This document shows, in pieces, positions 1 through 64,000 of a DNA stretch of 64,000 nucleotides; position 1 is the first letter of the stretch, and every line of letters begins with the position of its first letter. A program made the position numbers and the translations under genes. The stretch lies in contig CAXXWQ010000004.1 in assembly GCA_963674945.2 (NCBI GenBank), forward strand, positions 1,472,001 to 1,536,000. Reading direction: 5' to 3'. The notes under the pieces were generated by a model, which had not been told where the DNA came from, did not search any database, and was given only the letters and a program-made list of their open reading frames with translations. This DNA is from an uncultured Desulfosarcina sp. GTDB lineage: Bacteria > Desulfobacterota > Desulfobacteria > Desulfobacterales > Desulfosarcinaceae.

Positions 1-681
1 CACGTTCGAAAATTGGACATCCAGTTGCCCGACCGCCAGCTTGCCTGCGCCATGATCCAATCCGAAGCCGGCCGGCAATACTTCTCCGCCATGGCCTGCG
101 CGGCCAATTATGCCTGGGCCAACCGACAGATACTTCTGCACCGGGCCAGGGAGACCTTCCAGCGGGTGCTGGGCATCGGCCCGCGGGATCTCGCCATGCA
201 CCAGGTGTACGACGTATGCCACAACATCGCCAAACGGGAGACCCACACGGTGGAGGGAAAGGCCCGCACGGTGTGCGTGCATAGAAAGGGCGCCACCCGG
301 GCATTCGCCCCCGGCCATCCGTCCATCTGTGAAACCTATCGGAAAGTGGGGCAACCCATCCTCATCCCCGGGGACATGGGAACGGCCTCCTACGTGATGG
401 TAGGCACCGAAACCGCCATGGCGGAGAGCTTCGGATCCACCTGTCACGGCGCCGGCCGGGTACTGAGCCGGAAGGCGGCCAAGAAACAGAGCAAGGGTCG
501 CGCCATCCACCGCGAACTGGCCGACAAAGGTATACTCGTAAGGTGGACCGGTCGGTCCACCATGGCCGAAGAGATGCCCGATGCCTATAAGGAGATCGAC
601 CAGGTGGTGGATTCGGTGGACGGCGCGGGGCTGTCGAAAAAAGTCGCTCGTCTGCGCCCCATATGTGTGATAAAGGGATGA
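1..681 (+). CDS. rtcB: RNA ligase RtcB, C-terminal part (5' end lies outside the window)
   Basis: Motifs YDVCHNIAK, VHRKGATRAF, PGDMGTAS, STCHGAGR and EEMPDAYK, and the C-terminus VARLRPICVIKG. Confidence 0.95.
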   Translation, partial: HVRKLDIQLPDRQLACAMIQSEAGRQYFSAMACAANYAWANRQILLHRARETFQRVLGIGPRDLAMHQVYDVCHNIAKRETHTVEGKARTVCVHRKGATRAFAPGHPSICETYRKVGQPILIPGDMGTASYVMVGTETAMAESFGSTCHGAGRVLSRKAAKKQSKGRAIHRELADKGILVRWTGRSTMAEEMPDAYKEIDQVVDSVDGAGLSKKVARLRPICVIKG

Positions 682-696
682 CGATTGTTAACCTAT

Positions 697-851
697 TCAT
701 GCGGACCTCGTAAAAAGCCGGATCTCGGACGGTTTCGTAAAAAGCCCGAGATCAAGGCCTGCGAGTCCCGAGGAATGAGGCGTATTACCGATACGTCGCA
801 GTGACGAGGGATGAAGCGTAACGCCGATATCGGGCTTTTTACGAAGCCGGC
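697..851. repeat. MITE/REP-like palindromic element, copy 1
   Basis: Terminal inverted repeats cggtttcgtaaaaagcccgagatc (730-753) and gatatcgggctttttacgaagccg (826-849), plus a partial third arm at 707-720. A close inverted copy lies at 47180-47333. Confidence 0.85.
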
Positions 852-872
852 CATCATGCGGAGCCGATAGTT

Positions 873-1703
873 GTGAATACCATAGAAGCGATCATGCTGG
901 GCGTCATCCAGGGACTCACCGAATTTCTGCCGGTGAGCAGTTCGGGTCACCTGGTCCTTTTTCAAAACCTGTTGGGTCTTACAGAACCGGAGCTATTGTT
1001 CGACATCAGCCTCCACGTGGGAACACTGGTGGCGGTCCTCATCGTCTTCTTTCGAGACATTTATGAAATCCTGCGCGCATTGATCCGAACTCCTTTTCAA
1101 ATGAAGCAATCCGGTGGTCTGTCGGCCATCGTCAAAACGGATCCTTTCGTCCGCATGGCGATGCTGATCGTCGTCGGGAGCATCCCTACCGCCGTCATCG
1201 GCCTCGTGTTCAAGGAAATCGCCGATCGTTTGTTCGGCACCATTACCATCGTGGGCCTGATGCTGCTCGTCACCGGTACCATTTTGTGGCTGACCCGAAA
1301 TATCGTACGGGAAGGCCGCCCCGTAGAAAACACCACCAACAAGGACGCACTGATCATCGGCATCGTTCAGGGCCTGGCCATCTTGCCCGGCATATCCCGC
1401 TCCGGTTCCACCATCGCCACGGCGCTGTTTCTCGGCGTGGATCGAAAGGTGGCAGGCCGATTCTCCTTCCTGCTCTCCCTTCCCGCCATCATCGGAGCCC
1501 TCGTTTTAAGCCTGGATACACCCGAACTGGCAACCACGATCCCCTTGGGCACCATCATCCTGGGATCGGTAATATCGGCGCTGGTGGGCTGGCTCGCCCT
1601 GGTGATGCTATTGCGGGTTGTTGACCGGGGGCAATTGCACCGGTTCGCCCCGTACTGCTGGCTGGTGGGTACGGTCACCCTTGTCCTGGCCATGATGGGA
1701 TAG
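873..1703 (+). CDS. uppP: Undecaprenyl-diphosphate phosphatase (BacA/UppP)
   Basis: GVIQGLTEFLPVSSSGHL and PGISRSGSTI motifs; multiple transmembrane segments. Confidence 0.95.
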   Translation: MNTIEAIMLGVIQGLTEFLPVSSSGHLVLFQNLLGLTEPELLFDISLHVGTLVAVLIVFFRDIYEILRALIRTPFQMKQSGGLSAIVKTDPFVRMAMLIVVGSIPTAVIGLVFKEIADRLFGTITIVGLMLLVTGTILWLTRNIVREGRPVENTTNKDALIIGIVQGLAILPGISRSGSTIATALFLGVDRKVAGRFSFLLSLPAIIGALVLSLDTPELATTIPLGTIILGSVISALVGWLALVMLLRVVDRGQLHRFAPYCWLVGTVTLVLAMMG

Positions 1704-2041
1704 ATTCGCCTCTTTTCAAATACTGGAATCTTTTTCACATCCATCGAGAAAGATAGGAAAAAAAGTACCGTTTTTTCCCCGCCAACACTTCGTCATGGCT
1801 CCTCTGGTCGCGGCAGGATGGGAGTCGAACCGGCATTTCCAGCAGCGCCCTTCTCAAATCCATTCATATCCATAGAGTACCGGCTTTGGAGGATACAAGA
1901 AAAGTCCGGTGTCACATCGTCATGATGAAACGATAGGAAGACCGTCTCACCGGAAATGTAAATGAGGAATATGGCACGTATTTTGTATAGCTTGCAGTGC
2001 GAACACAGGAAGGGCCGGCGAGAATCTTCAGCGAGCGTAAA

Positions 2042-3616
2042 ATGGTTACTGAGAAGACACCGTTGTTTTCCGACAAGACCCGCACCACTTCCGATCACCA
2101 GGATTGGTTGACCGCAAACGATATTCTGCGGCGAACGGGAATCGAAAAACAGGACCTGATTCGCTTCATCCAGCTGCAGGTGCTTCCCAAATCCATGATG
2201 CGCATCTCCCGAGATGGCCATGGGAAAGGCCGAAAAAAGAGCTATTTCTCACCATCCATACTGGAACAGGTTAACGCCCTGAAACGTCTTCGGGATCAAG
2301 GATACACCGTGGAAACCATCACCGGTACCTTTCAAGACAGATCCGGAACAATCACCGTACCGACGAGCCCGTCGCCGCGGGAAACGGCGGCAACGGGCCA
2401 TGCCCCCCTCCGGCAAACCGGCAGCGGTGCCCCCCGTAACGTTCAATTGCCCGCTGCGACCTTTGGCGCCGCCCTCTTCTTCGTCAATACCGACCTTCGT
2501 ATCGGATGGGCAAAGACGGAAGAAAAGGACCTCTTATCCAAGGCCATCGCCAACGAGATGGAAGACGATCCATCCGGAACGGTTTTCGACATCCTGCTGC
2601 GGGCCTCCCTCAAGGAGTTCGTATTCAACTGGCAACCACTATTCACCTTTGTTTATGGCTTTTTGAAAGAGACGACGGACCCGAAGATTTTCCATCATCT
2701 GGCACCGACGATCTCCATGGGCGTGAAGCACACGGATCAAATGGAAACGCGCGGGGCCGATAGCGGACTTCGGGGTCGAATCGACAGCTGCCCGATCCTC
2801 CTGGAGGGAAATGACGACCGGGCGCGTCAGATGCGGATCTATGGCCTCACCCTTTCGGACGGAACCCTGTTCATTCTCTCCCCCGAACACCATTGGGACA
2901 AGCATGCGGGCCGCTCTACCCGTGAATCCGGAACCGATACCCGGCCAAATGCCGAAGCCAAAGAGGAAAAAGTTCCCTTCGGCGTTCTCTCCGTACGGCT
3001 CGACAACTCCCGGGAAATCGTAGAAGCCCTTTTGCCGGATACCTATTACCAGTTGATGGAAAAAATCTGGCAGGCGTGCGATCAGGTGCTGGCGTCCCAC
3101 GGCGGCCACCGCGTAAAGCGTAGCGGCAACGAAGTACAGTACATGCTCCCCAAATCGACGGAAACGGACCCCGTCTTCGAAGCGATCTGCTGCGCCGTGG
3201 AACTGAGGGAGAAAATGCGGGCAATCGAAGCGGATTTGAGGACCAATGGTGGCTGGTTTGCCGATATTCGGTTGAACATGGGGATCAGCAGCGGAAAGGA
3301 TCGGATCAGGCCCGACGATCCGACGGCCAGTATGGCGTTCACCCTCCCCGGAGGCGCCGCGGATCAGGCGTATACCCTATCCGCCTTCGCCCATGAAGGG
3401 GGGATCTGGGTCACCAAATCGGCCTTTGGTCATCTCACCCCCGATCAGATACGCCGCGTCACCTTCGGCATCTACCGCGAGAATCGACTGATCCCCAATA
3501 TTTTTGCGAAGCTGTCCGAACTCACCGATGATTTTGAACCGTCACCCACACAAGGCGGCATCCACACCCTTTCCATCACGCAGATCATCGCAGTTGAGCC
3601 CGAAGGCAGGAATTAA
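2042..3616 (+). CDS. MerR-like HTH fused to a degenerate class III nucleotide-cyclase domain
   Basis: N-terminal DLIRFIQLQVLP...SYFSPSILEQVNALKRLRDQGY resembles a MerR HTH. The C-terminal region follows the cyclase pattern (LLPDTYYQLM..HGG...AICCAVEL...IRLNMGISSG). Start taken at ATG 2042. Confidence 0.65.
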   Translation: MVTEKTPLFSDKTRTTSDHQDWLTANDILRRTGIEKQDLIRFIQLQVLPKSMMRISRDGHGKGRKKSYFSPSILEQVNALKRLRDQGYTVETITGTFQDRSGTITVPTSPSPRETAATGHAPLRQTGSGAPRNVQLPAATFGAALFFVNTDLRIGWAKTEEKDLLSKAIANEMEDDPSGTVFDILLRASLKEFVFNWQPLFTFVYGFLKETTDPKIFHHLAPTISMGVKHTDQMETRGADSGLRGRIDSCPILLEGNDDRARQMRIYGLTLSDGTLFILSPEHHWDKHAGRSTRESGTDTRPNAEAKEEKVPFGVLSVRLDNSREIVEALLPDTYYQLMEKIWQACDQVLASHGGHRVKRSGNEVQYMLPKSTETDPVFEAICCAVELREKMRAIEADLRTNGGWFADIRLNMGISSGKDRIRPDDPTASMAFTLPGGAADQAYTLSAFAHEGGIWVTKSAFGHLTPDQIRRVTFGIYRENRLIPNIFAKLSELTDDFEPSPTQGGIHTLSITQIIAVEPEGRN

Positions 3617-3620
3617 CCAA

Positions 3621-3763
3621 TGTCTGTCCAGAAATGGTAGATCATGGTTCAGGTCAAGGCCGCAGCGACGTCGAAACCGCAGGCGTAGCAGCGCTACGTT
3701 GAGGATTTCGACAGAGTGAGAACGCCGGCATGGGTCATGAGATGCCGTTTCTGGATGGGTCTA
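3621..3763. repeat. MITE-like palindromic element (second subfamily)
   Basis: Imperfect terminal IRs gtctgtccagaaatggtagatcatg / catgagatgccgtttctggatgggt, with an internal caaggc...gcgtagcagcgctacg...aacgc core. Lies between convergent genes. Confidence 0.7.
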
Positions 3764-4728
3764 GCTATAGCACGACAGCATAGAACACCCCGGCCGGTCC
3801 CTGGCCCAATCCGGACGCTTTGCGGCAAAATGCCCTTTGTCCGGCTGCTCGTCGTAAGGGTGGCGCAAGAGGTCCAACAGTTCATGCACCAATGAAAAAT
3901 CATGTCGGCGGTCAACCGACAGACCTCAGCAAACCACCGGGGATAAACGTCCGCAGACGGTTTTCCCAGGTGGGGAAAATCGGTGCGGATGGTATAGTCC
4001 ACGAGTTTCTTCAGCAACTGTATCTCCCCACGTGCGGCGAAGATCTGAAAACTGCCGAACCGGATGAACGATGGCGCCACCCGGCAAACGACGGCACCCG
4101 GCTCCATCTTTGGATGACCGTCGTAGAACATGTCCCGTTCCACCGATTCTCCGGTCAGAACCAGGCTTAACACGCGGGTGGTGGGCACACCCAGGTGAAA
4201 CATGGCCTCGCTGCACAAAAACTCACGCAGGGAAGAACGCAACACGGCCAGGCCGTCTGCGTTTCTGGAATAGGGGGTCGGCCCGGCACCTTTGAGCTGG
4301 AGCACCCAGCGCGAACCGTCTCCATTGATGACCTCTCCCAGGTTAATGGCGCGGCCATCACCCAGTTGTCCGGCCCAATTGCCGAATTGGTGACCGCCGT
4401 AACACATTGCGTAGGGTTCCATCTGTGGCAGCAGACGATTTCCGGCAAACACCGAAAGGAAGGCATCGGATTCGCACTCCGTTTCCGTAAGGCCCAATAA
4501 CTCGGCGACTTCGGGTGAATAGGCCACGAGCCGGGGTTGGGAGACCGGCGTCGGGACGACACGGGAGTAACAGGCGCCGGCCACCTGCCTGCGATGGTTT
4601 CGGGTCTCGATGTCACCGGGCAGTTGGGAAACGAACCGATTATCGAACCGTAAATTACCAAGCGCCGGGAGAAAAGGGTCTGCGGCAGGGGCAGGAGCGA
4701 TCGCTTCCATGGATTCAAAGCATTTCAT
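3761..4728 (-). pseudogene. selO: SelO/YdiU protein AMPylase with an internal deletion and frameshift
   Basis: N-terminal half has [21 protein letters not shown] and [14 protein letters not shown]. At ~3890-3903 it jumps into another frame encoding the SelO C-terminus ([13 protein letters not shown]...[18 protein letters not shown]). The HGVMNTDN catalytic segment is absent. Confidence 0.85.
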
Positions 4729-4836
4729 GTTTGGCTCCCTTCGTATAGGAACGCGAGAACTTAGGGTAAGCATGAATCGGCGGGAAGCAAAGCGATGGTC
4801 GTGGAAGTGAAGAAAATCACCTGGGAAGGCATCGCG

Positions 4837-4877
4837 CCTGTTCGATCACCACGAATTCATCGAAGTGATCGAACAGG
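4837..4877. terminator. 13-bp hairpin downstream of the cytochrome b gene
   Basis: cctgttcgatcac ... gtgatcgaacagg inverted repeat. No clear U-tract on the minus strand. Confidence 0.45.
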
Positions 4878-4900
4878 GAAAAAGTGAGTTTACTATAAAT

Positions 4901-5560
4901 TCATGCGGCGGGTTGCCGATCGCCGTGCTTCTCCCACTCGTGAATGTCACCCTCTTCCACTTGTTCCCAACCGGTCACCATGGCCCTCACGTGTGCAGTA
5001 ATGCTGTGGCCGGTGGTGGTCATGTAGACATGGACGATGACGAAACACAAGATGGCGAAAGCGCCTGCCATGTGGACGATGGCGACGATTCCCAGGGAGA
5101 GGCCCGAAAGCCCCCATTCCGGCCATTGATTGTATCCCCAGTACAAAAACCCGGAGATCATTTGAACGGGGAGCAAAATGGCCGCCAGCGACAGGTAGAC
5201 CAGGCGCTGCAAAGGATTGTGCTTGGCCTCCTTGCGTTTGGGGACCGGATGGCTTTCACCCCTGAAGATCCCCCAGCTGTAGTAACGAACCACCTGGAAC
5301 ATCTTCTTTGTGGTGGGAATGTACTGCTTCCACTCTCCGGTGGTGAACAACCAGAAGACGAAGAAGGCGAAGGCGATCAACCAGGTAATTCCCACGAAGT
5401 TATGGATTTCCACCGCGTCCTCGAATCCCAAAAAGGAATAGACGCCATGCACCTCGAAGCCGGTGATCAGCAAAGTGAAGATCAGCGCCATCTGCAACCA
5501 GTGCCAGAAACGCTCATACCGCGTGTACAGGTACATGTTGATCATGTTTTTCATGGACAT
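4901..5560 (-). CDS. Membrane cytochrome b (Ni/Fe-hydrogenase cyt b / PhsC-like)
   Basis: ERFWHWLQ, EIHNFVG, KHNPLQRL, IVHMAG and IVHVYM; four TM helices with His ligands. Confidence 0.9.
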   Translation of the reverse strand: MSMKNMINMYLYTRYERFWHWLQMALIFTLLITGFEVHGVYSFLGFEDAVEIHNFVGITWLIAFAFFVFWLFTTGEWKQYIPTTKKMFQVVRYYSWGIFRGESHPVPKRKEAKHNPLQRLVYLSLAAILLPVQMISGFLYWGYNQWPEWGLSGLSLGIVAIVHMAGAFAILCFVIVHVYMTTTGHSITAHVRAMVTGWEQVEEGDIHEWEKHGDRQPAA

Positions 5561-5562
5561 GG

Positions 5563-7194
5563 CTATTTATCCTCCTTCCCGCTATTGGTAAACATTCGGG
5601 TCAGGCCATGAAGGACCACGCCCATCAGATGCCCCAGCACCAGGATCCATCCCAGTGAATCCAATAGGGAGAAATTGTCCCGGCCAGGCATGTAGAATCC
5701 CGCCAGGTTGGCCAAACGGCTGTCGCTTCGGGTATGGCACTCACTGCAGGCCACCACATTTTCTTTGGGCGCTACCATATGGGTGATGGGAAAAACGTAG
5801 GTGGTGTCCACGAAGTCGAATTCACCGGAAAAGGGGATGCCCAGATCCCTCTGGCCCACGGAAAGGGCATGATCCCAATCCAGGGTCTCCCAGTATCCAT
5901 CGGGACCGGAAAGCATCGGGCCCAAAAGGGTCTTGTGGACCTTGTCGTAGGGTTGCCTGCCCCGGTGGACCTTGAAGGGAAAAATTCGGGCGTTGGGGTC
6001 GCTCCGGTCTCCTACGGGATGGCTTACCGCCACGACCTTGCCCGGATCGATGGTATCTTTCGCGGTGGTACTGTCGATGGAGCCATTGTACCAGAAATAC
6101 TCCGGCTCGACATTCTTGGCCCACTTCATCTTTCCCTTGATGGACATATAGTCATGTTTGCCGAATTCGTCCTCCGTCGTGTACGGCTTGCCGTCCTTTG
6201 TCTTTCCCGCCTGGGACCAGTCCCACGATATCTTCGTGGGATTGACACGGGCAAACTTCGGAATATGGCAACTCTGGCAGGCAACCTTGTCCGTGTGATC
6301 GTTGGCCTTTGACTCGCTTTTATGGGGTGTGCTGCTGTGGCAGGACTCGCAGGTGATTTTCGCTGTCAGGTCATCCTCGATCAGGCTTTTTCGATCCGTC
6401 GCCGCAGGCCTGGTATAGACCCGGCCGGCAATATTGTGCAGCACGGTGGTATGACAGCGGGTGCACTTGAAATCTTGTCCGTCTTCCCCCATATGCACAT
6501 CGAGGGATTTGTTGGGTTTGGAAAGGGAAGTGTCCAGATCGCCGTGTTTGACGCCGTCTCCACCACCACCCTTGAAATGGCAGCCACCGCAGTTTTGCCG
6601 CTCGGGGCGGACCACGGCCTGCGCGGCGGCGGCAATGTTGCCGCGTATTTCATCGGCGATCTCCTGTTCTTCCGGATCCTTTGATCCGTCGAATGCATCC
6701 AGGTCCTCGAAGGACTCTTCCCAGTTGATGGTTTTCTGTCCGTGACAATGAAGACAATTGATGGTCTCGGTTTTCTTACCCCAACCGGGATGGCAACTCA
6801 GGCACCCCTTGTCCTGCATCTTATTGGTGGAGATACAAAAATTGTTGATGGAGTCACCGCCCTTACCATGCACACTGCCGTCCGGGGTTGTATAGGCGTT
6901 CCAGGTCCAGTGAATGGTCTTGTGAAACTGGTCCGCCGCCTCCGTATGGCAGGATAGACATGCCCGGGTAATCTCAGACCCGGACCGAAAATCCTTTTGC
7001 AGTGCCTCGATGCGGCCATGATCGGTGGTGATCCACAGCTTTTTCTCCTTGGTGGCCTGCTGCGCCATGGTCCGGCCCGGTGCCTCTGTCTCGTCCTCGG
7101 AACAGTAAACGGCCGGCGTGCAGAGCATTGCCAGCATAAAAAGAACAATGGCCCACGGAACGCTCCTCTGGCTTGGTTTGGTGAATGTCATCAT
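5563..7194 (-). CDS. Octaheme c-type cytochrome, tetrathionate-reductase (OTR) family, with C-terminal TM anchor
   Basis: Eight CxxCH motifs (CLSCH x2, CLHCH, CGGCH, CTRCH, CESCH, CQSCH, CSECH), plus INNFCIS, GGGGDGVKHGDLD, ITHMVAP and a signal peptide. Confidence 0.9.
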   Translation of the reverse strand: MMTFTKPSQRSVPWAIVLFMLAMLCTPAVYCSEDETEAPGRTMAQQATKEKKLWITTDHGRIEALQKDFRSGSEITRACLSCHTEAADQFHKTIHWTWNAYTTPDGSVHGKGGDSINNFCISTNKMQDKGCLSCHPGWGKKTETINCLHCHGQKTINWEESFEDLDAFDGSKDPEEQEIADEIRGNIAAAAQAVVRPERQNCGGCHFKGGGGDGVKHGDLDTSLSKPNKSLDVHMGEDGQDFKCTRCHTTVLHNIAGRVYTRPAATDRKSLIEDDLTAKITCESCHSSTPHKSESKANDHTDKVACQSCHIPKFARVNPTKISWDWSQAGKTKDGKPYTTEDEFGKHDYMSIKGKMKWAKNVEPEYFWYNGSIDSTTAKDTIDPGKVVAVSHPVGDRSDPNARIFPFKVHRGRQPYDKVHKTLLGPMLSGPDGYWETLDWDHALSVGQRDLGIPFSGEFDFVDTTYVFPITHMVAPKENVVACSECHTRSDSRLANLAGFYMPGRDNFSLLDSLGWILVLGHLMGVVLHGLTRMFTNSGKEDK

Positions 7195-7241
7195 CTTCTC
7201 CCCAAATGGGCTTTTCCAAGGTAAAAGTACCATCATTCTTA

Positions 7242-7586
7242 TTATTTGCACTTGGCCGGTGTAGGCGAATCGGCTGCATGATCATGAAGGTAGGCGTAGA
7301 TATCACTGATGTCCTCATCGGACAGCGCATCCCACTCTTTTTTGCAACCGAAATCCGCAAATTCCTTCTTCTCGAATGTACGCGTCCACTGGGCCTGGGT
7401 CTTGGCGTCAGGGCTGATGGGAGGCTTGGGAGAATCCACTTCCCCGCGTTCCATGCAGGCCTTGTAGACCTTTCGATAGGTGTATTTCCCTTTGCGTTTG
7501 TTTCCCTTTTCAAGGGCAAGGCCGGCGCTTACAGTGGAAAAGAGGAAAACCAGTGCGGTAATGACGAAAATTCCTTTTTTGCTCAT
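7242..7586 (-). CDS. Small periplasmic cytochrome-c-like protein lacking a canonical CxxCH
   Basis: Signal peptide, GNKRKGKYTYRKVYKACM, PDAKTQAQW and DIYAYLHDHAADSPTPAKC; RBS aggagg. Confidence 0.6.
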   Translation of the reverse strand: MSKKGIFVITALVFLFSTVSAGLALEKGNKRKGKYTYRKVYKACMERGEVDSPKPPISPDAKTQAQWTRTFEKKEFADFGCKKEWDALSDEDISDIYAYLHDHAADSPTPAKCK

Positions 7587-7723
7587 GATGCCTCCTAATG
7601 AATTTGAAATTTAAAATTCAAAATGAATAATGAAAATAGCATGAACCGTCATGAAATAGATGATATCGTATCATTTCCTAGATGATTCGGTACATACTAG
7701 GATTGCCAGTGTCTCATAGGACA

Positions 7724-7909
7724 CTACCACCAACAGATCACTTTGTCATTTTCGAAAATCTTGTCCACCAGCGCATGCCAATCCACCGGTTTTTCGTAAA
7801 GCATGACGACCGTCGCCGTGTTTTCCAGGTTGATGACATTGGTAAGCTTGGCAATGGTTTCATCCGGCTTTGATTTTAAAATATGAAGCACTCTCATATG
7901 CAAAAACAT
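7724..7909 (-). CDS. Small DsrH/TusB-like protein
   Basis: MRVLHILKS...LVDKIFENDKVICW resembles the DsrH fold ends; sits in an operon with a DsrE-like gene. Confidence 0.5.
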   Translation of the reverse strand: MFLHMRVLHILKSKPDETIAKLTNVINLENTATVVMLYEKPVDWHALVDKIFENDKVICWW

Positions 7910-7932
7910 CCTTATACCTGTTGCCGCCGAAT

Positions 7933-8259
7933 TTAGAACGGGATGACAATATCCGCACTTTGGATCCTCGTGGCTGCCTGGGTCAGCGTCACATGGGTGA
8001 AGCCGTATTTTTCCGCGTTTTCCGAGTTGTTGGAAAATCTAAGCCCGCCCAACTCGTCCAAAAATGCCATGTTGTCCCGGTACGCTTCGTCCATGTTTTC
8101 GATCTCGTGATGGAGCACGAACATCTGCACGGCCATCCCTTCCAGCAGCAATCCGATGCTGATCCGCAGCCCTTCGTACTGCTGCTGCGGGTCCCTGATA
8201 ATGACAGCGGCCTGTTTCACACCTGTTACGTTCATGGGTGCCCCGGACGATCTTCCCAT
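7933..8259 (-). CDS. DsrE/DsrF-like protein
   Basis: AAVIIRD...YEGLRISIGL and C-terminal SADIVIPF are typical of DsrE/F-fold proteins. Confidence 0.6.
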   Translation of the reverse strand: MGRSSGAPMNVTGVKQAAVIIRDPQQQYEGLRISIGLLLEGMAVQMFVLHHEIENMDEAYRDNMAFLDELGGLRFSNNSENAEKYGFTHVTLTQAATRIQSADIVIPF

Positions 8260-8281
8260 CGTATTTCTCTTTCGACGGCGG

Positions 8282-9991
8282 TTAGTAACGGAACGTCAGG
8301 CTTACATAGGCGTCCCACACCTCGTCGATAACCGGATTCAAGGCGTTGAGAGAATTGATCTCGTCGATTTTCTGCGGCTTTCCCAAGGGATTCCCGCTTC
8401 CTGTATATTCGTAATCGTAGTACCGGGCACCGATGGTGGCGAAAAAGTTGTCGTTGATAATAGGCTGATGCCAGTATCCTTCGTAGACGTGGCCACGCAC
8501 GGCCAGCTTGCTGCCGACCAGCGAATCCTCTGCCCCGGTGAAATTGAACCAATAGCGGGAGCCGTAGTTGTATTCCACACCGAAGCGGGCGTCCCAGGGC
8601 ATGGGAAATACGGCGCCGACGTGTATCATGTATCCATCGCGGTCCTCCAGCTCACCATTGGAGTTGAGCAGGCCCATGCCCATGATTTTGTAGTAGGGAT
8701 TTTCGGATGTCTGCGAAGGGCTGGTATGGCTCCAGGAGCCGGACAAAAACAGGTCGATGTCCTTCTCGAACCGTTCGTACAGGTTGGTGCGCAAGAGCAG
8801 GCTGAGGGCGTCCCAGTCACCGAGGTTGGTGGAAGGTTGCAGCCGGGTAACGAATCCTCCGGAGTTTTGATTGAAGGTGTATGTACCGTCGGCATTTTCG
8901 GTGATGATGAACGGCATGACGGTAAGTCCGGTGAATCCGTCTGTAATGTCCCACGCATGGGCATAGTTGAGAACCGCACTGGTACTTTCATTGTCGAAGA
9001 TCGTTGCGATGAATCCGCCAAAATGCACGTCGTCCACATACGATTGCTGGCTACCCAGAGAATAGGTGTTTCCCCAATCGCTTTCGAATCCCTGACCATA
9101 ACACAATTTAAGGGATGCGCCCGGAATGCCGGTCACATATTCCAGGCCCATGCTGTAAGACGCACCGTCGAACTGCCAGTTGATGACCGAGGCAAGGGGA
9201 GAGCCTCCTTCAAGACTGTAATTCATGTACTCCATGGGAGGGCCTTCGGTGCCCGGCCGGCGTCCCACGGAAAATGTGGTGGGGACCCGCCCCCAGTCCT
9301 TTTTGTAAAAAAAGGAGGCCCGTTCCAGTCGTATGGTATCACCATGGGGCAGGTTTGACGTGTTCCCGTCCAAAGCGATATCGCCCAGCGTTCCCTGGTT
9401 GAACTTCACACCGCTGCTGTCACCGAACACCTTGTATGCGGCCAGACGACCGTCGAAACTGAGCTGATCGTTGACCTTGGCCGTCATTCGCAGTCGAAAT
9501 TTGTTGGTCAGGATGATATCGTTGTCGGCGTCGAATTTCTCGGTCGGGGGAATCATGCCGAATTGATCCATGAGCGCCATGGCCTGCTGTATCTGCGGCA
9601 ACGTGGCGTTGTTGAGTCCCATGGGATAATCCACGAAGAATCCTCCCACCAGGGAACTGGGCGCTACCTGGATGTCCTTATAATGAAGTGAGTCGCCCCT
9701 GGAGCGAAATTCGATGCCGAAGGCAACCTTGTCGGTGGCCGTGTGCAGTTCTGCTTTGTTGAGGCGATTGTCCAGTTCTTCGATCTCCTCGTCCTTCTCC
9801 TGATTCTTGCTCTCCAATGCCTCGAGTTGTTTCTTGACCTCGGACATCTCTTCATTCATCTGCTCCAACTTCTGCTTGAGCATCTGGACCTCCTCTTCTG
9901 CCCAGGCGATTGCAGGTGCCATGGCCCCCCAAAGAAAAACGAGGCAGAGCAGGATGACAATGATGTTATTGTTGCGCGCTGGATTGTTCAT
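8282..9991 (-). CDS. Outer-membrane beta-barrel protein with N-terminal coiled coil (DUF3373-like)
   Basis: Signal peptide, coiled coil (LKQKLEQMNEEMSEVKKQLEAL), aromatic-rich beta strands, C-terminal YVSLTFRY; RBS aggaga before ATG 9991. Confidence 0.75.
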   Translation of the reverse strand: MNNPARNNNIIVILLCLVFLWGAMAPAIAWAEEEVQMLKQKLEQMNEEMSEVKKQLEALESKNQEKDEEIEELDNRLNKAELHTATDKVAFGIEFRSRGDSLHYKDIQVAPSSLVGGFFVDYPMGLNNATLPQIQQAMALMDQFGMIPPTEKFDADNDIILTNKFRLRMTAKVNDQLSFDGRLAAYKVFGDSSGVKFNQGTLGDIALDGNTSNLPHGDTIRLERASFFYKKDWGRVPTTFSVGRRPGTEGPPMEYMNYSLEGGSPLASVINWQFDGASYSMGLEYVTGIPGASLKLCYGQGFESDWGNTYSLGSQQSYVDDVHFGGFIATIFDNESTSAVLNYAHAWDITDGFTGLTVMPFIITENADGTYTFNQNSGGFVTRLQPSTNLGDWDALSLLLRTNLYERFEKDIDLFLSGSWSHTSPSQTSENPYYKIMGMGLLNSNGELEDRDGYMIHVGAVFPMPWDARFGVEYNYGSRYWFNFTGAEDSLVGSKLAVRGHVYEGYWHQPIINDNFFATIGARYYDYEYTGSGNPLGKPQKIDEINSLNALNPVIDEVWDAYVSLTFRY

Positions 9992-10053
9992 CTGTTCTCC
10001 TTGTAAACGTTGTTCATGAAAAGTTGATGGATTTCGCCTGAACAATCGTATCG

Positions 10054-10068
10054 GCAACTGTCGTGCCA
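10054..10068 (-). promoter_or_regulatory. Sigma54 -24/-12 promoter for the porin-octaheme operon
   Basis: Minus strand TGGCACG-ACAG-TTGC, a perfect consensus about 60 nt upstream of the ATG. A divergent sigma54 activator gene is adjacent. Confidence 0.9.
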
Positions 10069-10140
10069 TGTTGGGCAAAACGAGTCGAAATTTATTTAAC
10101 TTGTTGTTAATTTAATAAAAATTAAAACTGTAGACGATCT

Positions 10141-10208
10141 TGTAAAGTATTAAAGACAAGCTTATGTTAACACTTGTTAAGTTAACATGTTAATGCTATA
10201 TTTTAACA
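10141..10208. promoter_or_regulatory. Candidate enhancer (UAS) region with repeated TGTTAA/TTAACA half-sites
   Basis: TGTTAA at 10165, 10175 and 10188 and TTAACA at 10182 and 10203, in an AT-rich tract about 100-140 nt upstream of the sigma54 site. Confidence 0.5.
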
Positions 10209-10273
10209 GAATTTACAATCACCGTTCACCAGCTGGCATGGAAATTGGCCACGGATTTAATACGGAAGGTGCC

Positions 10274-11641
10274 ATGAACATCGCAAAATATTGGAAAACC
10301 ATCGTCGATACACTTCAAGACGGCCTGATGGTCGTTGATCCAAAAGGAGATATCATCGCCGCCAATCAAGCGGCAGAGAAGATCACCGGTTATTCCCAAG
10401 ACGAATTAATCGGAAAATCTTGTCGCATATTGAATTGTACGGGATGCAAAATCATCGGGAAAGGTACTGGAACGAATTGGTGTCGTCTCTTTCAAAAAGG
10501 GGGCATCCGGGAGAAGAAATGCCTGATCACCAAAAAAGATCGTCATTCGGTGCACATCGTCAAAAGTGCCTCTGTTTTACGCGATGAAGCGGGAGAGATC
10601 ATCGGCGCCGTGGAAACCCTTACCGACATTACCGAGAAGATCCGGCAGCAGCAGGAGATCAGCCAGTTGCGCAAGACGTTTTACCTGGATGAGGGGTACC
10701 ACGGAATTCTTGGCAAAACGCCCGTAATGCTCAACCTGTTCGAAATGATCGAAAATGTTTCCCAGTCGGACACCCCGGTGATGATTCAAGGTGAGAGTGG
10801 AACCGGAAAAGAACTGGTTGCACGGGCCATTCACCAGGCCAGCAATCGCAGGGAGAAGCCGTACGTCAAGGTAAACTGCGCGGCCTTGAATGAAAACCTG
10901 TTGGAAAGCGAATTGTTCGGACACGTAAAGGGCGCCTATACCGGTGCGGACCGCACCCGCATCGGACGGTTCGAAGCCGCCAATGAAGGGACGATTTTCC
11001 TGGACGAGGTGGGAGACATCCCCCCCGCCATCCAGATCAAGTTGTTACGGGTGCTGGAAGAACGAAAGATCGAACGGGTGGGAGACAACCGTTCCGTCCC
11101 CGTGGATGTGCGGTTGATCACTGCGACCCACAAGGATCTGGAGTCGTTGATCCAGCAGCAGCTTTTTCGGGAAGATTTGTACTTTCGCATCAACGTCTTT
11201 CCCCTGCAATGCCCTCCGTTGGCCCAACGAAAGGACGACATCCCCATCATCGCCCAGAGCTTTATCCGTCGCAATGCGGCCAGCAGCGGAAAAAACATCC
11301 TCGGCCTGACACCGGACGCGCTGGAGGCCTTGACGGATTACAATTGGCCGGGAAACGTCCGGGAATTGCGCAACACCATCGAATACGCCTTCGTCCTCTG
11401 CCAGAACGGCGGTATCGGCGTTCAACACCTGCCCCACAAGATTGTCAACGGCATGGATACGCCACAACCGGACTGCCACCTCGATCCGCAATGTGTAAAG
11501 GATCGGGAACGGTTGATCCAGGTACTTCGGCAAACCGGCGGAAACCAGTCCAAGGCGGCAGAAATGCTGGGCGTCAGTCGGGTCACCATCTGGAAACGGA
11601 TCAAAAAATTCGGAATCGATATCAAGAAAGAGGTGGGATGA
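10274..11641 (+). CDS. PAS-AAA+-HTH sigma54-dependent transcriptional activator
   Basis: PAS domain, GESGTGKEL, ESELFGHVKGAYTGA, FLDEVG, WPGNVREL and a Fis-type HTH. Confidence 0.95.
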   Translation: MNIAKYWKTIVDTLQDGLMVVDPKGDIIAANQAAEKITGYSQDELIGKSCRILNCTGCKIIGKGTGTNWCRLFQKGGIREKKCLITKKDRHSVHIVKSASVLRDEAGEIIGAVETLTDITEKIRQQQEISQLRKTFYLDEGYHGILGKTPVMLNLFEMIENVSQSDTPVMIQGESGTGKELVARAIHQASNRREKPYVKVNCAALNENLLESELFGHVKGAYTGADRTRIGRFEAANEGTIFLDEVGDIPPAIQIKLLRVLEERKIERVGDNRSVPVDVRLITATHKDLESLIQQQLFREDLYFRINVFPLQCPPLAQRKDDIPIIAQSFIRRNAASSGKNILGLTPDALEALTDYNWPGNVRELRNTIEYAFVLCQNGGIGVQHLPHKIVNGMDTPQPDCHLDPQCVKDRERLIQVLRQTGGNQSKAAEMLGVSRVTIWKRIKKFGIDIKKEVG

Positions 11642-11666
11642 CGAAAACCTTGTTTTCAACCAGAAA

Positions 11667-11711
11667 ACAACAGAGGCATCCTGCCGCTATGGAACAGGAT
11701 ACCTCTGTTGT
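11667..11711. terminator. Hairpin between convergent genes (likely bidirectional terminator)
   Basis: acaacagagg-catcctg...caggat-acctctgttgt inverted repeat. Confidence 0.6.
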
Positions 11712-11730
11712 GAATCAATTCGGTTGTTTG

Positions 11731-11934
11731 TCAGCTAGTTTTTTTCACATTCTTGGCTTCGGGACCACGGTCACTCTCCTCGACGTCGAAAATCACCATG
11801 TCTCCCTCTGACAGGGTCTTGAACCCCGTCATGTCAATAGCGCTGAAGTGGACGAAAATATCTCTTCCGTCCTCTTCGTTAATAAAACCATACCCCTTCT
11901 TGTCGTTGAACCATTTTACTGTACCGTTCGCCAA
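11731..11934 (-). CDS. cspA: Cold-shock protein
   Basis: [17 protein letters not shown]...[12 protein letters not shown] start after RBS gaggagg. Confidence 0.95.
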
Positions 11935-12111
11935 AACGCCGACCTCCTCTTCTGGAAAAATCCCCCCCAAAATACCCCTTTGCCGCGGAAGACGATACTC
12001 CGGCAGTTGAGATAGTCGTGCAGAAGACGTGAAATCAAATGGTTTCGGTTGCCAAATTATCATCCCCATGATGAGCATTAGCCAATGAAAAAGGTGTTGT
12101 CAAGAGAAAAA

Positions 12112-13089
12112 CTACAATGGAAACCTCTGAATGTTGGCGTTTTTTCTTAGATTATCTAAGTAGTTGTTGATCTCCTTTCCCTCCGTTTCCTGCTGTAAAT
12201 GCGCAGAAATTGCCTCTTTCACTTCGGTAAAGGCCATGGTCTTCTCCGGGTTTCGCTCGATGACACGGATCAAATGGTAACCAAAACGAGTCCTTACGAT
12301 ATCGCTGGTCTGGCCGGGTTCCAGGGCGAAAGCAGCCTCGGAAAATGGTGGAACCATCTGGTTCCGCGTAAAAAAGCCCAAATCTCCGCCCTTGGCCTTG
12401 CTGGGACAATCTGAATATTGTTGGGCGAGCACAGAGAAATTCTCCCCGGAGGCGATTCGGGCCTTGAGTCCCTCAATGGTCGCCAGTGCCTTGGCTTGCG
12501 CCTCCTCATCCGCGTCTTCCGGCACCTTGATGAGAATGTGAGAGGCCTTTACCTGTTCCGGCTTTTGAAAAAACTGGGGATTGTTATCGTAGTACGCACG
12601 AACCTGTTCATCGGGGACGGTTACGTGATGGGTCACCTCCTTGTCCAGCAGGGCCTTGATTGCGAGTCCTTGATGAAGCTGCTCGATGAATTCTTTCTCG
12701 GAAAAGCCCATATCCGTAAGGGAATTTTGGTACGCCTGATCATCGGCGAATCCAGTTTTGAACTGATCCAACGCCTTGTCTATCTGTTTCTTTTGGATTT
12801 CGATACCCAATTCCCGGCTTTTCTGGAACAGCAAAGCGCGGTTGATCAGGGTTTCACGAATATCTCCTTCATATCGTCTCAATTGCTCATCCGAAACGGG
12901 CCTGCCCTCTCGGGCCAGTTTCATTGCGACAAGTTTCATCTCACGATCCAACTCCTGGCGAAGCAGAACAGTATCGTTTACCAGCGCGACTTTGCTGTTG
13001 GGTTGCTCCGCTGCGAGACCGTTGGAAAAAGATAGAAAAAAGAGAGTCATGAGGGTGATGATGAATCGTAAGGGTCGATACGGTGCCAT
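12112..13089 (-). CDS. SurA/PrsA-like parvulin peptidyl-prolyl isomerase
   Basis: Signal peptide; VKASHILI, YSDCPSKAKGGDLG and TRFGYHLI. Confidence 0.9.
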   Translation of the reverse strand: MAPYRPLRFIITLMTLFFLSFSNGLAAEQPNSKVALVNDTVLLRQELDREMKLVAMKLAREGRPVSDEQLRRYEGDIRETLINRALLFQKSRELGIEIQKKQIDKALDQFKTGFADDQAYQNSLTDMGFSEKEFIEQLHQGLAIKALLDKEVTHHVTVPDEQVRAYYDNNPQFFQKPEQVKASHILIKVPEDADEEAQAKALATIEGLKARIASGENFSVLAQQYSDCPSKAKGGDLGFFTRNQMVPPFSEAAFALEPGQTSDIVRTRFGYHLIRVIERNPEKTMAFTEVKEAISAHLQQETEGKEINNYLDNLRKNANIQRFPL

Positions 13090-13337
13090 TGAATTCTCCT
13101 TGTTTGTTAAAAATTCGAGTCCACAGGGCCCGAATAGAAGGGGGATGCATTACGAACGCATGATACCGCAGGAGCCAGAATGAATGTGATGTCGCTTCGC
13201 TCCGACGATTTGATATGATGGATTGGGCCGAAGGCGAATACCTGATTCTGACTCCTGAATTCTTTTGACAATCATATGGCAGAGCAAGTGGACGCTGACC
13301 TGGTCCAGAGGACAAGGTTTTCTGAACCTCAATACAA

Positions 13338-14201
13338 TCACCTTGCAAGGGGAACGACCCCCACCATCTCGACCAGCTCACCGGTGAAACTGCCGACAAT
13401 CACCTTGCTCTTCAGTTTTATGGGCAGTCGCCGATGATCCGCAGACACCCACAATTGAATCTTTGCATCCGGGCTCTTTTCGAAGACCCCGCCGACGTGG
13501 GAAAGATCCGGTTCGATGAGAAACGTATCGAATGTTCCCGCAGGTACTGTGACCCGTTCGTTTCGAATCACATGGGCCACGCCCAATACCTGCTTTTTCC
13601 CATCGGTCACCGACCGTTGGATGTGACTGCCCGGTTCCAGTTTGACGGATCGGGACCAAAAAAAGACGGAAAGCGGATCCAGAGTGTCTTCCGTGATGGG
13701 AATTGGATCACGCGCCTTTCCCCGGTTGCTGTACTGGGCGGTCATTTTCTTCCAATCGAAAGAGACGATGATATCCCGCTTCCTCTCTCCTTCATGTTGT
13801 TTTTTTCGATATTCTAAGGATCGACGCATGTCGAAATCGGTCCAGGACTCGATACGATCCCGAACCATGAAAATGGAATCGACAAACGCATTGGATTGCG
13901 CCGATAGGGCAAAGTGGTGGGCATCGTCGTATGCAGCCAGCGGTTCCCTTGGGAGGACCTCCAGTATGGCCTCGCCTGCCGGAATGATGGTCCATTTAAG
14001 TACAAATGTCAGGCGCTCACCCGGCCGAAATGCTTCGACGGTGGCGGTTTCCTCCGCGAGGGAAGAGATGGGGAAAAAGAAGAAAAGGGAAAAGACAATC
14101 CAGCACGCAAACCACCATGGGCCATGACAGTGCACGTTCACTGCGTTTTTCAACGAGGTCTGTTCCTCTCTTTGCCTCAATGAACCCGCGACGATTTGCA
14201 T
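13338..14201 (-). CDS. DUF3108-like exported protein
   Basis: FRPGERLTF.LKW, ERVTVPAGTFDTF and LWVSADHRRLPIK. Start codon uncertain. Confidence 0.7.
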   Translation of the reverse strand: MQIVAGSLRQREEQTSLKNAVNVHCHGPWWFACWIVFSLFFFFPISSLAEETATVEAFRPGERLTFVLKWTIIPAGEAILEVLPREPLAAYDDAHHFALSAQSNAFVDSIFMVRDRIESWTDFDMRRSLEYRKKQHEGERKRDIIVSFDWKKMTAQYSNRGKARDPIPITEDTLDPLSVFFWSRSVKLEPGSHIQRSVTDGKKQVLGVAHVIRNERVTVPAGTFDTFLIEPDLSHVGGVFEKSPDAKIQLWVSADHRRLPIKLKSKVIVGSFTGELVEMVGVVPLAR

Positions 14202-14203
14202 TG

Positions 14204-15145
14204 TTACAATCTTACCGCCAGGCGACGTGCCCGACGACGGCCCCACAGCCAGAGGCGTAGGATATGCGTAAAGGCCACAGCCGTGATGATCCGCGGCACC
14301 CACAGCCAGAAAGGATGTATCCCAAATGGCAAAAACAGACACGGATCCTCGATCATGGCGTGATTGATGCCTATGGAAACGTGAAGGGGGGCCAGAATTT
14401 CCGGTGATAAGGGGCGTTCACTGACCTCTGCTACGATTACCGCACCACCGTATGCAATGCCGAACATCGCAGCCGTCATCCACAAAAGCGCCACCCTTCG
14501 ATCCAGACCCAGCAAAGACAAGGCGGGTTCGACGGCCCGAATTATACGGTCGATGATATGGTACTGCCGAACAAGTTCCATGAAGATCATCACCGCCATG
14601 ATGATGGCCAAAATCTTGAGGCCCAGCCATGCCATTTGGATGGCCCAATCCCGGATTGCCGGGAAAAATAGAACGGGGGAAGCGTTTGAAACGCTCGTTG
14701 TCATCTCAGTGGCCGTTTCCGGTCCGAATACCCACGACAAAAACCAGACCGTTACTACGGCCGCAAAGAGCCGAACAAGAGTGGCCAACAATGCGGAGAA
14801 ACCGGATCGGTTCTGAATGATGCCCTCTTGAATCAAATTGTGGGCGATAAGCAGGAAAATTGCCATCAACGTCATCTGAGCGACGGTGAATGGCAGAACA
14901 GACATCGCTGCAATTGCACCGTAAATTCCTGTCAGAAGGCCGACGATGAGTGGAAAGGCGGCCGTCGCAGGCAGGTGAAGCAAACCCATGAGCGGCTCCA
15001 GGATACCATCCAATTTGTTCAGCCAACCCGAATATTCAAACAGGAACGTCACGAAGGAGACGGGAAGAATGATCTTGACCATCCAGACGAATCCCAGCCA
15101 TCCTTTGACCGCGCCAAGTCGAACTGTCGTTGTTATGGAATCCAT
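14204..15145 (-). CDS. Nucleoside-recognition (Gate) domain membrane protein
   Basis: LEPLMGLLHLP, AHNLIQEG, GIAYGGAVI and NHAMIED; multiple TM segments. Confidence 0.75.
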   Translation of the reverse strand: MDSITTTVRLGAVKGWLGFVWMVKIILPVSFVTFLFEYSGWLNKLDGILEPLMGLLHLPATAAFPLIVGLLTGIYGAIAAMSVLPFTVAQMTLMAIFLLIAHNLIQEGIIQNRSGFSALLATLVRLFAAVVTVWFLSWVFGPETATEMTTSVSNASPVLFFPAIRDWAIQMAWLGLKILAIIMAVMIFMELVRQYHIIDRIIRAVEPALSLLGLDRRVALLWMTAAMFGIAYGGAVIVAEVSERPLSPEILAPLHVSIGINHAMIEDPCLFLPFGIHPFWLWVPRIITAVAFTHILRLWLWGRRRARRLAVRL

Positions 15146-15152
15146 GAACCGG

Positions 15153-15629
15153 TCACGGCATCAGATAAAATCCCAATATGGGGTCATCCATCTCATTGGG
15201 AAGGAAAGCGGCGCCCACGTATAAACCGCTGATATTACGAATGATCACCTTCTTTTTCATGGGGCTTCGCTTTTGATTGTCCAGGTTGAATTCGACCAAT
15301 AGTTTCGCACCAATGGGAAAATCTCGGGGTGCGTTCAATTTTAATTTCAGGCCAGTGGTGGAGATGTCCACCACCTTGACCAAGCCGGAATCAGCCGGAC
15401 CATTCTCCCCCATGAGGGTAAATCGCCCTGGCAGGTCGGCACTTTTTCTGTATTGCCTGCGCTTTTCCAAACGACACCGAAACGTGTTACCGCAGGTGCA
15501 GGTGCATTTGACCGTAATCTTCTGATTGGTGTTGGCGTATTTGCTGACATCTGTAATCTTGGCTTTCCCGCATTTGGGACAACGGAAGGTAGCGGTGTTG
15601 TTACTGGAAATAAATACGGTCTGATCCAT
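15153..15629 (-). CDS. Zinc-ribbon + PilZ domain protein
   Basis: CPKC and CTCTC, followed by RRQYRK (RxxxR) and DISTTG (DxSxxG). Confidence 0.85.
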   Translation of the reverse strand: MDQTVFISSNNTATFRCPKCGKAKITDVSKYANTNQKITVKCTCTCGNTFRCRLEKRRQYRKSADLPGRFTLMGENGPADSGLVKVVDISTTGLKLKLNAPRDFPIGAKLLVEFNLDNQKRSPMKKKVIIRNISGLYVGAAFLPNEMDDPILGFYLMP

Positions 15630-15653
15630 ACGCTTGTCGTTTCGTCCAGAAAA

Positions 15654-16118
15654 TTAAAATTCATCCGCTATGGATTGATGGCCGCGTATCTTGATGATTT
15701 CTGGTTTGTAGTTGGTATCTTTCGAAAGACGACGGCCCGCAGCGCGGATAATGACAAATGCAAAACCGAAAAACGCGAAGCCCAAAAGGGCCGATAAACC
15801 CGATGGATCCATTCCTTTGTCCATGGCAATCCGCTGACCGAGGATCGCACCGGCAATCATCGCCAGGATGGGAAAAACATAGAGGAGGAAGGTGACCTTG
15901 AGAAGATAGGCGGTTTTGACATTCAAGACGATTCGATCACCCACGCGGGCATTGACCGAATTGATCGCCTCCACCTCCATCTCCTTGCTTTCTCCATCGC
16001 CATGGCAGGCATCTCTGGATGAACAGGATGCACAGGCGGAAGATCGCGTGGTCTTCACCCAGGCGGTTCCGTTTCCGGAAGCGCCCATCTTAAATACGAT
16101 TCCCTCTTCGATGGCCAT
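15654..16118 (-). CDS. rseC: RseC/MucC family membrane protein
   Basis: EEGIV...RSSACASCSSRDAC, ARVGDRIVL and LLYVFPIL, followed by two TM helices. Confidence 0.85.
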   Translation of the reverse strand: MAIEEGIVFKMGASGNGTAWVKTTRSSACASCSSRDACHGDGESKEMEVEAINSVNARVGDRIVLNVKTAYLLKVTFLLYVFPILAMIAGAILGQRIAMDKGMDPSGLSALLGFAFFGFAFVIIRAAGRRLSKDTNYKPEIIKIRGHQSIADEF

Positions 16119-16204
16119 AAGCGGTATTCTCGGTGAATGGTACGTTCGTTGACCTATGAAAATCTACGTATCGTTGCTATCAATAAACACTTTTTTATCG
16201 AACA

Positions 16205-18262
16205 TCAACCGTTAACCGCTTTTTGAATATGGACCGGCGATTTTTCAACTGCCGCATCCTTGTAACAGATGAGACCACAATTGAGGCAGCGGGCAGCCTC
16301 TTCCTGGGCCATTTTCGTATCGAACCCCTTTTCCAACTCTTTCAACTGGGCAAGATCGCGACTCTCTGCAAGGGGCATGATTCGTCGCTGGACCGGTGTC
16401 ACCTCCTCCACCTCGTCCACATCTTGGATGATCATCTTTGGGTTCAACACGTTTTCCGGTAAGTCGACGGGAATATCATAGAGCAATTTGTGAATGGTGG
16501 CTGCCGCCCGTCGGCCAGCGCCAATCGCTTTGATGGCACCGCTGAAATCGGTCAGGGATTCACCCCTTGCGAACAGCCCCATCTGATTGGCCAGATCCGG
16601 TCTCTTGTAAGGTGATACGGCCGTCCATTCTCCCGTCCCGTCCGCCGTTTCATCCTCTTCATCGCGCGCGGATCGAGTGAAGATCAGTTCAGGAAAACGG
16701 CCCGCCGAAAAGACCAGGGTCTCGGCCGGCAATTGGAGGGCCTGATTCGTGGTCGCATCGATCACCTCCATACCCGTAAGGCAGTCTCCTTCCCCGAAGA
16801 GGCGGGTAACACCGCCGTATATCACTTGGGCACCGGCTTCTTTCAAAGCTGTCTGGGTTTGCGGCGTCAAGGCTTCACGAAAAACGAAAGTGACGGCATC
16901 GGCGCCGGCGCTGCGCGCCTTGGTCAGCGCTTCGCCGGCCAATCCCTCTCCGCCGACGATGACTGTTTGGCCCTGGCATGTCACGGTCTCGTGTCCGTTA
17001 CTGCCCGACCGGAGCAGGTCCAGCAGCAGGTAACCGCCGGGAATGGGACTTTCGGCCATCTTCTCGCCCCCACGGGCCAGACGGCTGTCCCATCCCCCCG
17101 AGGCGAGGAAAACGGCTTCGTAGCCCTCGTCCAGAAGGCCTGCCACGGTGATATCACGACCGAGCATCTGGCCGGTCTTGGCGGTAACCCCCATATCCAG
17201 AATGCCATCGATATCCCACTTGAGGATCTCGTCGGGAAGACGATACTTGGCAATGGCCGTATTGAGCAGTCCGCCCAGGCGGTCCGTACCTTCGTATACC
17301 GTGGTGTCGTGCCCCAACCGGGCCATGAAAAAAGAGGTGGAAAGTCCCTGTACACCGCCACCGATCACGGCGACGCGCCGGCCGGTTTCCGGTGCCTTGA
17401 ATGGTTGAATGCGCTCGCTTTGGGTACGTTCATAATCGGCGACAAACCGTTTCAAAAAGTTGATGGCTACGGGTTCGTCCACGTATTTCCGGCGACAATC
17501 GTCTTCGCAGGGCCGGGGACAGATTCGTCCGATCACGGTTGGAAAGGGATTTCGCTCCTTGATGGTCTGAACGGATCCGTGGTAATCGCCTTCGACGATC
17601 TGCTCGATGTAACGGCTGATATTGATCCCGGCCGGGCATGCACGCTGGCAGGGAGTGGTACAATCTTCCGTCGTGTACTCTTTCAAGATTCTACGGGTAA
17701 CGGAAGAGAGGGTGATGATGTGCTTGGGGCAAACCCGTTCACAGGTACCACAACCGGTACACTTGACCTCGTCCACCACCGGCAAGCCTTTCGGCCCCAT
17801 GGTAATTGCGTCGAAGGGGCACGCGGCGGCACAAGTCCCCAGCCCGAGACATCCGATATTGCAGACCTTCATTCCACCGGATAGAATCGCGGCCGCACGG
17901 CAGTCGTTCAGGCCGTCATACTTGTACTTCACATCGGCGTCGGCCACGCCGTAGGTGCAACCGGGCAGGGCGATGTCCGGTTCCTTGGCCTCGACACTGA
18001 CGCCGAGAATTTCGGCAATGGCCACGGCCACCTCTTCACCGGCTGCAACACATGAATTCGGTGCCGCCTTTCCCGCCACGATGGCTTCTGCATTGGCACT
18101 GCACCCGGGCATACCGCAGCCGCCACAGTTGGCACCGGGCAGGACGTCGTCGACGGCGACGATTTTCGGATCGACGTATACGTAAAAAACTTTGGAGGCC
18201 AGCGCCAGGCCGATTCCCACTACGAGTCCAAGTCCGCCCATGAGTACGATGGCTATGGTCAT
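16205..18262 (-). CDS. RnfB-like N-terminus fused to a GltD/NfnB-like FAD/Fe-S oxidoreductase
   Basis: TM anchor, LPGANCGGCGMPGC, GCLGLGTCAAACP and CTGCGTCERVCP (RnfB). Then PCQRACPAGINI, GRICPRPCEDDC, VAVIGGG and EAARCLNC (GltD-like). Confidence 0.85.
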   Translation of the reverse strand: MTIAIVLMGGLGLVVGIGLALASKVFYVYVDPKIVAVDDVLPGANCGGCGMPGCSANAEAIVAGKAAPNSCVAAGEEVAVAIAEILGVSVEAKEPDIALPGCTYGVADADVKYKYDGLNDCRAAAILSGGMKVCNIGCLGLGTCAAACPFDAITMGPKGLPVVDEVKCTGCGTCERVCPKHIITLSSVTRRILKEYTTEDCTTPCQRACPAGINISRYIEQIVEGDYHGSVQTIKERNPFPTVIGRICPRPCEDDCRRKYVDEPVAINFLKRFVADYERTQSERIQPFKAPETGRRVAVIGGGVQGLSTSFFMARLGHDTTVYEGTDRLGGLLNTAIAKYRLPDEILKWDIDGILDMGVTAKTGQMLGRDITVAGLLDEGYEAVFLASGGWDSRLARGGEKMAESPIPGGYLLLDLLRSGSNGHETVTCQGQTVIVGGEGLAGEALTKARSAGADAVTFVFREALTPQTQTALKEAGAQVIYGGVTRLFGEGDCLTGMEVIDATTNQALQLPAETLVFSAGRFPELIFTRSARDEEDETADGTGEWTAVSPYKRPDLANQMGLFARGESLTDFSGAIKAIGAGRRAAATIHKLLYDIPVDLPENVLNPKMIIQDVDEVEEVTPVQRRIMPLAESRDLAQLKELEKGFDTKMAQEEAARCLNCGLICYKDAAVEKSPVHIQKAVNG

Positions 18263-18361
18263 ATGCACACCCCTGTCATTCTCTTTCACAGTTAGCCCAC
18301 CGGCGTTCAATAACAATCGAACGCGCCGAACCCAGGGCATTGTTGTCAATCGAAAGTGTGA

Positions 18362-20209
18362 TCACAATATGGCATCGAACCTGCATTTATCGTAGCAGGT
18401 CAAACACTTGATGCACTTTTCCTTGTCGATGCGGGCGACTTCCTTCTTCTTCCATTCGATGGCGTCCGCCGGGCAGGCCCTGAAACACATGCCGCAACGG
18501 GTGCAGGCTTCCGGGTCCACTTCGAATTTCAAGAGCGCCACACAACGTTTTGCCGGGCAACGGCGCTCGTAGATATGGGCCTCGAACTCGTCCCTGAAAT
18601 AGCGCAACGTGGAGAGAACCGGGTTGGGGCCGGTCTGCCCCAGCCCGCAAAGGGCCGTCTCCTTGATCGTGTGAGACAATTCGATCAGGGTGTCGATATC
18701 CCCCGGCTCACCTTTTCCTTCACAGATTTTCTCCAGGATCTGCAACTGACGGCGCGTTCCCTCCCGGCAGGGGGTACACTTGCCGCAGGACTCATCCTGA
18801 ATGAACTCCATGAAAAACCGGGCCATGTCCACCATGCAGGTATTCTCGTCCATGACGATAGCGCCGCCGGACCCCATGATGGCGCCCACCTTGGCAATCG
18901 CCTCGTAGTCCACCGGCGTGTCCAGATGCGATTCGGGAATACAGCCGCCCGAAGGACCGCCCAATTGCACCGCCTTGAATTTTCGCTTCTTGGGGATGCC
19001 GCCGCCGATGTCGAAGATGATGGTCCGCAGTGTCGTTCCCATGGGTACTTCCACCAGTCCGATGTTGTTCACGTCACCGGACAGGGCAAACACCTTGGTG
19101 CCCTTGCTCGTTTCGGTGCCGACACTGGCGTACCATTCACCGCCGTTCAGTATGATCTGCGGGACGTTGGCCAGCGTCTCCACATTGTTCAGGATGGTGG
19201 GTTTTTCCCAAAGCCCCTTGTGCGCCGGAAAAGGAGGTCGCGGTCGCGGCATCCCCCGTTTCCCTTCGATGGATCGCATCAACGCGGTCTCCTCGCCGCA
19301 TACGAAGGCGCCGGCGCCCTGGTAGATCTCGATATCGAAAGAAAAATCCGACCCCAGTATGTTGTCGCCCAACAGACCATAGGCCTTGGCCTGCTCGATG
19401 GCGATACCCAGCCGTTTGATGGCAAGCGGGTATTCGGTTCGGGCATAGATATACCCCTTGCGGGAATCGATGGCCTTGGCCGCGATGATCATGCCCTCGA
19501 GCACTGCGTGGGGGTCCGCTTCCAGTATGCTGCGGTCCATGAAGGCCCCCGGGTCTCCCTCGTCGGCGTTGCAAAGCACATACTTGACGTCGCCTTTGCT
19601 CTGACTGGCAAAATCCCACTTCACACCGGTGGGGAATCCTGCCCCGCCCCGTCCCCGCATGCCGGATGTCTTCATCTCGTCGATGATCTGTTGGGGCGTC
19701 ATTTCGAACAATGCCTTGGCCGCACCGGCATATCCGTCCCGGCCGATGTATTCCTCGATGACCTCGGGGTCGATCAACCCCTTGTTGCGAAGGGCCCTTG
19801 GCATTTGATTGGCGAAAAAGGGAATCTCGGTCTGGGCGGCGATCTTCGCCTTGGTGACCGGATCCTTGTAGAGCAGTCGTTCCACCGGTTTGCCGTTGAC
19901 CAGATGAGATTCCACCAGTTCCGACATGTCTTCGACGGTGAGTTTCTGATAGAAAATGTCTCCGGGATGAACCACCAGCAAAGGCCCCAATGCGCAAAAC
20001 CCGTTGCAACCGGTTTCGATCACCTGTACCTTTTCACCAAGCCCCTTCTCATCGATGGCGGCGATCAAGGCATCCTTGACACGGATCGACCCCGTGGCGT
20101 GGCAACCGGTACCGCCGCAGATCAAAAGATAGGTTTTCTCCCTGAACGCCAGGCGCGCCGCCTGGGATTCTCGAATGTTCTCCAACTCCGCCGTCGTCAG
20201 TCTCGCCAT
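18362..20209 (-). CDS. HydB/NuoF-like NADH-binding FMN/Fe-S subunit
   Basis: N-terminal CGGTGC..CNGFC, RGRGGAGFPTG, NADEGDPGAFMDR, GAGAFVCGEETAL, GGPSGG, ESCGKCTPCREG and a C-terminal 2x[4Fe-4S] domain. Confidence 0.95.
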   Translation of the reverse strand: MARLTTAELENIRESQAARLAFREKTYLLICGGTGCHATGSIRVKDALIAAIDEKGLGEKVQVIETGCNGFCALGPLLVVHPGDIFYQKLTVEDMSELVESHLVNGKPVERLLYKDPVTKAKIAAQTEIPFFANQMPRALRNKGLIDPEVIEEYIGRDGYAGAAKALFEMTPQQIIDEMKTSGMRGRGGAGFPTGVKWDFASQSKGDVKYVLCNADEGDPGAFMDRSILEADPHAVLEGMIIAAKAIDSRKGYIYARTEYPLAIKRLGIAIEQAKAYGLLGDNILGSDFSFDIEIYQGAGAFVCGEETALMRSIEGKRGMPRPRPPFPAHKGLWEKPTILNNVETLANVPQIILNGGEWYASVGTETSKGTKVFALSGDVNNIGLVEVPMGTTLRTIIFDIGGGIPKKRKFKAVQLGGPSGGCIPESHLDTPVDYEAIAKVGAIMGSGGAIVMDENTCMVDMARFFMEFIQDESCGKCTPCREGTRRQLQILEKICEGKGEPGDIDTLIELSHTIKETALCGLGQTGPNPVLSTLRYFRDEFEAHIYERRCPAKRCVALLKFEVDPEACTRCGMCFRACPADAIEWKKKEVARIDKEKCIKCLTCYDKCRFDAIL

Positions 20210-20227
20210 ACCCCCTCCGCCAGATTA

Positions 20228-20581
20228 CTACCAGGAACCGTCCAATCCCCGGATGCCATTCATGTAGAGTCGCCCGCAAGCGACAAATAACGAGTATTCG
20301 GTAACCATGAGGGGAATGTCGTTGGATTTTGCCATCTCCACAAATTGTTCGGGTGGCGTCTTTCCCCTGACGATAACGATGGCGCCCACGCCGACGATCT
20401 TTGCCGTTCGGATAACATGATCCGTGGTTACGCCGGTAAGCAGCACACATTCATTGGCCACGGCAGACAAGACATCGTCCATCAGATCCGCCGCACCCCC
20501 GGCGACGATGACCTTGTCCATCTGATCTTCCCCGTAGAGCACATCCCCTTTGAGAATATCTTTGATTTCTGAAATTTTCAT
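20228..20581 (-). CDS. DRTGG-domain protein
   Basis: AADLMDDVL..VLLTG...IVIVRGKTP...FVACGRLY. This family normally accompanies Hnd/Hyd operons. Confidence 0.8.
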   Translation of the reverse strand: MKISEIKDILKGDVLYGEDQMDKVIVAGGAADLMDDVLSAVANECVLLTGVTTDHVIRTAKIVGVGAIVIVRGKTPPEQFVEMAKSNDIPLMVTEYSLFVACGRLYMNGIRGLDGSW

Positions 20582-20602
20582 TGTCGTAGGACCATATTCA
20601 GT

Positions 20603-21097
20603 TTAGGTATACTTTTCGAGGAGTTCGATCACCTTATCCGAACTCACGTCCCCGTGTGTATCCTGATCGACCACCATCACCGGTGCCAGTCCGCATGCAC
20701 CCAGGCATCGAACGCCTTCCAGCGAAAACCGGCGATCCTCGGTGGTTCCCCCCTCTTCCAGATCATATTCATTTTCGATTCGACTCAAGGCCTCTTTGAT
20801 GCCTTTGACATAGCAGGCCGTGCCCAGGCACACTTTAATCGTGTGACGTCCCTTGGGAACCATGGAGAACAGAGAATAGAAGGAGGCCACCCCAAAGACC
20901 GTGCTGGAGGGAAGGTTCAGGCCTCGGCTGATATAATCCAAAAGCATCACGGGCAAATATCCGGTAATATCCTGACATTCGCGAAGCACCGTGATGACGG
21001 CACCCGACACCGCCTTGTTCCTGTCGATGACCGCATCGATCCTGGACCACATCGCTTCGTCGATATCCGGATGGTGAGGATGGAAATCTGGTTTCAT
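20603..21097 (-). CDS. HydC/NuoE-like [2Fe-2S] subunit
   Basis: VASFYSLF, VCLGTACYVKG and RCLGACGLAPV. Confidence 0.95.
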   Translation of the reverse strand: MKPDFHPHHPDIDEAMWSRIDAVIDRNKAVSGAVITVLRECQDITGYLPVMLLDYISRGLNLPSSTVFGVASFYSLFSMVPKGRHTIKVCLGTACYVKGIKEALSRIENEYDLEEGGTTEDRRFSLEGVRCLGACGLAPVMVVDQDTHGDVSSDKVIELLEKYT

Positions 21098-21258
21098 ATC
21101 AGCATGGCTCCTTTGGCCTCGGGAAGCAACCCTTGAATACTACTTTCAATTGCCGAGTCGGCCTTGTGTACGAATAATTGTTTTGTCTTTCAAATAATCG
21201 CGAGGGAACATTTCATAATTACCCGAAAATGTCAATGCCGTTGTGCGTTTATGACCGC

Positions 21259-21288
21259 TTGACGGCACCGTGAATCCTGGTCTATAAA
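21259..21288 (+). promoter_or_regulatory. Putative sigma70 promoter of the purine salvage operon
   Basis: TTGACG-N18-TATAAA upstream of punA. Confidence 0.5.
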
Positions 21289-21372
21289 CCAAACGATCCG
21301 AAAACATGACCACATCTTCTCTCTTACGAACACTCGTTTCTCACGTTTGGAGATAAACCGACATTGAACCGC

Positions 21373-22203
21373 ATGAAAGAACAGGTAGATGAGGCAGCGA
21401 AATTTCTTGGGTCCCGGTTCGCCGTTTCCCCGAAAACCGCCATAATCACCGGTACCGGCCTGAGCGCGTCCGTGGGTCCCCTGGACCATCCCGTCACCCT
21501 GGATTATGATCGAATTCCCCACTTTCCCGTTTCTACCGTTGTCAGCCACACCGGAAGGATCCTCGCCGGCGGTCTCGCCGGCCATCCGGTCATGGTCCTT
21601 CAGGGGCGGTTTCATCTGTACGAGGGCTATGATCCGAAAACCGTCACCTTTCCCATTCGGGTGATGCAGAAAATGGGCGTCGGGCACCTGATTCTCGTGA
21701 ACGCCGCCGGGGGGATGAACCCGGCCTTTCGGCAGGAAGACCTGATGGTCATCGACGACCACATCAACCTCACCGGCGAGAATCCGTTAATCGGTGCCAA
21801 CGAGGACGACTGGGGCCCCCGGTTTCCCGATATGACGGCGGCCTATGACCCGAATTTTCGCCGGCTGTGCCGAGAAGTCGCCGAAGCCCTGGCGATTCCC
21901 GTCACACATGGCGTCTATGCCGGTCTAAAGGGGCCCAGTTTGGAAACGCCGGCGGAGGTCCGCTTTCTCAAGACCATCGGCGCAGACGCCGTGGGGTTTT
22001 CCACGGTGATGGAGACCATTGCCGCCGTCCATGCCGGAATCAAGGTACTGGGCATCTCCACCATCACCAACACCATCGATCCGGATCGACCGAAACCGGC
22101 TTCGGTGGAAGAAATCCTGGCGGCGGCCAACGCGGCGGCGCCCAAGCTCAGCCGGCTGATCGGGCGGATCGTGGCCCGGATCCATGGGAAGGACGCCCAA
22201 TGA
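21373..22203 (+). CDS. punA: Purine nucleoside phosphorylase (trimeric type)
   Basis: QGRFHLYEGY, NAAGG, DHINLTGENPL, GPRFPDM, GPSLETPAE and GADAVGFST. Confidence 0.93.
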   Translation: MKEQVDEAAKFLGSRFAVSPKTAIITGTGLSASVGPLDHPVTLDYDRIPHFPVSTVVSHTGRILAGGLAGHPVMVLQGRFHLYEGYDPKTVTFPIRVMQKMGVGHLILVNAAGGMNPAFRQEDLMVIDDHINLTGENPLIGANEDDWGPRFPDMTAAYDPNFRRLCREVAEALAIPVTHGVYAGLKGPSLETPAEVRFLKTIGADAVGFSTVMETIAAVHAGIKVLGISTITNTIDPDRPKPASVEEILAAANAAAPKLSRLIGRIVARIHGKDAQ

Positions 22204-23513
22204 TGGAAACGGCAGACCTGCTGATCGAAAACGGCATCCTCATGACCATGGACCCGAACAACCGGATCATTGAAAAGGGAAGTATCGCCGCCACCGGCGA
22301 CACCATCACCGCCGTCGGACCCGCCACCGAACTGGCATCCGTCTGCGCAAAGGAGACCATCGACGCGCAAGGGGGCATCGTCATGCCCGGGCTGGTCAAC
22401 ACTCACACCCACCTGCCCATGACGCTGTTTCGCGGCCTCGCCGACGACATGCCCCTGATGACATGGCTCAACGACCACATCTTTCCGGCCGAGGGCCGCT
22501 TCGTGAATCCCGAAACGGTCCGCTGGGGAACCCTTCTGGCCTGTGCGGAAATGCTTCTTTCGGGCACCACATGCTGCTGCGATGGATATTTTCACGAATC
22601 GGCCGTGGCCCAAGCCGTTGCCGAGACGGGCATGCGCGCCGTACTGGCACAGGGGGTAATCGATTTTCCGGCGCCCGGCGTGCCGGACCCGGCCGAAAAC
22701 ATCGCCCACGCCCGCAATTATGCGACGCGCTGGAAGGAAAAATACGATTTGATCGCTCCGTCCATCTTCTGCCATTCCCCCTACACCTGTGGTGACAAAA
22801 CCCTTCGACAAGCCAAGGCCGCCGCCGATGAATTGGGCCTTTTGTTTCAGGTGCACGTGGCCGAGACGAACGGCGAACACGAACAATCGATCCGTGAAAA
22901 GGGGATGAGCCCCGTGGCCCACCTGGATCGGTTGGGCATCCTGGATCGAAACACCATCATGGCACACTGCGTCTGGGTGGATGAGGAAGACTTAGAGATC
23001 ATGGCCCGGCGAGGATGTGGCGTCGCCCATTGTCCCGAGAGCAACATGAAGCTGGCATCGGGCATCGCGCCGGTTGCCGTAATGAAAAAACACGGCATCG
23101 CCGTGGGATTGGGCACCGATGGTGCGGCCAGCAACAACGACCTGGACCTGTTCGGCGAAATGGCCATGGCGGCCCGGCTTCACAAGGTTGCAGCGGGCGA
23201 CCCCACCACCCTGGATGCGGCCACCGTCCTCAAGATGGCCACCACCGATGGCGCACGGGCCATGGGCCTCGGGGATCGGATCGGCTCTCTAACCGTCGGA
23301 AAGCAGGCGGATCTCATCATCCTGGACACTCGCGCCTGCCACATGACGCCCATGTATCACCCACAATCCCATGTAATTTACGCGGCAAGCGGGAGGGATG
23401 TGCGACACGTGATGATCGCCGGGAAACAGGTTGTTGCCGACCGCCGTTTGCTGACGTTGGACGTCGACGAAATCATGGATCGGGTCAACGCCATCGCCGA
23501 AGAGATCGGCTAA
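22200..23513 (+). CDS. mtaD: 5'-methylthioadenosine/SAH deaminase-like amidohydrolase
   Basis: PGLVNTHTH, HVAET, HCPESNMKLASG and GTDGAASNNDLD; ATGA overlap with punA. Confidence 0.85.
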   Translation: MMETADLLIENGILMTMDPNNRIIEKGSIAATGDTITAVGPATELASVCAKETIDAQGGIVMPGLVNTHTHLPMTLFRGLADDMPLMTWLNDHIFPAEGRFVNPETVRWGTLLACAEMLLSGTTCCCDGYFHESAVAQAVAETGMRAVLAQGVIDFPAPGVPDPAENIAHARNYATRWKEKYDLIAPSIFCHSPYTCGDKTLRQAKAAADELGLLFQVHVAETNGEHEQSIREKGMSPVAHLDRLGILDRNTIMAHCVWVDEEDLEIMARRGCGVAHCPESNMKLASGIAPVAVMKKHGIAVGLGTDGAASNNDLDLFGEMAMAARLHKVAAGDPTTLDAATVLKMATTDGARAMGLGDRIGSLTVGKQADLIILDTRACHMTPMYHPQSHVIYAASGRDVRHVMIAGKQVVADRRLLTLDVDEIMDRVNAIAEEIG

Positions 23514-23687
23514 AAAGCTTTTCCATGTCATAGATCGCCAAACCAATTAAGAAAGAAAATCCATCTTCCATTATTTCGTCGATGGGGTAAAATGGGAAAA
23601 GCTTATTATAAAAGTATTGTTAATTGGGTACGAAACGCGGAAAAACAAATCCCGAAAATTGAGTATTAGCCAGCGAGTCCATAGAAG

Positions 23688-25397
23688 ATGGACAGAAAAT
23701 CGATCATCACCGCGGCACGGGGCGATACCCCGGCGGACCTTTTGCTGGTCAACGCCAACATCGTCAATGTATTTTCCGGGCGGGTGAACCAGGGAAGCAT
23801 CGCCATAAAGGATGGCCATATCCTGGGATTCGGCGAATACGAGGCTGATACGGTCCTGGATCTTGGAGGCCGGTTTGTGGCGCCCGGCTTCATCGACGCC
23901 CACGTGCACATCGAAAGTGCCATGACCATCGTGGCCGAATTCGCAAGGGCCGTGGCGCCCTTGGGGACCACCACCGTGGTGGCCGACCCCCATGAAATCG
24001 CCAATGTGATGGGAACGGCGGGCATCGAATACATGCTCCGATCCGCCGAAAACCAGCCCATGGAGTGCCTCTTCACCCTTCCCTCCTGCGTTCCGGCAAC
24101 CAGCATGGAGACCGCCGGCGCCCGGCTGGAAGCCGAGGATCTGGCCCCCTTTCTCTCCCATCCGCGCATCGTGGCCCTGGCGGAAATGATGAACTACCCC
24201 GGCGTTATCTTCACCGATCCGTCGGTGATGGCCAAGCTGGAAATGGCCCGTTCCCACAAAGTGCCCATGAACGGCCACGCACCGGGCGTTTCCGGTCGTA
24301 AGCTGGCCGCCTACGCCGCCGCCGGCATCGCCTCGGACCACGAATGCACCCGGGCCGACGAGGCTTTGGAAAAGCTCTCTTTGGGCATGCGCATCATGGT
24401 CCGAGAAGGCACCTGTGAACGAAACCTGGATGCCCTGTTTCCCATCATCGATGCCGGTACCTGGCCTCGAATGATGTGGTGCACCGACGACCGCCACCCC
24501 CACGATATTCTCACCCATGGTCACATGGACGCGGTGATCCGAAAGGCTGTGGCAAAGGGATTGGATCCCGTCACGGCCATCCGCATGGGAACCATCAATC
24601 CGGCCGACTATTTCGGTCTTGGGGATGTGGGAGCCGTCGCACCGGGCCGCAAGGCCAATCTGGTGGTCTTCGCCGATCTTTTTGACATTCGCGTCCAAAA
24701 GGTCTTTTTCATGGGGAAACTGGTGGCCGAAGATGGAATGATGCGGCCCGACATCCACCGCCCATCCCCGGTCTCGGTGCCGTCCGCCATGAATCTGGAT
24801 CTCGAAAGACTGGATTTTTCCATTCCCGCGGCAGGCCAGCGGATGCGGGTGATCCGGGCCATCGCCGACCAGGTGGTCACCGGCTGCGACATCATGGATG
24901 TGAAAAAACACGACGGCGAAGTTGTGGCCGATATCGACCGTGACCTGGCAAAGCTGGCCGTGGTGGACCGTTATTCGGGGATGGCTGGTACCGGGAAGGG
25001 ATTCGTGACCGGTTTGGGATTGAAACGCGGCGCCATCGCCTCCACCGTGGCCCACGACTCCCACAACGTCATCGTGGCCGGTATCACGGATGACGACATG
25101 AAAGCCGCCGTGGCAGCCCTGGTCGGGATGGGAGGCGGTCTGGCGGCAGCCCTGAATGGCAATGCGATGCAACGGCTCCCCCTTCCCGTTGCCGGGCTCA
25201 TGTCCGACCAGCCGGTGGAGACGGTGAAAGAGCAGATGGACCGGATGATCGACGCCGCCAGATCCCTGGGAAGCCCCCTGTCCGATCCCTTCATGACCTT
25301 AAGCTTTCTGGCCCTTCCCGTCATCCCGGCGCTGAAACTCACCGACCGGGGCCTTGTTGACGTGAACCGGTTCGAAATCGTGGATCTGTTCGTTTGA
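23688..25397 (+). CDS. ade: Adenine deaminase
   Basis: PGFIDAHVHIES, DPHEIANV, SDHEC, CTDDRHP, STVAHDSHN and LSFLALPVIP. Confidence 0.95.
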   Translation: MDRKSIITAARGDTPADLLLVNANIVNVFSGRVNQGSIAIKDGHILGFGEYEADTVLDLGGRFVAPGFIDAHVHIESAMTIVAEFARAVAPLGTTTVVADPHEIANVMGTAGIEYMLRSAENQPMECLFTLPSCVPATSMETAGARLEAEDLAPFLSHPRIVALAEMMNYPGVIFTDPSVMAKLEMARSHKVPMNGHAPGVSGRKLAAYAAAGIASDHECTRADEALEKLSLGMRIMVREGTCERNLDALFPIIDAGTWPRMMWCTDDRHPHDILTHGHMDAVIRKAVAKGLDPVTAIRMGTINPADYFGLGDVGAVAPGRKANLVVFADLFDIRVQKVFFMGKLVAEDGMMRPDIHRPSPVSVPSAMNLDLERLDFSIPAAGQRMRVIRAIADQVVTGCDIMDVKKHDGEVVADIDRDLAKLAVVDRYSGMAGTGKGFVTGLGLKRGAIASTVAHDSHNVIVAGITDDDMKAAVAALVGMGGGLAAALNGNAMQRLPLPVAGLMSDQPVETVKEQMDRMIDAARSLGSPLSDPFMTLSFLALPVIPALKLTDRGLVDVNRFEIVDLFV

Positions 25398-25518
25398 TTG
25401 CATATACCGCCGCAAGCAAAGTCAGTTCCCACCGATCCGCCTGGACCCTGTCCTGAAAATCTTCCGAAGGATCGTCACGATCCCTATACCAATATGCTGC
25501 GCCGTTTTTTGTCTCACG

Positions 25519-27189
25519 GTAGAGTAGGGAGGGATTACCCTCCCCCTCGTCAAACCGGACAGGCGGATTTCCCGCATCCGGCTTTCCCTTGAACTTCACC
25601 AACAAGCACACGCAGAGCATCAGCTAATGTCGCTACTACAGATATATCAGCCCCAGCTGTTTCAGGTGCCGGTAATAGCTTCTCCCTTTCGGAGGACGAA
25701 AAGGACGCTGACTGCGACGACGTAAATGACCGATAAAGCGATGCAGAACATACCAGTTCATTTCCCGAAACGCCTTGCGAGGATAGCCGAATTGAAAGTA
25801 GTTGGCCCATCCGCGCTGTTGGCGATTCACCGCCTCGATCAGCTGCGTCACAGGAACACAACTGTGTTTGCGGCTAATCGTTTCTCGAAGCCTGTCCCGA
25901 TGCGCCTGCATCGCCTTGCGCGATGGCGTTACGTTCAGATAGAAGACCTTCTCGAACCAATGAAGGTAAATATTCGCCAAAAGCGGCGATATCACACCGC
26001 CTTGAGGCGTACCCTTCCCTTTCCGCGAGACTTTCTTGCCGCCGTGGCCATCATCCTCCTCGATCGGTGCCGACAGCCACATCTGAATCAGCTTCAACAC
26101 CGAGCGGTCGACGATCCGCATGCGAACACACTTCATCAGCTTGTCCTGCGGAATCGCGTCAAAGTAACCTTTCAGGTCGGCATCAAGCACCGACGTCAAT
26201 CCCTGTTTTCGGTTCGATGATCAGCAGCGCGGCCGTCTGGATGACACGGTCCCGTATCGTCGGGATGCCCAAAGGGCGCTGACGTCCGTCGGGTTTGGGT
26301 ATATATACCCGCCGTACTGCCATGGGGCGGTACTGCTTGCGCCTGAGGTCTTCATGGATTTCTTCCACGAAACCCTCAGACCCGCCCTCACTGGCTTCAA
26401 TCTGTTCGAATGTAACGCCGTCCACACCGCCCTTGCCTCCGTTGGCTTTGGCGATCCGGTAGGCGCTGGTCAATACGTCTCGCCGATAAATCCGATCATA
26501 GAGTGCATAAAATCGGAACTTCGGCTCCTGCTTCGCTTTCAGGTAGAGCTTCTGTCTCAAAGAAGAGAGTTTCTCCGGAAGCCGGATCGTCTTTACGTGG
26601 GCGGACTTCCACACGTCCACGTCAATAGACTCCCACAGTTCCAGTTGTTCCGTAATGGGTCTGTTAACCAAGCGGCACTCCTCTTGTCTGACTCTGCATG
26701 TTCAAGGCAAGGCCCCTTGGCTCCACGGGCATTACCCCGCTTCTCGGCTACTATGGGCCTCTCCGACTCCCGACATGGCCGTTTGCCGGTTATTGATTCC
26801 CCACAAACGTTGGTGACACGATCGCCGCCGTGCCGGGTCTCCCAGGTTCCTCGATGCGACTGTCCAAGCGCGCCCTCCCCTATCACCCCGGGGTGCCCTG
26901 CGGCTTCTCTCGCTCGTTGCTTCACCGCAGGTGGCAGGCTTCGCCATCTTTGGCAGGTTGGCCACACCCAATTGCGTAACGAGGCCGAAGCGGGTTCATT
27001 TTCATTAGGGCTCACTTGTTCGCAGTCCGGGAAGGCTATTCCCTTCGCCACCCGCCATAGGGCGGTGACCGATCCGCTTCCCATGCTCGGTTACCCTGAC
27101 ATGGGGGACCGCTGCTACACGATGAACGAGCAATTATCATGGCTGACTCCTTTCAGTCGGCAAGTCACACCAGGCTTATCCTGGCGCTC
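25519..27189 (-). mobile_element. Group II intron (decayed)
   Basis: Minus-strand 5' end GAGCG (variant of GUGCG) at 27189. Domain V aagccggatgcgggaaatccgcctgtccggttt and domain VI ending ctctAC at 25519. RT fragments lie inside. Confidence 0.92.
25636..26671 (-). pseudogene. ltrA: Intron-encoded RT/maturase with two internal deletions and a frameshift
   Basis: RT0-2 ([24 protein letters not shown]), then a frameshift to RT3-4 (DADLKGYFD, GTPQGGVISPLLANIYL), then directly to domain X (GWANYF). YADD is absent. Confidence 0.9.
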
Positions 27190-27332
27190 CAAAGACGCTA
27201 AGCCGCTAAGAGTAAAAGATTTAAAACACCCAATCAAAACTTTCGTAAAACCTGAGTTCACCGCTGCCACTTACGATTCTTTTCTTATCGTCGTTCGTTG
27301 CGCCTTCGCGGCTTCGCGCCTTTGCGTGAGAC
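27190..27332. repeat. REP-like inverted repeat whose left arm is split by the intron
   Basis: gtctcacg (25511-25518) joined to caaagacgctaagccgctaag (27190-27210) is the imperfect reverse complement of cttcgcggcttcgcgcctttgcgtgagac (27304-27332). Confidence 0.85.
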
Positions 27333-27339
27333 ATTGCTT

Positions 27340-30300
27340 TTATTCGCGCCCCGATGTTCCGGCCATGACGGACTTTCCCACCTCCCTGCCGATAACGGTG
27401 TCAAATGCCAACCGCACCGGATCGGGAAAGGGCGTGGCCACAGGCCGGTTCTGACCGTCCCGCGTCACCCAGACGGCCCGGTGAAAGCCGTAGGCGATCT
27501 TCACCGACGATCCGTCCGGTTCCAGGCGGAAGTAATCCACGTGAAAGGTGACGCTGCAACTTCTCAGCTCCTTGACGGCCAGGGTGAGCTTGATCCGATC
27601 GAAGGGCATGGCCTCGCGCAGGTGGTCCACGCGGCTCTCCAGGGCCAGCAGCTCTCCCTTCTCACCGATTCCGCCGAAGTAGTCGGGAATCAGATCGTAG
27701 AAGAATCGGTCCCGGATCTGCCCCTGCCAGTCGTAGTAATTGGCATAGTAGATATTGCCCACCAGGTTGGCGTGGGCCAGGGTGGTGTCGAAGACCTGTT
27801 CCCTCACGATGGCGCGAATCACCGGTCCCGGGGGGGCCAGATAGAGGATGGGATCATCGTCCGATTCAAGCAGGTGTGCCATGGATTCCTCCATGGGCGC
27901 GGGGATATCGGGCGCATCGAAACGCGGGCACATGTCCTCGATGAAATGCCCGTAGTAGGTTGGATAAGGGGCGACCCTGGCCTTTCCCGGACCCAGTATC
28001 TCCACCCAGGTGGTCTGAAGACGGCAAAAGGCGAGACGTTTGCGGCCACCATCCTTTCCCATTTTTCGAAAATCATAGGAAAGCGTCATGGTGGAATTCT
28101 CGGGCCCGCTGTTGTCACTCACCCACATGAGAATTTCCACCTGGTCGCTGGTGGCACCCTCCCCTACTATCTTCAGGTGGCCATAGTTGGTCACCCCGCC
28201 CCATCGGCCGCTGGCGAACTGATCCGACATCTGGGCCAGGACCGGCCAGGCAGAGGCTTCCCGGGTGTTACCCATCCATTTGATGAAGTTGGAAAAGTAG
28301 ATGGTCCGGCTCAAATTGGCGCTGGGCTGGAAGGTGACCGGCAGCCGCTGGACGAACACCAGCTGCCCCTGGGGTCCACCCTCGATCATCTCGAAGGGGC
28401 GGACCTCGTACAAGGGTTCGTATCCCGGATAGTCGGCGGTCAAAAGGTGCGCCGGCACCCGGGGCGCCGCCTTCTCGGCGGTCGTGGTAGTAACGGCCAG
28501 AATCTGCGGCCTGCCCCAGGTCAGACGAATGGCCAGGGTGAGAATCTGTAGGGCGGAACCTTCGGCGTCGGTGACTTCAAAAAGAACGGCCGTCCCTTTT
28601 TTTTTCACGATCCGAAGGGTATCTGAAGAGACGACACCGATCTTGCCCAAGGTTTCGGTGGCGGCCCAGACGCGGGTACCGGCGGTATCCAGATCTTCTA
28701 TGGATTCGGCGAGTTCATCCAGAAGCCGGGCCCGATCCGGTCCCAGCAGACCTATCCACGCGTCTTTCTCCCTCGAGGTAATAGCGGCCAGGTCACACCC
28801 CATTGGACCGGGACCGACCGAACAGAGACAGGTCCGGTCCTCATGGGTCAACGACAGGTCCAGCACGCCACCGGCGATATTGGCGACGGCCGGTTTACCC
28901 GTCTCTTCCCAGTGGACGGCCAATGAAGCGGATGGGACATCGTACTTGTCGGCGGCCTCCTGCAGCGCCTTTTCCAGCAGGGGCATCTCGAGATCCCGTC
29001 GCCGGTCCCTGGTCTGGTCGTGAATTCCCACGATGGTGGCCAGATCCACGAAAGGTGTTGTCACGGCAAGATCGTTTCCGGCCGCATCCAGCGCCTGCCG
29101 AACCATCTGCCGGTCCCGCTCCTCTGGTCGGATCAGATCGGCCACCGTCGGGTAGTGATCGTGGTGCTTGAGAATTCGAAGACGATAGCCGGAGAGTTCG
29201 GCCCGGATCGATCCGTCCTCACCAACTGCCGTCACTTTGTAAATCAGGTCCCGGTCATCCTGCTCCATCAGTTCAACGCGCACGTTTGCCGATTTACCGC
29301 CGTCGAAGAATTCGGGGAAAAGATCCATGCAATCGATGGATACGGGAAGGCTGGTATCCTGGGGTACCAAGAGGGCCGCGCTCTGCAGCATCGTATCGGT
29401 GAAGAAGGGATCACCCAGGCACAACCGGACCGAAGGGTGTTTCCCGAAGGCCTGGCCCACCAGTCGATCCTTTGGAGTCAGGCGGCTGGTGAGCAGTGCC
29501 GTTCCGGTCCGTTCACCGGATTGTTGGATTTGCCAGACCCTTTCGATGCCCTGGAACCGGGGACCTTGGAACAAGAGCGTGGGACGGTACAGATCCGTCT
29601 CGGGGACCAGCGGCAAGGGTTCATCGGGCAGTTCCATGACGGCTGCCGGCGCCGTTTCCCCTGCCTCGAAGGCAAAGGAGGCGGAGAAAAAGTCGGAAGC
29701 AACACCGGTATCCTGCTTGACGATACCGGCGTGAATCGTGGTCCGCCCATCGCCATCTGCCTCGGATATGATGGCATGGATGGTGATGTCGGCTCCCGAT
29801 TCGGCATCCACGGTGATGGGCCGGAGAAGACGAATATCCCGGATCTGCATCCGCACCGGCTTCTTTTGTTCGGTAAGGTAAAACACCGCTTCGGCCATGG
29901 CCTCCAGGCCGAATACCGTCGGGAAGAGATATGACCCTTGAAAATGGTGATCCTTGAGATAAAGATCGCTTTCGAGGGATAGATGGGCGGAAAAAACCGC
30001 CTCCACCCCCGGCGTCAGATGAATAAGCCGTTCCAGAAACCGCCAAGCCCGGGGCGGGTCGGGAATTGTCTGGCGCCACGTGTCCAGTCCCCCCAGACGG
30101 GCGGTCACCACCACCTGGCGATGGCCCGGGTCGTGGGTGAAGAGTCTAAGAAATCGGTCCACACCCATATCGGTGGGAATGGCGTCGATGCCCCTGTCCC
30201 GAAGCAGGGCCACGCTTCCCATGCGTGCCCCCATCCCTTCGTCCCGCCAGATGCTGTAGGCGACATTGAGGATCTGGGTTTGGGGATGGACGGCATGAAA

Positions 30301-33300
30301 CCCTCGCAGGAGGATGTCCATTACCTCGTTGGAAAAGCCGTACCAACCGTTTCCGGGCATGCCGGTGAGGCCGATGATGGATCCGAGCCCCACGATGAGC
30401 TTTGGCGGGTTCCCGTGAAGCGGATCGAGCAGGTGAAGCAATCCCAGCACCTTGGGGGCGGTTTCTGCAAATGCCTGTTCGGGAACGACCTGTCCGGTCA
30501 ATCGTGGCCGGTTGAGGCCGGCACCGTGGATAATCCCGGTCACCGTTCCAAACTTTTCGGTGACCTGGCGCAGCATATTTTCGACCTGGCTTCGATTTGT
30601 CACATCACAGGAAAAGTAGGCTGCCGTCAGGCCGAGATCCACATACTGGTCTAAAACATCGCGGATCTCTCGACTGGCCGGTTCGTCCGGCGCCTCTTCG
30701 GGAAAAGAGGTCCTCCCCACCAATGCCATGGTCACACCGGTATGGCGCGCCACGGCCAGGGCGCAGGCGGCCGTGATCCCCTTGGCGCCGCCGGTAACGA
30801 GGATGACGTCCTTTCCTGTCCAACGAATATCGCGCACTTTTGCATCCGCAGGCTGTACGAGATGGGGAATGGGGATTCGGCGGGTCTGGTCCAGATCGTA
30901 TCCCACGGCGGCGTAACTCTCCTGGGTGAAGATTTCGGCCAGGGTCTCCCAGGCGATGATCTCTGGCGACAGGGCGGAACTGAAATCCACGACACGAACC
31001 CGAAGGTCCCCCCGTTCCAGATGAAGACTCGCTCCCAGCGCCATGGTTGCGCATCGATCCGCTGTCGCGAATCGTGGGTTCCGCCCGAAAAAACCGCCAC
31101 CGAATTGAATCCAGGCGATGGTGGTGGTCCTTCTGGGAGCTTCGGCCGCCGGCGGCACGCGGGTCAACAGCGACCGCATACGGATCATCCGGTCCAACAT
31201 TGCCGACGGATCCGCGCCTCCGAGGTCGTTTTTGGGCAAGATGGTCACCAAATGAGAAAAGGCCGGATCCTGAACCAAGGCGTCAACATCTTCATGATCC
31301 ATGGCGCACCGCTTGGTAAAAGCGCCGCGATGGAATAAATTAACGTCCAGGGCTTCGGCCACATCCGCCGCGTCTTCGCTGAAGAGAATCAGGAACCGCG
31401 CCTTTTGCAGATCATTCTCCGAGCGCATCCGCCAGTTTTCGGGAAACAGTGGATAGGGTGTCTCCACCATTTCCATGGCGAAGTTGCGCACCCAGGTGGT
31501 ATGGTCATCGGGAACGACCGGCGGTCGCGTCTCTTCGACGCCGGCGACGGCTTCCTGCTGCTGGGCCGCCATCCGGTTCAAGATGGTGCCGATCTCCCGC
31601 AAACTGCATGTGCGCAAAGGCTCGATGTCCAGGTGAGCGGACAGTCCCAAGGCCGTGGCGGTGCTCACCACCAGGTCCTGGAGCTTGTCCGGCCCCAGGT
31701 GAAGATCTTTTTCCACCAAAAGGTCCGGATCTAGGGTGTCCATGGGAAAACCGGTGATTCGGGCGGCCTGGACGCGCAACTCGGTCATCGCATCCAAAGG
31801 GGGGGCCACCTGGATTTCGGGTTCCATGGCCATGGCAATTTGATCCACGACCTGGGCCAGGCTTGCGTTGGCAAGCCCCGGGACCTCCAACCGATCGGAC
31901 ACACCGGTCTTGTTGGCCAACCACACGATCAGGTCTCCGGCCTTGATGGAATCCAGGTTCAGATCATCCAGGAGGCGAAAGGACAATTCGATGCTTTCGG
32001 CCGGAAAGCCGGTAACTTCGGCCACCTGTTGTACCAGGAGCCGCTCCAGTTTCGCCCGGTCCACCGTCGACCGGCCCTTTTTTGTTTCAGCACTGCCCCG
32101 CAGCCGCTGGGCGGCGTCGGCCAGCTCGCCCAAGGCGGCATTGGCCAACAACGTCGGATCGGGAAAAGAGATCCCGCACTGTTTTGCGAAACGGGTGATG
32201 AGGTCACCGGCCTTGATGGAGTCCAGATTCAGATCATCCAGCAGCCGGACGTTCCGAGAGAGGCTGTCTGCCGGAAAACCGGTCACCGCCGAAACCAGAT
32301 CCAGCAGGATGGCCTGGGCCGCCACCGGCTCGACCGCCGGTGTCGACGCCGCGCCGTCCACATCCTTCGGTCGTGCATCGGGATCCCAGAAAGAGAGATC
32401 GGCCTTTACCACCTGCCGTAAAAACGCACCCCGGGAAGCAAGGTACCGGCTGACCAGTGCGTCCGGAACACCGGTGAAGGCTTCGGCCAGTACAGGATGA
32501 ATCCCGCCCGGGATGATACCGGCTTCATCTTCCTTCTCCTTTTCGATGACGGGGATGTTTTCACATGGATTGACGACAAAAATCTTTTCACCGGCCGGCG
32601 TAAAGGGCCGGATCAGCCTGTTTTCGAAGAAGGTCTCCCACCGGATGGACGTACCATGGGAAAACAAGGCACCCACCGCCCGGTTCAGATCCGAAAAACT
32701 TCCGGCCGCGGTTTCCACCGGAAGGCATGGCGTTTTCCCATCGCCGCGGATATCCCGAACGAGACCCGTGAGAACACGCCCCGGGCCCACTTCGACGATC
32801 ACATCACAAGCAGCGTGCATACTTCGCACCATGGCAATAAAATCGACCCGGGACCGGATCTGCCGGGAGAAATGATCTTTCAAGGAAAGGCCTGCCTCGA
32901 GCCGGGAACCGTCGATACTGGTAAACAGCGTACAGACCGGCGCCGCCATGGATTCTGTCAGCATCTGAAAATCGGCCACCTGCCGTGCGGACTCTTCACA
33001 AAGGGGGCTGTGGAAGGCGGCGGAAACCGGAAGCGTTACGGCGCTGACGCCATTTTCCCGTGCCAGCCGCGCCATTTGTGCAACGGCCGACGATTCGCCG
33101 GAGAGTACGGTCTGATGGGGGCTGTTGCGGTTTGCCACGGTGACGGTCGAACCCGATTGGGCGACCAAGGCCAGTGCCGTGGATTCGTCGCATCGCAGAC
33201 TCACCATGCCACCCGGCGTCGTCACCGGTGCGGACATGACCTTCCCGCGGCGGGTGGAAAACTCCAGCAGCGTCGCTCCGTCCATAACGCCTGCAGCAAA

Positions 33301-35418
33301 ACAGGCGGTCAATTCTCCCAGGCTGTGGCCGCCCACGGCAACCGGTACGACCCCCAGACGGGTCAGATATTCGAACCACAGCATGGAGGTCAAACAAATG
33401 GCCGGCTGTGCATGTTCCGTAAGGGAAAGGGTACGGAACCAATGTTCCTGCTGTTCGGCATCCGATGCCCGGTCCATGTCACGATGGATCAAGGCGCCGA
33501 TGGAAACACCGATTTGTTCGCCGGTCACCCGATCGGCCGTTTTCATCCAGGAACGCGCCCACTCGAATCGCCGGACCAGGGCAAACGCCATGTTGATCCG
33601 CTGTGAGCCCTGACCGGGAAACAAAAATCCGATCCGGGGGGCCGTATTCCCCGATCCCAACCAGATGTCCGGACCCGGCGAAATCACCCTCTGGCCTTCC
33701 GCTTCCATTACGGATTTTTGCACTGCAGTTTTCAATTGGGCCAGACGGTCCGCCAGGTCATCGGGATGGCCGGCAACGACGGCCGCCCTGAGGTTCGACG
33801 AAGGATCTGCCTGTGGACATTGCCGGGCCGAAAGGTCGGCGAGTTCGGCGATACTCGAACCCTCTGCGTCTCGGATCAGTTTATCGATTTTTTCGATCAT
33901 GTTCGCCACATCGTCTGCACCGATGGCGAAAAGCTCATCCTCCTGGGCATGGGCCAGCAGTATCTCTTCTTCCAGGGCCGGTTGCAGTCGATTGTCCGGA
34001 GCGTCGCCGGAGACCAGGGTGATGTGACAATTGATCCCGCCGAACCCCATGGAAGAGACGCCTGCTTTCAATTGGGTATCGGTGGATTCGAGCCTTCCGA
34101 GGCGGACCGGATAGATCCTTCGGGCGGCGTTGTCGAATGCCTGGTGGGGATGGTTGCAGGCCGCGGTGGGGGGAACCACCCGTCGATTGACCGCCATGAC
34201 CGCCTTCATCAATCCACCGATTCCCGAAGCGGCCTTGGCATGGCCGATGATGGACTTCAGGGAGGTGATGCCGCAAGGCCGCAACAGGCCCTTGGGGACG
34301 GGGGTTCGTCCGGTCACCTGGGCGATGGCCTCCAGTTCCGTCCGGTCCCCAACGGTGGTCCCGGTGCCGTGCCCCTCGATAAAATCCAGCTCGTGGATCC
34401 CGTACGGAGCATGATGATATGCCCGTTCCAGGGCCAGGGCCTGACCGGCACTGCGGGGCGCCGTGATGCCGGTACCGGCGCCGTCCGACGAGATACCCCA
34501 CCCATGAATCACCGCATAGACGCGGTTTCCTTCTTTTCTTGCCGCATCCAGGGGCTTGAGCACCATGAATCCGCATCCCTCACCGGGTATGAAGCCCTTA
34601 CCCCCCCGGTCGTACACGTTCATATCCCCGTCGGTGAGTGCCCCGGTCTTGGCAAATCCCACCATTTCAAAGGGGTCGAGGCTGATGTCAACGCCTCCCA
34701 CCAGGGCCAGGTCCAGGTCGCCGTCGGCAAGACGCGAGGCGGCATGGGCCACCGCCAGAAGGGAGGAGGAACAGGCGCCGTCAACCGTGAATCCCCCCCC
34801 CATTAAATTGAGATGGTTGCATATTCGTCCTGCGATGGTATTGGACAAACCACCGGCCAACGTGTCTTCGTCAACCTTGGGAAAGACCGCGGTGTAGCGC
34901 TCCTTAAGCAATCGCGTGAGACCTCGAAGCTGGGTTTCATCCATGCCCTGGGCACGGGCGGCGCTGAAAAGCGCCCGCCGGACAAAAGGCCAGCGCAGCC
35001 GCATGGTGTTGGACCGGGTCTGCTCCCCCGTAAGGGTGTTGCCGACGATGACGCCGGTCCGCTGTCCGGGCAGGGTGTCCCGGGTATATCCGGCATCGGA
35101 AACGGCCGCAAGACTGGTCTCCAATGCCAACCAATGAACGACATCCGTGGTTTTCATGGTTGACTCGGGAATGCGACGCCCGGACCAGTCGAAGACAAAA
35201 CCGTCGATGACCGCGGCTTGACGCCCATAGGTCTTATCTGCGGTCTTTCGATCCGGATCGTAATAATCCGCCATGGAAAGCCGGCATTGGGGGAATTGTC
35301 GAAACTGCCGTCTTTTCGCCAGAACATTTTCCCACAGCAGGCGGGGCGTGGATGCATCCGGATATTGACATGCCAATCCGATCACAGCGATCGCCGCAGA
35401 CGAAGGCCGATGGTTCAT
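27340..35418 (-). CDS. Enediyne-type (PksE-like) iterative type I PKS: KS-AT-ACP-ACP-ACP*-KR-DH-PPTase-TE-TE
   Basis: KS: DGACSSS, EGHGTGT, IGHAKAA, with PksE-like GNTLTGE..MRLRWPFVRR and EDTLAGGLSNTIAGRICNH. AT: GQGSQ, GHSLG, AFHS. ACP: LDSIK x2. KR: TGGAKGI, YGFSNE. DH: DHHFQGSYLFP. PPTase: GKP, SLTH, GCD, WAATETLGK. Two hot-dog TE domains. Confidence 0.9.
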   Translation of the reverse strand: MNHRPSSAAIAVIGLACQYPDASTPRLLWENVLAKRRQFRQFPQCRLSMADYYDPDRKTADKTYGRQAAVIDGFVFDWSGRRIPESTMKTTDVVHWLALETSLAAVSDAGYTRDTLPGQRTGVIVGNTLTGEQTRSNTMRLRWPFVRRALFSAARAQGMDETQLRGLTRLLKERYTAVFPKVDEDTLAGGLSNTIAGRICNHLNLMGGGFTVDGACSSSLLAVAHAASRLADGDLDLALVGGVDISLDPFEMVGFAKTGALTDGDMNVYDRGGKGFIPGEGCGFMVLKPLDAARKEGNRVYAVIHGWGISSDGAGTGITAPRSAGQALALERAYHHAPYGIHELDFIEGHGTGTTVGDRTELEAIAQVTGRTPVPKGLLRPCGITSLKSIIGHAKAASGIGGLMKAVMAVNRRVVPPTAACNHPHQAFDNAARRIYPVRLGRLESTDTQLKAGVSSMGFGGINCHITLVSGDAPDNRLQPALEEEILLAHAQEDELFAIGADDVANMIEKIDKLIRDAEGSSIAELADLSARQCPQADPSSNLRAAVVAGHPDDLADRLAQLKTAVQKSVMEAEGQRVISPGPDIWLGSGNTAPRIGFLFPGQGSQRINMAFALVRRFEWARSWMKTADRVTGEQIGVSIGALIHRDMDRASDAEQQEHWFRTLSLTEHAQPAICLTSMLWFEYLTRLGVVPVAVGGHSLGELTACFAAGVMDGATLLEFSTRRGKVMSAPVTTPGGMVSLRCDESTALALVAQSGSTVTVANRNSPHQTVLSGESSAVAQMARLARENGVSAVTLPVSAAFHSPLCEESARQVADFQMLTESMAAPVCTLFTSIDGSRLEAGLSLKDHFSRQIRSRVDFIAMVRSMHAACDVIVEVGPGRVLTGLVRDIRGDGKTPCLPVETAAGSFSDLNRAVGALFSHGTSIRWETFFENRLIRPFTPAGEKIFVVNPCENIPVIEKEKEDEAGIIPGGIHPVLAEAFTGVPDALVSRYLASRGAFLRQVVKADLSFWDPDARPKDVDGAASTPAVEPVAAQAILLDLVSAVTGFPADSLSRNVRLLDDLNLDSIKAGDLITRFAKQCGISFPDPTLLANAALGELADAAQRLRGSAETKKGRSTVDRAKLERLLVQQVAEVTGFPAESIELSFRLLDDLNLDSIKAGDLIVWLANKTGVSDRLEVPGLANASLAQVVDQIAMAMEPEIQVAPPLDAMTELRVQAARITGFPMDTLDPDLLVEKDLHLGPDKLQDLVVSTATALGLSAHLDIEPLRTCSLREIGTILNRMAAQQQEAVAGVEETRPPVVPDDHTTWVRNFAMEMVETPYPLFPENWRMRSENDLQKARFLILFSEDAADVAEALDVNLFHRGAFTKRCAMDHEDVDALVQDPAFSHLVTILPKNDLGGADPSAMLDRMIRMRSLLTRVPPAAEAPRRTTTIAWIQFGGGFFGRNPRFATADRCATMALGASLHLERGDLRVRVVDFSSALSPEIIAWETLAEIFTQESYAAVGYDLDQTRRIPIPHLVQPADAKVRDIRWTGKDVILVTGGAKGITAACALAVARHTGVTMALVGRTSFPEEAPDEPASREIRDVLDQYVDLGLTAAYFSCDVTNRSQVENMLRQVTEKFGTVTGIIHGAGLNRPRLTGQVVPEQAFAETAPKVLGLLHLLDPLHGNPPKLIVGLGSIIGLTGMPGNGWYGFSNEVMDILLRGFHAVHPQTQILNVAYSIWRDEGMGARMGSVALLRDRGIDAIPTDMGVDRFLRLFTHDPGHRQVVVTARLGGLDTWRQTIPDPPRAWRFLERLIHLTPGVEAVFSAHLSLESDLYLKDHHFQGSYLFPTVFGLEAMAEAVFYLTEQKKPVRMQIRDIRLLRPITVDAESGADITIHAIISEADGDGRTTIHAGIVKQDTGVASDFFSASFAFEAGETAPAAVMELPDEPLPLVPETDLYRPTLLFQGPRFQGIERVWQIQQSGERTGTALLTSRLTPKDRLVGQAFGKHPSVRLCLGDPFFTDTMLQSAALLVPQDTSLPVSIDCMDLFPEFFDGGKSANVRVELMEQDDRDLIYKVTAVGEDGSIRAELSGYRLRILKHHDHYPTVADLIRPEERDRQMVRQALDAAGNDLAVTTPFVDLATIVGIHDQTRDRRRDLEMPLLEKALQEAADKYDVPSASLAVHWEETGKPAVANIAGGVLDLSLTHEDRTCLCSVGPGPMGCDLAAITSREKDAWIGLLGPDRARLLDELAESIEDLDTAGTRVWAATETLGKIGVVSSDTLRIVKKKGTAVLFEVTDAEGSALQILTLAIRLTWGRPQILAVTTTTAEKAAPRVPAHLLTADYPGYEPLYEVRPFEMIEGGPQGQLVFVQRLPVTFQPSANLSRTIYFSNFIKWMGNTREASAWPVLAQMSDQFASGRWGGVTNYGHLKIVGEGATSDQVEILMWVSDNSGPENSTMTLSYDFRKMGKDGGRKRLAFCRLQTTWVEILGPGKARVAPYPTYYGHFIEDMCPRFDAPDIPAPMEESMAHLLESDDDPILYLAPPGPVIRAIVREQVFDTTLAHANLVGNIYYANYYDWQGQIRDRFFYDLIPDYFGGIGEKGELLALESRVDHLREAMPFDRIKLTLAVKELRSCSVTFHVDYFRLEPDGSSVKIAYGFHRAVWVTRDGQNRPVATPFPDPVRLAFDTVIGREVGKSVMAGTSGRE

Positions 35419-35645
35419 GTACCTCTTCCTTTTTACGATTTATTTTGTTTGCCAATTTATGTACACAAACACGAGGGCTGTGGTGAAATGGGAGATCCGG
35501 GCAGGTGTTGTTCGTGCACGTTGGGAAAAATAGGTTGCGTCGACCCAATTCCCGCGAATTCATTGTAAGGCATTTTTTCTTTGGATTTGCAGTTATACCT
35601 GTAACATATTCGCAAGAAAAAATACAGATGCAAGGTAAAACAAAT

Positions 35646-37247
35646 ATGACAACAAAGCTGAGAACCTGTGTTTCTCCGGCGGGTCGTTTTATCTTCGGGA
35701 TCCACCGGCCGACATTCACCTCGGATAATTTCCGCTTTGAAAGTTCACTTACCGACCTGGGTCTAATGCCCGATGGCACCCCATACCGCAACCGGGCCAA
35801 TTTTCCCGAAGGCCCGGTACAAGAACCATCGGCGGACTGGATATTCGAAGTTCCCAACGCCTTTCCCTTCCGGGGCACGACCTACATCGGGAAAACCTGG
35901 GCCGATTCTCGTGCCAAAAGTCCCGAACATATCCGGTTGCCCGAGGCGCCGGAGATTTCTTTCTTTTCGGGTTTCGAAGATGAAGCCTCGGCCATGGGAG
36001 CGATCCAAAAGCTCCCCCGCCCCCTTCACCTGGCCCTGGCCGTCACCTCAACCGATCCGCGGGACCTGTGCTGTCTGGCCCATATGGCCTGCACATTTTT
36101 CATGGATGAGACCAGCGGCGCCCCATGGGGATTGGCCTATGAACGCCGAAACGACGGAAGGATGAAGGCCGTTATCACGGACGAAGCGCTGTTCGAGGCC
36201 GTGGCCAACAACCGCCACCTGCCCGGACCCTACAAGCAGGCCATGGTTCTTCGTCCCGGCGCCCAGGGGGAAAGCGAAATCGTCGGCGAATGGCAGGGTG
36301 AGAACACCCATGTGTTCGAGTATCTCAGGCGCAACTCCTACATCCCCTGGGGCCACTATGCAGCCAACATGGCAAACGACGCCGTGCGGTACCGGGTCCG
36401 GGACATCACCCTTTCGGACATGACCGGCATGCGCCATCTTTACTATCAGCGAAGCTATACCCGCATGGCGCGGCAGTTGGGAATCCATCTTGAACCCGAT
36501 GCCGGCCCCATCGATGCCAATGCCCTGGAACGCATCCGGCAGCGCATCCAAAACACTCCTTCCGCCCATGGGGACCTGCCCTTTGACAGGACCTTGTGGG
36601 GATGGAATTACGGATTCGATTTCGCTCCCAGCGGGTACCGCCTCCACGCCTCCCACCAGCAGATCCACCAGCAGTATGCGATGATTCCAAAAACCGTCCC
36701 GATAAACGGCGATACGGGTCGAATACCGGCATTTGCATGCGGTGACATGGTGGCCGAATTCATCAGTGAATTCCGCAAGCAGACGGGAAAAGGCTTTTTC
36801 GATTGCTATGAAAAGGCGATTGTTGAAAACCAGCGGATGGACGGGAACGATGAACGGGAGAAAAGCCTGGTGATTTTTGAGGACGAACGGGTCATGGTAT
36901 TCGTACCCAAGGCGCAGACATCCCAATGGGAGTTACAATTGATGCCCAAGCTTTCCGTGGGCAATATATTCGATTCGGACACTGCCATGCGCCACAGTCT
37001 GGACCGGGCCATATTGGTTGCCGTTCGGACACTGGCACAGATGGGGGCGAGGATGATCACCACCATCGAGTACGCCAAACCCATATTCGACGGAGATGAT
37101 GAGCAGCGGCTATTGATGGCATTTTTGCCGAAACTGCCCGAATCCCCCGGTGCCTTCAGCGAAGCCCAATTGCGCTGGATCAACGGCCACTATCCGGAAG
37201 ATTTCGCCCTCGCCTGCCGACGCAAACAGACCGAAACCGAGAAATGA
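35646..37247 (+). CDS. Hypothetical protein with a GalT/HIT-like C-terminal region
   Basis: HASHQQIHQQ resembles the GalT HxHxQ site; VIFEDERVMVFVPKAQTSQWELQLMPK resembles the second half of GalT. The coding call is confident, the function tentative. Confidence 0.55.
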   Translation: MTTKLRTCVSPAGRFIFGIHRPTFTSDNFRFESSLTDLGLMPDGTPYRNRANFPEGPVQEPSADWIFEVPNAFPFRGTTYIGKTWADSRAKSPEHIRLPEAPEISFFSGFEDEASAMGAIQKLPRPLHLALAVTSTDPRDLCCLAHMACTFFMDETSGAPWGLAYERRNDGRMKAVITDEALFEAVANNRHLPGPYKQAMVLRPGAQGESEIVGEWQGENTHVFEYLRRNSYIPWGHYAANMANDAVRYRVRDITLSDMTGMRHLYYQRSYTRMARQLGIHLEPDAGPIDANALERIRQRIQNTPSAHGDLPFDRTLWGWNYGFDFAPSGYRLHASHQQIHQQYAMIPKTVPINGDTGRIPAFACGDMVAEFISEFRKQTGKGFFDCYEKAIVENQRMDGNDEREKSLVIFEDERVMVFVPKAQTSQWELQLMPKLSVGNIFDSDTAMRHSLDRAILVAVRTLAQMGARMITTIEYAKPIFDGDDEQRLLMAFLPKLPESPGAFSEAQLRWINGHYPEDFALACRRKQTETEK

Positions 37248-37268
37248 TGCGTACCGGAATGATACATC

Positions 37269-37532
37269 TCAGGCGTATGCATCCTCACGGATAATGGACA
37301 ACACCGGAGATGGGCCACGGGACATTTTTCGGGTGTCGATACTGGTGCCGGTCACGACGCCAATGCGCTCCCGCCTGTCATTTCCGGAACGTCGTTCCGG
37401 TATGGCGCGGTGGTAGGAGAATTGACGACGATCCATGAAGAAGCGTCGATTGCCGTTGGTTTCACAATCGTGGGCAAATAGGCTTTTTATCAATGATCGA
37501 ACCTTTCTTTCTCGTGAAGGGTTATCAACCAT
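37269..37532 (-). CDS. Small Arg-rich hypothetical protein (DRR/ERR motifs)
   Basis: NRRFFMDRRQFSYHRAIPERRSGNDRR; fills the gap between genes. Confidence 0.5.
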   Translation of the reverse strand: MVDNPSRERKVRSLIKSLFAHDCETNGNRRFFMDRRQFSYHRAIPERRSGNDRRERIGVVTGTSIDTRKMSRGPSPVLSIIREDAYA

Positions 37533-37788
37533 GGAACTGCGTCCGTATTTTCATTTTTGTCCATTTCAGGTATAGGCAAGTATCGAACCACGATCACGAT
37601 CACGCAGTTATGGCTCCAATCCCGTGGATTTTCATCGCGTTGACGTTTCCGGTGACGTTTTTTGCACAATGAAATACCATTTTTTCCCACGAAGGGAACC
37701 ATTGGTTTTTTCCGAAATTTTATGGTAACCAGATGAATACCAGGATGGCGATCCCTCCTTCTTAGTTGCTTACGAGAGCGAAATTTCC

Positions 37789-39258
37789 ATGAATCTGAGA
37801 CTTGGTATCACCGGGAAGCTGTTGGTGTGGTTCCTCTTCATACTCGGCATCTTTGTCGGTACGATTCTGATCCTGTATGTCAATATCAAGCAGGTGGTTC
37901 GTCTTTCCGAATCCATCGTGGGGAAAAATTACGCCATCTCATCCGGGACCAAGAAGATGGTGGAATCCCTTCTTGGCATGGAGGAGAACAAACAAAAGTT
38001 TCTTTTGCTTGGAAAACCCGACTACATCTCCTTCTACAACAAGGCGCAACGCGAATTCGAAGAAAACCTGGGCCAGTTGACCCGTCTGGTCGACGCGGGA
38101 CATGATATTTCTCCCGTGTGGTCTGAACTGATTGGCGACTACAAGACGCATCCCAGTGCGGATGCGCTGGCCAACCACCTGGCCGGGGGGCAAAATGACC
38201 CTGAATCGACTGCGTCCTTTTTCATCCCCGAAGCGACCATCAACGAATGGATAAAAAGAATTTCCGGCGAACGCCTGAAAAACGAACAGGAGATCGAGCG
38301 CACCATACGGGAGGTAAACCAGAAAGGCCGACTCTCGGCAAAGCTCGGACTGATCGGTCTTGGCGTTTCGGGAGTCGTCGGACTCATTGGTGTTTTCTAT
38401 TTGACCTATTCCATGCTCCCCCCGTTACGTGAATTGATGGAAGGCATCCGCATGATATCGTCCAACCGTCGAACGACACCCATCAAAATACGGAGCAGAG
38501 ATGAGTTCGGCGAACTGGCCCACGCATTCAATGAAATGTCGGAACGCCTGCGCAAAGAGGAACGGATGCGATCGGACTTCATCTCCATGCTCAGCCACGA
38601 AATCCGTACCCCGCTGACGTCCATTCGTGAATCGGTCAACATGATTCGCGAAGAGGTGATGGGCCCCATCAACGAGAGACAGGAAAAATTCCTTGCCATT
38701 GCGGGTTCGGAAATCAGCCGGATCACCGATCTGTTGAGCCATCTGATGCAGGCATCCCGGCTGGAACCGGGAGTGTTGAACATGCAGTTGGAGTCCATGG
38801 ACCCGTACACTTTCGTTTGCGATTGCACGGATAGCATCAAATTGGCTGCAAAGGCAAAAAACATCGAAATGACGGTAGATATCCCCACGTCAATCCCCCG
38901 CTTCATGGGGGACCGGATGAAACTCCAACAGGCCATGATGAATTATCTGTCCAATGCGATTAAATTCTCCGATTCCGGGGCACGGATCACCACCGGCGTA
39001 CGCCTTGAAAAATCCGGAGAGCAGCTCTCCTTTTACGTCAAGGACTATGGCCCCGGAATCATGGAGGAGGATCAGGCCTTCCTGTTCAACAAATATTATC
39101 GCGGCCAACGGGAACGGGAGCGGCTGGAGGGGGTGGGACTGGGACTGAGCATCGTAAAGAACATCATCGAATCCCACCATGGAAAGGTTTGGGTCGAAAG
39201 TCAGATGGGAAAGGGGTGCACCTTTGGGTTTACCCTTCCCCTTTCACTGGAATCATGA
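37789..39258 (+). CDS. HAMP-domain sensor histidine kinase
   Basis: Two TMs, HAMP (DEFGELAHAFNEM), SHEIRTPLTSI, NYLSNAIKF, DYGPGI and GLGLSIV. Confidence 0.95.
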   Translation: MNLRLGITGKLLVWFLFILGIFVGTILILYVNIKQVVRLSESIVGKNYAISSGTKKMVESLLGMEENKQKFLLLGKPDYISFYNKAQREFEENLGQLTRLVDAGHDISPVWSELIGDYKTHPSADALANHLAGGQNDPESTASFFIPEATINEWIKRISGERLKNEQEIERTIREVNQKGRLSAKLGLIGLGVSGVVGLIGVFYLTYSMLPPLRELMEGIRMISSNRRTTPIKIRSRDEFGELAHAFNEMSERLRKEERMRSDFISMLSHEIRTPLTSIRESVNMIREEVMGPINERQEKFLAIAGSEISRITDLLSHLMQASRLEPGVLNMQLESMDPYTFVCDCTDSIKLAAKAKNIEMTVDIPTSIPRFMGDRMKLQQAMMNYLSNAIKFSDSGARITTGVRLEKSGEQLSFYVKDYGPGIMEEDQAFLFNKYYRGQRERERLEGVGLGLSIVKNIIESHHGKVWVESQMGKGCTFGFTLPLSLES

Positions 39259-39369
39259 AACGCACCGTGGGTTCGCGGAAGTGACCGCCGTTGAATTTGC
39301 TTGAATTGTCGTGCAATGGCGATTAAAAGGAGCAATTGACCTTGAACGAAAAAAAAGAATGAACATCAT

Positions 39370-40059
39370 ATGACGCAAACTCGGATCTTGGCATACTTTC
39401 TGTGGATTTGGCTGGCGATTTTCACTGCGCACTTTTCCGGCTGCATGCACGTTTTTCATAAATCCGACGCCCCACTCCCCCCCGCAGCGTCATCGGAGGC
39501 GCAGATCGCTTTTGAAGAAGCGCTTGCCGATTACGGTAGCGGAGATTTCGAAGGCGCCTTGGCACGTTTTCGTGTATTGTCTTCCACCGGCGCCTCGGAT
39601 ACCATTGCACGAAAGGCAAAATTGGGAGAGATATACTGCCACATGATACTGGCAAAAACCCAGGCGGACTATCAGGTTGCCGTTGACATGTGGAGGGAAC
39701 TGGACCGTACGACGAAAAGTGAAGAAGCGTCCTGGGCAATCACCTTGACCGATCCCCTGGTGGATCGAATGGAACCCCGTGGAGCGGAAAACAAGATGGG
39801 AGCCGTCCCATCGCCGACAACCACATTACCGGAAGTCGGCAAACAGACCGACACGGAGCAAAGGTCAAAGGCCAAGATCGCCGAACTTACGAAAAAGGCG
39901 AACAAGGCGGATCAATTGCAGCGCCAACTCCATCAGATGATAGGGGAAAACAAATCCCTAAAGGAAAAAATCAAAGCGTTGGAGGCCATTGACCAGAATA
40001 TCCAACGGAAAAAATCCGAAATCGCAACTACCGATGAACAATCTAAAGATAAAGAATAA
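39370..40059 (+). CDS. Predicted lipoprotein with TPR-like segment and C-terminal coiled coil
   Basis: Lipobox FSGC and LKEKIKALEAIDQNIQRKK; lies between the kinase and the regulator. Confidence 0.7.
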   Translation: MTQTRILAYFLWIWLAIFTAHFSGCMHVFHKSDAPLPPAASSEAQIAFEEALADYGSGDFEGALARFRVLSSTGASDTIARKAKLGEIYCHMILAKTQADYQVAVDMWRELDRTTKSEEASWAITLTDPLVDRMEPRGAENKMGAVPSPTTTLPEVGKQTDTEQRSKAKIAELTKKANKADQLQRQLHQMIGENKSLKEKIKALEAIDQNIQRKKSEIATTDEQSKDKE

Positions 40060-41422
40060 CGACAGCTTGGCGCCTTCCGTCCTCGTCGTTGACGACGATC
40101 ACAATGTCCTGGAGGTGCTGGATGCCCGATTATCCAACTGCGGCCTTCGCGTATACCAGGCAGATGGCGGACACAAAGCCCTTACCATCCTCAATAACCA
40201 TGAAATCGACCTCGTCGTTTCCGATGTAAAAATGCCCGATCTCGATGGCATGGCACTCTTATCCGAAATCATTCAGAACCAGCCGGGACTTCCGGTTATC
40301 CTCCTAACCGCATATGCCAACGTTCCCGATGCCGTCAAGGCCGTTAAATCCGGAGCCGTGGATTACGTGGAAAAGCCTTTCGACGGAAAAGCGCTGAGCG
40401 AAAAAATCCAATTCATGCTCAAAGAGTTGCAGGATCCGGTCCCGAATCAGCAGATGGCGGAACCCTTCAAATTGGATGCCCAATTCGTCAGCCCTGCCAT
40501 GAAGAATCTGGAGAGGCTGGTTCAAAAAGTCGCCAAGAGCAGTGTAAATGTCTTGATTCTTGGAGAAAGCGGCGTGGGAAAGGAGCGAATCGCCAAACAG
40601 CTCCACCAGATCGGCCCTCGCCACAAAAAACCCTTCGTTGTGGTCGACTGTGGTGCGACACCGGCAGGTTTGCTGGAAAGCGAACTATTCGGCCACGTCA
40701 AGGGCTCTTTTACCCATGCCATCAGTGACAAGACCGGACTCATCGAAACGGCGGACACCGGAACGCTCTTCCTCGACGAAATCGGTAACATCTCCCATGA
40801 AATGCAGATCCGACTTCTCCGGTTCATCGAAGACCGAACCATCAGAAAGATCGGGGGACTGAAAGGGAAGACGGTGGACTGCCGGATCATCGCCGCCACC
40901 AATGCGGATTTGGCGGAGGAAATCAAGGAGGGTCGATTCAGGGAAGATCTCTTTTTCCGCCTTCGTGTCGTAACGTTGACGATACCCCCACTTCGGGAAC
41001 GAACTGCCGATATCCCCCTTCTGGTTGAACATTTTTCCCGTCAGTTCAGCGCGCAACACGGCGTCGATGAAGTTCATATCCCCAGAGAAACCATGGATTG
41101 GCTCTGTCAATACCCCTGGCCCGGGAATGTCCGGGAATTGAAAAATGCCATAGAGGGCGGTATCGTGCTATGCAGAAAAAATGTGCTCCGACCCGAGGAT
41201 TTTCACCTGATGGGGATGGTACAGAATGTGAGTACAACCGTCTCCGACGATCAGTGTCTCTCTTTGGAGGAGAGTGAAAAGAACACCATCCTGCGGGCCC
41301 TGGAGCAGACCGGTGGAATTCAAAAAGAGGCGGCCGAAGTACTGGGCATCAGCCGGCGGGCCATCCATTACAAGATAAAAAAATATGGTATTGATGCGGG
41401 CAGCATCAAGGCCAGGCACTGA
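40034..41422 (+). CDS. Sigma54-dependent response regulator (REC-AAA+-HTH)
   Basis: VVDDD, SDVKMP, GESGVGKE, ESELFGHVKGSFTHA, WPGNVREL and an HTH. Confidence 0.95.
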   Translation: MNNLKIKNNDSLAPSVLVVDDDHNVLEVLDARLSNCGLRVYQADGGHKALTILNNHEIDLVVSDVKMPDLDGMALLSEIIQNQPGLPVILLTAYANVPDAVKAVKSGAVDYVEKPFDGKALSEKIQFMLKELQDPVPNQQMAEPFKLDAQFVSPAMKNLERLVQKVAKSSVNVLILGESGVGKERIAKQLHQIGPRHKKPFVVVDCGATPAGLLESELFGHVKGSFTHAISDKTGLIETADTGTLFLDEIGNISHEMQIRLLRFIEDRTIRKIGGLKGKTVDCRIIAATNADLAEEIKEGRFREDLFFRLRVVTLTIPPLRERTADIPLLVEHFSRQFSAQHGVDEVHIPRETMDWLCQYPWPGNVRELKNAIEGGIVLCRKNVLRPEDFHLMGMVQNVSTTVSDDQCLSLEESEKNTILRALEQTGGIQKEAAEVLGISRRAIHYKIKKYGIDAGSIKARH

Positions 41423-41680
41423 TCAATCCTTCCAAGCGACCATCTTCTTCGTTTTCATCCATGACGACAGCGGTGTGCGACCATTTTCTTCCCAAATTGA
41501 GCGATTAGCAGAATTATTTCAGAGAGTTGCTGAAATTCTGCGTGTAACCCGGTGGGTGGTAATTACAATACCGATAAATGCTAACAGCCAATTGCTGAAA
41601 GCGAACGGCGGCTCTTGGGATTAAAAATGTTGCAGATGGCAACACAGATAGCGAGCCGGAGACATTTGCAGATTAAATCA

Positions 41681-41706
41681 TGTAACCGAATCACCGATGC
41701 CTGTCT
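41681..41706 (+). promoter_or_regulatory. Candidate ECF-sigma promoter (autoregulatory)
   Basis: TGTAAC-N16-GTCT about 65 nt upstream of the small ORF/ECF operon. Confidence 0.45.
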
Positions 41707-41771
41707 CGTTAGCGGTACGTCGAAATATAAATGGACAACAATCGATGAAAGAAATATAAAGGGAACAAAAA

Positions 41772-41939
41772 ATGAAAGAAATTTTAATACTTTCGGCAGT
41801 TGTCTGCATCTGGGTCCTGCTCCAGGTCGTCGTTTTGCCGAAATTGGGTGTCTCCACATGAATGCGAGACGCTTGTCAGGTGACAAGCAAGAATGTCAAT
41901 GCCGAAGCCGCCAGAGAAAACCAGCGCCAGAGACAGTGA
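41772..41939 (+). CDS. 55-aa single-TM candidate selenoprotein (in-frame UGA at 41859-41861); absent from the ORF track
   Basis: RBS aaggga, then MKEILILSAVVCIWVLLQVVVLPKLGVST-U-MRDACQVTSKNVNAEAARENQRQRQ. A SECIS-like hairpin follows the UGA. Confidence 0.65.
41871..41888 (+). promoter_or_regulatory. Bacterial SECIS-like hairpin
   Basis: gcttgtc-AGGT-gacaagc: perfect 7-bp stem with a G-containing loop starting 16 nt after the UGA. Confidence 0.6.
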
Positions 41940-42510
41940 TTTTGACCTGATCCAGAGGATTACCAATGGTCGGCAGGACCTGTTCTACGAGTTGGTCAGA
42001 CGATACCAAAAGAGTCTGTACAACTTCGGCATAAAAATGTGTGACACCCCCAGTGATGCGGAAGACATGGTCCAAGACACCTTCTTGAACGTCTTTAAAT
42101 ACCTCGAGGGCTTTCGCTATGAAACAAAATTTAAAAACTGGCTGTATCGGGTCGCCACCACCGCCTGTCTGAAAAAGAAACGACGTTCCAAATTCGCTCC
42201 GGACAGAGAGCTTTCCTTAGACGACTTTCTCCCCTCCGCAGAATCGTCGATATCCATGGAACTTCCCCGTTGGGCCTCGCAACCATTGGAACAACTGCTC
42301 GATGAAGAGCTTGGCAAAGTCATCAAAACGGCACTGATGGACCTTCCGGAAAAATATCGACTCGTTATCGTATTGCGGGATATCGAAGGGTTTTCCACAC
42401 AGGAAGCGGCGGAAATCCTGGATCTTACCCCGACGAATGTCAAGGTGCGCCTGCACCGAGCGAGACTCTATCTCAGGGAAGCATTGAAGGACTATTATGA
42501 AAACGACTGA
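41893..42510 (+). CDS. ECF sigma factor
   Basis: DAEDMVQDTF, FKNWLYRVA, LPEKYRLVIVLRDIEGFS and VKVRLHRAR. Confidence 0.95.
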   Translation: MSMPKPPEKTSARDSDFDLIQRITNGRQDLFYELVRRYQKSLYNFGIKMCDTPSDAEDMVQDTFLNVFKYLEGFRYETKFKNWLYRVATTACLKKKRRSKFAPDRELSLDDFLPSAESSISMELPRWASQPLEQLLDEELGKVIKTALMDLPEKYRLVIVLRDIEGFSTQEAAEILDLTPTNVKVRLHRARLYLREALKDYYEND

Positions 42511-42769
42511 TCCGCATCCTGACCACGACCATTGCATGGAACTGTTTCAATATTTATCCGAATATATTGACAGGGAGCTGGACGCCACCACCCGCATGAA
42601 GATCGAGGCACACATCCAATCGTGCAAGCCCTGCCAGGTTTGTCTGCGAACATTGAAACAAACGGTAAATCTGTGCAATCATCTTGAGCGGCATCAAGTG
42701 CCGGCATCCTTTTCCCACAAGCTCAAGGCCGCCATCGATAAATTCGTGAAGCAACGACCACCCTTATAG
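42497..42769 (+). CDS. Soluble zf-HC2 (ZAS) anti-sigma factor
   Basis: LSEYIDREL...HIQSCKPC (HxxxCxxC); no TM segment; overlaps the sigma gene. Confidence 0.9.
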   Translation: MKTTDPHPDHDHCMELFQYLSEYIDRELDATTRMKIEAHIQSCKPCQVCLRTLKQTVNLCNHLERHQVPASFSHKLKAAIDKFVKQRPPL

Positions 42770-42940
42770 CGGATGGGTTGGATTTTGGGCTAATTGCCGA
42801 AAAAACAAGAACATGTTGGTGTTTCACCCGTTTCGGGTAAAACCGGTTGCATTGCATCCTGTGCCCGACAACCACCGGGGAATCCGTTCCGGCCACCCCA
42901 AGTGGTTGTGTTAGGATTTCATGCAGCACACTATATTCTG

Positions 42941-42970
42941 TTGACAAAAGCAGCAAAATGGAAATAGACT
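42941..42970 (+). promoter_or_regulatory. Putative sigma70 promoter
   Basis: TTGACA-N18-TAGACT about 310 nt upstream of the hybrid kinase. Confidence 0.5.
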
Positions 42971-43279
42971 GGTTCAGTCTGGCATTTGATCGTTCGAGTT
43001 GTGAATTCCCACTGAATTGGCGGCGGCTGTGAACATTGCCTTAGACCTGACATGCCTTACCAAGATGATTGATTCTCCATTGCGAAATGGCGGGCATCGG
43101 CTTATTCCTGCCGCTCCCCGACCGATAACCTGTCCAAGTTTCCCGACGACGCCATCGAAGCCCTCCCTTCACCCACGAAAAAGTAAAAAACAAGGCCGAT
43201 ATTTCCCCGGTCTTTTTTTATTCGTATCATTAGTGGATCGGTACTTTTTGCACCGAACTCAGCCATCCAGGAGCGCTTC

Positions 43280-45217
43280 ATGAAGATCCTTCCGCGCATT
43301 TTGATCTGCGACGATGAGCCATTGATGACGGACAGCATCAAGAAAATACTGGGAGAGGAAGACTATCAGATCCAGACCACCAACAACGCCAGCCGTGCCC
43401 TCACCTACATTCATGCCGAAGATCCGGACCTGGTCATTTTGGATGTGCTCATGCCGGAGATGACCGGTTTCGAAGTCCTCGACGCCATCGATCAAACCAG
43501 ATGTGATGCTGCCTTCATTATCATCACCGGCGACGCGTCCTTCGAGTCGGCCATCGCGGCCATTCGAAGAGGCGCCAGCGATTACCTGCGAAAGCCATTC
43601 GAACCCGAAGAACTGATCATCCGCGTCGAAAATGCATTGAAGCAGCGTCAAATCAAGCACGAACACATGTGCATCAAGGCGGAGAAACGACAGCTGGAAA
43701 AACAGCTGCGACAGTCGCAGAAGATGGAAGCCATCGGCACCCTGGCCGGTGGAATCGCCCACGACTTCAACAATATATTGAGCATCATACTGGGCAATAC
43801 GGAGCTGGCGCTGGCCGATATGCCAATGGAATCCCCCCCCCGTCAGAATCTGGAACAGATACTGGCCGCAAGTCTGCGGGCACGGGAGATGATTCAGCAA
43901 CTGCTCAACTTCAGCCGAAAGGATGAGTCCGGGTTAAAGCCCCTTCACCTAAATTGCGTCATCGCCGAGTCCCTCAAGCTCATGCGAGCATCCCTTCCGA
44001 CAAATATCGCCATCGAAAAGGACATATGTAAAAAAGAGTGCACGACCATGGCGGATACGACACAGATTCACCAGATCATGCTCAATCTGTGCACAAATGC
44101 CGCTCATGCCATGGAGACCGAAGGTGGTGTGCTGACCGTTCGATTGGAATCTGTCGTCCTGGATGAAACTGCGGTAGAAGGATTCGGCATCCCACCGGGC
44201 AACTATGCCAGACTCGTGGTCGCAGACACCGGACGCGGCATCGAAAAAGATGTCATCGATCGAATTTTCGATCCCTACTTCACAACGAAAAAAGACGGCA
44301 GGGGCACCGGGATGGGTCTGTCCGTGGTTCATGGTATCGTCAAGGGAAACGGTGGAACCATACAGGCCTTCAGCCGTCCCGGACGGTTCACGGAATTCCA
44401 CATCTACCTTCCTTTGGTGGACGCGGTCATCGAAACGGAAACCGCCACGGAAATTCCCCAGCATCTCCCGGGAGGGGATGAACACATTCTCATAGTCGAC
44501 GACGAAGAGATGCTCGTGGACATGATGCGACAGGTGCTCGAGCAGTTGGGGTACAAGGTCTCCGCCTATACGGACAGTACGGCCGCATTCAAGGCCTTTC
44601 TTTCCTGTCCGTTGGCCTACCACCTGATGATCACGGACATGACCATGCCCGGAATGACCGGCACGGGGCTGTCCAAAGCGGTAAAAGCCGTGCGAAACGA
44701 CATTCCCATTATCCTGTGCACCGGATTCAACGAACAGATCCGGGATTGCAATATTCAGGCTCTGGGAATACAGGATTTGATCATGAAGCCTGTTGGGATG
44801 CGGGAATTGGCGGAAACCATCCGAAGGGTCCTTACCATGAAGACCCCGGCGGAGAGACGCCGACATCCTCGCATGGAGGCACCGATCAATTTCTTTGTCA
44901 TCTCACGGGAAACTCCCTATGAGCGGTGCAACCTTCTGGATATCAGCCTTTCGGGACTCGCATTCAGCCATGAGATAGAAGAAGTGGATGCCCCATTGAA
45001 GGATCAATTGGCCATCATGGCCCCGGACGGCACAATCTTCGTCAGCGATATCCATTGCCGCACAATTTCCGACATTTCCAGTGAAGGGGAAAGCGACATT
45101 TCCAATAGACGGTCAATTCGGCGCGGTGTGATGTTTGAAAACATGAACGATCACCAGATCGAGCAGATCAATCAATTGATCAATGCTTACGGCGTTGAAT
45201 CGGCCAGGGCCAATTGA
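43280..45217 (+). CDS. Cytoplasmic hybrid kinase REC-HisKA-HATPase-REC-PilZ
   Basis: REC, AGGIAHDFNNIL, NLCTNA, GTGMGLS, second REC, then RRHPR and DISLSG. Confidence 0.92.
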   Translation: MKILPRILICDDEPLMTDSIKKILGEEDYQIQTTNNASRALTYIHAEDPDLVILDVLMPEMTGFEVLDAIDQTRCDAAFIIITGDASFESAIAAIRRGASDYLRKPFEPEELIIRVENALKQRQIKHEHMCIKAEKRQLEKQLRQSQKMEAIGTLAGGIAHDFNNILSIILGNTELALADMPMESPPRQNLEQILAASLRAREMIQQLLNFSRKDESGLKPLHLNCVIAESLKLMRASLPTNIAIEKDICKKECTTMADTTQIHQIMLNLCTNAAHAMETEGGVLTVRLESVVLDETAVEGFGIPPGNYARLVVADTGRGIEKDVIDRIFDPYFTTKKDGRGTGMGLSVVHGIVKGNGGTIQAFSRPGRFTEFHIYLPLVDAVIETETATEIPQHLPGGDEHILIVDDEEMLVDMMRQVLEQLGYKVSAYTDSTAAFKAFLSCPLAYHLMITDMTMPGMTGTGLSKAVKAVRNDIPIILCTGFNEQIRDCNIQALGIQDLIMKPVGMRELAETIRRVLTMKTPAERRRHPRMEAPINFFVISRETPYERCNLLDISLSGLAFSHEIEEVDAPLKDQLAIMAPDGTIFVSDIHCRTISDISSEGESDISNRRSIRRGVMFENMNDHQIEQINQLINAYGVESARAN

Positions 45218-45226
45218 TCCACCTGC

Positions 45227-45826
45227 CTATTTTCTTGTCTCTTCGAAATACTGCACTTGGTAAGTCTTTACGGTAAGCGAACCGGTCTGCCATTCATTGG
45301 CAGGCAATCCCGCCTTCATGCATAGGTTGGAAAGAAATGCGTTTGGTTGGGGGAGCTGTTTCCAAACCTGAGGCAGAAATGTAGCGCTGGCCGAACCTTT
45401 CTCGATGATCACCCCGTCCACCCCGGGTCGCAATTTTGCCATAAGCGCGTCGGCGTCCCCATAGGACATGGGAGTCGGTTCGGAAAGTACACTCACCTCA
45501 ATGTGGACGGCATCCAGTTCCTTTCTCTCCAGTGGAGGAAACCGGGGATCATGGAAGGCCGCATGCAAAGCGTTGTCTTTCACTCCGGTCAATATGGAGG
45601 TTGTCGCCGACAGATTACCGATGCATCCACGCAGGGCATGATCGATCTTGAGAGTCACGAAGATACCCCCCTTCTCCATGAACCTGTCGTCACGCAACCG
45701 CTTTTCGAGACCTTCATCATCGGATGAGTCGCCAAAATGAGCCGCCAAGGTCCGACGGGCCAACGCCACGAGAGCCATTCCCTGGGCATCGGTCAAAGGC
45801 TGCGGTCTTTTCTTTCCATCTTCCAT
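45227..45826 (-). CDS. amrA: AmmeMemoRadiSam system protein A (AMMECR1 family)
   Basis: FVTLK...LRGCIG, AAFHDPRFPPL, ATFLPQVW and LCMKAGL. Confidence 0.93.
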   Translation of the reverse strand: MEDGKKRPQPLTDAQGMALVALARRTLAAHFGDSSDDEGLEKRLRDDRFMEKGGIFVTLKIDHALRGCIGNLSATTSILTGVKDNALHAAFHDPRFPPLERKELDAVHIEVSVLSEPTPMSYGDADALMAKLRPGVDGVIIEKGSASATFLPQVWKQLPQPNAFLSNLCMKAGLPANEWQTGSLTVKTYQVQYFEETRK

Positions 45827-45904
45827 AGGTAAATCTCCATTGTAAAACTAAAGTATCGGGCCGACCCTGTCGATAAAAAGATAAACACCAGCGAGGAGCA
45901 CACG

Positions 45905-46081
45905 ATGGAAATCAGCAGCGTACCCGCAACAACCACGGCCATGGCCGTCGCCTCACAACAGCTTCAAGCCACCATGGAAGCACAGGTGGCCATGCTGCAA
46001 GAACTGGCCGAAATGCAGCAGCAGGTTGCCCAATTGCTTGCCGATGGCGGCATCGGCCAGAACATCAGCCTTACTGTCTAA
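45905..46081 (+). CDS. 58-aa YjfB-like small protein; absent from the ORF track
   Basis: RBS gaggag; MEISSV...QVAMLQELAEMQQQVAQLLADGGIGQNISLTV*. Confidence 0.65.
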   Translation: MEISSVPATTTAMAVASQQLQATMEAQVAMLQELAEMQQQVAQLLADGGIGQNISLTV

Positions 46082-46161
46082 ATTTCCTGCCGTTACCATC
46101 CAGAAACGGAACAATTTGGTCAAGATATCGGCCTAAGCGATAATGGCATGGCCATTTCTGG

Positions 46162-47109
46162 TTAGTCGAAGAGAGCACCGACACTCTCCCCGGTATGAAT
46201 CCGCCGTATCGCCTCGGCAAAAAGCGGTGCAACGGACAAAGATTGAATCTTCGCGGTTCGCTTCTTTTGCGGCAGATGGACCGTGTTGGTGACCACCACC
46301 GAATCGATTCTGCTCTCCATGAGCCTCTCCACGGCCGGTCCGCACAATACACCGTGGGTGGCTCCCACATGGATCCGGTTCACCCCTGCTGCGGCCAGCG
46401 TTTTTGCCGATGTGGCAATGGTCCCCCCCGTGGAGATTTCATCTTCGAAAATGATGGCGTCTTTTCCCTCGACATCGCCCACCACCAATCCCTGGACCAC
46501 CCGGGTATCGGCCACGCGCCGTTTGTCGATGACCGCAATGGGAAGACCGATCCGACTGGCGAACCGCCCCGCCCGTTTGGCACCACCGGCGTCCGTGGCG
46601 ACGACAACGGCGTTGGAAAGATCCAGCTCTTCGCGAAAATAATTTACGAAATTGGGAATGGCGGTGAGATGGTCCACCGGAATGCTGAAGAACCCGTGCA
46701 CCGCATCGGAATGAAGATCCATGGTAAGCACCCGATCGGCGCCGGCGGTACGAATCAGATCCGCCATGAGACGACCGGTAATGGAGATGCGCGGTGCATC
46801 CTTCTTATCCGAACGGGCATAGGAAAAATAGGGGATCACCGCCGTAATGCGTTTGGCCGATGCACTTCTCAGTGCATCGAGAATGATAAACAGCTCCAGA
46901 ATGTTATCCCCCACCGGAGCCGTAAACGGTTGAACGACGAACACATCCTTTTCCCGTACGTTCTCCTGGATCTGGACGAAAAGGTTATCATTGGAAAACC
47001 TGGATATGGCCAGGCGGCAAAGATCCATCTTCAATGAATCGCAAATGGACTGTGCGAGCTTCGGATTGGCGCTGCCGGAGAAAATCTTGAGATCGGTGGA
47101 CATATTCAT
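46162..47109 (-). CDS. prs: Ribose-phosphate pyrophosphokinase
   Basis: IFSGSANPKLA, PYFSYARSDKK, MDLHSD, DAGGAKRA and DEISTGGT. Confidence 0.95.
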   Translation of the reverse strand: MNMSTDLKIFSGSANPKLAQSICDSLKMDLCRLAISRFSNDNLFVQIQENVREKDVFVVQPFTAPVGDNILELFIILDALRSASAKRITAVIPYFSYARSDKKDAPRISITGRLMADLIRTAGADRVLTMDLHSDAVHGFFSIPVDHLTAIPNFVNYFREELDLSNAVVVATDAGGAKRAGRFASRIGLPIAVIDKRRVADTRVVQGLVVGDVEGKDAIIFEDEISTGGTIATSAKTLAAAGVNRIHVGATHGVLCGPAVERLMESRIDSVVVTNTVHLPQKKRTAKIQSLSVAPLFAEAIRRIHTGESVGALFD

Positions 47110-47179
47110 CTTCCTGATATGGATCGGTTGAATTTACCATGCACGATCTCTATCGCGGCAGAACAGATTTTTCAAGGGT

Positions 47180-47333
47180 GACGGCTTCGTAAAAAGTCCG
47201 TATCGGCGTTACGCTTCACCCCTCGTCACTGCGACGTATCCAACCATACGCCTCATTCCTTAAGGTCTCGCAAGCCTCGATCTCGAACTTTTTGCGAAGC
47301 CGTCCGAAACCTGACATTTTACGAGTTCATCAA
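47180..47333. repeat. MITE/REP-like palindromic element, copy 2 (inverted relative to 697-851)
   Basis: gacggcttcgtaaaaagt...actttttgcgaagccgtc TIRs. The interior cggcgttacgcttca.ccctcgtcactgcgacgtat matches the reverse complement of copy 1. Confidence 0.85.
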
Positions 47334-47349
47334 GGTCATTGCCTACGGA

Positions 47350-48864
47350 TTACTTGAGACGACGCTTCACCGGCCCTGCGCCCACCAGGTAAAGCAGGGC
47401 GAAATCTGTGGGCAGATCCAGCAGTGCAGCGGCCTCCCAATCATAGATGGCACCGATGCCGCAGCCCCCCCATCCCAGGGCCGTGGCGGTGAGGTAGGCA
47501 AGCTGTCCGAGACGTCCGGCTTCGATCATGGCATACCGATACCCCCGCGCACCCCAGGCCCGATCCAGAAAATCCAGGTCGGCTAAAAAGAGAAGGTGAA
47601 AGGCGGCGTGCTTCAGCCACATCTGATCCAGACATGCCGATGCCATGGGCACGACAAATCGCCCCTGGCGAATCCTTCCCAATCGTCGGTGCTGGTGATC
47701 GAGAAGATAAAAGCCGGCTGGCTGTGGCATGTGATCCCCCAGCAAAATCCCTGTGGCAAGGGCTTTTTGACACGTTGGGGGCATTGCCGACGCGGCCCCC
47801 ATGTGGTCGACCATGATCTGCAAAAATGAAGTGAAGCGATCTTTGGAAACGGCGGTGGGAATAAAATTCCGATGGGATCGACGACGCATCAGGACACGCA
47901 CATAGTCTGCCGCCTCCCATTGTTCCGGCCGGCCAAGATCCGTCCATGCTCCGACGTTGCCTTCCAGCGTCACCGACGGTGGGAAATCCCTTTTGGAATC
48001 ACCAAAGATCCGTGAACCGGAATGGTGTGCTTCCAAAACCACCGGGTATGCGATCTCGTGGCCCGATACCGTCGAGGCCTGGAGAAAATCCGGGCCAAGC
48101 GGCTTCGGATCCGTTGCGGGGGGGGGCGTTTCCCTATTATCTCGATCGGCGTGCAGATGAATTGCCGCCAGACATGCCTCCCGGTCGGGATCCAGACCCA
48201 AAAGAGTGGCGGCCTTCCTGTCGTCGAAATCCAGGTGAATAGAAAATGGAAAATCCAGCGCACCCATTGCCAAGCGAAGATTTTCCAGGAGATGACCCGC
48301 GTCCAACAACACATAGCGATAGGCCCGGTCGCGGTATTTCCAGGAACTTCGGAAAAAAATGCCGGTAATGTAGAAGGTGGCGCTCACACCACCTCCATGG
48401 GCCGGAAGCGTCGGTACCGTCTCATGGCGCAACCGGATCAAGGAAAAATTCAGCACGTCGTAATAATAGACGCCCGAATCGAGACCATCCACGTCATGGA
48501 CGGCAAGGTAAAGCTCGAATGGGTAAAGCGCCCCGGCGGAGGCGACACTTCGAAAATAGAAGGGCTGATTCCCGGACATGGCACGGGCCGTGACGTCGTA
48601 GGCCAGGCGAAAAATGCAAGATAGGTCCCCGATTGCAGGTGGATTCGCCCTTTGTGCACCGATACCGAAATTTCGCCGGGACAATTGGAAAAATTTTAAA
48701 TCGGGCAAAGTCGCCTTCGGATCCAGGGCGATACGGGGAAGATCCGGATATCGTTTGGTGAGTACGGGCTGATTTGCCCAATCCAACCCATGGCCTTTCA
48801 ATTCGTGGCGACGATATCCGGTGGACCAATGATAATTTGCCGCGGACAGCGTCTCAGTGTTCAT
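47350..48864 (-). CDS. Tandem SagB/ThcOx-like nitroreductase-family protein
   Basis: SAGALYPFE, WKYRDRAYRYVLLDAGH, RRRSHRNF and RGYRYAMIEAG..Q..YL. Confidence 0.85.
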   Translation of the reverse strand: MNTETLSAANYHWSTGYRRHELKGHGLDWANQPVLTKRYPDLPRIALDPKATLPDLKFFQLSRRNFGIGAQRANPPAIGDLSCIFRLAYDVTARAMSGNQPFYFRSVASAGALYPFELYLAVHDVDGLDSGVYYYDVLNFSLIRLRHETVPTLPAHGGGVSATFYITGIFFRSSWKYRDRAYRYVLLDAGHLLENLRLAMGALDFPFSIHLDFDDRKAATLLGLDPDREACLAAIHLHADRDNRETPPPATDPKPLGPDFLQASTVSGHEIAYPVVLEAHHSGSRIFGDSKRDFPPSVTLEGNVGAWTDLGRPEQWEAADYVRVLMRRRSHRNFIPTAVSKDRFTSFLQIMVDHMGAASAMPPTCQKALATGILLGDHMPQPAGFYLLDHQHRRLGRIRQGRFVVPMASACLDQMWLKHAAFHLLFLADLDFLDRAWGARGYRYAMIEAGRLGQLAYLTATALGWGGCGIGAIYDWEAAALLDLPTDFALLYLVGAGPVKRRLK

Positions 48865-49763
48865 GATGTCCCTACCAGGTCCGCCAGGGCCGTATGGGCT
48901 TCACCGAAATCAAAGGAGAAACTGTCGTCCACCAGCCGTTGAGGGTACACCCTCTGACTGGCAAACAGGATGCCGGCCATTTCACCCATCGCCAAACGAA
49001 GAGCCAGTTTCGGTGCCGGTACCACGGCCGGCCGGCTGAGGACCTCACCGAGGGCCCTGGCAAAGTCTTTCTGCCGGATCGCATGGGGGGAACAAAAATT
49101 GTAGGGACCGCTGGCCGTCTCGTTTTCCATGAGAAACCGTACCGCCCTGACGAGATCGGTCATGTGAATCCAGGGAAACCATTGCCGGCCACTACCGATG
49201 GGTCCGCCGGCAAACATGCGAAATGCCGGAAGCATCTGGGCCAGGGCACCACCGCCGGCCCCGAGCACCACGCCGAAACGCATGATGACAACACGAACGC
49301 CGCTCTTCTCCGCTTCGCGGGCGGACTTTTCCCAGTCGACGGCGAGCCGCGCGAGAAAATCGTCTCCGGGAGATGCAGTCTCGGTCAGGATTTCGTCTCC
49401 CCGGCTGCCATAGTACCCCACGGCCGATGTACTGAGCAGAATCTTGTCCGAACCGGTCATCGCATCGGCCACATTACGGGTGGTTTCCAGTCGGCTTTTT
49501 ACGATCTGCCGCTTGTAGGCAGCCGACCATCGTTTGAAAATCGAGCATCCGGCCAGATTGACGACGGCATCTGCGGCCGCTATGATTTTTTGCCAGTCCC
49601 CGCTTCGGGTGGTATCGGCCCGAATCCATCGAAACCGGTCATCCATAGCCAGAAAATGGTCCCTGGATGTGCCCAAGCCGGCCACCTCATGGCCGGCCGA
49701 GATGAGCACCTGGGAAAGTTTCGACCCCACGAATCCCGATGCACCCGTGACGACAATTTTCAT
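48861..49763 (-). CDS. TIGR01777/YfcH-family NAD-dependent epimerase
   Basis: TGASGFVG, VNLAG, SAVGYYG, GSGRQWFPWIH and ASQRVYP. Confidence 0.9.
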   Translation of the reverse strand: MKIVVTGASGFVGSKLSQVLISAGHEVAGLGTSRDHFLAMDDRFRWIRADTTRSGDWQKIIAAADAVVNLAGCSIFKRWSAAYKRQIVKSRLETTRNVADAMTGSDKILLSTSAVGYYGSRGDEILTETASPGDDFLARLAVDWEKSAREAEKSGVRVVIMRFGVVLGAGGGALAQMLPAFRMFAGGPIGSGRQWFPWIHMTDLVRAVRFLMENETASGPYNFCSPHAIRQKDFARALGEVLSRPAVVPAPKLALRLAMGEMAGILFASQRVYPQRLVDDSFSFDFGEAHTALADLVGTS

Positions 49764-49793
49764 GGTTGTCTCCTTGGAGTCACCCTGTTGCGA

Positions 49794-50249
49794 CTACCCG
49801 TTCAACAGCCGGTACAGATAACGCTCGATCTCCTGTCTCGGCAGGGCGCCGGCGGCCGTATCCACAACCTTTCCGTCTTTGAAAAACAAGAGGGTGGGCA
49901 GGCTCATGACGCTGTATCGACCCGCAGTCATGGGATTCTGGTCCACATTGAGCTTGGCCACCTTCAGTCGCCCCGCATGGTCCCTGGCCAGGTCATCGAG
50001 GATCGGCGCCATGGCACCGCAGGGAGCGCACCAGGCAGCCCAACAATCAAGCATCACCGGCAGAAAACTCGCGATCACCTCGTCGGCAAAGGTCTTGTCG
50101 GTAACCACCACCGGCCGATTGGTCGCGGGAATGGGTGGAAATTTCTGTTTGCAACGCCCACAACGGGGAGATTCTTGCAACCTGGCGATGGGAATCCGGT
50201 TGCGTGTTCCACAGCCACGGCACCGTATCAAAACTGTCTCATGGGACAT
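49794..50249 (-). CDS. trxC: Zinc-finger thioredoxin (Trx2)
   Basis: CRGC..NR..CGRC zinc finger and WCAPC active site. Confidence 0.9.
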   Translation of the reverse strand: MSHETVLIRCRGCGTRNRIPIARLQESPRCGRCKQKFPPIPATNRPVVVTDKTFADEVIASFLPVMLDCWAAWCAPCGAMAPILDDLARDHAGRLKVAKLNVDQNPMTAGRYSVMSLPTLLFFKDGKVVDTAAGALPRQEIERYLYRLLNG

Positions 50250-50362
50250 ATTCCCTCCTTCGTCTCAAACCCAATTGCAAGTCTCGTTTCCTTTTCACCT
50301 TTTTCTCACCGGATCAGACGCCGTCGACGTTCGAACTCTTCTTATCGTTGTTTCGGTACTTG

Positions 50363-50938
50363 CTACGTTTCGGCAAACACTGCCCCTTCACCGGGATACA
50401 CGACTTTGTCTTCTGTTTTCGTACGGGTAGCCGGTACCGGCCATTTGCCCGCCTGGGACGCCGATCCTTCCAGAGCGATTGCTGCCGGATGCCGATCCAG
50501 CATCTGCGGTCGTTTGCGAAGATCCACCGTCGGGACAGGGGATGAAAATTCAATGGGGATGTTGTTGGGATCGAAAGTGTAGACCGAATGAATAAAGCCA
50601 TGGTCGATCACTTCCGACACCCAGAATCCTGCCGCTTCCAGCCGATCCTTCAAATCCCACAAATCATCATCCGCGACGACGCCAAAAGCGATATGGTCGA
50701 AGGCAAAGGGCCCTTTTACCGGGACACCGTGATCCTTTTCCGGAATATTTTCCACGTCGGGCCACTCGAAAAAGGCGATCATGTCCTTATCGGAAATCTC
50801 GAAAAAATAGTGCCGATACCCCTTGGTTCCCAATCCGGCCAGGAGGCGCATGCCCAAAAGGTCTCGCCAGAACCGAATGGTGCCATCCATATCGCCCGTT
50901 GCCATGGCCAGATGATTGATACCGGTATAGGCGGTCAT
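50363..50938 (-). CDS. VOC/glyoxalase-family protein
   Basis: GINHLA, FDHIAF and SVYTFDPNNIPIEF. Confidence 0.85.
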   Translation of the reverse strand: MTAYTGINHLAMATGDMDGTIRFWRDLLGMRLLAGLGTKGYRHYFFEISDKDMIAFFEWPDVENIPEKDHGVPVKGPFAFDHIAFGVVADDDLWDLKDRLEAAGFWVSEVIDHGFIHSVYTFDPNNIPIEFSSPVPTVDLRKRPQMLDRHPAAIALEGSASQAGKWPVPATRTKTEDKVVYPGEGAVFAET

Positions 50939-50981
50939 GCTCTCTCTTTCTTGCTATGAAAATCTCTCAGGAGACCTGCCG

Positions 50982-51581
50982 TCAACTGCCGGCGCGGCCA
51001 TCGTCGCAGGGGTCATCATCGCTTGCAGCCCGGGAATGCTCTGCGGTAAAACTCGTAGTACAGGCATCGAGGACCGCCTCGCTGGTGAGACAGGCGAGAG
51101 CCGTTTCGTAGTCGGGCTCTTTGGAAATTTCATCCACTAACTGCGAATAGACCACCATTCCCCTCCCATCGATGACAATCACTGCCCTGGCCATCAGACC
51201 GGCAAAGGGTCCGTCGACGATGCGAACGCCGTAATCGTCACCAAACTCCGGGCTCCGAAAGGTCGAAGCGGATACCACGTCATTCAATCCTTCGGCGCCA
51301 CAAAAGCGTCCATGGGCAAATGGCAAATCCGCAGAAATGCAGAGAACGACGGCATTTTCCGATTTTCCGATTTCGGCATTGAATTTTCTCACCGACATGG
51401 CACACACCGGCGTGTCGATACTGGGGAAGATGTTGAGAACGACGGTTTTACCGGCGTAGTCCTTCAAGGAGATATCGGACAAGTCCGTTTTCGTCAAGGT
51501 AAAGGCCGGGGCATAATTTCCCGGTTGGGGAAGTTCCCCGGACAATTTCACTGGATTGCCTTTAAATGCGGTTGTAGCCAT
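50982..51581 (-). CDS. tpx: Thiol peroxidase with a C-terminal Cys/His extension
   Basis: [21 protein letters not shown] and EPDY; extra tail [27 protein letters not shown]. Confidence 0.93.
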
Positions 51582-51708
51582 TTTTTCCTCCTCCATCGAT
51601 GTGGATATTCATCCAAAGGGACTTCAAATTGAATTTTCGGTCAGTCGGTCTTATGCTAGTAGCATTCAATAAATATACCAAGACAGGAAGGAGTTTTCCC
51701 TTTCGCAG

Positions 51709-51723
51709 TGGCATTCTTTTTGC
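51709..51723 (+). promoter_or_regulatory. Sigma54 -24/-12 promoter
   Basis: TGGCAT-TCTTT-TTGC upstream of the Cys-rich small ORF and the ferritin-like gene. Confidence 0.6.
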
Positions 51724-51837
51724 TGTCTATTTGGTTATGTTTGGTATGGAAACGCGTTGCCCTGCAGACGCCCTGATTATTTCCAACGAACCTTGAATGA
51801 TTCGAAAACAACAAAAATTATGGGAGGGAATGCCATC

Positions 51838-52053
51838 ATGGATCGTAAACGCTATCAAGTCAAATCGGCCTGCCCGCAATGCGGGTGCAGCTTTGCCCAG
51901 GTAATGTCCAAGGAAGAACTCTTGGAAAAATACGGAGACACCCCCAACATGGAATTGGAGTGTGGTGAATGCATGATGAAGTTTGCAACGGACAGAAAAA
52001 GCGCCTGTCCCGAATGGGATGATGAATGCCGGTTGAATGAAGGCAAGGATTGA
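51838..52053 (+). CDS. Small Cys-rich (zinc-ribbon-like) protein
   Basis: CPQCGC, CGEC and CPEWDDEC; RBS ggaggg. Confidence 0.7.
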   Translation: MDRKRYQVKSACPQCGCSFAQVMSKEELLEKYGDTPNMELECGECMMKFATDRKSACPEWDDECRLNEGKD

Positions 52054-52203
52054 CCCCATTCAAAGCGATGTCCGCCTCCTTTTTGTATTGACAGACAGAT
52101 GCCAAAATGGGCATGTATCGGTTGCTGTCCAGGTAACCCAAGCTCATGAAACCAAAATTGAGTGTATGTGCCCGTATCGTAGGGAAGAAAGGCAAAACCG
52201 ACT

Positions 52204-52686
52204 ATGAGATACGATTTTTCTGCAGACGACGTGTTCGAAATGGCGGAGCAGATCGAAAGAAACGGCGCCGCATTTTATAGAAAGGCCGCAGCCGACATTT
52301 CCGAACCAGAGGCAAAAACGTTTTTAACGGAACTTGCCGTCATGGAAGACAACCATGAGAAAACATTTGCTGCGATAAGGAAAGAACTCACCAATGCGGA
52401 GAAAGCCCAAACCGTCTTCGATCCGGAAGGTGAGGCAGAGGCTTATCTCAAGGCCCTGGCGGACACCCGTGTGTTTTTCGAAAAAGAAATCGACACCTCG
52501 ACCATGGAGGCGATACTAAAAGCGGCCATTTTGGCAGAAAAGGACTCCATCGTCTTTTATCTGGGGATGAAGGAGATGGTGACCGAAAGCTTGGGCAAAT
52601 CCCGATTGGATGACATCATTAAGGAAGAGATGTCTCACATTAAACTCCTGAGCAATCGCCTCATAAACACGAAAAAAGCAAGTTAG
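52204..52686 (+). CDS. Ferritin-like rubrerythrin-family protein (no rubredoxin domain)
   Basis: MAEQIERNGAAFY, EDNH, AEKDSIVFY and EEMSH. Confidence 0.9.
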   Translation: MRYDFSADDVFEMAEQIERNGAAFYRKAAADISEPEAKTFLTELAVMEDNHEKTFAAIRKELTNAEKAQTVFDPEGEAEAYLKALADTRVFFEKEIDTSTMEAILKAAILAEKDSIVFYLGMKEMVTESLGKSRLDDIIKEEMSHIKLLSNRLINTKKAS

Positions 52687-53124
52687 CGCAAAGGATGTCC
52701 AATACTACAGAAAACAACATGGTCTATTGAACTCTTTCCGGAATCGCGATGTAAAAGGTTTGGGTTGCCATGTTGTTTCTGTACCGTTGGACACCCATTG
52801 ACGACAAGCCACCCGAACCGTTGCACCCGCCTTCACCGATACCGTCTTTCACGATGATCACAATTGCGTATTGGATTCAGAGGAGACAGTCAAAGCGTCC
52901 CGAAAATCCTGTCTTGTGAGACACCTTTGTATCAAAATAAACGTGAGACCGGAGAAAGGCATGAACCACCGGACATTACGGCAATACGGCGCGATTTGCG
53001 TGTCCTTCCACTTACGTAAGCCACCAAACGGGGTCTCCGACCCTAACGGCTGCAGCGCCGCAACAGAAATTATATGAAATAATTATAGAGTTTTACATTA
53101 ATATTTGTTACCAACCACCAATCC

Positions 53125-53139
53125 TGGCATACATCTTGT
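53125..53139 (+). promoter_or_regulatory. Possible sigma54 promoter (variant -12)
   Basis: TGGCAT-ACATC-TTGT preceded by an AT-rich tract, upstream of the rbr/dfx operon. Confidence 0.4.
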
Positions 53140-53212
53140 TAATCTCTATATCAGCACTGTCGACCCCCCGACCAACGTCGACGGGCGCCAACCCTTCGGA
53201 GATTTTCATTTT

Positions 53213-53422
53213 GTGAGACCTTGTGATCAAAATTTAAAGCAAGCCATCCTGCTGGCACAAAGCATGATCGAGTTGGCCGATCGAGGAGATGGTGACCGGG
53301 AAGATACCGGATGTGGCATTCTTTACGGTGTTCTTCGAGATTCGGGATACAAGATCAAGCGGTTGGCCGAAGACGAAAAATTGAAACACATGGCCAAGGG
53401 CTGGTGGGATGAAACGTGTTAA
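53213..53422 (+). CDS. Small hypothetical protein
   Basis: GTG start after ggaga; [27 protein letters not shown]. Confidence 0.65.
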
Positions 53423-53463
53423 CCCAACGCAACGATCCAAAAACAACCAAAGGAGGATATGAA

Positions 53464-54039
53464 GTGGCATCTATCAAAGGAACAAAAACGGAAAAAAACA
53501 TATTGACGGCATTTTGCGGTGAATCCCAGGCGAGAAACCGTTATACGTATTTTTCCAAACAAGCCAGAAAGGAAGGTTTTGTACAGATTGCGGACATCTT
53601 CGAAGAGACTGCCAACCAGGAGAAAGAACATGCCAAACGGCTGTTCAAACTGCTGGAAGGTGGCGAGGTTGAAATCACCGGTGCATTTCCCGCCGGTGTA
53701 ATTGGTACCACCACCGAAAACCTGGCCGAAGCCGCAGGTGGTGAGAACTATGAATGGACCACCATGTATCCCGATTTCGCCAAAGTCGCGCGGGAAGAGG
53801 GATTCGATCACATTGCCTTTATTTTCGAAGCCATCGCGGTTGCTGAAAAGCAGCACGAAAAGCGATATTTGGACCTGAAAGCCAACATCGAGGCCGGCCG
53901 GGTCTTCAAACGGGAAGAGAGCGTCACCTGGCGCTGCCGCAATTGCGGGTATCTTTTCGCAGGAACGGAACCGCCGGAGATGTGTCCTGCCTGTGCCCAT
54001 CCCCAGGCACACTTCGAACTTCTGGGCGAAAACTGGTAG
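53464..54039 (+). CDS. rbr: Rubrerythrin
   Basis: [23 protein letters not shown] and [15 protein letters not shown]. Confidence 0.97.
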
Positions 54040-54086
54040 CCAGATACACAAAACCAATAACCGGTAATTAGGAAAAGGAGAATAAA

Positions 54087-54461
54087 ATGGCGGAGAGATA
54101 TGAGGTCTACAAATGTGATCTTTGTGGAAACATCGTTCAGGTCCTCGTTGGTGGGGGAGGAGAACTCGTTTGCTGTGGCGAACCAATGAAAAAGCTGACG
54201 GAAAACACCGTCGATGCGGCAAAGGAGAAACACGTTCCGGCAATCGAAAAGATCGATGGCGGTTACAAGGTCAAAGTGGGAAGCGTCCCACACCCCATGG
54301 AAGAAAAACATTACATTCAATGGATCGAATTGATCGCGGACGGCAAGTCCTACTTTCAGTTCCTCGAACCGGGACAGACCCCCGAAGCCTGCTTCATGAT
54401 CGACGCGGCGACGGTTTCCGCCAGGGAGTACTGCAACCTTCACGGATTGTGGAAAGCCTGA
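54087..54461 (+). CDS. dfx: Desulfoferrodoxin (superoxide reductase)
   Basis: [25 protein letters not shown] and YCNLHGLW. Confidence 0.97.
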
Positions 54462-54799
54462 TTCGTTGTATTCAAACCGGGTGCTCTGCACTCTGAACCA
54501 ACCCGAACGATGAAAGCACGTAACGTGCTGTTGGATATCCGGATCAAAGCCGAATGTCCAAGCCACTCGCCCTGGGATTGGTCGTTGAGACCAAAAAACA
54601 TTTTGAAACATCAGCGGCCACATCCAACCATTGGTATGAGACGGTGTTCACCGGCATGACCCCGTCTCATACCAGCACAATTTCGGCCATCGTCGTCTCA
54701 GTGGTGGACAGTACTCGCAATGCCGAGGATAAACACCCGTGAGAGTAAAAACATCCTTCGATGGTCGAATCCATCTGTTACACCATAAGGAGGTGCGCT

Positions 54800-54955
54800 A
54801 TGGGAAGCTGGAAATGTGGCAACTGCGGATATGAACTCGAGGCGGATAGCCCGCCGGAGAAGTGTCCGTCCTGCAAAGAGAAATGTGAGTTCCTGGACAA
54901 CACCTGCTATACGCCCGACTGCGAGTTTGAGGGTAAGGACCCGAGAATCAAATAG
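54800..54955 (+). CDS. Small rubredoxin-like protein with an extra CYTPDC
   Basis: WKCGNCGY...PEKCPSC...CYTPDC; RBS aggagg. Confidence 0.8.
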
Positions 54956-55065
54956 TGGGCAGGTAATTTTTCCCACCCCATTGCGGGGATTGACGAAAAC
55001 GGCGCAATGTCGCCAAGGATTGTTGCGGCAATACGCCTTACAATCCACGATGAAAGGAAATACAA

Positions 55066-55500
55066 ATGGCCAAGGCACTCATTGTGTATGCAACGCGTAC
55101 GGGTGAAACCGAGAAGATCGGCAATCTCATCGCCGAAGGCATTCGTTTTTCCGGTCACGAAGCGGAGGTGGTAAAGGTGACGGACATCAAAAAACCGGAA
55201 GACCTGATGGGATATGATGCCGTCATTTTTGGTTCGCCGACCTACCATGGAGAAATGGTGCAAGGGATGAAGACCCTTTTGTTCATGGCGGAAAAGGCCG
55301 AGCTGGAGAACAAGGTGGGTGGATCATTCGGTGCCTTCGGATGGAGCGGTGAAGCTCCGGATCGAATCTTCGATACCATGAAAAACATCTTCCGGATGAA
55401 TATGGTGAGCATTCCCCTTCGGCTCAAATCCGCCGGCCTGGGCGGTGGAATGAAGATGGCCCAGGACTATGGTAAGGAAGTGGCCGAGAAACTCGCATAG
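55066..55500 (+). CDS. Flavodoxin
   Basis: YATRTGETE, GSPTYHG and FGAFGWSGEA. Confidence 0.9.
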   Translation: MAKALIVYATRTGETEKIGNLIAEGIRFSGHEAEVVKVTDIKKPEDLMGYDAVIFGSPTYHGEMVQGMKTLLFMAEKAELENKVGGSFGAFGWSGEAPDRIFDTMKNIFRMNMVSIPLRLKSAGLGGGMKMAQDYGKEVAEKLA

Positions 55501-55698
55501 TGCCCATCCAGAAATGGCCAATTTGCCCGATATCGGCGTTGCGCGAAAAATTGTATCCTCGGAATATCAACCATATACCTCCGGTAAAATTTTTCGGGCG
55601 CCTTGATCTCGACCAAATTTTCCTATTCTGGACGAACACTCGCACAGCAATCGTGCATACACGAAAAACCACCAATTTACTAAGATAAGGAGTATGCC

Positions 55699-55884
55699 AT
55701 GACGACACCACAACATTGCCCCGGATGGGAGAGTTTCAAGAACCTGAAATCGTTCATCTGCAAATGTCCCGAGTGCGGCGAAAGCAAAGAGATCTTTTCC
55801 GATGAATTCAACAAGGAACACACCTGTGCAAAATGCGGTAAGATCATCGATTTTACCCAGTGCACACTAGACGGCGGCGCCTGA
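55699..55884 (+). CDS. Small Cys-rich zinc-ribbon protein
   Basis: HCPG, CKCPECG..EIFSDE..CAKCG; RBS aggag. Confidence 0.75.
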   Translation: MTTPQHCPGWESFKNLKSFICKCPECGESKEIFSDEFNKEHTCAKCGKIIDFTQCTLDGGA

Positions 55885-56044
55885 GGCTTGCGACGGCAAC
55901 AAGCGCTAACCCCGTGTACCGTTAATGGATTTACCGGTAGTATGATCCGAAGTCCGTATGGAGAAAGGATCCGTTCGACATAAGGGACCGGTGAACCGCT
56001 TATGAACGGTAACGGATTCGGTACCTGATTAAGGAGGATTTTGT

Positions 56045-57361
56045 ATGGACGTTGTCATGTTATCCCGGCTCCAGTTTGCCGCTGCCACCATGTTTCACTT
56101 CCTGTTCGTTCCCCTCACGTTGGGATTATCCGTCCTGGTTGCATATATGGAAACCCAGTATGTGCGTACGGGAGATGAGACCTATCTTCGCATGACCAAA
56201 TTTTGGGGCAAACTCTTTCTCATCAACTTTGCCCTGGGTGTCGTCACCGGTATCACGCTGGAATTCCAGTTCGGCACCAACTGGTCCCGCTATAGCGCCT
56301 ATGTGGGGGACATATTCGGATCAATCCTGGCCATCGAGGCGACCCTGGCGTTTTTCCTGGAGTCGACCTTCATCGGCATCTGGATCTTCGGCTGGAAAAA
56401 ACTCTCCAAGAAAGCCCATGCCACGGTCATGTGGCTGGTTGCCGCTGCCGGTAACATCTCCGCCGTCTGGATTCTGTTGGCCAACGGCTGGATGCAGCAA
56501 CCGTTGGGATACACCATCCGTAACGGACGTGCGGAACTGACGGATTTTCTGGCGGTTGTCACGAATCCATTCGGCCTTCTGGAAATCGTCCATACGATCC
56601 CTTCCGCCTTTTTGCTTTCCGCTTTCTTCGTCATGGGCATCAGCGCATGGCACCTTCTCAAAAAACAACATATCGAATTTTTTACCCGCTCCTTTAACAT
56701 CGGTTTGGTGGTGGGACTGATCTCCTCGCTCGTGGTAATCTTCACGGGCGATCTGCATGCCGTCCACGTCACCAAGACCCAGCCCGCCAAATTGGCAGCC
56801 ATGGAATCCCATTGGGAAACCCAGACCCAGGCCCCCATGGTCTTGTTCGCCCTTCCGGACGAAGAGAACGAAACAAACAAGATCGAAATCGGTCGGATTC
56901 CCGGCGTACTGAGCTTTTTGGGGCATCACGACATCAACGCTTCGGTAACCGGGCTGAAAGACATTCCCAAAGACGAACGGCCACCAGTCATGTTGACCTT
57001 TGCCTCGTTTCGAACCATGGTCGCATTGGGAACCTTGTTTCCTCTGCTCACCATCATCGGATTGGTGCTTCGAAAGCGCCTCCTGGAATCCCGTTGGTAT
57101 CTTTGGATCATGCTTTTTTCCCTCCCGCTGCCCTATCTCGCCATGGAGATGGGATGGGTATTGGCAGAAGTGGGCCGCCAGCCATGGATCGTCTATGGCC
57201 TGCTGAAAACCGCCGATGCCGCTTCTCCCATCGCTGTTTCCCAGGCAGCGTCATCGTTGGTAGCCTTTATCCTGGTCTATGGACTCTTGGGGCTCACCGG
57301 TTTCTACCTGATCGCCAATTATGCCAACAAGGGACCTGAGATGGAAACCGGCACTGCATGA
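56045..57361 (+). CDS. cydA: Cytochrome bd oxidase subunit I
   Basis: FHFLFVPLTLG, EFQFGTNW, QPAKLAAME and EVGRQPW. Confidence 0.97.
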   Translation: MDVVMLSRLQFAAATMFHFLFVPLTLGLSVLVAYMETQYVRTGDETYLRMTKFWGKLFLINFALGVVTGITLEFQFGTNWSRYSAYVGDIFGSILAIEATLAFFLESTFIGIWIFGWKKLSKKAHATVMWLVAAAGNISAVWILLANGWMQQPLGYTIRNGRAELTDFLAVVTNPFGLLEIVHTIPSAFLLSAFFVMGISAWHLLKKQHIEFFTRSFNIGLVVGLISSLVVIFTGDLHAVHVTKTQPAKLAAMESHWETQTQAPMVLFALPDEENETNKIEIGRIPGVLSFLGHHDINASVTGLKDIPKDERPPVMLTFASFRTMVALGTLFPLLTIIGLVLRKRLLESRWYLWIMLFSLPLPYLAMEMGWVLAEVGRQPWIVYGLLKTADAASPIAVSQAASSLVAFILVYGLLGLTGFYLIANYANKGPEMETGTA

Positions 57362-57408
57362 TTGTCAAAAAAACGAAAACGAAATAAAGAAAAAAACGGG
57401 GGTTTTTC

Positions 57409-58437
57409 ATGGAATTGCAATCGGTATGGTTCTTCATTTGGGGGCTGCTCTGGGCGGTGTTTTTCATTACGGATGGTTTTGATTTCGGGATCGGTACGCT
57501 GTATCCCTTCCTGGGAAAAACAGAACGAGACAAACACATGATGATTCACGCCATGGGACCTCTTTGGGACGGCAACGAGGTGTGGCTGATAACCGCCGGT
57601 GGCGTTACTTTCGCCGCCTTTCCGCTGGTATATGCCGTGATGTTTTCCTCTTTATACACGGCTCTCATGCTGATTCTCTTCGCCTTGATCCTTCGCGGGG
57701 TATCTTTTGAGTTCCGGAACAAGGTCGACAATCCGGCGTGGAAAAAGGTGTGGGATACCTGCATCTTCGTGGGAAGCTTTCTGCCCGCCCTTTTGTTTGG
57801 GGTCGCCTTCGCCAATATATTCAAGGGAATTCCCATCGATCAACAAGGGCTCTACCAGGGCAATCTGTTTACCCTGCTCAATCCCTACGGCATACTGGGC
57901 GGACTGCTCTTCGTCTGCCTTTTTTTGGTTCACGGCGCCTTGTGGCTTACCATTCGTTCCGACGGTGATCTGGCCCAGCGAAGCGAAAAATTGGCCGGGA
58001 CCCTCTGGCCAATTCTCACCGGTGTCGCGGTGATATTTCTGGTTGCGACCTACATATTCACGCCGCTGTACGACAACTATCTGGCCAATCCCGTCTTGTT
58101 CCTGGTTCCCGTCATTTCGGTTGCCGGTATCTTCGGAATCCGGTACTTTATCCAGAAGAGAACATTCTTTCTGGCATGGGTGTCATCTGCGGTCACCATC
58201 GTATTCTGCACTTTTTTCGGCGTGATCGGGCTGTTTCCCAACCTGTTCCCCTCCAGTATCGACCCGGAGTACAGCCTTTCGGCGTTCAACGCCTCGTCCA
58301 GCCCGCTGACCCTGAAGATCATGCTCATCGTCGTGCTGCTTTTCGTACCCGTGGTATTGGCATATCAGGTCTGGGCGTACAAGCTGTTTTCCGTTAAGGT
58401 GACCGATGAAGACATGGCCCACGAAGAGACCTATTAG
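57409..58437 (+). CDS. cydB: Cytochrome bd oxidase subunit II
   Basis: DGFDFGIG, WDGNEVWL and LRGVSFEFR. Confidence 0.97.
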   Translation: MELQSVWFFIWGLLWAVFFITDGFDFGIGTLYPFLGKTERDKHMMIHAMGPLWDGNEVWLITAGGVTFAAFPLVYAVMFSSLYTALMLILFALILRGVSFEFRNKVDNPAWKKVWDTCIFVGSFLPALLFGVAFANIFKGIPIDQQGLYQGNLFTLLNPYGILGGLLFVCLFLVHGALWLTIRSDGDLAQRSEKLAGTLWPILTGVAVIFLVATYIFTPLYDNYLANPVLFLVPVISVAGIFGIRYFIQKRTFFLAWVSSAVTIVFCTFFGVIGLFPNLFPSSIDPEYSLSAFNASSSPLTLKIMLIVVLLFVPVVLAYQVWAYKLFSVKVTDEDMAHEETY

Positions 58438-58459
58438 ATAAGAGAGAAAGGGAGAATTC

Positions 58460-58810
58460 ATGCGTTCACCTTTTACGTGCATCACAATTGTTGCCGTGTT
58501 CGGCCTCCTTTTCTCTGTGGCTGTCACTTCTGCAGCCGTGAACCGGGGCCCCGGCAATATCGAAATATACGGCGGCAGCCAGGGAAAGGTCCCCTTTCCC
58601 CACGCCCTGCATCAGGATCGTGAAAAAGATTGCAATGTCTGCCATAGCGTATTTCCCCAAAAGCACGGTGCCATGAAACAGATGAAGGAAGCGGGAAGCC
58701 TCAAACCGAAGAAGGTGATGAACCTGCAATGCATCAAATGCCATAAGCAGGCAAAACGGGAAGGAAGACCCCACGGTCCCGTCACCTGCAATACCTGCCA
58801 TGTCAAGTAA
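58460..58810 (+). CDS. Periplasmic triheme cytochrome (c3/c7-like)
   Basis: Signal peptide; VPFPHALH, CNVCH, CIKCH and CNTCH. Confidence 0.85.
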   Translation: MRSPFTCITIVAVFGLLFSVAVTSAAVNRGPGNIEIYGGSQGKVPFPHALHQDREKDCNVCHSVFPQKHGAMKQMKEAGSLKPKKVMNLQCIKCHKQAKREGRPHGPVTCNTCHVK

Positions 58811-58819
58811 ACCAAAACA

Positions 58820-58882
58820 AGTGATCAGTTATCGGTAATCAGCGATCAGTCAACTGAGAACCGAGAACCGAGAACCGAGAAC
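58820..58882. repeat. Inverted arrays of 7-bp tandem repeats
   Basis: gtgatca/gttatcg/gtaatca/gcgatca followed by actgaga/accgaga x3. Confidence 0.6.
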
Positions 58883-58892
58883 GAATACCACC

Positions 58893-59867
58893 ATGTTTGT
58901 ATTAGGACTTCAAGGCAGCCCCCGTAAAGGCGGCAACACCGACACTCTTCTGGCGGCGTTTTTAGAAAAGGCAGCAGGGAAAGGGGCCGGCGTGCACACC
59001 ATACAGGTTCCCTGGGCAAGGATCGAGCCCTGCAGAGGATGCGGTTATTGCGAAACCCATGGCACCTGTGTCATCGCCAAAGATCCCATGTCCACCGAGG
59101 TCTATGGATTGATGCGAAAAGCAGATGTAATCGTGGCCGCCTCCCCTGTCTTTTTCTACGGTATTTCCGCGCAACTCAAGGGGCTCATCGATCGCAGCCA
59201 GGCTCTCTGGTCCCGAAAATACGTCTACAAATTGAAAGATCCCAGGGCCGGCACGCGAAAAGGCGTCCTTTTGAGCGTTGGGGCATCAAAGGGCAAACAA
59301 TTGTTCGACGGCATCCACCTGACCGCAAAATATTTTTTCGATGCCGTCGATGCCTGCTTCGAAAGCGCATTGACCTATCGTGGTGTCGAATCCAAGGGCA
59401 CCATTCTAGATCAGGCCAACATCTTTACCGACATCGACGACACCGTTGAAAAGATCATCGTTCCCCTTGTCCGTCGCAAGCGCGTCCTCTTTGTATCGGC
59501 AAGCGGCGCCTGCCTTTCCCCCATGGCCGCAGCCATCACCCAGAGGCGGTACGGCGATGGAATCGACGCCGACTTTGCCGCCCATTCACCTTCATCCGGA
59601 TTTTCGGAACAGATGGTTCAAACCATGGAAAAATCCGGCGTGGATGTAAGATACGGCAAACCGAAAGCAATGGACCAGACGATATTGGATCCGGCCCCGG
59701 ATCTGACGGTCACCATGGGTAACCCAGTGGATCACGAAAATATTCCCGGCCTGCAGAAAGTGCATTGGCACATTGACCAGCCGGCGGAATCGGACGAAAA
59801 TGCCATGGAGCAGTTGCATCGGCAAATGAGCGACCTGATAGACCAAATGATGAAGACGTTTTTATGA
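58893..59867 (+). CDS. Iron-sulfur flavoprotein (Isf-like) fused to a degenerate LMW-PTP/ArsC domain
   Basis: [17 protein letters not shown] and SPVFFY; C-terminal [18 protein letters not shown]...VTMG...HW.I. Confidence 0.75.
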
Positions 59868-59880
59868 AAAGGAGTCGAAG

Positions 59881-60060
59881 ATGGCCCAACCCCACGAGAT
59901 GTACCAATGCCAAACACAAAGCTGTGGATACATTTACAATCCCGACAAGGGTGACCGTAAGGGAAAGATCCCCAAGGGGACTTCCTTTGACGATCTTCCC
60001 GATGACTGGAAGTGCCCCATCTGCGGTGCCGGGAAAAAGATGTTCCGTCCTTTGGGATAA
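59881..60060 (+). CDS. Rubredoxin with a CX4C first motif; absent from the ORF track
   Basis: RBS aggag; [30 protein letters not shown]. Confidence 0.9.
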
Positions 60061-60176
60061 GTCCGAAAAATTGGATTAGACACCCCGTCGCCCTTCATGG
60101 TAAAAAGGGGAACTTATCTGATTCAATCCGAATCCAGTATCTTTTATCGTTAACCAAAAATGACATGGAGGTAAAA

Positions 60177-60338
60177 ATGGACAGATATGTATGTACGCTC
60201 TGCGGATATGTCTATGACCCGGAAGCCGGTGACCCCGATAACGGCGTGGAACCCGGCACCAAATGGGAAGACGTACCGGAAGATTGGGAATGCCCGGTCT
60301 GTGGCGCCAGCAAAGACGATTTCGAAAAAGAATCGTGA
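60177..60338 (+). CDS. rub: Rubredoxin
   Basis: [23 protein letters not shown] ggagg. Confidence 0.97.
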
Positions 60339-60382
60339 TGCGTCATACGGCGTATGGTTGATTCGTGTTGACTTGGCACCGA

Positions 60383-60415
60383 ATGCCCTTTTTCCGAAAG
60401 ACGGGAAAAGGGCAT
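60383..60415 (+). terminator. Hairpin after rubredoxin
   Basis: atgccctttttccg-aaaga-cgggaaaagggcat. Confidence 0.5.
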
Positions 60416-60485
60416 CTCGATTTTGCCGCTACCAATACGCGCAGGACTGAAATACAAAAGACCAAAACATAAAGGAATGGATCAG

Positions 60486-61679
60486 ATGAAACCGACGCAA
60501 ATCGCCGATGGCATCTACGATGTTGGCGTCATCGACTGGAATATAAGGGATTTTCACGGCTACTCCACCGACCAGGGAACCAGCTACAACGCTTACCTGA
60601 TCATCGATGAAAAGGTGACGCTCATCGACACGGTGAAGGCACCGTTTGCCGATCAACTCATCGGCAACATCTCGCAAATTATCGATCCGAAAAAAATCGA
60701 CGTGGTGATCAGCAATCACACGGAGATGGACCACTCGGGAGCGCTTCCCCGCATTATGCACCGGGTGGGAGAAAACAAACCCCTCTATTGCTCAAAAATG
60801 GGGGCCAAGAACCTGGCGCAGCACTTTTCTGCCCCCTTACAATACCGTGCCGTGAAAGACGGCGAACAATTATCCCTGGGCAAGCGCACCCTCACCTTCT
60901 TGGAAACCCGGATGATCCACTGGCCGGACAGCATGTTCACATACTTGAACGATGATCACATCCTGTTTTCCAGCGATGGATTCGGACAGCATTACGCAGG
61001 GTTCGACAAATTCGACGACCAGGCCGGTCCCGACCTCATGAACCAGGCAAAGAAATACTACGCCAACATCCTGTTGCTCTATGCGCAGCGAATCGAAAAA
61101 CTGATTGAAAAAGTGGTGGCATCGGGAATTAAAATCGACATGATCTGCCCGGATCATGGGGTGATCTGGCGAAAGGACCCGGGAAAAATCATCGATGCCT
61201 ATCTGAAGTGGAGCCGTCAGGAACCGGAAAAGAAGGCGGTTGTGGTCTACGATACCATGTGGAAAAGCACGGAAGCCATGGCCAATGCCGTCGCGCAGGG
61301 AATCTCCTCTGCCGGCGTGAAGGTGAAACCGATTCATATTCGAAGTTCCCATCGCAGCGACATCATGACCGAGGTACTGGATGCCGCCGCCGTAGTGGTG
61401 GGTTCCCCCACCCTGAACAACCAGATGTTTCCCACGGTGGCCGACGTTCTCACCTACATGAAGGGATTGAAACCGGCCAATAAAATCGGCGGTGCATTCG
61501 GCTCCTATGGATGGAGTGGCGAGTCCGTCAAGCTCGTTGCCTCGGAGCTTTCCGCTATGAAATTCCACATGATCGAGGACCAACCCCGACTCCAGTACGT
61601 TCCCGACAAGGACGGCATCGACGCTTGCATGGAATACGGCAAAAAAATCGGCCAGGCCGTACTCGAAGTGGTCCCCTGA
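60486..61679 (+). CDS. fprA: Flavodiiron protein (rubredoxin:oxygen oxidoreductase / FprA)
   Basis: NHTEMDHSG, HWPDSM, DGFGQH, PDHG and a C-terminal flavodoxin domain. Confidence 0.95.
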   Translation: MKPTQIADGIYDVGVIDWNIRDFHGYSTDQGTSYNAYLIIDEKVTLIDTVKAPFADQLIGNISQIIDPKKIDVVISNHTEMDHSGALPRIMHRVGENKPLYCSKMGAKNLAQHFSAPLQYRAVKDGEQLSLGKRTLTFLETRMIHWPDSMFTYLNDDHILFSSDGFGQHYAGFDKFDDQAGPDLMNQAKKYYANILLLYAQRIEKLIEKVVASGIKIDMICPDHGVIWRKDPGKIIDAYLKWSRQEPEKKAVVVYDTMWKSTEAMANAVAQGISSAGVKVKPIHIRSSHRSDIMTEVLDAAAVVVGSPTLNNQMFPTVADVLTYMKGLKPANKIGGAFGSYGWSGESVKLVASELSAMKFHMIEDQPRLQYVPDKDGIDACMEYGKKIGQAVLEVVP

Positions 61680-61870
61680 TGCGCATTCCCGTCGTCGACA
61701 TCGGCACCTGCACCCTCTGCATGGGTTGCGTGGAAGTGTGCCCCCAGGTATTTTCCCAGAATGACGCTGGGTATATCCAGGTCATCGAGATGAATACATA
61801 CCCCGAGGAGGCGGTAAACGAGGCGATCAAATACTGCCCGGAAAATAGTATCTCTTGGGAGGAAAGGTAA
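61679..61870 (+). CDS. Single-cluster ferredoxin
   Basis: CTLCMGCVEVCPQVF...YCPENSI; overlaps the fprA stop codon. Confidence 0.9.
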   Translation: MRIPVVDIGTCTLCMGCVEVCPQVFSQNDAGYIQVIEMNTYPEEAVNEAIKYCPENSISWEER

Positions 61871-62217
61871 TGAAGAAAATCGCATTGTTCGTTTTCAACG
61901 GAGATCCGGTCTGTTTTATCCACGTGTTGCTCAATGGTCTGGATATGAAGGAAAAGGGCATGGATGGCCGCATCATCGTGGAGGGTGCGGCGACGGCCCT
62001 ATTGCCCAAACTGGCCGAGTCGGAAAATCCCCTTCACAAACTGTGGGAAAAGGCCAAATCCCAACAAATCGTCGATGGTGTTTGCAAGGGCTGCGCCCAC
62101 AAAATGGGAACCGTGGATGAAGCCGTCAGACAGGGATTAAAACTGCTGGATGACATGTCCGGCCATCCCTCCATGTCCAGCTATATACAGGATGGATTCG
62201 AGGTAATCTCCTTTTAA
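61870..62217 (+). CDS. DsrE-like protein
   Basis: CFIHVLLN, IIVEGAA, VCKGCA and GHPSMSSYI. Confidence 0.75.
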   Translation: MKKIALFVFNGDPVCFIHVLLNGLDMKEKGMDGRIIVEGAATALLPKLAESENPLHKLWEKAKSQQIVDGVCKGCAHKMGTVDEAVRQGLKLLDDMSGHPSMSSYIQDGFEVISF

Positions 62218-62231
62218 CTAGTCGCTATCTA

Positions 62232-62333
62232 TAGAGTTTCAGAAAAGGTTTTTAGCAAGGCCAGAGGGAGGATGCTGTATAATAATACCGCGACGACCGA
62301 TAACGCAGTCCAAAAACATTTTCTTGAACTCTA
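62232..62333. repeat. Short MITE-like palindromic element (third subfamily)
   Basis: TIRs tagagtttcagaaaaggttttt / aaaaacattttcttgaactcta; core caaggc...gtataataatac...aacgc. Confidence 0.7.
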
Positions 62334-62345
62334 CATTCTTGAATA

Positions 62346-63023
62346 ATGGGAAACCGTGAACTCAAAGCCCGCATCGGCAAACTTCTCGGGGAAGAGAATT
62401 TTGCCGGTGCTTTGACAGAAATCGGCCGAATCCCGTGCCGTCAGGCGGTAAATCCCCTCTTCTCCTTTTTCTATTCGGGAGAGGAGGTCTTCCGCTGGCG
62501 GGCCATCACGGCCATGGGAGAAGTTGTGGCCCGGATGGCCGACACTGCCATGGAACAGGCGCGCGTGGTGATGCGTCGTCTCATGTGGAACCTCAATGAC
62601 GAGTCCGGCGGAATCGGCTGGGGATCACCCGAAGCCATGGGGGAAATCACCGCGCGCCATGAAGGGTTGGCCAAGGAATTCACCGATATCGTAATCTCCT
62701 ACATCAACCCGGAGGGAAATTACCTAGAACACGAAATGATGCAACGGGGCAGCCTGTGGGGGGTCGGACGGCTGGCCCACGCCCGACCGTTGCTGGCCGG
62801 GCCGGCCATGGATTTCCTTCCCGCATTTTTCGACGCCCCCGACCCCTTTTTGCGTGGAACAGCCATCTGGGCGGCCGGTCCGATTCTGACCGATTCGGTC
62901 CGGCCGATGGTCGAAGCCCACCTCTCCGATAATGCGCCCCTTCGCGTATATCGCTCCATGAACATCGAGTCCACGACGGTAGCGCAGCTTTCCATGGAGG
63001 CCATCGCGCTTTTTGGAGGGTAG
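62346..63023 (+). CDS. HEAT-repeat protein (DVU0298-like)
   Basis: RRLMWNLNDESGGIGWGSPEAMGEI; helical repeats. Confidence 0.8.
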   Translation: MGNRELKARIGKLLGEENFAGALTEIGRIPCRQAVNPLFSFFYSGEEVFRWRAITAMGEVVARMADTAMEQARVVMRRLMWNLNDESGGIGWGSPEAMGEITARHEGLAKEFTDIVISYINPEGNYLEHEMMQRGSLWGVGRLAHARPLLAGPAMDFLPAFFDAPDPFLRGTAIWAAGPILTDSVRPMVEAHLSDNAPLRVYRSMNIESTTVAQLSMEAIALFGG

Positions 63024-63221
63024 ATCTCCCGATCTCTTTAAATAAGTGCCTGTTGGCCCCCATTGCAGATAAATTCAATCAGTCCTTGTAAAATCATCGA
63101 AAGAGCCAGTACAGATATGCAATACTGAATCTTATCACATTTTATTGCTTCAGATATATTGTGAATCCAAAAATGGGAATGAAAAATGGTTGAACCCGTC
63201 GGTTAGGAAAACCTGGCATCC

Positions 63222-63593
63222 TCAACCAGCATGACCGGCTGATGAGAGGGTTTTGCATACGTGGTACAAAGCAAACGGCTTTAGGAAGAAATGATCTGCG
63301 ATTCCTTCTTTCATCAGGTTGCTGCCAATCTCACCGTCTCCCCCGGTCATCACAGCCACCTTCGTGTGCGGTGACGCTCTGCGTATATGGGTGGCCAACT
63401 CTTCACCAGACAGACCCGGCATACGAATATCGGTTAAAACGATATCGATCTTCTCCTTATCGAAGATGCCCAAACCATCATTGCCGTTTTCAGCCGTAAA
63501 CACCCTATGCCCGTAGAGCCGAAAGGCTGTGGCAAGCACATCCAAGATAAATGTGTCATCATCGACGATCAGAATAGATTTGGCGACCGGCAT
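63222..63593 (-). CDS. Single-domain response regulator
   Basis: ILIVDDD, TDIRMP, MTG and KPF. Confidence 0.9.
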   Translation of the reverse strand: MPVAKSILIVDDDTFILDVLATAFRLYGHRVFTAENGNDGLGIFDKEKIDIVLTDIRMPGLSGEELATHIRRASPHTKVAVMTGGDGEIGSNLMKEGIADHFFLKPFALYHVCKTLSSAGHAG

Positions 63594-64000
63594 TGTGCAT
63601 ACCCCACTTCCACGTAAACATTAAATCACGACTACCTACTGTACCAATCCCGGTGGTGCAAAATGCAACAACTGTGCAAACAGAGCTGTTTATGTAAAAT
63701 TATCCATAGAAACAATAGGTTATTATGATTGGTAAAACCCATCGGTTGTGTAAAATAGACCAATAATTGAAAGAATTTAGACAAAATTTGTCAACTGTCG
63801 GCTCAAATTTGGCCCGGGTGGGGTGATGCGGCAAGACGAATGGGACGCCCATCTCAGACGGGCCTCCGCCCACCCAATTCATAATTCCGGCTATCGCTTC
63901 CAACGATACGAAGGAAGGTGGGTTTGAAAAAGTGTCAATGGCAATGTCATTGAGTTCTTTAGAAAAATCAGATACAAACTTGAGAATATTGTAAATCTCG

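Follow-up and report, generated by a model that had tools for sequence, protein, structure and literature searches.

An enediyne-class polyketide synthase without an enediyne cassette in an uncultured Desulfosarcina: a likely polyene synthase carried on one chain

Introduction

Does an enediyne-class polyketide synthase (PKS) in an anaerobic bacterium make an enediyne, and if it does not, what might it make instead? The question is raised by a single gene in a stretch of 64,000 nucleotides from an uncultured Desulfosarcina sp. (assembly GCA_963674945.2, contig CAXXWQ010000004.1, positions 1,472,001 to 1,536,000), which we call the window. The minimal enediyne cassette, as set out in the accessible text of PMC9992847, takes in the E3, E4 and E5 genes. 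According to the accessible text of PMC10308959, a marine-sediment clade of enediyne-class KSs is tied to the Deltaproteobacteria, with four such KSs in anaerobes, and is proposed as a source of enediynes. An earlier note on the window, made from the sequence, had read its PKS as a self-priming, self-releasing polyene synthase.

Results

The gene and its domains

The open reading frame encodes 2692 amino acids without internal stops, and a purine-rich, ribosome-binding-like stretch lies directly 5' of its ATG. Contigs of two public runs, which are probably from the source sample and not independent of it, span most of the gene and show no listed difference inside it. An assembly artefact is unlikely because orthologs of the same length are present in many genomes. 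Pfam matched the KS, AT, ACP, KR and DH domains and, weakly, 4HBT; no enoyl reductase domain was detected. SgcE, taken from the C-1027 plasmid, is collinear with the protein along the full length of SgcE, with identities of 53% for KS, 33% for AT, 33% for KR, 31% for DH and 34% for PPTase, and a tail of about 370 residues continues past the point where SgcE ends. The features are as follows.

27340..35418, minus strand: iterative type I PKS gene, 2692 aa, of RerA+RerB type in a single chain (ORF, Pfam, comparison with SgcE and RerA/RerB)
34009..35394, minus strand: KS domain, enediyne-class, with Cys216, His350 and His393 (similarity to SgcE, conserved triad, trees)
32746..33633, minus strand: AT domain with Ser699 and His803 (Pfam and residue mapping)
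32113..32307, minus strand: ACP 1 with Ser1067 intact (PP-binding match)
31834..32040, minus strand: ACP 2 with Ser1157 intact (residue mapping)
31570..31797, boundaries approximate, minus strand: ACP-like repeat 3, in which Pro1243 replaces the attachment Ser (Ser at this site in 0/24 close relatives)
30079..30807, minus strand: KR domain with Tyr1693 (Pfam and residue mapping)
29164..30030, minus strand: DH domain with His1824 and Asp2008 (Pfam and residue mapping)
28483..29121, minus strand: PPTase-fold domain with Asp2209, Ala2211, Trp2251, Glu2255 and Lys2259 (similarity to the SgcE C-terminus; structure model against PptT)
27922..28395, minus strand: hotdog thioesterase half 1 with near-invariant Arg2386, Glu2387 and Thr2410 (similarity to SgcE10)
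27412..27849, minus strand: hotdog thioesterase half 2, E10 family, with Asn2551, Asn2555, Tyr2557 and Arg2569 (best PDB matches SgcE10, CalE7 and DynE7)

Both PksE-like KS segments that the earlier note had quoted from this single PKS are present and align to SgcE. The domain order it gave, KS-AT-ACP-KR-DH-PPTase, agrees with the collinearity to SgcE but was incomplete: the whole order is KS-AT-ACP-ACP-(dead ACP)-KR-DH-PPTase, followed by two fused hotdog thioesterase halves. The third ACP-like repeat, lacking its Ser, can probably not be loaded. The AT motif is presumably malonyl-type.

A PksE-type KS outside the cassette-linked clade

The KS is 53% identical to that of SgcE, as against 35% to that of the true PfaA encoded in the same genome. 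In a KS tree of 57 sequences, the fused PKS family joins SgcE with a support of 0.97. In a second tree of 34 sequences, which includes three cyanobacterial PksE with adjoining cassette genes and is without CalE8, DynE8, HglE and 10-membered references, five cassette-linked PksE cluster by themselves (SH-aLRT 99.2), with the 2692-aa PKS outside, and the fused family is sister to their clade (joint support 98.5). Neither tree supports the fused family as a whole as monophyletic (0.20 and 40, respectively). The PksE-type ancestry suggested earlier is thus upheld by identity and by both trees, with the KS grouping with PksE but outside the cassette-linked clade.

No E3/E4/E5-like or tailoring gene lies beside the PKS in the window, in agreement with the earlier note; its neighbours are housekeeping genes. 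On one side is a family-core gene (60 of 65 genomes) and on the other an adenine deaminase, with a broken group II intron occupying the gap between PKS and deaminase (about 25519-27170), a gap of about 30 bases in relatives. Because none of the window neighbours is biosynthetic, the PKS gene stands alone. A group of oxygen-defence genes lies 15-26 kb from it within the window. We considered the 580-aa upstream gene (35505-37247) as a pathway partner and rejected it: 60 of 65 family genomes have it, PKS-free ones among them, and it is missing beside distant homologs. Atlas features liken this gene to GalT/HIT proteins (0.77-0.80), which we take as a lead only. A 533-aa ORF at 23571-25172 on the minus strand was discarded as a shadow of the adenine deaminase on the plus strand.

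The search of the source genome, which is 98.7% complete in 4 contigs, likewise found no E3/E4/E5. PF07593 was not found there, with both of two controls positive, and SgcE2-E5 gave no blastp match at E 0.01 against its six frames, E5 having been searched by blastp alone. PF08012 had no match in any of 29 PKS-bearing genomes or on the Gloeothece plasmid, with the C-1027 plasmid positive as control. Nor did E3/E4/E5 give a match in 83 further loci. In its workings we liken the 2692-aa PKS to PKSE together with E10 and to RerA/RerB; it does not belong to the enediyne cassette family.

Comparison with characterised systems

RerA (KS-AT-ACP-ACP-KR-DH) and RerB (PPTase-Y-TE) of Rhodococcus erythropolis PR4 together produce yellow polyenes that have 6-9 double bonds, as well as ACP-bound chains of up to C22 (PMC11563203); a Rhodococcus PR4 cluster has been listed as type Q (PMC3098273). 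An artificial RerA-RerB fusion is active in E. coli, outperforms the split pair and again gives 6-9 conjugated double bonds. Mutation of the KS or the PPTase renders the cells colourless, while a TE mutant stays orange and a change of R415 blocks release; the PPTase double mutant D48A/E50A is reported as inactive in the accessible text (PMC11563203). The same paper finds the RerAB polyenes unstable and calls polyenes antioxidants.

Our protein shares with this pair an enediyne-like KS, catalytic Cys216 in both, as well as tandem ACPs, KR and DH and the lack of an ER. Matched by eye with the RerB sequence, domain Y corresponds to hotdog half 1, TE to half 2 and R415 to Arg2569. It differs in being one natural chain rather than two genes, in its third, Ser-less ACP repeat, in D-x-A in place of D48-x-E50, in its anaerobic host and in having relatives tied to sensor genes. 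Judged by sequence, the 2692-aa PKS is a natural one-chain fusion of the RerA/RerB type, which is its closest characterised system, and the 'unknown domain Y' of RerB, matched by eye, would be a thioesterase half with the invariant Arg-Glu-Thr.

With SgcE/SgcE10, CalE8/CalE7 and DynE8/DynE7 the protein has in common its domain order, KS class, built-in PPTase and E10-type hotdog thioesterase. Unlike those systems, it has tandem ACPs, a thioesterase that is duplicated and fused, no E3/E4/E5 and a position sister to the cassette-linked clade. Its tandem ACPs and KS-AT-ACPn-KR order resemble PfaA and the PUFA synthases, from which it departs by scoring under the family cut-off, by its other KS clade and by the absence of pfaBCD partners nearby, the genome having a separate, true PfaA.

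The sediment 'enediyne KS' clade is very probably the same clade as the 2692-aa PKS, to go by the accessible text of PMC10308959. That text works at the level of the KS and proposes enediyne products; the missing cassette, the fused thioesterases and the sensors go unmentioned in it. In the open literature, subscription papers lying outside our scope, we found no account of the natural fusion, of this order's lack of a cassette or of a receptor link, and no paper joining enediynes with Desulfosarcina.

Catalytic residues and release

Residues were mapped in the 143 proteins of at least 2150 residues among 244 family members, a set found through C-terminal similarity and hence biased towards thioesterase-bearing forms. 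The KS Cys/His/His triad is kept in all 143, and the KR Tyr and the DH His and Asp in 142. In hotdog half 1, Arg2386 is conserved in 142, Glu2387 in 141 and Thr2410 in 141; in half 2, Asn2551 is conserved in 140, Asn2555 in 141 and Tyr2557 in 140, and Arg2569 in no more than 106. Conservation across 22-23 close relatives is highest in half 1 (90%) and lowest in the PPTase (52%), with the KS at 81%.

Searched against the PDB, half 2 matches SgcE10 best (2e-15), then CalE7 and DynE7 (E 2e-15 to 3e-12), while the match of half 1 to SgcE10 is weak (26%, E 4e-7). With SgcE10 as blastp query, the six frames of the source genome yield two fused PKSs only. A structure model of residues 2100-2692 (pLDDT 92.5, 41-sequence alignment) has a PPTase fold in its first 213 residues (PptT, Z 13.9, rmsd 3.9, 191 residues) and a double hotdog in the rest (acyl-ACP thioesterases, Z 22.9, rmsd 3.0, 238 residues). 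In a hotdog dimer, the active site combines residues from both halves. The conservation pattern suggests one main thioesterase site common to the two halves, which would fold as a single internal dimer and place the Arg, Glu and Thr of half 1 with the Asn, Asn and Tyr of half 2. As just 106 of 143 proteins retain Arg2569, this composite site and the RerB R415 mutant point to different residues.

The release domains built into the chain, the two fused hotdog halves of which the second is closest to SgcE10, CalE7 and DynE7, support the self-release that the earlier note had proposed. Its other suggestion, self-priming, fares less well. The PPTase fold is present with its Asp, Trp, Glu and Lys, but residue 2211 is Ala where SgcE and RerB have Glu (D-x-A against D-x-E; Ala in 62 and Glu in 43 of 143 family members), the domain is the least conserved one and the source genome also encodes two stand-alone PPTases. 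We regard self-priming by the built-in PPTase as doubtful.

Distribution of the family

A search with the C-terminal block returned 282 clusters at 50% identity (E up to 1e-30), with named members in Desulfosarcina, Desulfobacterium, the Olavius Delta 1 symbiont, Microcoleus, Albidiferax, Minicystis, Derxia and Ca. Methanoperedens. Many homologs carry the JGI name 'enediyne polyketide synthase', and none of ten stand-alone PPT-TE-TE proteins is named RerB. The closest named relatives are from Desulfosarcina (KS identity 77-83%). Orthologs are near-core in the genus (26 of 31 genomes) and absent from the 34 other family genomes, three of which have a more distant copy. Across the order, 16 of 301 genomes give a PKS match, and in a phylum sample of 401 only the source genome and one other genome of the same order matched. 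The source genome itself holds a paralog of about 2610 aa on contig C3, with a KS identity of 63%.

KS matches occur in 11 of 301 cyanobacterial genomes, three being cassette-type PksE. Most of nine other cyanobacterial relatives and Gloeothece have one to three halogenase-like genes alongside, and several have a carotenoid-cleavage oxygenase (Gloeothece, L066, L069, L072) or an exporter nearby. A DUF1702 gene lies 7 kb downstream of the L066 relative.

Sensor kinases beside relatives of the PKS

The neighbourhoods of homologs revealed a recurring neighbour of another kind. At 9 of the 16 order-level loci that take in the 5' end of the PKS gene, the next upstream gene encodes a hybrid kinase with a six-helix (6TM) domain, HisKA, HATPase and receiver; the paralog of the source genome is one of these nine, which span 6 genera. 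Four of the 16 have a divergent giant Ser/Thr kinase-AAA-GAF-PAS-HD-GYP sensor, and three have neither. Since the nine receptors belong to one clade, the nine loci in 6 genera may reflect one old linkage. Among held-out loci, the 6TM kinase lies upstream of genus paralogs in 3/3, of copies in other family genomes in 0/3 and of distant relatives in 0/6. In 18 held-out metagenomic loci, several of them near-duplicates and chosen to leave out two loci already used and those with less than 1 kb upstream, we counted the 6TM kinase at 6, the Ser/Thr kinase at 8 and neither at 4. No sensor gene adjoins the window's PKS in any of 14 close loci.

A model of the six-helix domain (pLDDT 81) resembles ImcA (Z 18.9, rmsd 2.1, 196 residues) and adenylyl cyclases 9 and 5 (Z 15.9 and 15.0), the next match scoring 9.9 and Rv1625c ranking low (Z 8.4). 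Pfam found nothing above cut-off in the domain, and its profile met only chance matches among PDB sequences. The kinase of the paralog carries a precomputed PF20968 annotation, which we take to be MASE8.

The 6TM domain is present in 87 of 301 order genomes, the PKS in 16. The nine PKS-adjacent receptors all fall in one clade (support 99) with 6 non-adjacent ones. Comparing 40 of the higher-scoring PKS-free 6TM loci among about 117 listed, we found a SAM methyltransferase at 17, all in the other receptor clade. Many close relatives of one such methyltransferase bear the JGI name '3-hydroxypalmitic acid methyl ester biosynthesis protein', that is, PhcB, described as the Ralstonia signal synthase in the accessible text of PMC7694676 and PMC10653808. 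PhcB-like methyltransferases of this kind occur at 0 PKS loci, with none in the source genome. Among the PKS-free 6TM loci, three directly adjoin a PfaBC-like gene and one comes after a FabH-like gene. Aminotransferases near four loci were considered as CqsA-like synthases and set aside, the three tested being unrelated class I/II aminotransferases.

The source genome also encodes a second, unlinked six-helix kinase of 785 aa (C3:1803749-1806109), present in 26/26 PKS-positive and 2/5 PKS-negative genomes of the genus and in 0/34 other family genomes. This co-occurrence is weak evidence, as any genus-specific gene would show the same.

Discussion

We propose that the 2692-aa enzyme condenses malonyl units repeatedly, reducing and dehydrating each, on ACPs that may be loaded either in cis or by one of the stand-alone PPTases, and that the hotdog pair would release free linear conjugated polyenes or polyenones of roughly 15-19 carbons; no enediyne would be formed. 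By analogy to RerA/RerB, a free polyene is the likely product. The intact KS, KR and DH residues support such chemistry, as do the closeness of half 2 to SgcE10, CalE7 and DynE7 and the retention of the RerB release Arg (R415 = R2569); the carotenoid-cleavage oxygenases beside cyanobacterial relatives, being enzymes that act on polyenes, lend the reading further support. With a KS only about 53% identical to those of characterised enzymes, the protein may depart from them in chain length and in the mode of release, and as PfaA and PfaBC are encoded in the genome, a reductase could act in trans.

What such a polyene would do is a separate matter. It could plausibly, though we stop short of calling it probable, be a membrane pigment or a sacrificial antioxidant for an anaerobe under oxygen, with the neighbouring sensors regulating the synthase. 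The near-core retention of a stand-alone gene in the genus without a linked receptor fits this well, and the divergent sensor/PKS layouts and the three unrelated sensor types beside the family suit regulation. The oxygen-defence genes in the window and the description of polyenes as antioxidants (PMC11563203) point the same way, although the oxygen-defence linkage is known here from the window alone and the receptor family of the commonest neighbour has a sister clade beside PhcB-like signal methyltransferases.

That last observation leads to the role that we tentatively favour from gene context, in which the polyene would be a membrane-soluble signal sensed by the six-helix kinase. It draws on the 6TM kinase at 9 of 16 loci, on the Ser/Thr kinase sensor at another four and on the contrast between methyltransferases at 17 of 40 sister-receptor loci and at none of the PKS loci. 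Like PhcB-PhcS and CqsA-CqsS, as far as the accessible text of PMC7694676, PMC10653808 and PMC4821796 describes them, relatives have a synthase gene adjoining a membrane kinase whose six-helix receptor could sense lipophilic ligands. The six-helix CqsS receptor can drive adenylyl cyclases with such anchors, for which lipids are candidate ligands with sites unmapped (accessible text of PMC4821796 and PMC12414865). The difference is that here a polyene would act as the signal, with an iterative PKS of 2600 aa as its synthase, and that the window's gene is without an adjacent receptor. In this genus, the reader of the signal would probably be the unlinked 785-aa kinase. It is tempting to speculate, with much the same caution, that an enediyne-type megasynthase serves as an autoinducer synthase in Desulfobacterales, its polyene or polyenone being a cell-to-cell or oxygen-reporting signal read by kinases of the adenylyl-cyclase-anchor type that swap partners between PhcB-like methyltransferases and PKS; synthase and unlinked receptor would form a core pair of the genus, and the paralog with its adjacent receptor a second, mobile channel. 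The missing sensor beside the window's gene, the wider spread of the 6TM family than of the PKS and the instability of the RerAB polyenes weaken a signalling role.

It seems improbable that the released chain is an intermediate from which unlinked enzymes make another lipid by reduction in trans, cleavage or esterification. Tandem ACPs as in PUFA synthases and the presence of PfaA and PfaBC would allow it, and cyanobacterial sister clusters do add halogenase-like genes, a cleavage oxygenase, an aldehyde dehydrogenase and an exporter. Yet no tailoring gene recurs at the Desulfobacterales PKS loci, a search of the source genome for PF04820 and PF03055 came up empty with controls positive, and a thioesterase carried on the same chain points to direct release. 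A PfaA/Hgl-type fatty acid or glycolipid synthase, as the multiple ACPs and a top NCBIfam match to PfaA (TIGR02813) might suggest, is contradicted and very unlikely, since the protein scores 572 bits where the cut-off is 1010 and the true PfaA reaches 1614, and given the KS identities and tree placement (in trees without Hgl references). A true enediyne pathway with core genes outside the assembly or too divergent, in line with the accessible proposal of PMC10308959, is nearly refuted, since the enediyne-class KS, the JGI names and the DUF1702 gene near L066 are set against the absence of PF08012 and E3/E4/E5 from the genomes and loci searched and the separate clade of actinomycete and cyanobacterial cassette-linked PksE.

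The likely polyene synthase described here redirects a published lead: the sediment 'enediyne' KS clade of anaerobic Deltaproteobacteria lacks the genes for forming an enediyne core, and its products are probably simple polyenes. As a PKSE and thioesterase naturally joined in a single chain, the enzyme offers material for studies of polyene chain length and release, and RerB domain Y gains a testable identity. If the receptor link is true, the polyene would be a candidate ligand for an orphan six-helix sensor family with a fold akin to adenylyl-cyclase anchors, and sediment sulfate reducers would have a new signal chemistry.

Gene surroundings of the PKS in the window

The following features lie near the enediyne-type PKS gene (27340-35418, minus strand).

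25519-27170, minus strand: group II intron directly downstream of the PKS, its 5' end estimated by eye
35505-37247, plus strand: ~540-aa protein that fits no known family; its features are GalT/HIT-like, and it has a motif of the HxxHQ type
37789-42510, plus strand: CHASE3 kinase, probable lipoprotein, sigma-54 regulator and ECF sigma factor

The intron's reverse transcriptase is broken and internally shortened, leaving ORFs at 26183-26671 and 25636-26199, and no intron was found at the corresponding site in relatives. The synteny of the regulator group with the PKS is limited to the host genus. Because the gene at 35505-37247 occurs in 60 of the 65 genomes of the host's taxonomic family, we regard it as encoding a core enzyme.

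Three further features lie elsewhere in the window.

1997-3616, plus strand: 539-aa protein with weak guanylate-cyclase and MerR matches and nothing else
16205-21762, minus strand: NuoE/NuoF-like flavoprotein genes, an RnfB/GltD-like fusion and a DRTGG protein, probably an electron-bifurcating module
49794-61679: oxygen-defence group

The last comprises thioredoxin, peroxiredoxin, a rubrerythrin-like protein, cytochrome bd subunits I and II and a flavodiiron-type protein.

Paralogs and variants of the PKS

The same genome (G000) carries a second PKS and PUFA-type genes.

C3:140871-150911, minus strand: PKS paralog, ~2610 aa, immediately behind a six-helix hybrid kinase
C3:2472664-2479377 and C4:122749-129903: genuine PfaA and, on a separate contig, a PfaBC-like gene

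A single ACP Ser motif was found in the paralog, and its pairing with the kinase recurs in three further genomes of the genus, in one of them frameshifted.

In the cyanobacterial branch of the family (loci L058 and L065-L072), most loci have one to three flavin halogenase-like genes, frequently accompanied by genes for a carotenoid-cleavage oxygenase, an aldehyde dehydrogenase or an ABC exporter. These clusters are candidates for a halogenated-polyene pathway, on which a literature search found no publication. Regulation by c-di-GMP is hinted at in two family proteins (P0089, P0092), each of which contains PF07238, a PilZ domain. Another, P0118 (2999 aa), has ~450 additional C-terminal residues and is nominally from the archaeon Candidatus Methanoperedens.

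Sensor and signal genes at loci of relatives

At L047, L048, L051, L053 and eight metagenomic loci, genes for Ser/Thr kinase-AAA-GAF-PAS-HD-GYP proteins (~1850 aa) are transcribed divergently from the PKS. Among 40 PKS-free loci of Desulfobacterales with the six-helix hybrid kinase, 17 have a methyltransferase nearby resembling PhcB, the Ralstonia signal synthase (L081, L083-L088, L090, L092, L093, L095-L097, L099, L101, L112, L113); some of these methyltransferases carry a cNMP-binding domain. Methyltransferase and kinase together are candidates for a quorum system of the Phc type in these sulfate-reducing bacteria.

Follow-up and report, generated by a model that had tools for sequence, protein, structure and literature searches.

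In the 64,000-nucleotide stretch of Desulfosarcina DNA analysed here (the window), we identify a gene for a predicted 55-residue, membrane-anchored selenopeptide that leads into and overlaps the gene for an ECF sigma factor, which is in turn overlapped by the gene for a soluble zinc-binding anti-sigma factor. The comparative sequence evidence makes it nearly certain that the in-frame UGA of the peptide gene is read as selenocysteine (Sec). With less assurance, we consider it probable that the peptide is a thiol-redox effector, switched on by the sigma factor as the first product of a three-gene overlapping operon, and not the sensor that controls that factor.

The selenopeptide gene and its predicted product

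On the forward strand, the peptide gene (41772..41939) begins with an ATG at 41772, preceded by the Shine-Dalgarno (SD) site AGGGA at 41760..41764, a feature common to the peptide starts of sigma-linked loci (pairing at or below -5 kcal/mol at 63 of 66). It runs through LPKLGVST-TGA-MRDAC, with the TGA at 41859..41861, and stays open until a second TGA at 41937..41939. The ribosome-binding site, start codon, transmembrane helix, motif around the TGA, extended frame and overlap with the sigma gene that the original prediction had described are all confirmed in the sequence. Positions 41400-43000 are also matched without a single difference by a public contig, possibly the source of this DNA. 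The predicted product combines one N-terminal helix with the motif LPKLGxxT-U-M-x3-C, in which Sec30 and Cys35 form a U-x4-C pair, and a charged, unstructured tail, which is of low complexity and unconserved among relatives. The helix reaches a best 19-residue Kyte-Doolittle mean of 2.99 and spans residues 2-24 in the AlphaFold model (pLDDT about 89); a further helix modelled in the tail was not trusted (pLDDT 53-58). Because a cluster of basic residues follows the helix (4.1 Lys/Arg on its C-terminal side versus 0.6 on its N-terminal side), the U-x4-C pair is predicted to lie on the cytoplasmic face of the membrane.

No paralogue of the peptide was found in its own genome. The window peptide gave no Pfam match and no Rfam match of note, 19 family members gave no match against NCBIfam, and a word-index homologue search with the 55-residue sequence, which is short and divergent for such indexing, returned no match. 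An alternative frame that would open at an ATGA overlapping the UGA was rejected, as stops interrupt it in several relatives.

Predicted Sec recoding of the in-frame UGA

The Sec machinery on which the original prediction depends is encoded in the genome, which carries selA, two selB genes and a Sec-type selD, over cut-off, together with two tRNA-Sec genes. Both selB genes are full (G000:C3:439046-440938 and C3:570751-572646), and one of them adjoins one of the tRNA-Sec genes (C3:572702-572793 and C3:722697-722794); two selB genes each are found in three other genomes as well (G068, G179 and G197).

A homologue profile built from 17 relatives matched 144 of the 301 genomes of the phylum and 124 of the 151 genomes of the order. 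We inspected 90 phylum loci, comprising the 30 best and 60 hand-picked ones weighted toward weak matches and matches reported as stop-free. The UGA column held TGA in 87 of these and TAA in one, a weak match (L081, score 14.8), the motif being absent from the other two; conservation of the codon as TGA, on which the selenoprotein reading turns, is thereby borne out. Conservation also extends downstream of the codon. Across 82 distinct loci without a sigma gene, the frame after the UGA remains open for at least 14 codons in 81 (the other two frames giving 42 and 34), and a Cys codon falls within codons 4-7 in 68 (versus 0 and 7), with both TGC and TGT in use. The first Cys after the UGA, tabulated for 149 distinct Sec loci, lies at +5 in 118, at +6 in 13, at +7 in four and at +9 or +10 in three; the other 11 show no Cys among the 12 residues that follow the UGA, so that not every member has the U-x4-C pair.

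A database search covering 1.84 billion representatives returned 966 matches, each a cluster at 50% identity. Among the best 150 of these 966 proteins, 106 end at the UGA column, while 20 have Cys there, 20 Trp, two Gly and two Ser; the Trp and Gly residues were set aside as probably produced by gene calling under codes 4 and 25. Cys homologues were also located at nine loci in named assemblies from several phyla, so that Cys aligned to the UGA is found by both routes. A selA match was present in three of these nine genomes and a selB match in two, and five have neither. Three of the nine Cys forms (L135, L140 and L141) retain a SECIS-like hairpin, in genomes with partial Sec machinery, and are possibly recent Sec-to-Cys changes. 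A Cys homologue searched against plasmids gave no match.

As 279 of the 301 phylum genomes carry selA, its co-occurrence with the family is uninformative. No selA match was obtained in nine genomes, namely all four of genus g45 (G068, G109, G145 and G179; completeness 61-79%) along with G103, G173, G197, G206 and G334. The eight of these that were checked, all bearing the family, carry selB as well as tRNA-Sec over cut-off. In g45, where every genome lacks the match, selA may be divergent or its place taken by another route.

Were the UGA a real stop, the gene would yield a 29-residue membrane peptide, and the conservation beyond it would stem from RNA structure or from the start region of the sigma gene. 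Such a reading would suit the 106 database proteins that end at this codon, though gene callers do exactly so, as well as the ATG found as codon +1 in 46 of 82 loci and the TAA of the single weak locus. However, codon +1 is also CTG, GGN, GCN or ATC, neither TAA nor TAG occurs at the 87 other loci, Cys homologues exist, and the open frame and its Cys are kept where the sigma gene is absent and the hairpin differs in sequence and position, all of which makes a real stop very improbable. The selenoprotein reading, by comparison, is backed by the Sec machinery, the kept TGA, the Cys homologues, the coding conservation downstream and the enrichment of SECIS-type hairpins.

The SECIS-type hairpin

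A bacterial SECIS-type hairpin, GCTTGTC-AGGT-GACAAGC, occupies positions 41871..41888 of the forward strand, with seven pairs, an energy of about -10.5 kcal/mol and the loop AGGU (41878-41881) 16 nt past the UGA. It includes the Cys35 codon and AGGTGA, the sole SD-like word preceding the sigma start. In every respect it fits the bSECIS consensus given in the available text of PMC13188914, which specifies a G in the first two loop positions, a loop 16-37 nt after the UGA, a stem of at least four pairs and an energy at or below -7.5 kcal/mol. Taken alone, the hairpin does not significantly exceed shuffled sequences in stability (z -1.2 to -1.9), so its significance rests on the family. A simplified bSECIS test based on the consensus in that text was applied with cut-offs of -5 and -7.5 kcal/mol. 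At -5 kcal/mol, hairpins were detected at 70 of the 82 sigma-free loci, against 55 of 600 true TGA stops from this genome and 73 of 820 codon shuffles; over all Sec loci the figure was 109 of 149. The stricter cut-off retained 45 of 82 sigma-free loci versus 24 of 600 true stops. The enrichment thus holds for the family, whose hairpins vary widely in sequence and position.

Among 66 sigma-linked loci, the four inner stem pairs are kept in 65-66 and the three outer pairs in 51-53, and one inner pair shows a T-A to C-G change in five. The sequence, coordinates and 16-nt loop distance given in the original prediction stand, but its description of the hairpin as perfect applies only to this locus and some relatives.

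A previously catalogued family

The selenoprotein is hidden, as first proposed, only with respect to annotation, the family already appearing in published selenoprotein lists. Identical sequences in these lists establish that it has been predicted before, as a catalogue entry without function. Two entries in the deep-Sep sequence file, which is headed 'all known selenoprotein sequences' and in its available part mentions the family six times, are letter-identical to the peptides of L030 and L033, the former 69% identical to the window peptide. The shared helix, LP(K/R)LGxxT-U-(M/L)-x3-C motif and length show the catalogued family to be the same. A 2016 list places the family in five organisms (PMC5029168, supplementary file 4, in its available part), an identity that holds by name only, and BSepDB may list it as well. 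For the catalogued family, neither a function nor a topology, and no mention of Cys homologues or of gene context, turned up in the searchable text; in the parts available, its name is absent from Table 1 of a 2026 review, where no entry matches, and from the deep-Sep family table. We found no published link between the peptide and ECF or anti-sigma factors, the word 'sigma' being absent from the main texts of the 2026 review and deep-Sep, and an arrangement with an ECF start under a SECIS was not found described in the literature searched. In the ESM Atlas, a single cluster without a name was found (123 members, 0.91), which we take as a lead only.

The sigma/anti-sigma pair and its linkage to the peptide

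The ECF sigma gene (41893..42510, forward strand) has two candidate start codons, an ATG at 41893 (+34 relative to the UGA) and another at 41899 (+40), the latter favoured by conservation; it is in the +1 frame relative to the peptide, and its start falls within the post-Sec tail. The protein has regions 2 and 4 only and matches TIGR02937, PF04542 (Sigma70_r2) and PF08281 (r4_2) over cut-off. The anti-sigma gene (42497..42769, forward strand) overlaps the end of the sigma gene by 14 nt and encodes a zf-HC2 protein (PF13490, over cut-off). The motif of zinc-binding anti-sigma (ZAS) proteins is defined as (C/H)-x23-26-H-x3-C-x2-C, and the encoded protein fits it with C13-x25-H39-x3-C43-x2-C46, followed by an extra C49. 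The two genes adjoin in 69 of 70 loci (tblastn), and among the 25 best NCBIfam matches listed no equivalog exceeded its cut-off.

In 83 of 84 distinct genomes, the TGA peptide lies directly upstream of the orthologous sigma gene (67/67, after removal of three duplicates, plus 16/17), L265 being the single sigma locus without it. Seen from the peptide, the association is rare: a sigma gene is nearby at only 5 of 88 phylum peptide loci, and among the 151 genomes of the order the peptide is present in 124 and the sigma factor in 54, with 70 carrying the peptide and no sigma match. The three-gene operon of the original prediction accordingly describes this lineage but not the phylum. In three same-genus genomes (L262-L264), the peptide gene and hairpin are intact and the sigma gene is absent or a remnant, and the peptide motif is identical with and without a linked sigma gene. 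Frameshifted or decayed sigma genes behind an intact peptide gene were observed at L151 (G016), L263 and L264. At L266 (1744 and 1969) and L267, two tandem selenopeptide genes precede the sigma gene, the second alone overlapping it.

Elsewhere, the neighbours of the peptide include thioredoxins, AhpC/TSA proteins, ArsR, DsrE, DUF302, NrfD and zinc ribbons, and phylum-wide they are diverse and often non-redox (GlnRS, TrpRS, SSB, MobB and a 3D domain); the domain scan of neighbours and putative targets covered 44 proteins chosen by hand. The commonest neighbour outside the sigma lineage is an FmdB-type zinc-ribbon gene, which lies on the same strand just upstream of the peptide at eight loci of different families (L055, L061, L109, L123, L125, L128, L130 and L131). 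Because the sigma gene is mostly absent, the peptide survives its loss and the neighbours elsewhere are varied, the genomic contexts indicate that the peptide has a role of its own and was recruited to the head of the operon in one lineage.

Promoter and candidate regulon

Upstream of the peptide gene, positions 41681..41707 of the forward strand hold a predicted ECF-type promoter, TGTAACC-N15-GTCTC (TGTAAC-N16-GTCT at 41681-41706), whose putative function is suggested by its conservation. Within the genus, the pattern GTAAC-N15-18-GT(C/T) precedes the peptide at 24 of 25 sigma-linked loci, and it does so at none of 83 loci without a sigma gene. Among another 42 loci, almost all from outside the genus, five have it in strict form and 12 in relaxed form. 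At L265, which has no peptide, a similar site lies directly before the sigma gene. The proposed autoregulation is thus supported by motif conservation within the genus, but the motif is patchy outside it.

The exact pattern also precedes a TolC-type gene, ccdA and a YgaP-like gene, each in single relatives; the scan of relatives gave 16 extra sites, of which 10 were inspected, and a reversed control pattern gave nine matches. In relaxed form, with a -10 box set after viewing the sites of this genome and with kin as the compared genomes, the motif stands upstream of ccdA in 19 of the 28 genomes that represent the genus. All 19 are among the 23 that have the sigma factor, the five sigma-free genomes have no such site, and in none of the 28 does the motif lie inside ccdA. 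The YgaP-like gene was rejected as a conserved target, the relaxed motif preceding it in only 3 of 26. Genome-wide, the motif shows no excess, with 17 sites, four of them intergenic, versus 15-39 and 3-8 in controls. Since the counts match controls, the pattern is post hoc and the genomes are kin, a small thiol-redox regulon is offered as a lead only.

The -35 element GTAAC(C) and an oxidative-stress context recall ECF16 (Caulobacter SigF and Bradyrhizobium EcfF-OsrA), for which the available text of PMC3420878 gives a -35 motif of tGTAACc / GTAAC(g,a) and a -10 motif of CG(A/T). In contrast, the -10 box here is GTCTC/GGCTC, that is, G(T/G)CTC, and the anti-sigma factor is a soluble zf-HC2 protein instead of a six-helix DUF1109 protein, which places the present pair outside ECF16.

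Two other features of the window may be recorded. An intergenic element upstream of the promoter (41481-41570) has four copies elsewhere in the genome, 79-86% similar, and looks like a small dispersed repeat. A 580-aa ORF at 35505-37247 has no Pfam match and contains a HLHASHQQIHQQ-like histidine motif (YRLHASHQQIHQQ), which we take to be reminiscent of HIT/GalT nucleotidyltransferases.

The sigma start and possible selenium gating

With distances measured from the UGA's first base, the sigma ATG is found at +40 in 50 of 66 loci, at +34 in seven, +37 in three, +43 in four, +46 in one and +53 in one; 65 of the 66 therefore fall between +34 and +46, mostly about 10 nt past the hairpin, and the window carries both the +34 and the +40 ATG. 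SD pairing at or below -5 kcal/mol was found at seven of these sigma starts, versus 63 of the 66 peptide starts, and wherever one of those seven sigma starts has it, the SD coincides with the AGGTGA formed by the loop and 3' arm of the SECIS. The anti-sigma start is SD-poor as well (18 of 64, with rough start picks), so loss of the SD is not special to the Sec junction. From the sigma ATG onward, the distance to the read-through stop is mostly about 35 nt and reaches 77 nt; at L149 and L276, which belong to one family, the sigma ATG and this stop form an ATGA overlap. Two loci (L274 and L275) lack a sigma-frame ATG between +34 and +46 and have a strong new SD followed by an ATC at +43, a possible non-canonical sigma start.

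The coupling of Sec read-through to sigma translation that the original prediction raised fits this geometry. Only ribosomes inserting Sec would unwind the SECIS, pass the SD-less sigma start and re-initiate there, making sigma synthesis proportional to selenium. The prevailing +40 spacing, the SD-poor sigma starts and the two ATGA overlaps favour such coupling, and the Treponema fdhF gene, in which selenium control acts via translation past the Sec codon according to the available text of PMC3892789, provides a precedent. Yet the roughly 35 to 77 nt between the sigma ATG and the stop are long for re-initiation, an A-rich linker could permit independent initiation, and the anti-sigma start is SD-poor too; the fresh SD of L274 and L275 and the peptide-free sigma locus L265 also speak against it, and the fixed spacing would be explained equally well by one overlap that arose in an ancestor and was then locked in by dual coding. 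We regard read-through coupling as a tentative proposal, one that is compatible with the effector reading, as both can hold. Alternatively, SelB-GTP-Sec-tRNA seated on the SECIS might block the sigma start, so that sigma would rise when selenium is scarce. The hairpin ends 4-16 nt upstream of the sigma ATG, a distance that lies inside the ribosome footprint at a start codon, and E. coli selAB is repressed through a SECIS-like leader (as cited in the available text of PMC13449736). However, the hairpin sits within a translated frame and would be cleared at each Sec insertion, the ATGA overlaps of L149 and L276 favour coupling to read-through, and the putative targets (ccdA, TolC-type, YgaP-like) are not selenium-uptake or sel genes; occlusion by SelB is, in our assessment, distinctly unlikely. 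Both the E. coli selAB operator and Treponema primitia fdhF, as far as the available texts describe them, resemble the present locus in having either a SECIS beside a start of translation or a Sec codon ahead of sequence that may rely on read-through to be expressed; they differ from it in that the SECIS here is a predicted recoding element within a translated frame and the downstream gene encodes a transcription factor.

The remaining alternative concerns the peptide itself, which could be a membrane sensor or reductant of the anti-sigma factor, its U-x4-C pair exchanging with the zinc-cysteine site and setting sigma activity. This would agree with the retention of the peptide in front at 83 of 84 sigma loci, with the predicted cytoplasmic position of U-x4-C and with an anti-sigma factor that is soluble and has no sensor domain beyond its zinc site. 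On the other hand, 83 of 88 peptide loci have no sigma gene nearby, 70 genomes of the order are peptide-positive and sigma-negative, the motif is unchanged with or without a sigma gene, the tail is unconserved and of low complexity, and RsrA-type anti-sigma factors sense directly, oxidation of their zinc-cysteine site freeing the sigma factor. We judge a sensor unlikely: the three genes of the U-x4-C module first envisaged do occur together in the lineage, but its assignment as a dedicated sensor gives way before a peptide that outlives loss of the sigma gene. Because the peptide usually occurs without the sigma factor, it is more plausibly a thiol-redox output, and the linkage in 83 of 84 genomes could reflect a functional tie tighter than 'target gene' implies.

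Proposed mechanism

Under the effector reading, SelB would bind the hairpin and insert Sec, a step for which the comparative evidence is strong, producing the U-x4-C pair just past the helix, where the basic residues that follow would hold it at the cytoplasmic membrane face. The anti-sigma factor would likely retain the sigma factor until its zinc-cysteine site is oxidised. The freed sigma factor would then transcribe from TGTAACC-N15-GTCTC, serving its own operon and, as motif co-occurrence suggests, a small regulon including ccdA. Within this response, the motif and neighbours of the peptide point to a membrane-tethered selenolthiol/selenosulfide redox couple. As each of the three genes overlaps its neighbour and the two later ones mostly have no SD of their own, sigma translation likely relies on ribosomes coming from the peptide gene.

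The arrangement may work like SigR-RsrA of Streptomyces, in which an ECF sigma factor is likewise followed by a soluble anti-sigma factor of about 90 residues with C-x25-H-x3-C-x2-C, and the candidate target ccdA found here belongs to thiol redox. The comparison extends to mode of action and not to orthology: RsrA is a weak match only (TIGR03988 at 31.5 bits versus a 62.5-bit cut-off; PDB 5frf at E 0.00056), the promoter differs, and here a selenopeptide gene leads the operon and overlaps the sigma start.

Implications for the family and its operon

The family is far larger than the catalogue suggests, with 144 of 301 phylum genomes matched and 966 database clusters (50% identity) versus the five organisms of 2016. 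Almost all annotations cut it short, and it is among the smallest membrane-anchored bacterial selenoproteins; being large, mis-annotated as truncated and very small, it merits both a model and an assigned function. The operon itself, with ccdA, would constitute a first candidate regulon for an unstudied ECF/zinc anti-sigma pair. It also offers a clean and inexpensive way to ask if the synthesis of a transcription factor encoded downstream can be controlled by Sec recoding; selenium supply may influence the amount of sigma factor made. Should read-through coupling prove true, the SECIS would double as a gate for an SD-less ECF start, and a thiol-stress sigma factor would be made only with Sec insertion; conceivably, the Sec codon would then work as a switch that lets selenium decide if a transcription factor is made, and a stress regulon would become tied to selenium availability by way of the genetic code.
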